A DNA stretch of 48,524 nt from Octopus bimaculoides. Taxonomy: Eukaryota. Position 1 is the first letter of the stretch. Every line of letters begins with the position of its first letter. Where the stretch lies: the NCBI RefSeq assembly GCF_001194135.2, contig NC_068983.1:160953939-161002462 (forward strand), in the 5' to 3' direction. Below are positions 1 through 48,524 of the stretch, one piece after another. Below the pieces are notes generated by a model that was given only the letters and a program-made list of their open reading frames with translations, was not told where the DNA came from and ran no database searches. A program made the position numbers and the translations under genes.

Positions 1-111
1 AAGAAAAAGAAGAAGAAAGAAGAAGAAGAAGAAGAAGAAGAAAAAGAAGAAGAAGAAGAAGAAGAGGAAGGAGAAGAAGAAGAAGAAGAAGAAGAAGAAA
101 AAGAAGAAAGA

Positions 112-148
<37 letters not shown>

Positions 149-164
149 AGAAGAAGAGGAAGAA

Positions 165-195
<31 letters not shown>

Positions 196-240
196 AAGAA
201 GAAGAAGAAGAAGAACAAGAACAAGAAGATGATGATGATG
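1..240. repeat. Purine-rich compound microsatellite (GAA)n/(GAAA)n ending in (GAT)n
   Basis: Direct reading of the sequence. Confidence 0.95.
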
Positions 241-1066
241 GTTACGGTGATGTAATTAGAGAATCAGAGAGTGATGTAGTGAGTGAGGTAGGCATTTAAC
301 CTTTGTGTTAATAATAGAGAGAAAAGAGAGAAAAAGACAGAGTGAGAGAGAGTGAGAGAGAGTGAGAGCTCAGAAAGTAAAAAAATAAAATAAAATTGAA
401 TAAATACAAGTTTATAAGTGTGACAGATTAGCCAAAAACAACACGAGCCTGTAAAATATAAATGTTAGAATGATAAGCAGAGCAGTACGTAAAAAAATAC
501 AGCTAGATTGAAAGATAGAACAGCTTCAAGCTAGTTAAATACTTCGCCAGGCAAGCTTTAAAGATGTCTTCATTAGAAAATGTGTCTGCTCTATTGTTCT
601 TAATCTAATGTCTTATTCTGGCCTAATGAGATCTATTTTGAAGTTTCTAAATTTACCTACAAATGTTACTGTCTTATTATTACTGAAATGCAATATCCTA
701 TTAATTGTCTTACCATACATTAAATACCATCTACGGTGGAACATCTAAACGATAGGGTCACGTGACTGACCTTGACATACACACGCAACCCAAGCATGTA
801 AACCAAGGAGGGGAAAAAAATCTGTAAATGCTCTTAATGATAAGTAATAATGTATGTAATATGAGCGCTTACAAATATTGATGTTCTATGCCAAATGCAG
901 TTGAAAGCAGAGGGGCTTCCGAATTTATGCATACGCACAGATACACGCAAACGCGCACACGTAAGTACACTCATAAATATTCGCACACATGTGTATGCGT
1001 ATATGCATGTATGTATATGTGTGTATACGTCACGTATGGATGATATGCGTGAGTGTGTATATATCT

Positions 1067-1305
1067 TTTATATTTTACTTGTTTCAGTCATTGGACTGCG
1101 GCCATGCTGGGGCACCATCTTGAAGAATTTTAGTCGAATGAATTGACCCCAGTACTTTTGTCATTTATTTTAAGCCTTGTTCTTATTCTATCGGTCTTTT
1201 AGTCAAACCGCTAAGCTACGGGGACGTAAACACGCCAACACCAGTTGTTTAGCAGTGATGGGGAACAAGCACATACACGAAGACACATACACACACACAC
1301 GCACA
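1067..1305 (-). mobile_element. SINE family A, 3' half
   Basis: Reverse complement aligns by eye with the 3' half of the full copy at 47728-48121 (gtccccgta..ttagcggtt; gtactggggtc; ggtgccccagcatggccgcagtc; gaaacaagtaaaa). Confidence 0.8.
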
Positions 1306-1491
1306 TATTGGATTGGCAAGAAAGTAATTTCGTTTTTCGCGAATAGAGAGAGTTACGCTTTTTTTAAATGTTTTTTGTCAATGTTATGATTTTTTTCCTT
1401 TTGACATTTGATAGTCGTTACTTTTTGCTTATTTTAGAAGCAAATTGCGCGTAATTTTGTTTACAGCTATTAGTTAAGTGTCAATTTTAAC

Positions 1492-2035
1492 ATAGAGTGC
1501 AAAAACGAACATTTTTATCTTTTACATCCTTAAAGGCAAGAAAGCTGCTTAGGTTCACAAAGAGATGTATGAAGTCTGTGGTGTTCTTTGCTTAACAGAA
1601 CGCACATGTCAGAAATGGTTATAAAAATTCTGTTCTGGATAAATATTATGGTCGACCAACTGAAGTTGAATCTGATTATCATATAATTGTGCGAGAGATT
1701 GCAGAGAGGTTAAATGTATCACACACAACAATTGAAAATCACTTAAAATGTCTTGGACTCGTTAAGAAGCTCGATATCTGGGTTCTACATAAATTGAAAG
1801 AGATTCACTTAACACAACCAATCAATATTTGCGACTTGCATTTCAGACGCAACAAAATCGACCTTCTTTTTGAAACGAATCAACACTGGTGATGAAAAAT
1901 GGACGTCTACAGTAACATCAATTGAAAACGATCATGGTCCAAGCGTAGTGAACCAGTACAAACCACATCGAAAGCTGAATTGCATAAAAAAAAGGTCATG
2001 CTATCAATTTGGTGGAATTACAAAGGTATTGTGTA
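1492..2035 (+). pseudogene. Mariner transposase pseudogene, N-terminal part (HTH to first catalytic D)
   Basis: ORF 1689-1892 REIAERLNVSHTTIENHLKCLGLVKKLDIWVLHKL (WVPHEL motif), then GDEKW near 1890 and KKVMLSIWWNYKGIVY at about 1989-2035; frameshifts and stops. Confidence 0.9.
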
Positions 2036-2149
2036 TGTAGTGAAACTACCTCCCGTCACTAGATACAAAACTACTATCGCCATTACATACAATCTTCTCA
2101 TTTAAATATAAATAAATGCGAGCGTAGTAGAGAACCCATTCCTTGTCAT

Positions 2150-2291
2150 CACGTGACTGATTATTATTCGAATCGGCAACTACTTCGAACCTTTCCCGCC
2201 AGAACGCAAACTGACCAATCACGGCCCCTAATAAGGTCACGTGATAGAGTATATTTCTACCATCTGGTGAGCCAATAGTTTGTTATAAATA
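2150..2291 (+). promoter_or_regulatory. LTR-U3-like Pol II promoter motif cluster
   Basis: CACGTG at 2150 and 2238, CCAAT at 2215 and 2272, TATAAATA at 2284-2291; AATAAA at 2988 and 3121 downstream. Function is inferred. Confidence 0.45.
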
Positions 2292-3195
2292 GCTTTAACT
2301 CGGCAATCAAATTTGTCACGGTCCAGTTTCTCTTTGAGAACTGTTCCGTGTACCACACAACNNNNNNNNNNNNNNNNNNNNNNNNNNNNNNNNNNNNNNN
2401 NNNNNNNNNNNNNNNNNNNNNNNNNNNNNNNNNNNNNNNNNNNNNNNNNNNNNNNNNNNNNNNNNNNNNNNNNNNNNNNNNNNNNNNNNNNNNNNNNNNN
2501 NNNNNNNNNNNNNNNNNNNNNNNNNNNNNNNNNNNNNNNNNNNNNNNNNNNNNNNNNNNNNNNNNNNNNNNNNNNNNNNNNNNNNNNNNNNNNNNNNNNN
2601 NNNNNNNNNNNNNNNNNNNNNNNNNNNNNNNNNNNNNNNNNNNNNNNNNNNNNNNNNNNNNNNNNNNNNNNNNNNNNNNNNNNNNNNNNNNNNNNNNNNN
2701 NNNNNNNNNNNNNNNNNNNNNNNNNNNNNNNNNNNNNNNNNNNNNNNNNNNNNNNNNNNNNNNNNNNNNNNNNNNNNNNNNNNNNNNNNNNNNNNNNNNN
2801 NNNNNNNNNNNNNNNNNNNNNNNNNNNNNNNNNNNNNNNNNNNNNNNNNNNNNNNNNNNNNNNNNNNNNNNNNNNNNNNNNNNNNATCACTCACATACAC
2901 ACTTTTCTTTGTATGACGGCCTGTCTTTGATTATGTTCTTATATGTCGCATTCACACTCACACGCAGACATACATCTTTAACGCTATAATAAATATCTCT
3001 GTTATTCATCTTATACGGTTGTGGTCTTTCATTACTGGTCATCTATGTTATCGTCGCATAACATATCATGTATATCATCATTTGATATATTATCGCGTGT
3101 ACGACCGTGTGACCCGTTTAAATAAAAGGAGTCCTCTGTTTTTCCATTCGTCACCATATCTCCTTTTATGAGTTCGCACGGTCGTCCCTTACAAT

Positions 3196-3206
3196 TGGTG
3201 ACCCCG
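3196..3206 (+). other. Primer-binding site complementary to the tRNA-Trp 3' end
   Basis: TGGTGACCCCG equals the first 11 nt of the canonical tRNA-Trp PBS TGGTGACCCCGACGTGAT and lies 2 nt after an LTR-like ...CCCTTACA end at 3193. Confidence 0.65.
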
Positions 3207-3255
3207 GCGATAGTAGTTTTGTATCTAGTGACGGGAGGTAGTTTCACTACATGTA

Positions 3256-3667
3256 TTTTGAGCTGCTTCCAAGGAACCACACGATCAATTCGGATGTTTA
3301 CAGTCAACAGCTAAAGAAACTGAAAGAAGCAATCAAAGAAAAACGACCAGAATCGGCCAATGGTAATAGAATAGTGTTCCACCATGGCAACGCTAGACCA
3401 CACACGTCTTTGCTAACTCATGAAAGATCATTGGAGCTTCGTTAGGAAGTGATGTCACATCCACCCTATAGCACTGATCTTGCACCATCAGATTACTATT
3501 TATTTCGAAGTTAGCAAAATTCTTTGAATGGTAAACATTTCAATAATGATGATGACCTGAAATCGCACTTGCTTCAGTATTTGGCTGATAAGGACCAAAA
3601 GTTCTAGGATCGCGGGATCATGAAATTGCCAGAAAGATGGCAAAAGGGCATCGAACAATATAACTGA
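3256..3667 (+). pseudogene. Mariner transposase pseudogene, C-terminal catalytic part
   Basis: FELLPRNHTINSDVYSQQL...IVFHHGNARPHT (second D mutated to G), then EVMSHPPYSTDLAPSDYYLFRS (YSPDL motif); stops. Confidence 0.9.
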
Positions 3668-4112
3668 TTAAAGTTCATTCTTAGTATGAATAAAGATGAC
3701 TTTTATTTCACACTATAAAACCGAAATTTCATTCTTGCNNNNNNNNNNNNNNNNNNNNNNNNNNNNNNNNNNNNNNNNNNNNNNNNNNNNNNNNNNNNNN
3801 NNNNNNNNNNNNNNNNNNNNNNNNNNNNNNNNNNNNNNNNNNNNNNNNNNNNNNNNNNNNNNNNNNNNNNNNNNNNNNNNNNNNNNNNNNNNNNNNNNNN
3901 NNNNNNNNNNNNNNNNNNNNNNNNNNNNNNNNNNNNNNNNNNNNNNNNNNNNNNNNNNNNNNNNNNNNNNNNNNNNNNNNNNNNNNNNNNNNNNNNNNNN
4001 NNNNNNNNNNNNNNNNNNNNNNNNNNNNNNNNNNNNNNNNNNNNNNNNNNNNNNNNNNNNNNNNNNNNNNNNNNNNNNNNNNNNNNNNNNNNNNNNNNNN
4101 NNNNNNNNNNNN

Positions 4113-4167
<55 letters not shown>

Positions 4168-4580
4168 GTTTTCCTTGACGTGTGAGCGCGCACATGTGTG
4201 TGTGTGTGTGTCAAATATATATCTTACTAAGTTTCTTGGTTGCTTGGTTCATTGATTCTCCACTCACGTTTATTACATATGTATATGTATACAAATATAC
4301 GACGGGATTATTTCAGTTTCCGTCTACCAAATTCACTTACAAGGTTTTGGTCGACCCAAGGTGCCACGAATTAGGACTGAACCCGGAACCATGTGGTTGG
4401 GAAGCAAGCACCTTATCACACAGCCACGCCTATATATACATATATACAAACATACATACATATATACATACTTCTCTATCTATCTATCTATATATCTATC
4501 TATCTATCTATCCATCTATGTCTGTCTGTCTGTCTGTATGTATGTATGTATGTATTATGCATGCATGTGTGTGTGTATGT
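4113..4580. repeat. (CA)n, (TA)n, (TATC)n, (TGTC)n and (TATG)n tracts surrounding a SINE fragment
   Basis: Direct reading. Confidence 0.85.
4299..4431 (-). mobile_element. SINE family A, 5' half with tRNA-like head and an internal deletion
   Basis: rc reads ggcgtggctgtgtgataagg...ggttccgggttcagtcc (A/B-box-like); matches 44015-44145 and 45497-45654; deletion between ggtcgaccc and aaggtgcc. Confidence 0.8.
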
Positions 4581-6159
4581 TTGTGTTGAGACATCTTTTA
4601 CTCGTGACCAATACCGGCTTAGATTGTTTGTTTGTTGTTTTTTTTGGTTGATTTGTCCAGTCACGTTTCACTTCCTGTAAAACATAATGGGAGAGAAAGT
4701 GTAAACATAAGAGTTGCAATATGAGTGCACATACTAGGCTTGGTGGTTCGCTAAAAGTAAAGGAATGCTCCACTCATACATACAGTGAAAGACAAAAGCA
4801 AAATCAGAGAGAGAGACGAATTGGATGAGGAGTAGGAGGAGGAGGAAGAAAAGAAAGAGGAGCATAACAGCGGTGTTGGTAGTAGCTGAAAAAATCTCTA
4901 CAATAGTTAATATTTATTGACAGGAATATTCGTCGTAAATGTTCTTCAATTAAGCTGTCTTTTAGCAGAGTAAGGTTCTTATTTGTATTGCACACTAGGT
5001 TATTTGCTAACGATCGAATTTATATCAACCAGTTCCAACTACAATGACATTAATAGACTTTTGCTACCATGGGTATTATCAGAAAATATGTCATACATAT
5101 AACAACTATGATTTAACTTTCATCAAATTACTTGTGGTGACAAAAGTATACTTCCAAAGTTACCCATCATGTGACGGGTAACCCTCTTGCATGTAAAGTT
5201 GCATATACTAATAATCAATGGAGAGTAACTAGATGCAAATGCAATTGTTAAATGCCTATGTAGGCAGCTGAAACGTGCGTCAGACAAATTTAAACCAAAT
5301 ATGTCGCATAATTGCCAGTAGAAATATTAAAAATATATAAATGTGCTGATCTTCGTTTTCATTGTAATTACGTACACACTCCTGGTCATTTAAATGCCAC
5401 AACAACTGGGCCTGGAAGATTGAGACAGTTTGTCATTAAGCATTGTGTTCACAATTCTATCCCTTTTGCAAGATGATACGAAGTAATTTAACTGTTGTTT
5501 GATTATTGACATTGGATAGTTATTTCACAGTAATCCTGCAGTTTGTATCATTCATCACTTCCCTCTGTGGTACTTATTTTCATACAGGTAGGCTGTCAGT
5601 TGATGAAATACTGACCCTATCAACTTTGCTAACAAGGTAAGGCTCAAGGTTAAGAAACCATTTTTTTCTTTTTGCAGCACTAGCAAGAGTAATAATCCTC
5701 AAAAGAAAATAAGAGTGTACCCCTAAAGACTAAAATAGTAATGTAATATAACCATACTACTGAATAAGTGAAATTAAAAGTTTGTTATTGTTCTCTTCTA
5801 CAAGTGCTAAGCACTTGCAGTTTGCCTCTGACGCTTAAAGGTTACCCGCCCCTGATGTAGGCCTGATGTCTCTCCTTCGTTGGTCAAGCTGTTAGGGTCA
5901 GAATGTTGTATACTGCCGCCAGTACTATGGTGTGTTCACACTAAATAACTTTAATCTCCATGTCCAGCCGGATAACTGGTATTAAGTACTGGGACTACTT
6001 GGAAATTAACGAACGTCAGCCAATTAACCAGTAATACTCAGTTCAACTCTGTAGCTTGAAGAGAGATATGCTTATACGCCATACACTTTTCTTGGATAAG
6101 CTCCTTGGTGATAAAATCTGCAGTGACACACACACTCGCAGAATACGGGACATTCCCTC

Positions 6160-6305
6160 ATTACCATCATCATTATCATCATTATCATCATTATCATATT
6201 CGTTGCTGACGTCATCGTCATCACCATCTTCAACGACATCGTTATTATCAGTAGTCTTCTTCTCTCAGACCTCGTCGTCGTCGTCGTCGTCGTCGTCATC
6301 ATCGT
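6160..6305. repeat. (TCA)n/(TCG)n triplet repeats
   Basis: Direct reading; explains the Ser/Thr/Met-rich ORFs here. Confidence 0.9.
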
Positions 6306-7384
6306 AAACAGATGTAACAACTAAATAGGTTTGCTGATAATTCTTCAATTTTTCTTTCTTAAAATTAAGGATTCTGCAGCAACCTGCTGAATTTTAGACA
6401 CAGGCATACATACATACGTACACAAACACATACGCACTCACTTATATACATTCACGCATTTATCTACGCACAGAGCGACGTCAAAAACTATGCAAAGTAA
6501 ACTAACGCTTGTCGTCTGCTAAACTGAACGTTATCAACCTATAAAATAACATAAAACATTGCATGAACACACACAGTCACTGGTATATGTAGACATTTTG
6601 GTGTCATGAAAACTGCCTCCTTTGAAAGTTTGTTTATTTTAGACCTAAATTAATTATACTACTTGGTTTTCTTTACCTAGCTTTTGTCATGTTGAAGAGT
6701 CAGAGGCGGAACTATAAAAGCAGTTTTTGCTCTTTTTACCCTCGCCATAGACATATCTGATCCTGTCCTCGTTCGTAATTAATAAAAAGATCCCTGCAGT
6801 CATCTCCAGAAAACGGAAAGAATAAAAAGACAAGTTGCCAGCTTATCAGTGGGGTATAATATTTGTGTGATTAATTTTCAAAATTGAAGATGATCGACCA
6901 CACAGGCTCGTCATACTTTCTCTGCTTGAAACGAGGAAAAGACACAGTTTTATGTTTTGTTTGGGTCTGTTTTGTACTAGCGTATGTTTTACTTCAGTTA
7001 CACACGCAATATCGTTGATGTTCTTTTTTCCTTTCTTTCTTTTTTTTTCTTTTTTTTTTCGACTTCTTACTTCCTTTTTTCCGCCCTTTTCTAACTGGGC
7101 AATATCAAAGAATATTGTCAAAACCCCATTAGATTGGAGATCATTTATACATGTGTCTTGTACTTTGAATTTAGGCTCGATATATAAATATTTATTTCTG
7201 TGACTCGTATCTTATCATTGTCAAAGTTGCATATACATTACTATGAAAGACTAATTAATGTTCCTGTGTAGTTACAAATAATAATCTAATAACTTAGGTA
7301 ATTGGATAGATGGATGTGAATTAAAAGCATCATTTCACTTTCAACATATATGATAATAGCTGTAGGTACCTGAGTGCTTAGCAA

Positions 7385-7788
7385 GATTCTCTCTCTCTCT
7401 CTTCTTCTCTCTCCCCTCTCATATATGTGTGTGAGTGTATACATGATATAAGTATATATATATAATCATGTTTGAATGTATATATATATATATATAAAGC
7501 ATTTATATTACGTAATATATATATTATATACACGCATACATACATGTATTTACTTATAAATGTATACATACATACATACATACATACATACATACGTACA
7601 TATATATTCATTTTTTTTTTTTTTTTTTTTTTNNNNNNNNNNNNNNNNNNNNNNNNNNNNNNNNNNNNNNNNNNNNNNNNNNNNNNNNNNNNNNNNNNNN
7701 NNNNNNNNNNNNNNNNNNNNNNNNNNNNNNNNNNNNNNNNNNNNNNNNNNNNNNNNNNNNNNNNNNNNNNNNNNNNNNNNNNNNNNNN

Positions 7789-7830
<42 letters not shown>
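7385..7830. repeat. (CT)n, (TA)n, (TACA)n and poly-T around gap 7633-7788
   Basis: Direct reading. Confidence 0.85.
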
Positions 7831-7833
<3 letters not shown>

Positions 7834-9544
7834 TTATCACCTTTTTTCATTTCATTGCCTTTTTCCAGTTCTTTATCCTTTTACAATTTTTCTTGTATAT
7901 GATTTAGATCCGAGTTTTCGAGAGTAAAAAGGCCTCATGAACCTTAACCTAATCAAAATAAGAAACGCTTTTCCTAGAAATTAATTCAATTACAAAAGAT
8001 AAAAGGAAAAAGCAAAAGCATTATCGACCTCAACATCATCATCCACAGCTACAAGATGGAGATTATCAATGGTTTGTGCACCCGGCATTTATTATAAGTC
8101 ACAAACGTATTTAGGTGCTGAACTGGAAAGTGTACAGAAACAGCTAGCTGCCTCTGTCTTGAAAAGAGCCATGAAGTAGCTGAAGAAAGTCAAATGATTC
8201 ATAGGACAACCTAACTTCTCAGAACGTCTGTTATCAGCGCAATATGAGAGGTTCACATTAAAGCAAAGCAAATTAAGAATATTTTTCACTTTTCTCGATA
8301 CAGTGATTTCCCGGTCAAAATTTTTTATGAGTTTGACGTCCTTCCTAAGCAACACAGGTTTTACTAACCTGAATAAGAACTCTGAAGATCACATCTCTTA
8401 TATGGTGAAATCAAAATCTATTTGAGAACGCTTGGTCGTATGTTACTGCAGACGGAGACATGAAAGCACATAGGTTGGGTGGAAGGTGTTGGGGTTAAAA
8501 TACACTTTGTCAATTCAAACTTCGAAAATAGAAATATTGCATTAGCAGAAACTCTGGATCAAAAAAGTACGATGTACGGATGTTTAAAAGAATTGTTTTT
8601 GTCAACCAATCTGTAAATAGATAATATTCAATCGTAGAAACTCAAACTCTGTGCAGCGGGATCACAGTGGAGTAAACGAGTTGACAAATATATTGTTATT
8701 TTGTATATCTGAATTTAGAATCCTTCTTTGCGGGTATTGCAAAGGTTTCGGTTCCATCTGGCTAGTGCGTCGCAGTAAACTGCACGAAAATCTAATGGCT
8801 AAAGGCACTTAACACAAAATACTATTTGCAAAACGATGAAACTTCAGAGAAATCAAAAGTCAAATCAAAATTCAATTTGAAATAAAGCGTTTTAAAAGAC
8901 AATTGATTACTGACTAATTGATAAAAAAATAACTGCAATAATGATTATACTAATGAGAGATAGTACGATTGGACATACATTTTTTTCTTTGTGTATAAAA
9001 ATATGACAATGATGATATCAACATAATTCTCTTTAATTCTCTCTAGAAATGCAGACCATTATAATATAGAAGCTATTGTGATGCTGAGCATGTTTAATAA
9101 TGTGACTGTTACTAGACTAATCATCTAAAACGAATTAATATAAGGGTGGGCGCGGTTTCAAACATCTTATTCGTGCTCAAATGAATTTAGTCAAAATATT
9201 GTGCTATGTCCTTTCATTAGGCACATTACAATACTTGTGAGGGTTTACTTGGCATAAAAGTAAGGAAGAGTTTGTCAGAAATCAAAACTACCGAGACTTC
9301 TTGCTTAAAACTACAAGAACTGGATATAAAATTCTGGCACTTTGAGTCACATATGCGTGGACACACACACACACACACACATACACACACATAAGCACGC
9401 GCGCGCACACGCACACGAATATATACATAAGCGAGCACAACTCTTTTGTTAACTGACATGGGTTGTTCAAATTGCGCGTGTTGATGTAGACTAACTATTC
9501 CTCTATAATAACTTTTTTCCGATTCTTCCTCATTGCAAACAAAT

Positions 9545-9926
9545 TTGTTGTTGTTGGCACTCCGTCGCTTACGACGTCGAGGGTTCCAGTTGATCCGATC
9601 AACGGAACAGCCTGCTCGTGAAATTAACGTGCAAGTGGCTGAGCACTCCACAGACACGTGTACCCTTAATGTAGTTCTCGGGGATATTCAGTGTGACACA
9701 GTGTGACAAGGCTGACCCTTTGAATTACAGGCACAACAGAAACAGGAAGTAAGAGTGAGAGAAAGTTGTGGTGAAAGAGTACAGCAGGGTTCGCCACTAT
9801 CCCCTGCCGGAGCCTCGTGGAGCTTTAGGTGTTTTCGCTCACTCACAACGCCCGGTCTGGGAATCGAAACCGCGATCCTATGACCGCGAGTCCGCTGCCC
9901 TAACCACTGGGCCATTGCGCCTCTAC
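9545..9926 (-). mobile_element. SINE family B, full length and young, with 10-bp TSD
   Basis: rc head GGCGCAATGGCCCAGTGGTTAGGG...GTTTCGATTCCC (A and B boxes), (CAA)n tail; TSD gcaaacaaat at 9535-9544 and 9927-9936; about 8 substitutions and one 7-bp indel versus 28422-28812. Confidence 0.92.
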
Positions 9927-10069
9927 GCAAACAAATAATAGTTTTTGTAGATGGAATAGTGTAGGTTCTACATACACAGAAAACTACAGGTTGTTTACGG
10001 AGAGAGCACTTTTTGACAAGTGGAATATGTGCAGATAGATGAACAAGTTAAGGGAAGGGAATACTGGCA

Positions 10070-10250
10070 TTGAATGCAAACTCTGCGGTGGGAGACTCAA
10101 CTGCGACCCCTGATACGTATCACTATCGGGTGGACGAACTTATTTGCACGGATAGACGAGTCATAATCCGTGAGTTTCCTTCACAATTGGGCTGGGTACG
10201 GGAAAGGTGTGTGCAAAGTAGGTACCTCAGTAGTTAACATCTGATAAGTT
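10070..10250 (+). pseudogene. Small, heavily decayed mariner transposase fragment
   Basis: RVDELICTDRRVIIREFPSQLG, then after frameshifts K*VPQ*LT, resembling mariner VDELIxxDRRI...KWVPxxLT. Confidence 0.5.
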
Positions 10251-10271
10251 ATGCTTACTTTTGCATTAACT

Positions 10272-10440
10272 GGCACTCCGTTGGTTACGACGACGAGCGT
10301 TCCAGTTGATCCGATTAATGGAACAGCCTGCTCGTAAAATTAATGTGCAAACGACTGAGTACTCCATAGACACGTGTACCCTTAAAGTAGTTCTCAGGGA
10401 GATTCAGTGTAACACAGAGTGTGACAAGGCTGGTTCTTTT
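10272..10440 (-). mobile_element. SINE family B-related 3' tail fragment
   Basis: ggcactccgttggttacgacgacgag...gtgtgacaaggctgg aligns with 9556-9715. Confidence 0.85.
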
Positions 10441-10634
10441 ACATTACTTTAGGGGAAAAAAACCCTCGTGTGTGTGATGTGTGTGTGTGCTTGTGTGTAT
10501 GCGTGTGACACATATACACGCGCGCACATGTGCACGCACACACATATGATAATATTAGTAAGCACTCTCTATTCATTTAATACAGTATTTAATTGAGTAT
10601 TCAATTGGGAGGGACACGAGTCAGCTTGGAAGCC

Positions 10635-10835
10635 TCAATATGGTCGTCTGACATGCTAGAATTAGTACCCAAATATCTCATAAAATAGAGTCAACCATAT
10701 AGAAATGACGCAGATATTGTATAATATTGCTCAAAATAGTTCCACTGTACCAGAAGATAAGATACGATGGTTATGGCTGGAAAGCCTTTGACCATAAATC
10801 TTCTCAATCAAGCCAAACGTGAACTTGAACAACAA
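10635..10835 (+). mobile_element. Possible old SINE-like repeat with (CAA)n tail
   Basis: Ends in aacaacaacaa; weak similarity to 47575-47700 (ctagaa..ccaaat; atatt.gataat; gg..ttt.a..ata). Confidence 0.3.
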
Positions 10836-13119
10836 CAATGCAGGAGATATTTTGACCGAAAGGTTTTATCCCAGATAAAAATCTACTGTACGCTGAACCG
10901 GCGATATGGCAGAGACGTTAGAGGACGAGACAGAAGGTTATGTAGTATCTGTTCTGACTGTCTGCACCCTGATTTCAAATCTCACAGAGTTCAATTTTTA
11001 CATTTCACCTTCTCGGATGAAAATTTATCAATATAGAGTGATGGATTAGTGGAACTGTTAGAGGATAGTGTGACTCGTCTTACAGTATTTGTTCCGACTC
11101 TTTGCGTTCTGACAGCAACAACACCACCAGAGTTACCGTTGCTTCGCTCTATTGGCCTAAGTCGGCAGCGTTTCCATTAAATTAACATCGGTAGTATGGG
11201 GAAGGGAGACTTTCAGACGAGAGTAGTTGCTAGTCTTCCTCAGAACCTCTTGCCTAGGTCTTCGTATAGATGTATAGTCAATATTGAACGATAAGGGCTC
11301 TACTGCACAATGATTTGAGAATATGGGTTTAGACATAAGAGGAGAAAACCAGTTCGGATCTTATTCTGAGTATTCGTTAACTAGGTGTTAACAAAATTTT
11401 GGAAGTTGGCACAATGAATTTGACTTATTCATTTACTCGGAAAACTAATGACATGGAATTTAGAGATAAAAGGCTGTCATTTGAACGTCAGTGTTATATA
11501 TATATATATATGGAAAGACTGGACGTTAGAAGTGCTTAGAGAACGTTTTGCATTAGAAAAATTTTAAATGAGTGAAATTTGAAAACTGATCAACCATGTT
11601 TCCGTAGGAGATAAATTATGGAAATGTGGAGATTTTGTTTATTTTAATGAATGAGAAACTGCAGAAAGGATTTCCTTCAAAGAACTACATCAAAGCTGTT
11701 ATTTCAAGGTAAAAGGAGTGGTACATGCGGTATATGCCCTTTTCCTTTTTAAGTGAGGAGGGAATCTCTCATTTAGACCACCTTGTAGAAAATATGAGAA
11801 TGATGGGATCAGTTAGTGCAGTTAATGCCGTAATACTGGGTGAGGTTCTGTGGAAGGGGTAAATTTCCAGCAAGTTCGTTCCAGGATTCGGTTTCGGTAC
11901 CATCTAATATATATTTCATTTCCATTTCTAATACTTTGTTGAGAATACCGATTTTCACCTAAGCTTCTTTGCTATCCGTATAGATATAAGGGCTTGTGTG
12001 TATGTGAGAATTATGTTAGAGTAACTAAACTCAATTTTCTAGTTAACCATTTTAAAAACATTTAGGCTAATACAAGCGAATTTCTGTACGTGTGTCCTCA
12101 TGGCTTCTTTGTTTGCAGTCACAACTCCTCAGTGGGTTAACATAGCACATCAAGACAGTACATATTTAGAAACAGAATAACTCCGAGAGTGTTTCTATGT
12201 TACTTTGACTCTCAGGTCTGCGACGCAAATACGAACTGCCACGCAACACCTTCAGTTCTCATGATCAGCAATATGCGAACTAAGAATTATATCAATGGAA
12301 GTAGACGTTGTGGAAACAAACAAGTTGGATGTTGGTTGGGGAATTATATTTAAACTATTTAGAGATTGGATGCGAAACAGTGAGAATGATTATATTTTTT
12401 TAACTCCTTTGACTTCCAAAATTGCGTCGGCAGTAAAACACATTTTGTGTTGGTTTGATAAGATGCCTCTGAAGTGTAATTTTGTTATTCATAAAATCTT
12501 TTCTCTCCAGACGAAATCTATGGAATATGAAGCGATACTCAGTTTCTTCATATGGATTTTATTCTTCAAAGAAAAAAGTTCTTCTCTTTCATGAACGAAG
12601 TTTTTCTTTCAAGCGGTTTTTAAAAGTCAAATTAGAATTCACGAACGGTAATAAATAAATTTATTTTCATTAAAACAATGTTAAAAGAGTTGTACATATC
12701 GATATCAAGATAGAAGGATGGCAAAACAAAATATGATGAGAGGAGAAATTAAATCAAAAACTAGAATAACCAAAGATTATGAATTGCAGCAAAATTTATA
12801 GAAAAGATTTGGAAAAGTTTTGACTCGACATAATCGGATAAAGCTTTGGACTGGACAAATCTTACAAAACCAGCGATACTAAGACTCCAGAAGATCGGGT
12901 GAAATTTTGATTTGCAAATATTCGCATGATAAATTATATTTATGCAAATAAAGATTTATTGATGATATCTCATGGCTTTTTATTTTTAAGTGCTTTAATT
13001 TTTATGATCTTACTTTAGGTCGAAGGTCTAACAGCCCTACATACAAGCTAAAGTGAAATGCCGCCCAGCGGACGGCATATCGATAGTGACGGAAATATTT
13101 ATTATTATTGCTGTATTTG

Positions 13120-13400
13120 TCCCGTCTCTTTGGATTCTGAGTTAAAATTCCGACGAGGTCAACTTTGCCTTTCATCTTTTGGGGATCGAAAAGATAAAAC
13201 CCCACCTTCTCAAAATCGTTGGCTTTTTGCTTAAACTAGAAACCGTTATTATAGTGGTACTTATTCTGGTTTTTTACCTTTCTGAGTTGAAATCCTGTCG
13301 GAGTGTACTTTAGCTTTCATAATTTTAGCATCAATAAATTCTAGCACCAGTTAAGTACTGGTGTCGATGTAATCAATTAACGTCATCCCCCTAGTTGCCT
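13120..13400 (+). mobile_element. Two degenerate SINE family C fragments
   Basis: ttctgagttaaaattccgacgaggtcaactttgcctttcatc at about 13136 and a more decayed copy at about 13280 match the core of 38041-38254. Confidence 0.65.
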
Positions 13401-13789
13401 ACTTTAGTGACAATTATTAAGAGTGATGAATTGAGAAAATTTTAGGAACATCGGGAAAATGGCTTCCAGAATTTCTTCTGGCTCTTTATGTTCTCGGTTC
13501 AGAATCTTACTAAGATCACCCATGCCTTTCATCGTCCCAAGGTCGATATATGATGTACCAATCACGCACAAAGGTTCGTTTAATCACTTAAAGCCCCCAC
13601 CCCATCCCATAATTTCAAGCCTTGCCCCTGAAGTTATTATCACTCTTAATCTTATTAACAATACAATGACTGACAGAAATTTAGATCGTCTTAATTTACA
13701 GGATGTTTGCAATTTAGAAAAATAAAACACAATACCCCGCCCAAAAATAAAATAATTTTAAAAATCAATACTATCAATTAGATTATGGC

Positions 13790-14400
13790 TGGGAGATAAC
13801 AGTTTACTCAAAGTAGTAGCCCTCAGGTCTCAAGACGGCTCCAAAACCTGATACATGCGTTTCTCATTGTGTCCCCGGGAAGATCTTCGAACACTTCTTT
13901 TATCTTGGCCACCAGCTCGACCTTGGTTTTACAGGCAGAGCGGATGGTTTCTTTCTCAATAGCGCTCCACACATAGTAATCCATAGGATTACAATCGTAG
14001 AAATTAGAGGGCCAGAAAAGGGGGCTAATGAAGTCATAGAAATTCTCCGACAACACATTCTGACTCTTTTCAGAGGTATGGCTAGGAACAGAATCTTGCT
14101 GGTACACATGTGGCTTTCCAGCAGCAACCCTCTCCGGCCAGGGATTGACCACAATCTCCATCAACTTCCCATAGCCGTTTGAGTTGAGCCTAATGCCCTG
14201 TTCAAAGATAAAGGGATGAATTCCGGCGTGCTGACACAGTCAGAACACATGCTGAGCCCTTTCGTGTTGGCCACGGCTTTGTTGTCTCCATTGCAGCTGT
14301 CCATTTCACATGTTACAGTCTTTACAGAGTCCCTCGAGGATTGAGTAGCAGTCATGATGTCGGTATTTTGATCATTATGATACAGGTAACTTCTTCCCGA
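13790..14400 (-). mobile_element. Decayed DD37D (maT/Bmmar1-type) Tc1/mariner-superfamily transposon, catalytic C-terminal part
   Basis: ORF 13823-14164 has QQDSVPSHTSEKSQ...FWPSNFYDCNPMDYYVW with 37 residues between the second and third D by my count. Upstream in frame is PFIFEQGIRLNSNGY. A possible TIR remnant tacaggatgttt lies at about 13697. Confidence 0.85.
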
Positions 14401-15466
14401 TATTGAGATGGCTTCCAGTCCTCCATGTCAGCTAATTGTTTCTCAACTACAACTTTATGCTCTCAAACGCCGTTGACAGTTTACCAATATATCAAGCTGT
14501 TCCTGAAAAAGGAGACATAAAAATCGTCAAATTTAGCCCCAATACGTTGTATCTTCCCTATGCGTTCGGTCTCAATGAAATGTATTTTGGCTTAGGTCGA
14601 TAAAATATACATCACCGCTTTATAAATGTCAGTTCGTAAAATCATCCATTATTATTATTAGCATTAATAATCGCTGAAAATTGGGTTTTTCGATTTATCT
14701 CTACATTTCTAGCCATTATTTTAATTGACGCCATTCAACTTTTCTTTTTCGTAACTTTTCGGGCTCTTATAAGTAATTTAGAGTTTTTAGGCGACTTATA
14801 GTTAACATTATAATCATAGAATTTACTTCAAACAACTTAAAAGTTTTTCCAGTTAGTAATTGCAGATATTCTTCTTCACTTCCTCCGAGAATATGAAGAT
14901 GTCGACCTTATTCAACTAACTGATTTCATGTCAAACTTCAAAGACCTTCATACAAGTTGTTTACTAAGTGTGTATGTAAATGTACGGTATTACGAGACTC
15001 GTATAAGGTAAATTTGAGACAACTACACAAGTTAGTGAATTGGACATTAAAGTATAACAGGCAAATCTAAAATTAAGGATTATAAAGTAGAAAACTTATG
15101 TAATGATTAATAGTAAATAAACTAAAAGAGACGGTGATATTATCGAGGAGAGATTTGAGAGACGGAGACAGAAACAAAGAATTGAAGATTGGGGTGCAGC
15201 AATCATCATATTTATTAGATACATTATTTGTTTGAAGTAGAGGTTCTGCTTTGGTTAATTCTAATCGGAGATGGCGTTGTTCTATTATCAACGGCTCCAA
15301 CCTCCTCACTGGAAACCATGCGAGAAATTGAAATTGTTACTAAATTCTGTTATTTTTATTCGGAAGCCATAAGTCAAGACTAAAAGGAAATTCAGCGACG
15401 GTTTTTCTGTCTGCTCAAAGCGCCGATAAAGGTGAGAGAAAGAGGTGGGTACTGAAAGAATTAGAC

Positions 15467-15558
<92 letters not shown>

Positions 15559-15560
15559 AG
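15467..15560. repeat. (GT)n(GA)n microsatellite
   Basis: Direct reading. Confidence 0.95.
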
Positions 15561-16011
15561 AGGAGGTTGGGGTGGGTAACATAGACAGAAATAGAGGTGA
15601 AAAGTAGAAAGAGAGAGGGGGGGAATAGAGAATGCTGGAAAGAGTGTATGGCAATGAAAGAGTATAGAATGATGGAGGGAAATAGAAGCAGGGATAGAGT
15701 GATAAAGAGTGTATTAGAGAAAAAGCAAGAGATAAAGAAAAAAGTAGAAATAATAGTTAGAAATAAAAGACTGAAGGAAATTAGAGTACGAAAAGAAAAA
15801 TAGAGAAAATATGAAACCAGTGTAAATGGTTAAAGATGCTTACAAATTATATTTTATTGAATAGTCGCCCTTCCAGTTTGCCGAGCTGGGTTTCCAAACG
15901 TATTTTACAAAAATGTAAATAAAAACTAAAAATAAAAAAAAATTAAAAAAAACATTCTTAAATGTTTAGGACTTTTGTCTATTGAAAAAGTTTCCTTTTC
16001 TTACACTTATT

Positions 16012-16262
16012 ACCGGCAGGATCATTAATGCGTCGGTCAAAATGTTTTATAGCATTTCTTCCGGCTCTTTTACGTTCGCAGTTCAAATTCCGCCAAGGTC
16101 AGTTTTACCATTCAAATTTTCGGGATCAATAAAATAAGTACCAGTTGAGCATTGGAGACAATATAATCGACTTGCCCCTTCCCACTAAAATTTCTGGCCT
16201 TCTGCCAAATTTAAAGAGAACTATTATTATTATTATAACTATTATTATTATTATTATTATTA

Positions 16263-16299
<37 letters not shown>

Positions 16300-16540
16300 G
16301 GCGACAAGATGCTCAGCGGCATTTCTTTCGGTTCTTGACTTTCTGAGTTCAAATTCCGGCGAGGTCGACTTTGCCTCCATCCAATCGGTGTCGATAAAAT
16401 AAGTATCTGTTAAGAGCTAAGGTCGATGTAATCGGCTAGAATTCATCACACTAAATTCCAAGCCTTCTGCCTAAAGTAGAAAAAATTATTATTAAGAAAG
16501 CGTTGACCTGGCAGAATCGTTAGCACTCTAGACAATGCAT
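16012..16540 (+). mobile_element. Head-to-tail cluster of three SINE family C copies (16012-16220, 16298-16495, head only 16497-16540) separated by (ATT)n tails
   Basis: The first two contain (g)ttcaaattccg...gtc.a.ttt.cc and gataaaataagta; the third has ctggcagaatcgttagcac; (ATT)n at 16223-16297. Confidence 0.8.
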
Positions 16541-19290
16541 CTTTCCCAGCGCGCCAAGCTTACAAAGATCGATTTCCGAATTAGTTGAGCGTACGTTGAC
16601 AGGGACAATAATCAACAACAAATGGTTCCCTCTGAGAAAAGGTGATTAGAGTAGAATTGATAAGGTTCAGTAAGGTTTTAGCGATAAATTAAAGTAGAAA
16701 ACGACTTAGGAACTTAGGAGAAGCGCTTAGGAAAGGCGATATTGACTCTCGACAAATTATTCAACGCGAAGCGCGAAAACTGCATTATCAGAGTTTAGGC
16801 GCATATTCTTAGAGACGTGGAGATAAGAGTCGTTCGATTGGCCCGTGTGGCGAAGTCGCAACTTGGTATTAAAGCCATGATTTGTTTTCTGATGGACCAT
16901 AATAGGTACATGTTACTTGTCTCCAAGATAATGAGTGTAGTTTTTAAGCAGCGTCTCAGTGGACTGTTCAGGATGAATGGCGGGTCGAAATGCACGATGG
17001 ATTTCAGAGTTCAGCTCAGCAAGCGAGGTGAAGTGTTACGAAAAGCACGTAACTGCCTCAGAAATACGGGAGGAAATGGTTGGTTGCACAGCGATCAAAT
17101 ATGCTTGGTCTTTCTTGCGAATCGAGAAGTGATAGCGCTACTGAGAGAGGACAAACAAGAGAATTACATTGATAATTTTTTACCCATACCTCTGCTAAAC
17201 TCAGATTTCAGAATTTTTGCCAAGGTGTTAACAAGGCAACTGGTGCTTGTCGTCAATGGTCTAATCGGTGATGAGCATATATGCTCCATTCCGAACAGAT
17301 CTATCAACAATAACTTCCATCTTCTCCGATACATAACATAGAAGGTAGGCAATGAAACTGGCATGAGTGGGGTGGCCCTGATTAACTTGGATCAAAGAAA
17401 GGCTGTCGATAGGGTCGACCACCAGTACTTGGTGATAGTCTTCAACAAAGTCGGTTTGGCTCCTATTCAGAAGGTGGGCCGCTGCAATGTACATTTGCTT
17501 GCTGGTTAAGTTAGGGTGAATGGCCACTCATCGGAACCATTCAGGTTTATCCAGGTTACACCTTCTCGTCTTTTCTGTGTGTACTGGTTCTTAAGCCGCT
17601 CTGCTGAAACTAAACACGTTGAGGAGCATTTCGCTTGAACTAGGTGTGTGAACAACTGTGTCAGCATCAGGGGCGACGTCATCATCATAGCGTCAGAGAC
17701 CAAGCACATCGTAGAGATGTGCTTGGTCACGTGGGGACAAGAGTTGTTCGATTAGCACGCATCTAAACCCTGATAATGCAGTTTTCATGCTTGGCGTTGA
17801 ATAATTTGTCGAGGGTCAAAAAGGCTGTGACAGGAGCAAAAATTCCCCAAGAAAATCAGTGGGCTTGATGCTTAACACCATGAGAATCAAGTCCGTGCTG
17901 TCCAACAGCGCTCGACGGACGGACCGGTTAAGTAGGTAGGGGTCTGATTTGTTCCAGATCTTCAAGTGAAAAAGAACAGAGACAAGGTAACTGGAAGGGT
18001 GGCCACTATCACCCACAAATGAGCAGAGAGGAAGCCCCCTGAAAGATCGAGCAAAGAGGGCGAACGTTTACATCACCTCCGTCATATAGTACCGTCATGG
18101 TTTGCCCCAGTTCATGTCTCTCCGCACTGAATCGCCTGCTCTTTTGCTTTCTATGGAAGAGACACGTTTCAATGCTTAAGCGCTCCGTTTGTCGTCAAGA
18201 CTCACTGAGTGGAGTAGTGGGCATGCCGTGGCTGATGGTGCTCAGACATCTTCTAGGACTGCAACATCTCCCACGTTTCCATGAAGATTTAGCAGGCATG
18301 GTTGCAGTTTGTGAGACTCACTTTTCCACAGCTCACCTCTTTCACAGAGCTGCAGTCCTGGATCATGCGTAGACCGGGGCAGGGCACCTGTCATCTAAAG
18401 TACTTAAAACCAAGTAATACTACAAGACAAGGAATGCGGTCGGTGCAAGTTCCACTTCGGTGTCCTATTGAGAAATCTTGGAGGGCATCATTTACGACGT
18501 TCCCAAAGAGATCCTCGGAGTCGACAAGAACCAACTGGTAGGTCTAACTTTCTGCGCGAACCCAACAAATAATCTCCAGAAATTTCTAGTTTGCCAGGGC
18601 TACTGGGATATTGCCAGTTCGAAATACCTGCAGAGCGACAAAACTATTCTGAATGTACTCGTCCAATGCCCGGGGAACGTTACTAACTTGTATAATTATG
18701 CCGAACACTTGCTGTCGTAAGTAGGTCGGTATAACAATGAGCTGTGTCCATTGTGAAGATTGTCCTGCTGTCTGCCTTTGGCGGACAAGGACAGGCAGTT
18801 TTTATCTGTCTGGTAGTCTTAAGGAAATGGATTGCATAATGGCTCAGACACACAGAGCTGAAGAGAGATACATTCCTCTTTGGCCAAGCCCGCGTCAACT
18901 TTTTCAAGATCAAATGAAAAAAAAGTGAGGGTAGAGAGGGAAGTACTGCCTTTCACAAAATTTGTTAAAAGGAAGATGAGAATAGCCAGAACAGTCCCAA
19001 TGAACGAACCGTTTTTGAGTATACACCTATAGACTGAGGAAAGAGGATAAAAAGGCACTTGCTTTAGGGTGTTTATAATTTTGTTGGGGTTTGCACGAGA
19101 AACACTCGGAAACCTACCTATTTATGAGGGAATTATTGATTGTTTGCATTTTTGTTTCTATGCTGCTGTTATTCTATTGTTTACACGCTTTTATATAGTC
19201 CCACATTGTATTGTACAGTATTGTCCTGTATCATCATCGATCTTTTTGTAAACCCTTAGTGGTTAATAAAGAAAATATTATTATTATTGT
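16541..19290 (+). mobile_element. 5'-truncated, decayed L1/Tx1-clade LINE (ORF2 RT and C-terminus, 3' UTR, (TTA)n tail)
   Basis: ORF 16817-17341 NFLPIPLLNSDFRIFAKVLTRQL...CSIPNRSINNNFHLLRY; INLDQRKAVDRVDHQYL at 17381-17431; decayed QGCPLSP region near 17550; KTILNVLVQCP near 18640; 3' end ccttagtggttaataaagaaaatattattatt. Confidence 0.9.
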
Positions 19291-19298
19291 TATTACTA

Positions 19299-19330
<32 letters not shown>

Positions 19331-19826
19331 GTTTTTGTTGTTGTTAATTTGATTTTATAGGTTGCTTTTTTTTTATCTATTTTTCATTCGTCTCTTCTCC
19401 GAAAGCGACCGTCTTTTTTTATTGTTTATTTTTTTTAACGTATTATCTGACGTCGCATTGGTGCCATCACGTTTTTAAGTTGGCAACTCTTATTTCTCGA
19501 GGCAGACTCCAACCAAAGAATTGGTCATGTTAGGCGGCAGCCGTTGAAATAATTTACCTAACTTCCGTTATTGTTCAATATTTTTTGATTACATTCCGAG
19601 TTATTTCCAGAGAATGGAACATTTGCTGCTGGTCACTCAGGGCCAGTAAGTCTAACTGGCTTCCGCTTTCCAATGAAAGTAAAAAGAAAGAAAGAACAAA
19701 AACAAAAAGCAAAGAAGCTAATAATTCTTTTTCTTTCTCACTTCTTCCTTTTCATTATCTGTTTTGTCTTCATTTTTACTCTCACTCTACAATATTCATT
19801 GCACTATTTATTAATCTAATAATGCG

Positions 19827-20360
<534 letters not shown>

Positions 20361-20599
20361 ACACACATACTCATATCTGCGCGCATACGCTTGCTTGTAT
20401 GTATATATCTTCATTTTCCCAATTTTCTCTTTATATTTCACCACGACTACACACTCCTTCATCACCTACTTTCTCTCCCATACATACATAAGACCTGTCG
20501 CCTAATCAAGATATATCGCCGTCTCTTGCTCTTCTGATTAATTATCTGTTTATTCATCCATTTATCTATCTGTAGTTCTTTTTATTTTCCTCATTTATT

Positions 20600-21063
<464 letters not shown>

Positions 21064-21070
21064 GTACATA

Positions 21071-22301
21071 TAGAGGGTTTGGACAAAATAATGGAAACAC
21101 TTGGCATTATAGTATCATAATTTTAAAATATCTATAAAACCGTCAAAAGCTTGTTTATTTTCATGTTTTTTGATGTATTATAAAGTGTTGCTTAATGTTT
21201 TGCTAAAATTGCAGTTTCCTTTCAGATATCATCAGAAAAAGGTAATAAAAATTCATTAAAATGACAGATCTATCGGACTTTCAAAGAGGTCAAATTCTTG
21301 GTGCTTGTATGGCAGGCGCTAGCGTAATGAAAACAATCAAAATATTTGGTGTATCAAGAAGTATCGTCTCGATAGTAATGACAGCCTTTGAGAAAAAGGA
21401 AAAAGCCTCCTCATCGAAACAAAACTCTGGAAGAAAACCAAAGCTTTCAGATTGGGACCGTCGGACCCTTACGCGAATTGTAAGAAAGGATCAAAAAAGT
21501 ACTACTCTCACAATCACTGCAGAGTTTAATGACCACCTCGAGAACCCAGTTTCCACAAAAGCTGTTTGCCAGGAGCTGCACAAAGCCGGGTTTCACGGGA
21601 GGGCAGCAATCAAAAAACCACTACTTTCAAAAACAAACGTTGTAAAAGCGTTTAGAGTGGAATAAAAACCTACAGAATTGGTCCCTAGAGCAATGGAAGA
21701 ATGCTATTTTCTCGGACGAGTCATCCATTACCTTATTTCCAACCACCGGCCGAGTGTACGTGTGGAGACAGCCAAAGGAGGCATTTGACCCAGAACGCCT
21801 TCTTCCAACTATTAAACATGGAGGATGATCTATGATGATCTTGGGGGCTATATCTTGGAAATCCACCGGCCTGATAGTTTCTATTCATGGCAGAATTAAT
21901 AGTGAAGACTATTTAAGTATTTTATCGGATCAAATTCATCCTATGGTTGCTGAACTGTTTCCGGAGGGAAACGCAATCTTTAAGCATGATAATGCATCAA
22001 TTCACACAGCTAAAGTTGTTAATGAATGGCACAAGGAACATTCTAGTGAAGTTTATCATCTTGTCTGGCCACCACAGTCCCCAGATCTCAATATTACTGA
22101 ACATTTATGGTGCATTTTAGAAAAGCAAGTAAAGAGTTGATAACCTCCATCATCATCACTACAAGAACTGGAGACTGTTTTAGCTGAAGAAGGAACAAAT
22201 ATTCCTTTGGAAACAATTCAAACTTCGGACGAGTCCATACCTCGTAGAATTCAACCTGTAGTTACTGCCAAAGGCAGTACTCCATATTAAAATAAATTTG
22301 T
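21071..22301 (+). mobile_element. Near full-length Tc1-family transposon with DD36E spacing (Incomer-like); right TIR hidden in the gap
   Basis: TA at 21069-21070, then TIR-like tagagggtttggacaaaataatggaaacac. The transposase pseudogene is listed separately. The element runs into N at 22302. Confidence 0.9.
21261..22290 (+). pseudogene. Tc1 transposase pseudogene, DD36E
   Basis: MTDLSDFQRGQILG...GRKPKL...; SDES at 21712; HDNASIHTAKVVNEWHKEHSSEVYHLVWPPQSPDLNITE has 36 residues between D and E. One frameshift near 21645, stops near 21827 and 22138, terminal TAA at 22288-22290. Confidence 0.9.
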
Positions 22302-23211
22302 NNNNNNNNNNNNNNNNNNNNNNNNNNNNNNNNNNNNNNNNNNNNNNNNNNNNNNNNNNNNNNNNNNNNNNNNNNNNNNNNNNNNNNNNNNNNNNNNNNN
22401 NNNNNNNNNNNNNNNNNNNNNNNNNNNNNNNNNNNNNNNNNNNNNNNNNNNNNNNNNNNNNNNNNNNNNNNNNNNNNNNNNNNNNNNNNNNNNNNNNNNN
22501 NNNNNNNNNNNNNNNNNNNNNNNNNNNNNNNNNNNNNNNNNNNNNNNNNNNNNNNNNNNNNNNNNNNNNNNNNNNNNNNNNNNNNNNNNNNNNNNNNNNN
22601 NNNNNNNNNNNNNNNNNNNNNNNNNNNNNNNNNNNNNNNNNNNNNNNNNNNNNNNNNNNNNNNNNNNNNNNNNNNNNNNNNNNNNNNNNNNNNNNNNNNN
22701 NNNNNNNNNNNNNNNNNNNNNNNNNNNNNNNNNNNNNNNNNNNNNNNNNNNNNNNNNNNNNNNNNNNNNNNNNNNNNNNNNNNNNNNNNNNNNNNNNNNN
22801 NNNNNNNNNNNNNNNNNNNNNNNNNNNNNNNNNNNNNNNNNNNNNNNNNNNNNNNNNNNNNNNNNNNNNNNNNNNNNNNNNNNNNNNNNNNNNNNNNNNN
22901 NNNNNNNNNNNNNNNNNNNNNNNNNNNNNNNNNNNNNNNNNNNNNNNNNNNNNNNNNNNNNNNNNNNNNNNNNNNNNNNNNNNNNNNNNNNNNNNNNNNN
23001 NNNNNNNNNNNNNNNNNNNNNNNNNNNNNNNNNNNNNNNNNNNNNNNNNNNNNNNNNNNNNNNNNNNNNNNNNNNNNNNNNNNNNNNNNNNNNNNNNNNN
23101 NNNNNNNNNNNNNNNNNNNNNNNNNNNNNNNNNNNNNNNNNNNNNNNNNNNNNNNNNNNNNNNNNNNNNNNNNNNNNNNNNNNNNNNNNNNNNNNNNNNN
23201 NNNNNNNNNNN
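22302..23211. other. Largest assembly gap; others include 2362-2885, 3739-4112, 7633-7788, 26422-26646, 31951-32368, 32716-32957, 43676-44004
   Basis: Runs of N. Confidence 1.
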
Positions 23212-23971
23212 TATATATATATATATATATATATTCTATCTATCAATCTATCTACTTATCTATCGAGCTATCTATCTATCTGTCTATCTATCACTTAATA
23301 CCATCGATGAAACGTATACAAACAACCCCATTCTTGTTGGCATCTTAAGCCATGGGCACACTGTGCAGTTGCCAGGAGTCTCATAGGTCTAGGAACCCAA
23401 TTTATATTTATATTTGAACCTTATGTTATTGACTAGCTATCAATACTACAGGGCTCAGCGCACTGATTTGTTCGGAGGCCTTTAATGTTGCTAAGACGGC
23501 CCTACTCATCATACAACAAAATTCAAATAGCATACAAAATACAGGTCTATGCCTCTTAACACAATATTCGATGCGCTTCAAAAATACAGAGGTGCACTTC
23601 GTAATGAAGCAGGAACTCGCATGAAAGTGTCAAAAACAATTATAACTTAACTTAGGAACAAGGCTAGAAATTATGAGTTTGAGTGAGCTAGTCGATTAAA
23701 ATGAACTGCAGTGATTGACTGTTACTTTATTTTATCGGTCTGGGAAAGACTGAAAGCAAGGTTATCCGCTGTGGGATTTGAACACCGAGTCGAAACAAAT
23801 AGCGCAAAGCATTATCTAACACTCTAACCATTCTGGTAATCATCCACCTTGAAAATAATTTAAAAAAAAAAAGAAGCTAAGCCGTAACTTACAAGCGATT
23901 GTGACCCGGTAGCTTTTACCAGCTTTAAGCTGTAAATTGTTCAGATAGATCATAAGCACTTAAAACAACCA

Positions 23972-24200
23972 AATAATAATAATAATCCTTTCTACTAAAG
24001 GCACAAGGCCTGAAATTTGGTGGGAGGAGACTAGTCGATTACATCGACTCCAGTGCGTAAGTAGTATATATTTCATCGACACGGAAAAGATGAAAGGCAA
24101 AATCGACCTCAGGGGAGTTTGAACTCAGAACGTAAGGACGGACAAAATGCCGCTAAGCATTTTTCCCGGTGTGCTAACGATTCTGCCAGCTCACCGTCTT
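23972..24200 (-). mobile_element. SINE family C, full length
   Basis: rc aagacggtgagctggcagaatcgttagcac...gagttcaaactcc...gcctttcatc...ccttgtgcctttagtagaaagg plus (ATT)n tail. Confidence 0.88.
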
Positions 24201-24216
24201 AATAATAATAATAATA

Positions 24217-24251
<35 letters not shown>

Positions 24252-24354
24252 AACTAGCTGAACCCGTGAAAATTTCACAGAAAATATAAAAAATGTAAGC
24301 ATCTATAAATTGTGTGCTGATGCCATGAGAAATGTTTCTATACTGTGACAGTTA

Positions 24355-24576
24355 AAGGCGGCGAGCTGGCCGAAACGTTAGCACGCCGGGTGAAATGCTT
24401 AGCGGTATTTCGTCTGTCTTTATGTTCTGAGTTCAAATTCTACCGAGGTCGACTTTGCTTTTCATCCTTTCGAGGTCAATAAATTAAGTACCAGTTATGT
24501 ACTGGGGTCGATCTTAACGACTGGCCCTTTCCCACCAAAAATTTCAGGACTTGTGCCTATGGTAGAAAAGTATATT
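24355..24576 (+). mobile_element. SINE family C, full length
   Basis: aaggcggcgagctggccgaaacgttagcacg...gagttcaaattc...cttgtgcctatggtagaaaag; close match to 38041-38254. Confidence 0.9.
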
Positions 24577-24720
24577 GCGACAGGGCCACGACCAGAGGTT
24601 GGTGTAACATTGGCTCCAAGTGAGGCGAATGAATGCATTGAGTTATAGTTTCTGATGTTCTGTCTAAAATTCATTCCTTCAATGTAGGTATCCTCCAAAA
24701 GTTGTTTTAATGGAAACCTT
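24577..24720 (-). pseudogene. Helitron Rep/helicase N-terminal fragment
   Basis: LKQLLEDTYIEGMNFRQNIRNYNSMHSFASLGANVTPTSGRGP matches the Helitron motif FRxNIRxYNSxxAFASxGA...GRGP (recalled family knowledge). Confidence 0.8.
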
Positions 24721-26120
24721 ACCGTTATGTCGAGGTCCAGACATTTCCTTAACAGCACTGCGACCCGCCTCCCATTCCGGGCCGACTAAGATATGCGTAG
24801 ATCTCATAATAGTCGAAAATAGGTGCAAGATCGCGTGTGTGGGAAATCTTGGTCTCACTGGCTGCTATCACATCCAAACCCAGCGACCTTAGGTCATTGA
24901 TCAAGCGACCTTGCTTCCAGGGTGACCCCAATCGCGAACATGTATGCAGCCCATTCTGACAATCGCCATGACAGCTCGAAAGGGTTGGGGAAAAGAAAAA
25001 AAGAGCAGGGTTATTTATCTTCCTTGAGCTATTGGCTGCCCGGTGATCCGGGCTCCAGATCTGGTCGTGATTCCTCAGAGAAACCGGCGAAAAGCTTCTT
25101 CGGGATAGAGACGTTTGGCCTTCCCACATCGTGCGGGAAATCCTTCTGAATCTCTTTCTAAACTTTGAGAGGTAGCCGAATTAGCGTAAACTCCACTCTC
25201 TCTCTCAATTTCCTTGTCTCTGGCTATGAGGGTCATCAAATCTTTGTTGGTTCTTCTCATGGGTACGTAATTGGGTGTTTCTGTATTGGTTGCTGTGAGC
25301 TTTCTTATAGGGGCTACGTGTGATTGTAAGTGCATTGGTGGATTTGGTTCAGATAGTGGTGGTTGTGGGGAGGGTGGTGCCGGTGTTGAATTTGCTGGGT
25401 CTATCTTCGATGTGCTTGGGATGGCTGTGTTTTCAGGTGCTGGTGTAGGTTCATCTGTTTTCTTTTTCATTTGTCTTTTACGTTTTTTTTTTTTTTTTTT
25501 TTTTGCTTTGTAAGGTACTTCCTCAGCTTCACTACGAGTTGAGTAGGGACTAGTGTCTGTAGGATCTGTGTCGGGGAATGTGGGGGTGTCTGTGATAGTG
25601 TGAGCGTGTGTGTGAGTGTATATTTGAGAGAGGGGTGAGGGGGCTGGTTTCACAGATACCCTGGGAAGTTTTCTCAATTGTATGGGGTTCACATGCCTCT
25701 TTTGTTGTTGGAGATGAGGCTGCACTTTTATTAAAAGTCCTCTGTTGTTGATTTTGTTCAGGGTGCGATGTAGGTTGCAGGTGTGATTGCGTACTTCCCA
25801 ACTTTTAGGGGCAGAAGGCTCTTAAGTGGCTTGTGGCCCCGCAGATGTCGCATCTGAGCTTCCTGTCTTCCATGACGACACGTAGTTCCACCCAGTTGAG
25901 CAGCTGGATCAGGTCCGGGATCTTCTCAATATTTATTAGTTTTACATGGATTAATACTTCCAAGTTGACCCCCGCACCAGTTTTCCCTGCTGCTCCTTTT
26001 TACTTCCAGGTGTGACTATGGGTCCTGCACCACACAGGCGGCAATCCACCAGACTTTTACGCCCGGTGGCACGTTATTTGTCGTAATTCTGGTTGTTCTC
26101 TTTAAACCAAATATATGGCA
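24721..26120 (-). mobile_element. L1/Tx1-clade LINE 5' part: ORF1 with CCHC zinc knuckle and the start of ORF2 APE endonuclease; 3' part missing
   Basis: rc of about 25808-25852 gives CDICGATSHLRAFC (C-X2-C-X4-H-X4-C). Low-complexity ORF1 tail is ORF 25075-25725. EN start GSPWKQGRLINDLRSLGLDVIAASETKI...GMGGG..VLLRKCLDL at about 24935-24725. Confidence 0.85.
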
Positions 26121-26221
26121 CTCTAGGCATAACACTAACATGAACTTCTAACTTGTCTCTTGAGGTCTCAGGATGAGACTTGAAGCCAACTTGTACAAAT
26201 GCAAAGCAAAAGTCAAACATA

Positions 26222-26307
26222 AGATGATGATAATAATAATAATAATAATAATAATGATAATAATAATACTACTACTACTAATAATAATAATAATAATAAT
26301 AATGATG

Positions 26308-26367
<60 letters not shown>
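26222..26367. repeat. (TAA)n microsatellite
   Basis: Direct reading. Confidence 0.95.
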
Positions 26368-26369
<2 letters not shown>

Positions 26370-26764
26370 TGAGAAAGAAAACAAACTATGCTGACAACAA
26401 GGTATGCAATAAGGAAGAAAGNNNNNNNNNNNNNNNNNNNNNNNNNNNNNNNNNNNNNNNNNNNNNNNNNNNNNNNNNNNNNNNNNNNNNNNNNNNNNNN
26501 NNNNNNNNNNNNNNNNNNNNNNNNNNNNNNNNNNNNNNNNNNNNNNNNNNNNNNNNNNNNNNNNNNNNNNNNNNNNNNNNNNNNNNNNNNNNNNNNNNNN
26601 NNNNNNNNNNNNNNNNNNNNNNNNNNNNNNNNNNNNNNNNNNNNNNGGAACCGCTCGAATATTCCGAAGGTGCTCGAAAAATAGGAGGTGTTACCTTAGT
26701 TCACTGGTAGTGAACAACTGACACTGTAGTACATCTCCAGCGTTAGAAGCTGTGCAAAGGCAAT
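26368..26764 (+). mobile_element. 3' end of an R4/Dong-like (restriction-like endonuclease) LINE, spanning gap 26422-26646
   Basis: IEKENKLC / ADNKVCNKEE before the gap (RLE-like, internally deleted); GTARIFR-KVLEK* after it, resembling the R4/Dong C-terminal LGTARILRKVL; embedded in (TAA)n. Confidence 0.65.
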
Positions 26765-26773
26765 ATTATTATA

Positions 26774-26826
<53 letters not shown>

Positions 26827-26839
26827 CATTATCATTACT

Positions 26840-26904
<65 letters not shown>
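26765..26904. repeat. (TTA)n joined head-to-head to (TAA)n, an imperfect palindrome
   Basis: Strand polarity of the triplet switches at about 26842. Confidence 0.9.
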
Positions 26905-28421
26905 GCGAAAAAATAGAAATGCATCCAATAATATGACATAATTTACATTGTGCATACTCTGCCTAATCTCCGTCCAGCACTAAAATGCATAACAATATAT
27001 GCGAAACAAACATCACCGAAGAATCTAACATGGTTCACAGAGCTCATATTTTATGAGTGATAGACTAAGTCTGACGTCTGGCATAACACCACCACAAAAC
27101 ACCTTGGTTGCTTTTAGCGGAGTTCGCTCCCTTGCAAGTATTGAGAATTTCTTTCTTCTTCCATTCAGAGTCGCAAAGGCCGTGTGAATGGTTCTGGTAA
27201 TGCCTTCTCTTCTGACAAAGTGATTTTAAGAAAATTCAAGATAACAAACACGTGAAACACTGAAGAAGTAACTCAATAGACAGCATAACAAACCCCACCA
27301 CAAAGCATAAAGAGTTGACACCCACAAGCACGATTCCATAATGCTGAAAGATAATCTTGTAAGCACATCTTCTGAGTGTGGGTCACGGTTCTCCTAGCGA
27401 AACAACTTCAACAGCAATATCAGCAACAACGAAAGCAACAAAACGCTTTAAATTTCTCTTCCATTCAATGAAGACAACACGGATTGCAGTGGATCCGGTT
27501 TTTAAAGCCAACGAGTGAAAGCATCATACATATTTCGGTATAATAGGACCTCCTCAGGGAAGCATTTTCTGTTTAGTTGGCAAAAACGAGAGTGATCAAT
27601 GTGCACAGAGTAAATGTAGTTAAGCTTAGGAGTCAATATCAACAATGTATATTTTACACACGCACATACACATGCGATCGCACGCACACACGCACGCACA
27701 CATACTCACACACACACTCACACTAAATAATAGCTTGTTGATAAATTTCGATTGAGTGATAGAATCAAACCGATTAGTAGATAAAATCTCCTTCTACAGG
27801 TGCTTAAAATATAAACAACAAACGAAGCGGGATAATGATAGGCTGTAGCTGATGCATATGTTTTAAAGGCAGTGGGGTGGAATCCGTTTTTAACAGAAGG
27901 TAGGGATAGAGAAACAGAAACACGCCTCCCAAAGGTAGAACGATAGACTTTAACATGGAATCTATTAATAATTTTATAAACATAAAAGAGAGAAGTTAAA
28001 CATAAAGGTGAAATATCGGAGTTAAGCAATGTTGCTATTGTTTATATTTTAAGAAAATGTTTTAATGTATTTCTTAGCCGAAAATATTGTCCAGAAGATA
28101 TTTTCAAGCTTAATTATTTACTTTCAGAGTCCTTTCAAAATTGTTTTTATCCTGTATGCTTGTAACCACTTGAATGCCAACCGATTCTACAGAAGCATGG
28201 CAAATTTACATTCTATTTCATTCAATATGAAAAAAAGAAAAATATGATCTCATTTTAAAGTAAAAGAAAATGCGGTTTCTTTTTGTTTTTTGTTTCTTTT
28301 TTTCCTTCTGTGTTACTGATAAAACCACTGGGATTCATATAACACAAGAAGAGTTAGTGAAAAAATATAAATAAATCAGACTCGAAATATCAAATTTACC
28401 ACTCAACGAAATAATGAATTA

Positions 28422-28812
28422 TGTTGTTGTTGGCACTCCGTCGCTTACGACGTCGAGGGTTCCAGTTGACCCGATCAACGGAACAGCCTGCTCGTGAAAT
28501 TAACGTGCAAGTGGCTGAGCACTCCACAGATACGTGTACCCTTAACGTAGTTCTCGGGGATATTCAGCGTGACACAGTGTGACAAGGCTGACCCTTTGAA
28601 TTACAGGCACAACAGAAACAGGAAGTAAGAGTGAGAGAAAGTTGTTGTGAAAGAGTACAGCAGGGTTCGCCACCATCCCCTGCCGGAGCCTCGTGGAGCT
28701 TTAGGTGTTTTCGCTCAATAAACACTCACAGCGCCCGATCTGGGAATCGAAACCGCGATCCTATGACCGCGAGTCCGCTGCCCTAACCACTGGGCCATTG
28801 CGCCTACACTAT
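28422..28812 (-). mobile_element. SINE family B, full length and young, with 14-bp TSD
   Basis: TSD gaaataatgaatta at 28408-28421 and 28813-28826; about 98% identical to 9545-9926 by manual count. Confidence 0.92.
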
Positions 28813-29906
28813 GAAATAATGAATTAACTGACAGTCGAAAAGAAGAAGAGAGCCGACTTCTGTCATCTAGGTATAATGCAAGTTGCATCGAAGAATAGTC
28901 GATTGTGTCGAACCTTATCAAATGCTCTTCTTTCATCGACTGTTAATTGATGAAAGTTTTTTTAAAAATGTACATTAGAAGTTACCTAAAAAAAATGATC
29001 TAGGATTTTCATCAGCTAATATGAAATGATACAAACTCATATTTTTCTCAAGTTGAAATGAAATATCTCTAGTTAGTTTTACATGCTGTTATTGTCATTC
29101 TTATTACTGTTACAGCTGCTGCTACTGCTGATGTTGTTGTTGCTGCTGCTCTACTACTACTACTGGTGCTGCTACTGGTATTCAGAAAAAAACTTAACCA
29201 GTCAATAAAAGAGCTGTTGCAGTTGGTAGCAAATAAAATGATTAAGGTGCATCTAAACTTGTTTGTTTCAATGTTTCCTATATTCATCACTAGCTATTAA
29301 TTTCAAGGGAAACCTCTAGCCTCTACGGCGACAGACAAGCTTGAATTCAGCTTTTCAGTATTACGAAGACTGATGTACAATTAATTGCCTTAAAGAGCTA
29401 AATTCCTTTACACTTCAGTTGGCTCTCCAACGAACTCCCGACGGAGAAGTATAGCTTTTTACAAGTTCCTTGCCAAATACCTCTGAAGAGCGCTCAACAA
29501 GAGTCTAAGAGGAGCCAGGTCTCCTCCTGCTGGAGCCTAAAGATTGTTACAAAATGAGATTTGTCTGCCAACATCGTGAAAACCTAAGATATTTCAGGCT
29601 AGAGATACATATGCGTTGTTTATGTGTGTGATTGTAACTGTGAGTATGCGAATAAAATAAAATATATATGTACGTAAATATCAGTGTCCGCGCGTGCCTT
29701 CAGAATTACTTGATTATTTTATGAGAATATATTTTCTAAACATTTTTGTTCTGCATTTTTACATTTTTTAGGACAAGTAGTTCTCAATAGCGACGGACAA
29801 CGTGTTTTTACATATTTTTTTTTTTGTTTGTTTGCTTGTTTCTTAATAACCTAAGTATAAAATATTAACAAGCTTTCTGTATATATACATACACACACAC
29901 ACGCAC

Positions 29907-29947
<41 letters not shown>

Positions 29948-30380
29948 CACACATGTACAAACACACATATATGTATATGTATGTATATATGAATGTATAC
30001 ACACACAAACACACACACACACACACACACACACATTTACACGGCGGTTTGTATTACTATCCAGTTATATGATGTTTTCGTTTATATTTTATTTTGAAAA
30101 GTTGCGGTTAATCAGTGCTCTCTGATAACGCAATATATACATACATACATACATATATNNNNNNNNNNNNNNNNNNNNNNNNNNNNNNNNNNNNNNNNNN
30201 NNNNNNNNNNNNNNNNNNNNNNNNNNNNNNNNNNNNNNNNNNNNNNNNNNNNNNNNNNNNNNNNNTATATACACTCATACACACACACATACATACATAC
30301 ATACATACATACATACATACATACATACATACGCACACACACACACACACACACACGCACACATACACACGCACACATAT

Positions 30381-30495
30381 TTTATCGTTTACTTATTTTA
30401 GTCATGCGGCCATGCTAGGACACCACATTAAAATGCTTTTGTCGAACAAACCCACCCAAGTCCATATTTCTTTTAAGACTGGTACTGATTCTATC
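30381..30495 (-). mobile_element. SINE family A 3' fragment
   Basis: gtcatgcggccatgctaggacacc...gtcgaacaaa...ggtactgattctatc matches 1075-1192. Confidence 0.7.
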
Positions 30496-30916
30496 ATTGT
30501 GTATGTGTGCTTGCATGTATATACGCGTGCGTACGTTTTACTCATACGTTTTACACCTGATCTTACATCCTGATACACACGCTCTCGCATACAATTATAT
30601 TTACGTAGACGTGTAAGCCTCCGCGTGGGAGGGATCGCGTGCGCTGATACATTCATATCTGTGCCTGTATACGTATACGTATGAAAATTTATACTTACAT
30701 ATACTGACATACACATTGCACTCTCACCTAAGTGGTTTATTCAACTTAATGTACTTTATGTGCATGCGTATGTGTATATGTATGTATACATACATATATG
30801 TATGAGTATGTATTTCTCATACGCTGTCATTTTTGTAGAGAGATTGTTAGTTTAAGTTGCTGGATAATGTATGAGTTACTTTTATTTCATTGCTTCAGAG
30901 AGTCGATGTATATAAG

Positions 30917-31075
30917 AGGCGGTGTGAAGCGTGGCTGTTTGGTACATGGTTCCAGCTACATGGTTCCGGGTTCAGTCCTACTGCATGGTTCCTTGGGCAA
31001 GTGTCTTCTACTACAGCCACGGGCCGACCAAGGCCTTGTGAGTCGATTTGGTAGATAGAAACTGAAAGACACCCG
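30917..31075 (+). mobile_element. SINE family A 5' half
   Basis: atggttccgggttcagtcc...ccttgggcaagtgtcttctacta...gggccgaccaaggccttgtgag...gaaactgaaag. Confidence 0.85.
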
Positions 31076-31083
31076 GTTTATTT

Positions 31084-31164
<81 letters not shown>

Positions 31165-31166
<2 letters not shown>

Positions 31167-31211
31167 GACGGGCTTCTTTCAGTTTCCGTCTACCCAATCC
31201 ACTCACAAGGC
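31165..31211 (-). mobile_element. SINE family A middle fragment, followed by a family C-like 3' tail on + (about 31250-31315)
   Basis: acgacgggcttctttcagtttccgtctacccaatccactcacaaggc. Confidence 0.75.
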
Positions 31212-31909
31212 TTCTTGAGGTTAATAAAGTAAATACACCTTGGATACTGAGGTCAATATAAACGACTTACCCCCACCCTTAAAATTGCCGGCCTTGTGAC
31301 AAAATTTGAAACCGTTAATCCAAAGTTGACTCTTTACTCCGAGGTGCACCCTAGCTGGACTATTCGTCAGTCGTGAACAGTTCAGCTAACGTTAAAACTT
31401 TGAGTAAACTGTCAACTTTGATATGATTTATATGCATGTACGCATGCATATGTAAATGATATATTTCATCCTTTAGTCAGGAGGAATTGTAGCACCTATG
31501 AACTTTGATACGACTTCCGAGACTGGTGGGCGAGGATTGAACCAGAAGTCTGGATAGAACGCTTGCAACTGACTGGACTTGGCGACATGCACCCAAGGAA
31601 GTGATGTTAAACTGGGTGATGGATTAAGACTACCGGTCAAGAAAACCATGCCTGGATTTATACTGAGAATGCAAAGAATCAAAATAAACACCACAAGGCA
31701 TTCTGTCCAGCGCTTTGCAATAGTACTTTTTTTTTTGTCGACCACACAAAGGTGAACGGTAGAGTTGACCTCGGTGAGATTTGAATATTCAGAAAAGCAG
31801 AGACGAAATAATGTAATCTACCCGACGTTTCAATGGTGGTGGTGGTGGTGGTGTGATACGTGTGAACACACACACACACCATACATACATACATACATAC
31901 ATACATACA

Positions 31910-31945
<36 letters not shown>

Positions 31946-32496
31946 TATACNNNNNNNNNNNNNNNNNNNNNNNNNNNNNNNNNNNNNNNNNNNNNNNNNN
32001 NNNNNNNNNNNNNNNNNNNNNNNNNNNNNNNNNNNNNNNNNNNNNNNNNNNNNNNNNNNNNNNNNNNNNNNNNNNNNNNNNNNNNNNNNNNNNNNNNNNN
32101 NNNNNNNNNNNNNNNNNNNNNNNNNNNNNNNNNNNNNNNNNNNNNNNNNNNNNNNNNNNNNNNNNNNNNNNNNNNNNNNNNNNNNNNNNNNNNNNNNNNN
32201 NNNNNNNNNNNNNNNNNNNNNNNNNNNNNNNNNNNNNNNNNNNNNNNNNNNNNNNNNNNNNNNNNNNNNNNNNNNNNNNNNNNNNNNNNNNNNNNNNNNN
32301 NNNNNNNNNNNNNNNNNNNNNNNNNNNNNNNNNNNNNNNNNNNNNNNNNNNNNNNNNNNNNNNNNNNNATATATATATATATATATATAACTTACGTGGA
32401 AACGGCGTTCGATCATATAATAATATAAATAATATATAATTATATGCATATATCCATAGATATATGTACATACCTACATCTATATGTATACATCCA

Positions 32497-32628
32497 TGCA
32501 TATATGGGTACAGGACATCACAAAAAACGTCAAACACAATGAGAAACGAAAACATAAAGACGAAAACAGAAAACGAACTTTTTCACGATCAACGTAAAAA
32601 ACAGAGAAACGAGACACGCAACATAAAA
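32497..32628 (+). repeat. Interspersed repeat family D (unclassified)
   Basis: atgcatatatgggtacaggacatca...cgaacttttt...aacataaa matches the reverse complement of 45240-45361. Confidence 0.7.
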
Positions 32629-32957
32629 TGCATGTATGTATACATATAGGTGTATGGATATATGCATATATTTATATATTATTTATATTATTATTATTAT
32701 TATTATTATTATTATNNNNNNNNNNNNNNNNNNNNNNNNNNNNNNNNNNNNNNNNNNNNNNNNNNNNNNNNNNNNNNNNNNNNNNNNNNNNNNNNNNNNN
32801 NNNNNNNNNNNNNNNNNNNNNNNNNNNNNNNNNNNNNNNNNNNNNNNNNNNNNNNNNNNNNNNNNNNNNNNNNNNNNNNNNNNNNNNNNNNNNNNNNNNN
32901 NNNNNNNNNNNNNNNNNNNNNNNNNNNNNNNNNNNNNNNNNNNNNNNNNNNNNNNNN

Positions 32958-33158
32958 TACTTCCTGACCCTATGATTCTGGGTTCAGTCCCACTACGTAA
33001 CACCTTGGGCAAATGCCTTTCACTATAATCCCGAGCCGACTAAGACTTTGTGAATGGATTTGTTTGACGGAAACTGGAAAAAGCTCATCGTATATATGTA
33101 CACATCTATTTGTGTGCGTCTTTGTGTATGTGTTTTTCACGCACACACGCACACACAT

Positions 33159-33201
<43 letters not shown>

Positions 33202-33370
33202 AACACAACACCGCTTGACAATCGGTGTTGGTTTGTTTATGTTCCCGTAACCTAGCGGTACGGCAAAGAGTCGGATAGAACAAGTACCAGGTTTTAAAAA
33301 GTAAGTACTGGGATCGATTTGTTCGACTAAACTCTTCAAAGTGGTACTCCAGCTTGGCCACAGTCTAATG
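32958..33370 (+). mobile_element. SINE family A, nearly complete with expanded internal (CA)n
   Basis: gggttcagtcccactacgtaacaccttgggcaa...gacggaaact...ccgcttgacaatcggtgttgg...gtactgggatcgatttgttcgact...ggccacagtc. Confidence 0.85.
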
Positions 33371-35779
33371 TGTACCCCCATTCAAAGTCAATGAACTAGA
33401 TTAAAGGTCAAATGAAGCAAATTACCATCAAGAGACACGCTGCTTTCAGCCAACTCAATTATTGCCTCAAAGGTCTTAGAAATCCTGGGGCAGAGCTTCT
33501 CATAAGTTTACCGTCTTCTTCGTTTCGCACTCAGTCTCTAAAACACTCAAATATGGGGTATAACACTCTGGCATCTTCTTGTAATAAGACCAAAGGCAAA
33601 TAATTGGACTATTAGATATTAAAAACGACGTAGTACATCAGTTTTAGTATTTTGGTTTCAGTGCTACAGATAAACTCCGCTTAAATGCAGAACTTAAGAA
33701 GCATACTGGCGATGCAGCTTCTACTCGAGATTTGATATGAGAGATCAAAGATCACTGTACGTCTACAGAGTATGGACTCTGCAATACCTGTATTATCGAC
33801 ATTTCAAAGAGTAATGAACAACATTCTCTCCACAAGAACATAAACTTATAACCGTTATATGTTTCATATGAAATATCTGCGCAAAATCCTTTATCAAATT
33901 CTAGGACAGGATCTACAGCTTTGGCGAACTTACCAGGAAGAACGTCCTTTCCGTGACCATTTTCCTTCCTTATAACTTCTGAATGGTTGTAGCCTTCGCA
34001 TGTGTAGAACAGAATATGCAGCCATCATTTGTGTATGTATGCGTGCATGTATCCACTGTACCCAACATATTGGGTTTTTAGTCAATAATGTTTGTACTAT
34101 GAAAATTATATTATGTTGTAAAGCGGTCTTTTACCACTTTTGTATCTGTCTTTTGACGATGGTTGTCGCGTTGATGATGGTCAAATTTTAAAACAGTTCT
34201 ATGATACCCTGGACTGTGTCGAGAGGCTCCTTGAATACAAGGAGCCTCTCGGACTGAACCCGGAACCATGTGGTTGCGAAGGAAACTTCTTACCACACAA
34301 CCTCTGTCTATGTCTGAAGATATACAATATCTATATATTTTTTACCTGCATATAGTTTTATATGAACCATAAAATAGCACAACAGCATCCTAATAACCTT
34401 TAACAAAGCTATATATGCAAATAATCTTGATCGGTCACAAGAAAATCCTAAACCAGCCCAAATCGCTACTTGAATATGAGACATCAGCCACAGGAATCAC
34501 TATACACGTTTCCTTATAACGACTCGCTATGCACACAGGCCCGAGTGAAAGTAATGATAAAATTTCCTTCTAAGATCAGAATGGCTGTATTCAACATGCT
34601 TTTCTATTGTTCCTCTCAACCCGCTTCCTATTCAACTACTTCTGCCCGTCATACTCACTTATACCACTCCTGAATTTCATATGTCTTGATCCAATCACCA
34701 AAGAAACACCCTACCAAAAACAGAATATGTAGGACTCGAACTAAACCGCAATCTGATGACGGCGAGTAAGCCGAAACTTCGAACTCACTATCAACATTTT
34801 TCGTGAAGAAATTTATGTGTGTGCATGTGTGTATGCGCACATATATGCATATACATATATAGTTACACACACACACAACATGTATACATAATACTATATA
34901 TATGGGTCACAGTATGTGTGTTTACTTGTTTGTGTGTGCGTAGGTTGTCATTCGATAGTGGATACCACGTCTGTAATGAGATGGATGTTGAATAGTCTGC
35001 TATACACCAATCAGGACCAGAATCCATATCAAATGGCAAAACAGACTGAAAGCTCGGCCCGACTCTGGCACTGAACTAGACTGATATGATACTTATAACC
35101 GAAGTGAAGTAATGGAAAGTAAAATGTTTGGCTTTGAAACATAACTAAAGACAACTGTAGATGTGTGCACGTTTTCTATCTTTGGCATAGTTTTAGGGCG
35201 TCCGCACTGTTTAATATATATTTATTTTATCGGCCTTGCGAAAATATAAATAAATGCTATCTCTTTAGGTAGTTTGAAATTCTTTTTAATTGTAGATCAT
35301 ACAATTGCCATCCACTATGACGTCTGATGATAGTAACCTTCATCAATCCCAACCGAGAAAGATCTCACAACTCCTCCCTAGAACTCACAATCCTGCTATG
35401 CTACACCAAGATCTTACACTTCATTTTACGAATATTTGGCGTTACACCAGATATTCGTAACATCAATAGCAACATTTCTCAAACTTAACCAAGATATCCA
35501 ATGCATATACAATACCACTAGCTCACCTTTTGCAAAAGCAGTGTTTAGCAAATTGGACTCTACGCACTTCAGTCTTTGTAAGATGAATGACAAAGTACTG
35601 TAAATTTGTTGTAGTATTGGATATGCTTTCCACGAACGATTTTGTACTTAACGTTGAAGTCGATTATAAGAAGTATTCATGTTTCAGAGCCACGCAAAAG
35701 TAGTGGCTCAACAATGGGAGCATGAAAGATATTGATGTAAAAGACTGTCTTAAATCAAATCTCTATAAACTATAAACTG

Positions 35780-35990
35780 ATTTCAAATTTTGGTACAAGA
35801 CCAGCAATTTCAGGGACTGGAGTAAGTTGATTACATCGATCGCAGTGTCCAACTGGTACTTATTTTATCGACGCTGAAAGCGTGAAAAGCAAAGTCAACC
35901 TCGATGGAATTTGAATTCAGAGCGTAAAGACGGGTGAAATGTCGCTAAGCATTTTGCCCGGCATGCTATCAATTCTGCCAGCTCGCCTTC
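35780..35990 (-). mobile_element. SINE family C, full length
   Basis: rc gaaggcgagctggcagaattgatagcatgccgggcaaaatgcttagcg...gaattcaaattcc. Confidence 0.85.
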
Positions 35991-37027
35991 AAGTATTGGC
36001 ACGTTACATCTTCCTTTTGTATCCAGGCTGCGTTCGTCAAGCTGGGGAACAAAACGGATATTGTAAGCGTACTAAGGGAGAGGATTTTCAGTTGGAAATT
36101 GTATTTTTCTGTTGCGGGTTCTTGGAAATGGTAAAGCAGAGAATACATTAGTTATTGCAATTGAAAATAAAAAGAGCTTCACATGAAATATATAAAGAAA
36201 CTGTAGAATTGTTTAGTACCATGGGAAGTCGTTTTCATCCTGCCTTTCAGTATATATAAAACAGTAGGTTGTAATATTATGTGATATAAGAGAATTTGGT
36301 TTCTATTTCTAGTAGGTTGAGGGAGAGCCTTGAGGCTCTCACTGAAATTGTGTGTAGTGAATACAGGAGTATTTCCTAAAGATGCCAGTGGCAATACTTC
36401 GTCTACAGAGACAAGAGAGAGAAAGAAACAAGAAGAGAAACAGATAGACAGGCACACAGAAAAATTGCGAGGTTGAAGACATGTAAGAAAGAGAAAAAAA
36501 CAAAGAAAGAAGGAAAATGAAGGAGAGAAGACACAAGGAGTGAAAAGCGAGTGAAAGAAGAGAAAGCTGGAGGAAATTCAATTACAAAATGAATATAGTG
36601 TTAGCTATAAAACTCAAACCATGAAGATAAGTTTTGACTTCAATTTAGATGTATGTTTAAACAGTCAATATGAAAGGGTAATTTGTTAAGTTTTATCTCT
36701 TAACAAATTGAGCTAAATGTAAGTTCGTGTTCTGTAAAATTTTGTGATTATCCTTAGATACCGCATGGTAGACACAACTGTCCGAAAAGCAGTAAAACTC
36801 TATGACTGACAAGTGGTTCGTTAATTGGCAGATGCGAGTTCGAATTCTCTTGTAGTTGTGAGGGAGGCGGCGGAAAATTACTCTGGTGTTATCTTTTGAT
36901 TCATACCTATCTATATACGTGTGTATACACATATTTCATTATAAGCACAGCGCACATACATATATGCAACTATGTATGTGTGTGTATACACACACACACA
37001 CACACACAAACAAATAATATATATAGA

Positions 37028-37071
<44 letters not shown>

Positions 37072-37077
37072 TGCGTG

Positions 37078-37125
37078 CCTTAGTGGTTAGGGCATTCGGC
37101 TAATGATCGTAAGGTCGTGAGTTCA
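37078..37125 (+). mobile_element. Isolated tRNA-like SINE head
   Basis: ccttagtggttagggcattcggctaatgatcgtaaggtcgtgagttca resembles the rc head of 46025-46316. Confidence 0.6.
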
Positions 37126-38040
37126 TATGTATGTGCACGTATATATGTGCGTACGTTCCGCTCACTTTATATTAAACACCAAGAGATGGTTGCTATTCAT
37201 AGAAAAACTTCGCGGAAACCTGTCTCAGTGCTCAGCCACGGAAGAACGAATTACTTCCAAAACAGCAAAATGTCCTGATGTTCTGCAAACAACTTGCACA
37301 TGCAAGTGATGCCAGTCGAAAGCTCCGCATATCGGAAGCCAGCAAGTGTATGGGGTCATCAGGAGAGAATGCGCGCCGTTTCGGGGCCTACCTCTCGACT
37401 GCATCATTGCGCACCGGCCCCCACCTCACTGATATGAGGCCCCCCTTGCTAGATCAACTGGTTATCAAATAAAGCTCAATAATCTTCTAGCCATCGCTCA
37501 TCGTCTCTTTTTAACCAAATCCAGTGGCTAACCTTTTCCACTTTAGTTTGGATATCGGTCATGGTGATATTTACTGTACGATGAGTTTACTAAAGATCAT
37601 CGCAGGACATTTTCTTCATTTTGCATATACTCATTTTTTTTATAAGAGTGTATTAAAAGGATCACAGAAGAAAGATTAATTCTTTTACATTCTTCTCGTT
37701 TGCATGTATTTCCCATAATCATTGGTCATAGCTCCGGTACATTCTAATTAGCCATAGAGTACTCTGAGTGAACACATGCATCAATTAGACGAGTTAAATG
37801 TAACTTGTGAGAGTCCTATATGTAAATTTACTACATACTTTCATGCGTAAATGTATTCATGCATGTATGAGACAAGTATCCATGTCATTTCTGTTTACTA
37901 CATTCCACTCATAAGGTATTAATCAATTCGAGGTCAGGATAGAAAGAAGATTCTTGCTACAGGTGCCATGCAGTTGGATCGAACTCGGAACTTTTAACCA
38001 AAACAGAGACGTCTGCCTTCAAGAGCATAACATTTAATGT

Positions 38041-38254
38041 GGCGGCGAGCTGGCAGAAACGTTAGCGCGCCGGCCGAAATACTTAGCGGTATTTCGTCTA
38101 CCGTTACGTTCTGAGTTCAAATTCCGCCGAGGTCGACTTTGCCTTTCATCTTTTCGGGGTCGATAAATTAAGTATCAGTTGCGTACTGTGGTCAATCTAA
38201 TCGACTGGCCTCCTCCCCAAAGATTTCGGGCCTTGTGCCTAGAGTAGAAAAGAT
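38041..38254 (+). mobile_element. SINE family C, best-preserved copy (preceded by a decayed family A remnant at about 37895-37992, minus strand)
   Basis: A-box-like tggcagaaacg, B-box-like gagttcaaattcc (38113-38125); core gcctttcatcttttcggggtcgataaattaagta, which resembles the Meta SINE domain as I recall it. Confidence 0.9.
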
Positions 38255-40367
38255 ATACAAGCAAGCTAAGCGGTATGAAACAAAGATTGACCAAACATTA
38301 TAATTTCATATTCTAAGACAAAACTCATAGACTGATAAAGAACATAGAGTAAAGAAACACCAGGTGAGACAGCTTACAAGTATCTTATATTTTATGGGAG
38401 ATAATGCGACAAAATTAAAAGCATCTGTAACTAAACGTTGATTGAATATTATCACTATTTTAATTCGAGCTTTAAATGAAGGTTTGCCTGAAATTAGAAA
38501 ATGCTTACTCATCAAAAATGAGCCTGCTCATTAAAATTGTATCAACTTAACAGTATACTCTTTTTCATGTTCCAACCTGCGATCTGGGGCCATGCTGGAA
38601 CAATGATGTTGCTACATTTTTACTCTCTCTTACGTTTCTTGAAAAATGTAAGTATAAATATATTTCTACTGAACATCTGAATTTTAGGATGATCCTTTTG
38701 ATCAATTTCATTTTATATAATGAGAATTCTTGAAATTACTCTAGATTTACAGAGAATTCTAGTACTTCATCTCCAAAAGGAGTTGCTCCTTAGAAGCAAT
38801 ATGAAAAAAAGTACTAAGAGGAATGCGCAAAGTTACACTGTCGAAGTATAAAACACGAAGCTTTTATGAAAGAAAAAACTTTGGAAATTTGAAAAAAAAA
38901 ACCAGTACATTTAAAAGAACGAAAACACAACTATTTGAGAATAAACAAGAAAGAGTTAGAAGTAAAAAGTAAAAAGAAATTAGTTCGAGTTTGTGTTAAC
39001 GGCGTCTTTCTATGGCGACAGACGCACTGTCATTGTCTGATAGAATCATACTGTGCCACTTGAGATGGCTACAATTCTCTCACAGAAATGCCCCTTCCTA
39101 CAAACAAAAATGTCACATCTACAAGATTGACATCTTATCTTACAATACGCCTAATCATTGCAGCGACTTGTGTGACGTTTTAACGAGCATTGCAGTCTGT
39201 CTACAAAGCTGTCTGCTTTAGGTAGAAGGCCGTTACGTGTTTCCTCAGAAGCTGAATGACTGACTATATGTGAAGAAAATATATATTTATGAAATACAAA
39301 ATCTACCCTTTACACACAAACAAAACACACAAGCACACGCAACCATTTGCTTACACATAAATATACATTTAGATACACACACATACTGACAATTTTTATC
39401 TGCCTGTTTACATATTTGTGCCTACGAAAGTATTTGTATATAAGTCAATATTTTCAAAGGTAGTTGAGAGGAAGAGGGATCACAAAGAAAGATGGCGTCA
39501 GGGTTGTTTGTTACATGAACTGTGGTGGCAATATCCTATCTTTATATTGTTCACCATGTCTGGGTTATGTTCTGTAGATTTGTGTATTTAACAGTTGAGC
39601 TAGCAATTTTGTAATACTAGTGGCACCTAACACTATGCATACATATCGATTATAAGTATACATGTAACCTGTTCGGTCAGGTTTGTTCTCACCTTTAAAA
39701 AAAAACAGTTCCGTTTTCTCAATACGTTTGTGTGAATCAATCATAGCTGGCTTGAACATTCCGCTGACTTTGTAATGCCAGGTAGTAATTACATGAAAAA
39801 GTAATGTCAACTACGGCTTCTATAATTATAGTCTTAATACTACATGATTTTGAAATGGGTTACTAATTCTATTTTAAAAACATTTGACGCTTCATTCTGT
39901 ATTATCTATATGACATGATTGTAAGCTGGTTTTATAGAAGTTCGATCAATGTAAGTCGGGCAGAGCCGGTTCAGATTTCTTTTCTTTACCCGTGTAACCT
40001 TGTATAAAATGGTTTGCAATATGTCTAGTTGTGAAAATAGCTGTTATAAAATTCTCGAAGAACATCTGACAGACCCAGAATAATGAATTCTATTACTTTA
40101 AAATCGAAGCTTTAGTATTTTATATTTTGTTAACATTAGTGTAAAGAAGGTGATTATTTTATCGATCTCTGCGCTATACACACACACACTAATAACACCT
40201 GGACTAATAACACCTAGGAATCAAATTAAATGACAACGGTTTAAGCCGTCAATTCAAACAAGTTCATCAATGAAAACAGTAATTTTGTGACTAGCGCAGT
40301 AGAGCAAGAAATATACTAGCGAAATGAAACGACTGAACTTCACATGGGCAAATGAATACCGTATTGC

Positions 40368-40520
40368 TTTATTGTTTTAGTTGTTTCAAGTCAGCTGACT
40401 GCGGCCATGCTGGAGCATCGCCTTGATAGGCTTTAGTCGAACAAATCGACATCTGTTGAACCACCAAGTTACGGAGACATTAACACACCAACATCAAGCG
40501 GTGATGGAGAGAGAAACACG
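40368..40520 (-). mobile_element. SINE family A 3' half with internal deletion
   Basis: gactgcggccatgctggagcatcgcc...gtcgaacaaatcgac | aagttacggagacattaacacaccaacatc. Confidence 0.75.
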
Positions 40521-42235
40521 AAAACATGCACGCACGCACGCACACACACACACACACACACACACATAGTTGAAATTTATAGAAAAACAAAACACGAAGA
40601 CAGGTGTATGAACTGAAGGTGTCTTTTACCCATAAACTTTTTACATATACCAGTAGCGAGATTTTCGATAATTTGCGATCTGTAACAATAAATTCTACTG
40701 GAATATTTCTGGTAAATTGTAAGAATTTCTTCTTACAAAAGATAAATTGTATGACAACCATAAACATGAAATGGTAAATTGTGTGATAAAATCTTCGGAA
40801 CACTTGGCAAAAATTTCTTTCATTTTTTTCCTGCCATTTGTGTGTATGATCGAACTTGTAACAATACAAAGCATTTACGTTGATCTATTAGTCTTCATCT
40901 GTGTTTTGAAAGTTTTCCATAGATATTCATCTGTAAAGTGTACTGTTATTGACTACTTGACCGAATATCCTTTGTACTCATCTTGGACAGGGCAAAACAC
41001 ATGCAAAAAGTACACACACGTACACGCGAACATATACTTGTTTGTGCGTGTGTGTACGCGCTCGGTGCGAGCGTGCCTGCGTGCGTGCGTACGTGCGTAC
41101 GTGCGTGTGTGCGAGCGTGCCTGCGTACGTATGTGTGTGTGCGAGCGAGCGTGCATGCGTACGTATGTGTGTGTGCGTACGTATGTGTGTGTNNNNNNNN
41201 NNATGCGTGTGTGCGTGCGTGTGTGTGTGTGTGTGCGTGTCTATGTGTGTATGTGTGTGTGTTTAGTTTCAATTGTATTGTCTCACTCCAGTCTCCTCTC
41301 TGAAAACAACTTCAACAACTTCAGTGGAAATAATTATCAATTAAGATCTTACTTTCTTCCGCGTTTAACTGAATATAACTATTTATAACCGTGGAAATAT
41401 CACGGTTACTTTGAAAACTACAATATTGTTGGAAGTTAACAGAGAACCATAAGTTACGTCTCTTGAAATTGCATTTTTTTCTGGAGAGATTGATTCTTAA
41501 GAACGTGTAAATTCCACAAAGATAGTATTGAATACATAGTCTTAGAATAAGATATCTTTGGAAACTATATTCGTTGGTAAACACTTGTTACCTGTTCCAC
41601 TTTGTGAGTTGTTACCTATATATTTTTTTTTATATACGAAGACGTAAAGAATCTTGAAATGAAACTATGGAATGAAATCGAAACTGTCTATAATATTATT
41701 CTGCTACTTAATGAAATAATGGTAACACTTAATAGATTGAACTTCCGTCTTTATTTTCGTTTCAGAGAAACGCGCATATGGCTAGACTCCAACCCGCATT
41801 TCCAGTGAACAAAGTACAGTGACTAACCCACAAAACTCCTTCGAAGTTCAAATAATAAGTACCAATTATATACTGCAGTTCATTTTCGCATGCAATTATT
41901 TATTTATTTATTTATTTATGTGTTTCAGCCAAGTGGCTGCGGTCATGCTGGTGTCATTAAGTGAACATGTTCTTAAAGTATTGGATCCTTATTAAAGAGA
42001 ACATCCATACCAAATATATGCACCAGAAATCTAATAATTCAGTAGTTTGGATAAATACAGATGTTCTCGAAGCATCGATGAATCAAGAAAGCGAAAAACG
42101 TGAATGAAAATGGATAAAATTTACTAGGTTCGGCTAGATTTAGAGCAAAAGCTAATGGATACAGTGAAATATAAAACCCATAAATTTAGTTACTTTGATT
42201 CCAACTTATAAAGTCATCGCGCTGCAAATCATTTT

Positions 42236-42435
42236 GATACCAACCTGCCTGAGACCACCCTGGATTTATGATAGAAGCTTCTTGCTTTAAAGGGATTTGA
42301 ATTAAAACCTTCTCTCGAAACTGGATGTTACTATGTTACAAGCACAAGTTTATTGACAAGTTTATTTTAATGAATTCCCCGTTGAACCAAAAGCAGTGTA
42401 TTTTGACAGAAATTTGGTAATGAAAGGCACGCTTA
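42236..42435. mobile_element. Possible decayed MITE-like element
   Basis: Degenerate inverted ends ttttgataccaa ... ttggtaatgaaa; resembles a cephalopod TTAA-type MITE from memory only; no clean TSD. Confidence 0.3.
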
Positions 42436-43371
42436 AATGTTTCCCTATATCGATCTATAGACTGACCTCTTGTCGACTGGAACCTCACATAGTCTTCTCC
42501 ATTCAATTCCACAGAATTTGTATAGAAAATTAGAAAGTCATTGTTTTTGAGTGACACTTTATACCAGGAAAATTACTTGCTATGCTCTTTGTAGGATTTC
42601 CAAAAGTATTTCATCTTTAATTTTAAAGCGTATATATTTTATATTCGAATTAAGATGATATTATGAATCAATTCAGCTGTCTAAAAATTGGGATATCAAT
42701 TACCAAAGCAGGCTACTTGGTAGTAACAAGTTAGAAGTGGCTGGTGAAAGATCACAGTTGGAGGTGACCCCAAAACACAATAGTTCTTTTGAGAATTTGA
42801 AGTCAACAGGTACAATATACAGCAAGACAAATATCATGACATTAAAATGTGTTAAAAATAAATAAATCAGACTTTTACTCTTTTGACACTCAAGTTTATG
42901 GCAAGTTCGTAGTTATCATTTTTCTGTTTTTGAATCGCATTAATCCAACTGTCACATTTCCCCCTCTTCAATCTGTATTTTCTAACTTTATTTTTCTTTC
43001 TTTTCAACGCTATCTGTCTGGTCATCTCATCGTGGCCAGTATTAGATGACCATCTGACAGAAAGGTCATGATACGTCTCTAACTAAGTGTGAAGGAAAGA
43101 AAAAACGGCGACAGGACACGCGTCAGAGCATATTTCTTTAAAAGATTGATTGAGTTATTTAGCTGAACAGCTTAATGATGAGTGAATGAAAGGAGCGTGA
43201 AAGACAACAAAATAAAACGGTGGGGTGAAGAGCGAAAGTGCGCGCGGTTTGTGGTCGTTTCTCGATTGTTATTGCATTTTCAATGTAGTTAGTATCTGGT
43301 TTGAAGTATAGAACTGAAACAGGAATTTGATGCGTGACTTGAGGTAAAGGAATCAATAAGTGCCCATATAT

Positions 43372-43629
43372 TTTTTATCTTTTATCTTTTATTTGTTTCA
43401 GTCATTAGATTGTGGCCATGCTGGTGCAACGCCTTGAAGAATTTTAGTCGAATGAATCGACCCCAGTATTTTTTTTAAGCCTGGTACTTATTCTATTGAT
43501 ATATTTTGCCGAACCGCTATGTTACAGGGACGTAAACACACCAACACTAGTTGTCAAGCGGTGGTGGAGAAACAAACGCAGACATAAAGACACACAGAGA
43601 TACATACATATACACACACACACACACAG

Positions 43630-43674
<45 letters not shown>

Positions 43675-44145
43675 NNNNNNNNNNNNNNNNNNNNNNNNNN
43701 NNNNNNNNNNNNNNNNNNNNNNNNNNNNNNNNNNNNNNNNNNNNNNNNNNNNNNNNNNNNNNNNNNNNNNNNNNNNNNNNNNNNNNNNNNNNNNNNNNNN
43801 NNNNNNNNNNNNNNNNNNNNNNNNNNNNNNNNNNNNNNNNNNNNNNNNNNNNNNNNNNNNNNNNNNNNNNNNNNNNNNNNNNNNNNNNNNNNNNNNNNNN
43901 NNNNNNNNNNNNNNNNNNNNNNNNNNNNNNNNNNNNNNNNNNNNNNNNNNNNNNNNNNNNNNNNNNNNNNNNNNNNNNNNNNNNNNNNNNNNNNNNNNNN
44001 NNNNACACACACACACACATGACAGGCTTCTTTCACTTTCCGTCTACCAAATCCACTCACAAGGCTTTTGTCGGCACGAGGCTATAGTAGAAGACACTTT
44101 CCCAAGGTGCCACGCAGTGGGACTGAACCTGGAACCGTATGGTTG
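43372..44145 (-). mobile_element. SINE family A, nearly complete, spanning gap 43676-44004 in its (CA)n
   Basis: 3' half 43372-43610 and 5' half 44015-44145 are collinear with the reverse complement of 47728-48121. Confidence 0.85.
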
Positions 44146-45210
44146 TCGTGGGTGGACCTATTCTGGATCGTGCACATTCGTGCTTCCCTGATCAGGCCAC
44201 CATCGGCAAGTCCCAACTATTTTGATAAGATCTTGGTTAAAGTCCTAAAGTCAATGTTTAGTTGAGTTATGAGTCGACAATTGTCTACCGCATTCCCTTT
44301 TCTCAGTATCCTTTATCTGCATTCTCCCCTTCGGCTAGTAGATGCAGCAGACGCCTGTCAAGAGGCCCAAACTAGTCTGGGATGAATTCGTAAATGTCGA
44401 GACCAAACCAGGCAATATGCAGCATGTACATCCTCTCTTGACCACCTGCATTGCAATTGCTGTTACAGCAGTGTAATCTTCGAGAAGGCGGGGTAATCCT
44501 GTTCTCTCTTCTTAAATGGCACCTCTCAGTTTTTTGTCGATTATTTTGTTGAAAATCCTTCCACTCGACGGGAATTTTTGGTAAAGTGTTCTACAAAGGT
44601 TTTCATTAATAACTAATCTTTGGGGTTTATAAGGATAAATTCCTCAAATTCCTTCCCCTTTTGTCTCTATTTTGTCTTTCATCTGTCTAGATATGGGGTC
44701 CGTCATTTCATTACCGCGTTCATTTACAACGGTTAATTTGATGATGTTTGTTTCTAGAGAGTTTGACTTGTTTTGTTGTGTATTTGTTTTTTAGCTGTGA
44801 TTTTTATTATATTTGTGTGTTTTAATGGAAAAATCCACCTTAACAGTGTGTAAAGTATGGCAAAGTTTCATCGGCAGTGATGAGATTTTTTTCATAGCCG
44901 ATACCGAAATTAAAAAGGTAAATAAAAACAGGAAAAAAAACCGCTCAACTTTCATTGAATATAGGAACATAAAAATATTCCGGAAATGGTTTTACACTAA
45001 AACTTAAGGTAAATAAATTATTAAATTTTGTTCATAGCTTTTCAGTCTCAATACGTGACACCTAGAGCGATAGTCCTGGAAAGTGAATTTGGTTGACGAA
45101 AACTATTTAGAAGCCCGTCTTATAAAACATCTGTTTATGTTCATTTCCCCTCACAACTTCAAAACCGATGCTGGTTTGTTTATGTCCTCGAAAGTTAGCA
45201 GTTCCACAAG

Positions 45211-45361
45211 CCGACAACTGATGAAGGGTTGTTCTTTATGTTACTTGTCTTGTTTTCCATTTGTTTCTTTCGGTGTTCGCAAAAAAAGTTCGTATTCCAT
45301 GTTTTCGTATTTCGTATTTCATGTGCTTACGTTTTATGACGTCCTGCGCCCATATATGCAT
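45211..45361 (-). repeat. Interspersed repeat family D (preceded by a family A middle fragment at 45080-45210, plus strand)
   Basis: Reverse complement matches 32497-32628. Confidence 0.7.
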
Positions 45362-45496
45362 ATGTATATACATAAAAATGTAAGTATGCACATATATGCA
45401 TATATATATANNNNNNNNNNNNNNNNNNNNNNNNNNNNNNNNNNNNNNNNNNNNNNNNNNNNNNNNNNNNNNNNNNNNNNNNNNNNNNATATATAT

Positions 45497-45654
45497 ACAA
45501 CAGGCTTCTTCCAATTTCCGCCAGCCAAATCCACTTACAAGGTTTTGGTTGGCCTAAGGCTATAGTTGAAAACACTTGCTGAAGGTGTCACGCAGTGGGA
45601 CTCAACCCGCAACCATATAGTTGGAAAGCAAGATTCTTACCACACAGCCATGCG
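45497..45654 (-). mobile_element. SINE family A 5' half
   Basis: rc cgcatggctgtgtggtaagaatcttgctttcc...gagtcccactgcgtgacacc. Confidence 0.8.
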
Positions 45655-46024
45655 TTTTTTTTTTTCTTCTTTAAACTTCATAGAATCAGAAAATTTGTTA
45701 TTCCCGTACTTTTCTTGTTTCAAGTTTGCTGAGCTTCAACATGTAAAGAAAAAAAAAGAAGAAAAAGTATTCTTAGAAGAGTAAAAATCTCAGAGGAGTA
45801 AAAAATCAATAGTCTAATTCTTGCTTATATGTTATCAATAACTTGAATTTGGACCAAAATTAAATTTTTACGTTTACATTATGAGAACATGTAATACATA
45901 AATTACGTCCTATGAAGAAATGATTTATTACATACTATTTCTCCGAAATCAGAAAAATCCATCAACTTATGATTTGTCCTTGTTGAAGACTTTAAACTCA
46001 ATTCAACCATAATCAAGTGGACCT

Positions 46025-46316
46025 AGCACTATCGGTTACGACAACGAGGATTGCAGTTGATCCGACCATCAGAACATCCCGCTCGTGAATTTAGCACATA
46101 TCCTTAACGTAGTTCTCAGGGAAAATCAGTGTGACACAGATCGTGACAAGGCTGGTTCTTTGAATTACACGTACAGCACATTTTTGCCAGCTGAATGGAC
46201 TAGAGCAACGTGAAATAAAGCGTCTTCCTTGCTCAAGTACACAACGCATCACTGGGAATCGAACCCATGAGCTTACAATCGTGAGCCGAATACTCTAACC
46301 ACTAAGCCATGCGCCT
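46025..46316 (-). mobile_element. SINE with family B-type 3' tail but a different central domain
   Basis: Tail aligns to 9556-9730. Head rc ggcgcatggcttagtggttagag...gttcgattccc. Middle rc gttgtgtacttgagcaagg..acgctttatttcacgttgctc is unlike family B. Confidence 0.8.
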
Positions 46317-46762
46317 TTACATCAAGTGTTCTAATCATGCTCGTCCTGACATTTTATCAACCATAGTGTCTCTCGAAATGCAAGGGGATGAGATGGGGGT
46401 GAATTAATTTATGAATTTTTTAAGTACACTAGGTGAAGTGAAACTGGTTTAGGCAAGAATCGAAACCGGTACAAGGGGACAGGACTCGCCGTTTTCCATT
46501 TACCATCACTCAACAACAAAAGCAAATGTTACTAGAAATAACAATTTTATCAGAGAGACGGACGTTTCCTATTGAAAGGGAATATTAGTCAGAAGAAATA
46601 AAATGAAAAGCGAGACGTGATATTAATCTTTGAGGGTTGTCCGTTAAACAAACACCACCAGCGATTGCGATCATTAAATATCATACATAAAGACTGAAAT
46701 GTAAACAAGTTCTATAGAGATCTCTGGCAGCAAGCAGTTACGTCTCGATGTGTGCGTGTGTA

Positions 46763-46811
<49 letters not shown>

Positions 46812-47727
46812 AAACATGAATTTGGATTTTATATCTTTTAGTGAGAGATAAACTAGGATTGGACAGTAAATACGTGTGTAGACGTAAACATACGTCCATA
46901 TTCTGTGTATGTGCATGTGTGTTTGTGTGTGTCTGTGTGCATGTATGTGTGTGTTTGCGTGTATGTGAGTGTGTGTGTGAAAAAACACATTCACATACAC
47001 AAAAAATGTGCACATGAATGCATGAACATTTACATGCATGAATATGAGCGCTTCCCTTTCCCCCCACTTCGGCTAACTATGATAAAAAAAAATAAATAAA
47101 GCAGCATGAGTTTCACTCCACAAATATGGAGGGCCAGTTCCTTGTTGAGTATATTGCTGATACATATCATGCGGACTACTGATAAAATACTTGCACCCAT
47201 TAGCCTTCTTCATGAAGGATGGACCACTGCACCATGCTGGCCTTCCTTGACACACTGTATTTGATGGGGCCTTTAGTGATGACCCAACAAAACATTTATG
47301 GTTACAGGGCAATCTCATTTCGTAATTTTTTTCTATAAGTGTGGTTGGCTGAGTGAATAGGACATACGTGCAGGTCACTAGTTAATATCCTGTCTCATAT
47401 ATCCTAATGCACTTCGCAGTGAATATCTATTAGGGAGAGTGTAAGAAAAACGCAATTCTGAAAACAACGGAAACTCTTAAAAATTTGACGAGACTTCGTA
47501 GCTTTAAGTGATGTTTTCATACTCAGGTTGACTTTTTCGTTTGAAGGAAAAGTGTTTAACCAAAGTAAAACCTCTAGCAATTGCGAGAAATAACAGCCAA
47601 ATCAATGTCTTAAAAAGTGAAGAATATATTAGATAATGTAGACATGGATATCTCTAATCGGACGAATTGTCAGAATGGCTTTAGAATAACCAGGAACGAG
47701 ATGGGATACTGAAATTCAATTACGCTG

Positions 47728-48121
47728 AGGCATAGCTGTGTGGTAAGATTCTTGCTTCCCAGTCCCACTGCGTGGAAGTGGCACCTTCCGCAAGTGTCTC
47801 CTACTATAGCTCGAGCCGACCAAAGCCTTGTCAGTGGATTTGGTTGTCGGAAACTAAAAGAAGACCGTCGTATACCTGCGTATATATGTTTATGTGTGTC
47901 TGTCTTTGAATCTGTGTTTGTCCCCCACCACAGCTTGACAAACGGTAATATTGTGTTTAGGTCCCCGTAACTCTGCTGTTTGGCAGAAGAGACCGATTGA
48001 ATAAGTACCAGGATTTTTTAAAATAAATACTATAGTCGACACATTTAACCAAAAATTCTTCAAGACGGTGCCCCAGCATAGCGGCATTCTAATGACTGAA
48101 ACAAGTAAAAGGTAAAAGATA
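47728..48121 (+). mobile_element. SINE family A, full length
   Basis: ggcatagctgtgtggtaagattcttgcttccc (B-box region deleted) ... gaaacaagtaaaaggtaaaagata. Confidence 0.88.
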
Positions 48122-48462
48122 GTATGTCGTTTTATATCGTACTTCACTCTATCCACCGTCACATCCTTCATTCTTGCTATCACTAAACCTACTATATTTT
48201 TATTGGTACAGAAGATCAGCGGGAGCAGGCATACATTATTTCTGGCATTGCTTTAAACTTTTGCAGAATATCGATTATGCTAAGTTGCACTTTTTTTTTT
48301 TACAGAAAGGTATAAAGATTGTTGAAAGATTGCTTGAAGATACATGGCATGTTTCATAACATTGAAAAGCGCCGTAAAGCATGAAATTATTAGTAGCACT
48401 TACATTATTATGTGTTAAATTGATATTCATCTATCACTGGATGGAGTACTTCTTTTATTGAT

Positions 48463-48464
<2 letters not shown>

Positions 48465-48524
<60 letters not shown>
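48465..48524. repeat. (CA)n microsatellite
   Basis: Direct reading. Confidence 0.95.

What the first reader, a model, noticed from the sequence alone, without database searches (positions are those of the whole stretch)
2036..3251. LTR + tRNA-Trp PBS closed by an inverted copy of its own first 46 bp: an LTR-retroelement-derived TIR element with a 4-bp TSD
Seen: a perfect 46/46 TIR (2036-2081 vs 3206-3251), TGT...ACA termini and TSD TGTA. The empty site restores the mariner frame GIVYFEL, so this is one young integration event. The interior has E-box, CCAAT, TATA and AATAAA motifs in U3-R-U5 order, then ...CCCTTACA, a 2-nt spacer and TGGTGACCCCG; the last G of that PBS is the first base of the right TIR. 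Established: plus-strand strong-stop DNA of LTR elements is U3-R-U5-PBS; Gypsy-type integrases join TG...CA ends with 4-5 bp TSDs; Ginger DNA transposons use Gypsy-like integrases with TGT ends, long TIRs and 4-bp TSDs. Inference: strong-stop DNA folded back or switched template onto its own 5' end, giving a molecule with two U3 attachment ends that integrase inserted. If there are many copies, this is an LTR-derived MITE-like family and a possible LTR-to-Ginger bridge. Caveat: 524 N hide the middle.
Basis: partly seen in the sequence, partly recalled or inferred. Interest (0 to 1): 0.8.

Follow-up and report, generated by a model that had tools for sequence, protein, structure and literature searches.

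The report
Retroelement-like insertion with inverted ends
A roughly 1.2-kb mobile-element insertion in a dead mariner of an octopus genome has perfect 46-bp inverted ends and a 4-bp target duplication like a Ginger-type DNA transposon, yet inside its right end it carries what looks like the end of a retrotransposon LTR followed by a tRNA-Trp primer site. With one copy, an unread middle and no access to the rest of the genome, its origin cannot be settled here.

Summary
There are perfect inverted arms at 2036-2081 and 3206-3251, TGTAG...CTACA termini and a TGTA target-site duplication. Both flanks abut at one position of one decayed mariner transposase. The string TGGTGACCCCG (3196-3206) matches all 11 nt of CCA + discriminator + acceptor strand of tRNA-Trp. 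It is unique in the window and sits 2 nt after TTACA; chance expectation for that combination is about 5e-5. TATA/CCAAT motifs (left) and AATAAA plus a T-rich stretch (right) lie in the same orientation.

Every terminal feature (46-bp TIR, TGTNR, 4-bp TSD, alternating purine-pyrimidine target) fits published Ginger2 criteria as well as a Gypsy-type integrase. The TATA-to-AATAAA distance of about 840 bp is long for an LTR. 524 N hide the middle. No second copy, parent provirus or transposase could be reached: all DNA scans, three protein-level searches and look-ups found nothing. The source is an octopus, whose genome these tools cannot search.

The strong-stop template-switch origin, the copy number and the "LTR-to-Ginger bridge" idea remain untested. 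My best reading is an LTR-retroelement-derived, integrase-inserted element (about 0.4). The main rival is a plain Ginger2-like non-autonomous transposon (about 0.3).

The parts
2032..2035 (.). Left copy of the 4-bp target-site duplication, TGTA
   Evidence: The flank frame maps to mariner profile position 44 on both sides.
2036..2081 (+). Left 46-bp terminal arm. It begins TGTAG, contains the mini-palindrome GTAGT-gaa-ACTAC and a direct repeat AAACTAC at arm positions 8 and 33.
2082..2361 (+). Left interior with promoter-like motifs, all on the + strand: E-boxes 2150 and 2238, CCAAT 2215 and 2272, TATAAA 2284. Putative U3 and start of R if this is an LTR; putative 5' promoter region if this is a gutted DNA transposon.
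   Evidence: No Pfam hit or homologue for its open frames.
2362..2885 (.). Assembly gap of 524 N (length only estimated). Both contig edges are CA-rich, so a CA-type microsatellite may lie here.
2886..3193 (+). Right interior: AATAAA at 2988 and 3121, a T-rich stretch after 3121, and a nested hairpin at 3101-3185. It ends CCCTTACA (putative LTR 3' end; TTACA is the complement of TGTAA, so it fits TGTNR).
   Evidence: (z = -2.1). LTR hallmark list from PMC3601003.
3194..3195 (+). 2-nt spacer AT between the putative LTR end and the PBS
3196..3206 (+). PBS-like 11-mer TGGTGACCCCG, complementary to the CCA + discriminator + 7-nt acceptor strand of tRNA-Trp. Its last base is shared with the right arm.
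3206..3251 (-). Right 46-bp terminal arm, the exact reverse complement of 2036-2081
3252..3255 (.). Right copy of the target-site duplication, TGTA
1596..3667 (+). Host: the recognisable transposase frame of a decayed mariner, interrupted by the element. Breaks counted: one insertion (this element) and six in-frame stop codons. No frameshift is needed across the recognisable part. The element ends of the mariner were not determined; the right side runs into the gap at 3739.
   Evidence: PF01359 Transposase_1; HTH hits in the N-terminal part.

Best explanation
This is a non-coding, roughly 1.2-kb insertion that a retroviral-type DDE integrase placed into an old mariner copy, acting on two identical TGTAG... 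ends and leaving a 4-bp duplication. The DNA most likely derives from a Gypsy-type LTR retrotransposon. It reads as one LTR (promoter motifs, then a polyadenylation signal, then ...TTACA), the 2-nt spacer and a tRNA-Trp primer-binding site, and then an inverted copy of the LTR's own first 46 bp that supplies a second U3-type integrase end. Shown: the arms, the TSD, the clean interruption of the mariner and the exact 11-nt tRNA-Trp complement in LTR-end context. Inferred: that both halves are one LTR; that the arm was added when plus-strand synthesis left the tRNA template after 11 nt, resumed on the 5' end of a plus strand and ran off at its end, which would explain why the arm stops exactly at the element terminus; and that integrase then used the two U3 ends. 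Whether this was a one-off product or a small family is unknown. Contigs read across both junctions without breaking, which argues against a young high-copy family.
For: Arms are 46/46 and the TSD is TGTA. Both flanks meet at position 44 of the mariner profile. The PBS 11-mer is identical to the tRNA-Trp antisense including the post-transcriptional CCA. It is the only occurrence in 48.5 kb, with the next best at 2 mismatches. The composition-corrected expectation for any-tRNA 11-mer with YTACA 0-5 nt upstream in the 692 read bases is about 5e-5, assuming about 50 tRNA 3' ends. The 5' end TGTAG and the 3' end TTACA both satisfy TGTNR, and TATA, AATAAA and a GT/T-rich stretch are present in the order and orientation listed as LTR hallmarks. 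The PBS abuts the inner edge of the arm exactly, which this model explains and the rivals do not. A 2-nt spacer after CA is what integrase 3' processing expects (established knowledge). The target TGTGTAT alternates pyrimidine and purine, as for gypsy.
Against: Only one copy is seen and its middle is unread. No parent provirus, solo LTR or second copy was found, although the source genome could not be searched. The distance from TATA (2284) to AATAAA (3121) is about 840 bp, which implies an atypically long R and short U3 for an LTR but is natural for a gutted DNA transposon. Every terminal feature also fits Ginger2. The arm contains an internal direct repeat (AAACTAC twice), as transposase-binding TIRs often do. 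The proposed origin needs several unobserved steps and does not explain how the second strand across the PBS-arm joint was made. I know of no precedent and found none in the literature searches I ran. The PBS was noticed after the fact, so the chance figure should be relaxed by one to two orders of magnitude.
Confidence: 0.4

Rival explanations
1. It is an ordinary non-autonomous Ginger2-type (or other integrase-class) cut-and-paste DNA transposon. The 46-bp TIRs are transposase binding sites, the promoter motifs on the left and the polyadenylation signal on the right are remnants of the deleted transposase gene, and the PBS-like 11-mer is coincidence.
For: Published Ginger2 criteria are TIRs of about 45-297 bp, 4-bp TSD, TGTNR termini and the target RTATAY. 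Here the TIR is 46 bp, the TSD is 4 bp, the terminus is TGTAG and the target GTGTAT matches 5 of 6 positions and is RYRYRY. The promoter-to-polyA distance of about 840 bp suits a gutted gene. The arm carries an internal direct repeat. Ginger elements occur in molluscs.
Against: The exact 11-nt tRNA-Trp complement including CCA, 2 nt after TTACA and flush with the arm, has a chance expectation of about 5e-5 before allowing for after-the-fact search. No Ginger or Gypsy integrase remnant is in the window or the fetched loci. The read interior has no coding signal.
Confidence: 0.3
2. It is a Ginger-type non-autonomous element whose interior is filler DNA copied from an LTR retrotransposon (LTR 3' part plus PBS) during repair. 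The PBS is then genuine, but the arms are unrelated to that LTR's U3.
For: This explains a real PBS together with Ginger-like termini. Internal capture of foreign DNA is common in non-autonomous DNA transposons (established knowledge; gene-fragment capture is documented for GingerRoot).
Against: It requires the capture breakpoint to fall exactly at the inner edge of the right TIR with no subterminal parent sequence left. No parent of either kind was found.
Confidence: 0.1
3. It is a solo LTR of an ordinary LTR retrotransposon whose LTR happens to carry unusually long (46-bp) terminal inverted repeats. The 4-bp TSD comes from normal retrotransposition followed by LTR-LTR recombination, and the PBS-like string inside it is chance or a dead relic.
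For: Solo LTRs are the commonest LTR-element remnant. The TG...CA ends, TSD, TATA and AATAAA all fit.
Against: Conserved LTR terminal inverted repeats extend only about 7 bp, and integrase specificity lies in the terminal 8-15 bp. A perfect 46-bp repeat has no known role. A working PBS inside an LTR would regenerate a shorter LTR at the next replication cycle, so the PBS would have to be chance (argues against that).
Confidence: 0.08
4. It is an assembly artefact: the right-hand 853-bp contig is chimeric or misplaced, and the inverted arm does not exist in the animal.
For: The contig 2886-3738 is short and has gaps on both sides. The repeat length of 47 nt is in the range of assembler k-mer sizes.
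Against: The junction ...CACTACA|TGTATTTTGAG cannot be built from an empty site or from a normal LTR junction, and it needs real reads. TSD, orientation and mariner profile position agree on both sides. The PBS-arm joint shares only 1 nt, too little for a graph mis-join.
Confidence: 0.04

Closest known systems
Ginger2/TDD DNA transposons (Bao, Kapitonov and Jurka 2010, PMC2836005)
   Same: TIR length range, TGTNR termini, 4-bp TSD, an alternating purine-pyrimidine AT-rich target, and presence in molluscs.
   Different: No transposase or remnant was seen. The right subterminal region carries an LTR-end + tRNA PBS signature that Ginger elements are not reported to have. The TSD is TGTA rather than the preferred TATA core.
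Gypsy-type LTR retrotransposon: 5' LTR plus PBS, equivalent to the sequence content of plus-strand strong-stop DNA
   Same: TGT...ACA ends with about 5-nt complementarity (TGTAG / TGTAA), TATA then AATAAA then a T-rich stretch, a 2-nt spacer, an 11-nt PBS covering CCA + discriminator + acceptor strand, a 4-bp TSD and a YRYRYR-type target.
   Different: There is a single LTR and no second direct LTR, PPT or gag-pol. The right terminus is an inverted copy of the U3 start instead of a U5 end. The implied R is very long.
MITEs and other internally deleted non-autonomous TIR elements
   Same: Short, non-coding, perfect TIRs and an intact TSD.
   Different: At about 1.2 kb it is larger than typical MITEs. 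Copy number is unknown and probably low.
Sirevirus and HIV U3 5'-end complementarity with sequence upstream of the PPT (cited in PMC3601003)
   Same: The start of U3 is complementary to an internal sequence of the same element.
   Different: There the partner lies upstream of the PPT and is short. Here the partner follows the PBS, is 46 nt and perfect, and forms the element's terminus.
DIRS-type retroelements (inverted terminal repeats plus an internal complementary region)
   Same: A retroelement with inverted termini and internal complementarity to the termini.
   Different: By established knowledge, DIRS elements use a tyrosine recombinase and make no TSD, lack TG...CA ends and have no tRNA PBS. 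Here a 4-bp TSD, TGT...ACA ends and a PBS are present.

Membership tests
Ginger2/TDD | Terminal inverted repeats of about 45-297 bp | tested here: met
   46-bp perfect arms. Range taken.
Ginger2/TDD | Termini TGTNR | tested here: met
   TGTAG at both ends. Criterion.
Ginger2/TDD | 4-bp TSD (5 bp in TDD) in an RTATAY-type target | tested here: met
   TSD is TGTA. The 6-nt context GTGTAT matches 5 of 6 and is RYRYRY.
Ginger2/TDD | An autonomous relative encoding an H2C2 + DDE Gypsy-like transposase between the same TIRs | not testable with these tools
   There is none in the window or in L001/L002 (tblastn, all E > 0.7). The source genome cannot be searched.
Ginger1 | TSD CCGG or CCGT | tested here: not met
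   The TSD is TGTA. Criterion.
GingerRoot | 6-bp (up to 8-bp) GC-rich TSD and 100-150-bp TIRs | tested here: not met
   4-bp TSD and 46-bp TIR. Criteria.
LTR retrotransposon LTR (Gypsy-type) | TG...CA ends with short inverted repeats of about 7 bp | tested here: met
   TGTAGTG... and ...CCTTACA, with TGTA shared and both ends fitting TGTNR. This holds only if 3193 is taken as the LTR end.
LTR retrotransposon LTR (Gypsy-type) | TATA box, AATAAA and a GT-rich stretch, in that order and in one orientation | tested here: met
   However, the spacing of about 840 bp is atypical and spans the unread gap.
LTR retrotransposon LTR (Gypsy-type) | A PBS complementary to a tRNA 3' end within a few nt of the LTR end | tested here: met
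   11/11 to tRNA-Trp at offset 2. The comparator is the human tRNA-Trp; the octopus tRNA-Trp was not available.
LTR retrotransposon (as an element) | Two direct LTRs, a PPT and gag-pol, or a solo LTR with a U5-type right end | tested here: not met
   The right terminus is the inverted U3 start. There is no direct repeat between the halves and no coding signal.
LTR retrotransposon family of origin | Proviruses or solo LTRs elsewhere with the same LTR and PBS | not testable with these tools
   All collection scans were empty, but octopus genomes are not in those collections.
MITE-like family | Many copies with the same ends and different TSDs | not testable with these tools
   One copy in 48.5 kb and none in 41 kb of L001/L002. 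Contigs cross both junctions, which hints at low copy number.
DIRS | No TSD and tyrosine-recombinase-type ends | tested here: not met
   A 4-bp TSD and TGT...ACA ends are present.

The most novel reading that the evidence does not exclude
The element is one member of a small family in which a Gypsy-type LTR + PBS acquired an inverted copy of its own U3 end and has since been moved as DNA by a retrotransposon integrase. That would be a living example of the LTR-to-TIR conversion that Bao et al. (PMC2836005) said was needed, but unexplained, for a retrotransposon origin of Ginger transposons.
Probability: 0.1. Interest if true: 0.85.

Novelty: new variant of a known kind. Interest (0 to 1): 0.5.

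Why it matters
Ginger transposases are clearly related to Gypsy integrases, but the route between an element with direct LTRs that moves through RNA and an element with inverted repeats that moves as DNA is unknown; the Ginger paper says so explicitly. An insertion whose two ends are the same U3 terminus, and whose interior still carries the LTR-end/PBS junction, would show that integrase can insert DNA carrying two U3 ends in a germ line, and would show how a retroelement can acquire TIRs in one step. If it turns out to be a plain Ginger2 derivative, it is an ordinary new member of a rare superfamily in cephalopods, and it serves as a warning that PBS-like strings can mislead.

Tried and rejected
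I searched for other copies in four ways.

- Exact TIR 24-mer against viral, metagenome and prokaryote-genome collections, and the LTR-end + PBS 21-mer against viral and metagenome collections: all empty. These collections do not hold octopus genomes, so the result says nothing about the family.
- Translating the element's own open frames as they stand, to catch spuriously gene-called copies. The minus-strand frame through arm, PBS and U5 found nothing. The left-half frame found nothing. The right-half frame gave one compositional hit at 27% identity in 6 stretches, which I dismissed.
- Exact-product look-ups of three window ORFs: none on record.
- Loci reached through the Tc1-like ORF: L002 (Octopus sinensis) shares the window's repeats but not the element, and L001 (ENA) shares only the Tc1.

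Other negative results: Rfam and tRNA scans found nothing. GingerRoot, Ginger1 and DIRS were rejected on TSD and termini.

Three origins were considered and rejected on junction logic. Autointegration would join the PBS region to the LTR end, not to position 46 of U3. Nested insertions, or inversion between inverted LTRs, would leave a U5-type right junction. A tRNA-derived SINE would need a cloverleaf, and ARAGORN found none.

Nothing was saved and the joined sequence is not reproduced here. reaches the same conclusion without joining anything.

Full report
**1. What is there**

Reading 1500-3800 and the repeat finder confirm a perfect inverted repeat, 2035-2081 against 3206-3252 (47/47). That is a 46-nt arm at each end of an element spanning 2036-3251, plus one flank base. 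The element begins TGTAG and ends CTACA, and TGTA lies on both sides (2032-2035 and 3252-3255). A self-BLAST of the window finds no other copy of either half, and no similarity between the halves apart from the arms.

**2. The gap and contiguity**

The window has eleven N runs. 2362-2885 (524 N) lies inside the element and 3739-4112 follows shortly after it, so the right-hand piece (2886-3738) is an 853-bp contig with gaps on both sides. I could not close the gap.

What can be shown is that the two contigs flank the same point of the same gene.

- The right flank matches Pfam Transposase_1 (mariner, PF01359) at profile positions 43-78, E = 1.2e-11.
- The left-flank frame matches the same profile from position 30. 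Its last flank-encoded residue, the tyrosine partly encoded by the TSD, falls on position 44.
- The tyrosine encoded by the right TSD copy falls on the same position.

Together with the TSD, this makes it one clean insertion.

The host mariner is long dead. I count six in-frame stops plus this insertion, with no frameshift needed across the recognisable part.

What lies in the gap is unknown. Both contig edges are CA-rich, so a CA microsatellite, abundant in this window, is a plausible cause of the break. That both contigs run from the flank 326 and 366 nt into the element without breaking suggests the element is not a young high-copy repeat. This inference depends on an assembler I cannot identify.

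**3. Source**

The window is a repeat-rich eukaryotic scaffold with about 37% GC, no tRNA or Rfam hit, decayed mariner and Tc1-like copies and non-LTR fragments.

- The intact Tc1-like ORF is 68% identical to an Octopus sinensis protein.
- Several short repeat families of the window are 80-92% identical to an O. sinensis chromosome locus (L002).

The source is an octopus; the species was not determined. None of the searchable DNA collections holds octopus genomes, and this limits everything below.

**4. The PBS claim**

A tool-derived comparator, the antisense of human tRNA-Trp including CCA printed in bioRxiv 10.1101/400127, begins TGGTGACCCCGACGTGAT. The same 18-mer is used as an ALV/EAV PBS primer in PMC5029493.

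- Window 3196-3206 matches its first 11 nt exactly. These are CCA, the discriminator base and the whole 7-nt acceptor strand.
- Similarity then stops (14 of 18 overall).
- The match includes CCA, which in eukaryotes is added after transcription (established knowledge). This points to complementarity with, or copying of, a mature tRNA rather than a tRNA gene.
- The 11-mer is unique in the window, and nothing else comes within one mismatch.
- With the window's base composition, and assuming about 50 distinct tRNA 3' ends, a perfect 11-mer preceded within 0-5 nt by YTACA is expected about 5e-5 times in the 692 read bases.
- Relaxed 10-100-fold because the motif was noticed after the fact, chance still remains unlikely.
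- An 11-nt PBS is ordinary for LTR retrotransposons (my own knowledge).

**5. LTR hallmarks**

PMC3601003 lists the conserved LTR features: terminal short inverted repeats of about 7 bp (TGT...ACA), a TATA box, AATAAA and a GT-rich stretch. All are present on the + strand:

- TGTAGTG at the start and CCTTACA at 3187-3193, with both ends fitting TGTNR;
- CCAAT at 2215 and 2272, and TATAAA at 2284;
- AATAAA at 3121, followed by ...CTCTGTTTTTCC, 67 nt before the putative LTR end.

A nested hairpin at 3101-3185 encloses this AATAAA, but it is only modestly better than shuffles (z = -2.1).

Against the LTR reading, TATA to AATAAA is about 840 bp, including the estimated gap. That means a short U3 and a very long R, which is unusual for LTRs but natural for a DNA transposon that has lost its ORF.

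**6. The rival**

The Ginger paper (PMC2836005) defines Ginger2 by TIRs of about 45-297 bp, 4-bp TSDs, TGTNR termini and the target RTATAY. This element meets all four:

- 46-bp TIR;
- 4-bp TSD;
- TGTAG terminus;
- target GTGTAT, which matches 5 of 6 positions and is RYRYRY.

The same alternating target is the gypsy integrase preference (YRYRYR, PMC9427105), so termini and target cannot separate a Gypsy integrase from a Ginger2 transposase. Ginger1 (CCGG/CCGT TSD) and GingerRoot (6-bp TSD, 100-150-bp TIR) are excluded.

The arm contains AAACTAC twice in direct orientation and a terminal mini-palindrome, which resembles a transposase-binding TIR but could be chance. Using Ginger2 and Ginger1 core sequences from the paper's supplement, tblastn finds no integrase-like remnant in the window, L001 or L002.

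**7. Weighing**

Any explanation must account for a right junction (...CACTACA|TGTA) that only an integrase-class enzyme acting on a U3-type end would make. Normal insertion, nested insertion, inversion between inverted LTRs and autointegration all predict different junctions (see Tried and rejected).

That model alone explains why the PBS abuts the arm and why the arm ends exactly at the element terminus, because copying runs off the 5' end of a plus strand.
- Its weak points are the single copy, the unread middle, the long implied R, the unexplained second strand and the absence of precedent. My literature searches found none.

I put the LTR-derived reading at about 0.4, a plain Ginger2-like element with a chance PBS at about 0.3, a Ginger-like element with captured LTR-PBS filler at about 0.1, a solo LTR with long inverted ends at about 0.08, and an artefact at about 0.04. 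The "family" and "bridge" ideas are untested.

**8. Verdict**

This is a real and odd insertion whose nature a simple genome-wide census would settle. As it stands it is a lead, not a discovery.

Noticed in passing
window 2886-3738: The right half of the element and the right mariner flank sit on an 853-bp contig with gaps on both sides. The edges of the internal gap are CA-rich (...CCACACAAC | ATCACTCACATACACAC...), which suggests a hidden CA microsatellite.
   Followed up: partly
window 2083-2087 and 3189-3193: TTACA on the + strand occurs 1 nt after the left arm as well as at the putative LTR end, so 2036-2087 itself reads TGTAG...TTACA. The two copies are in direct orientation, not mirrored. 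Unexplained, possibly chance.
   Followed up: no
window 3150-3156: GTCACCA, in the same sense as the tRNA-Trp 3' end and complementary to the PBS, lies in the putative U5, inside the loop of the 3101-3185 hairpin.
   Followed up: no
window 21065-22301: A Tc1-like element with an intact 138-aa N-terminal ORF (21249-21662) and a DDE_3 fragment (21829-22137). It is 84% identical in DNA to a copy on an O. sinensis chromosome (L002 10179-11426).
   Followed up: partly
window 23981-24200 / 24355-24576; also 38041-38256, 35781-35990, 16015-16494: A repeat family of about 215 bp. It includes an inverted pair about 155 bp apart at 23981-24576. The family is also present in several adjacent copies in O. 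sinensis L002 17752-18316 (up to 92% identity).
   Followed up: no
window 1062-1300, 33206-33370, 43376-43607, 47877-48121: A SINE-like interspersed repeat of about 240 bp with copies 74-79% identical, also found in L002 6682-6918.
   Followed up: no
window 9542-9939 and 28417-28820: A 400-bp direct repeat pair at 94.6% identity, 19 kb apart. These are the most similar dispersed copies in the window.
   Followed up: no
window 1-229, 19941-20287, 26230-26369: Long microsatellites: (AAG)71, (ATGT)44, (TA)n/(ATATATAC)n and (ATA)47. Their translations produce the many spurious long ORFs in the ORF list.
   Followed up: no
window 16799-17338 (+), 24752-25821 (-), 13826-14239 (-): Open frames that look like a non-LTR reverse-transcriptase or endonuclease and a further DDE transposase fragment, but none gave a significant Pfam hit.
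   Followed up: partly
L001 (ENA ERZ21867824 ctg110507l): Many of the Tc1-like homologues come from long ENA contigs of an unidentified organism that shares no other repeat with the window. It is probably another marine invertebrate within a metagenome assembly.
   Followed up: no
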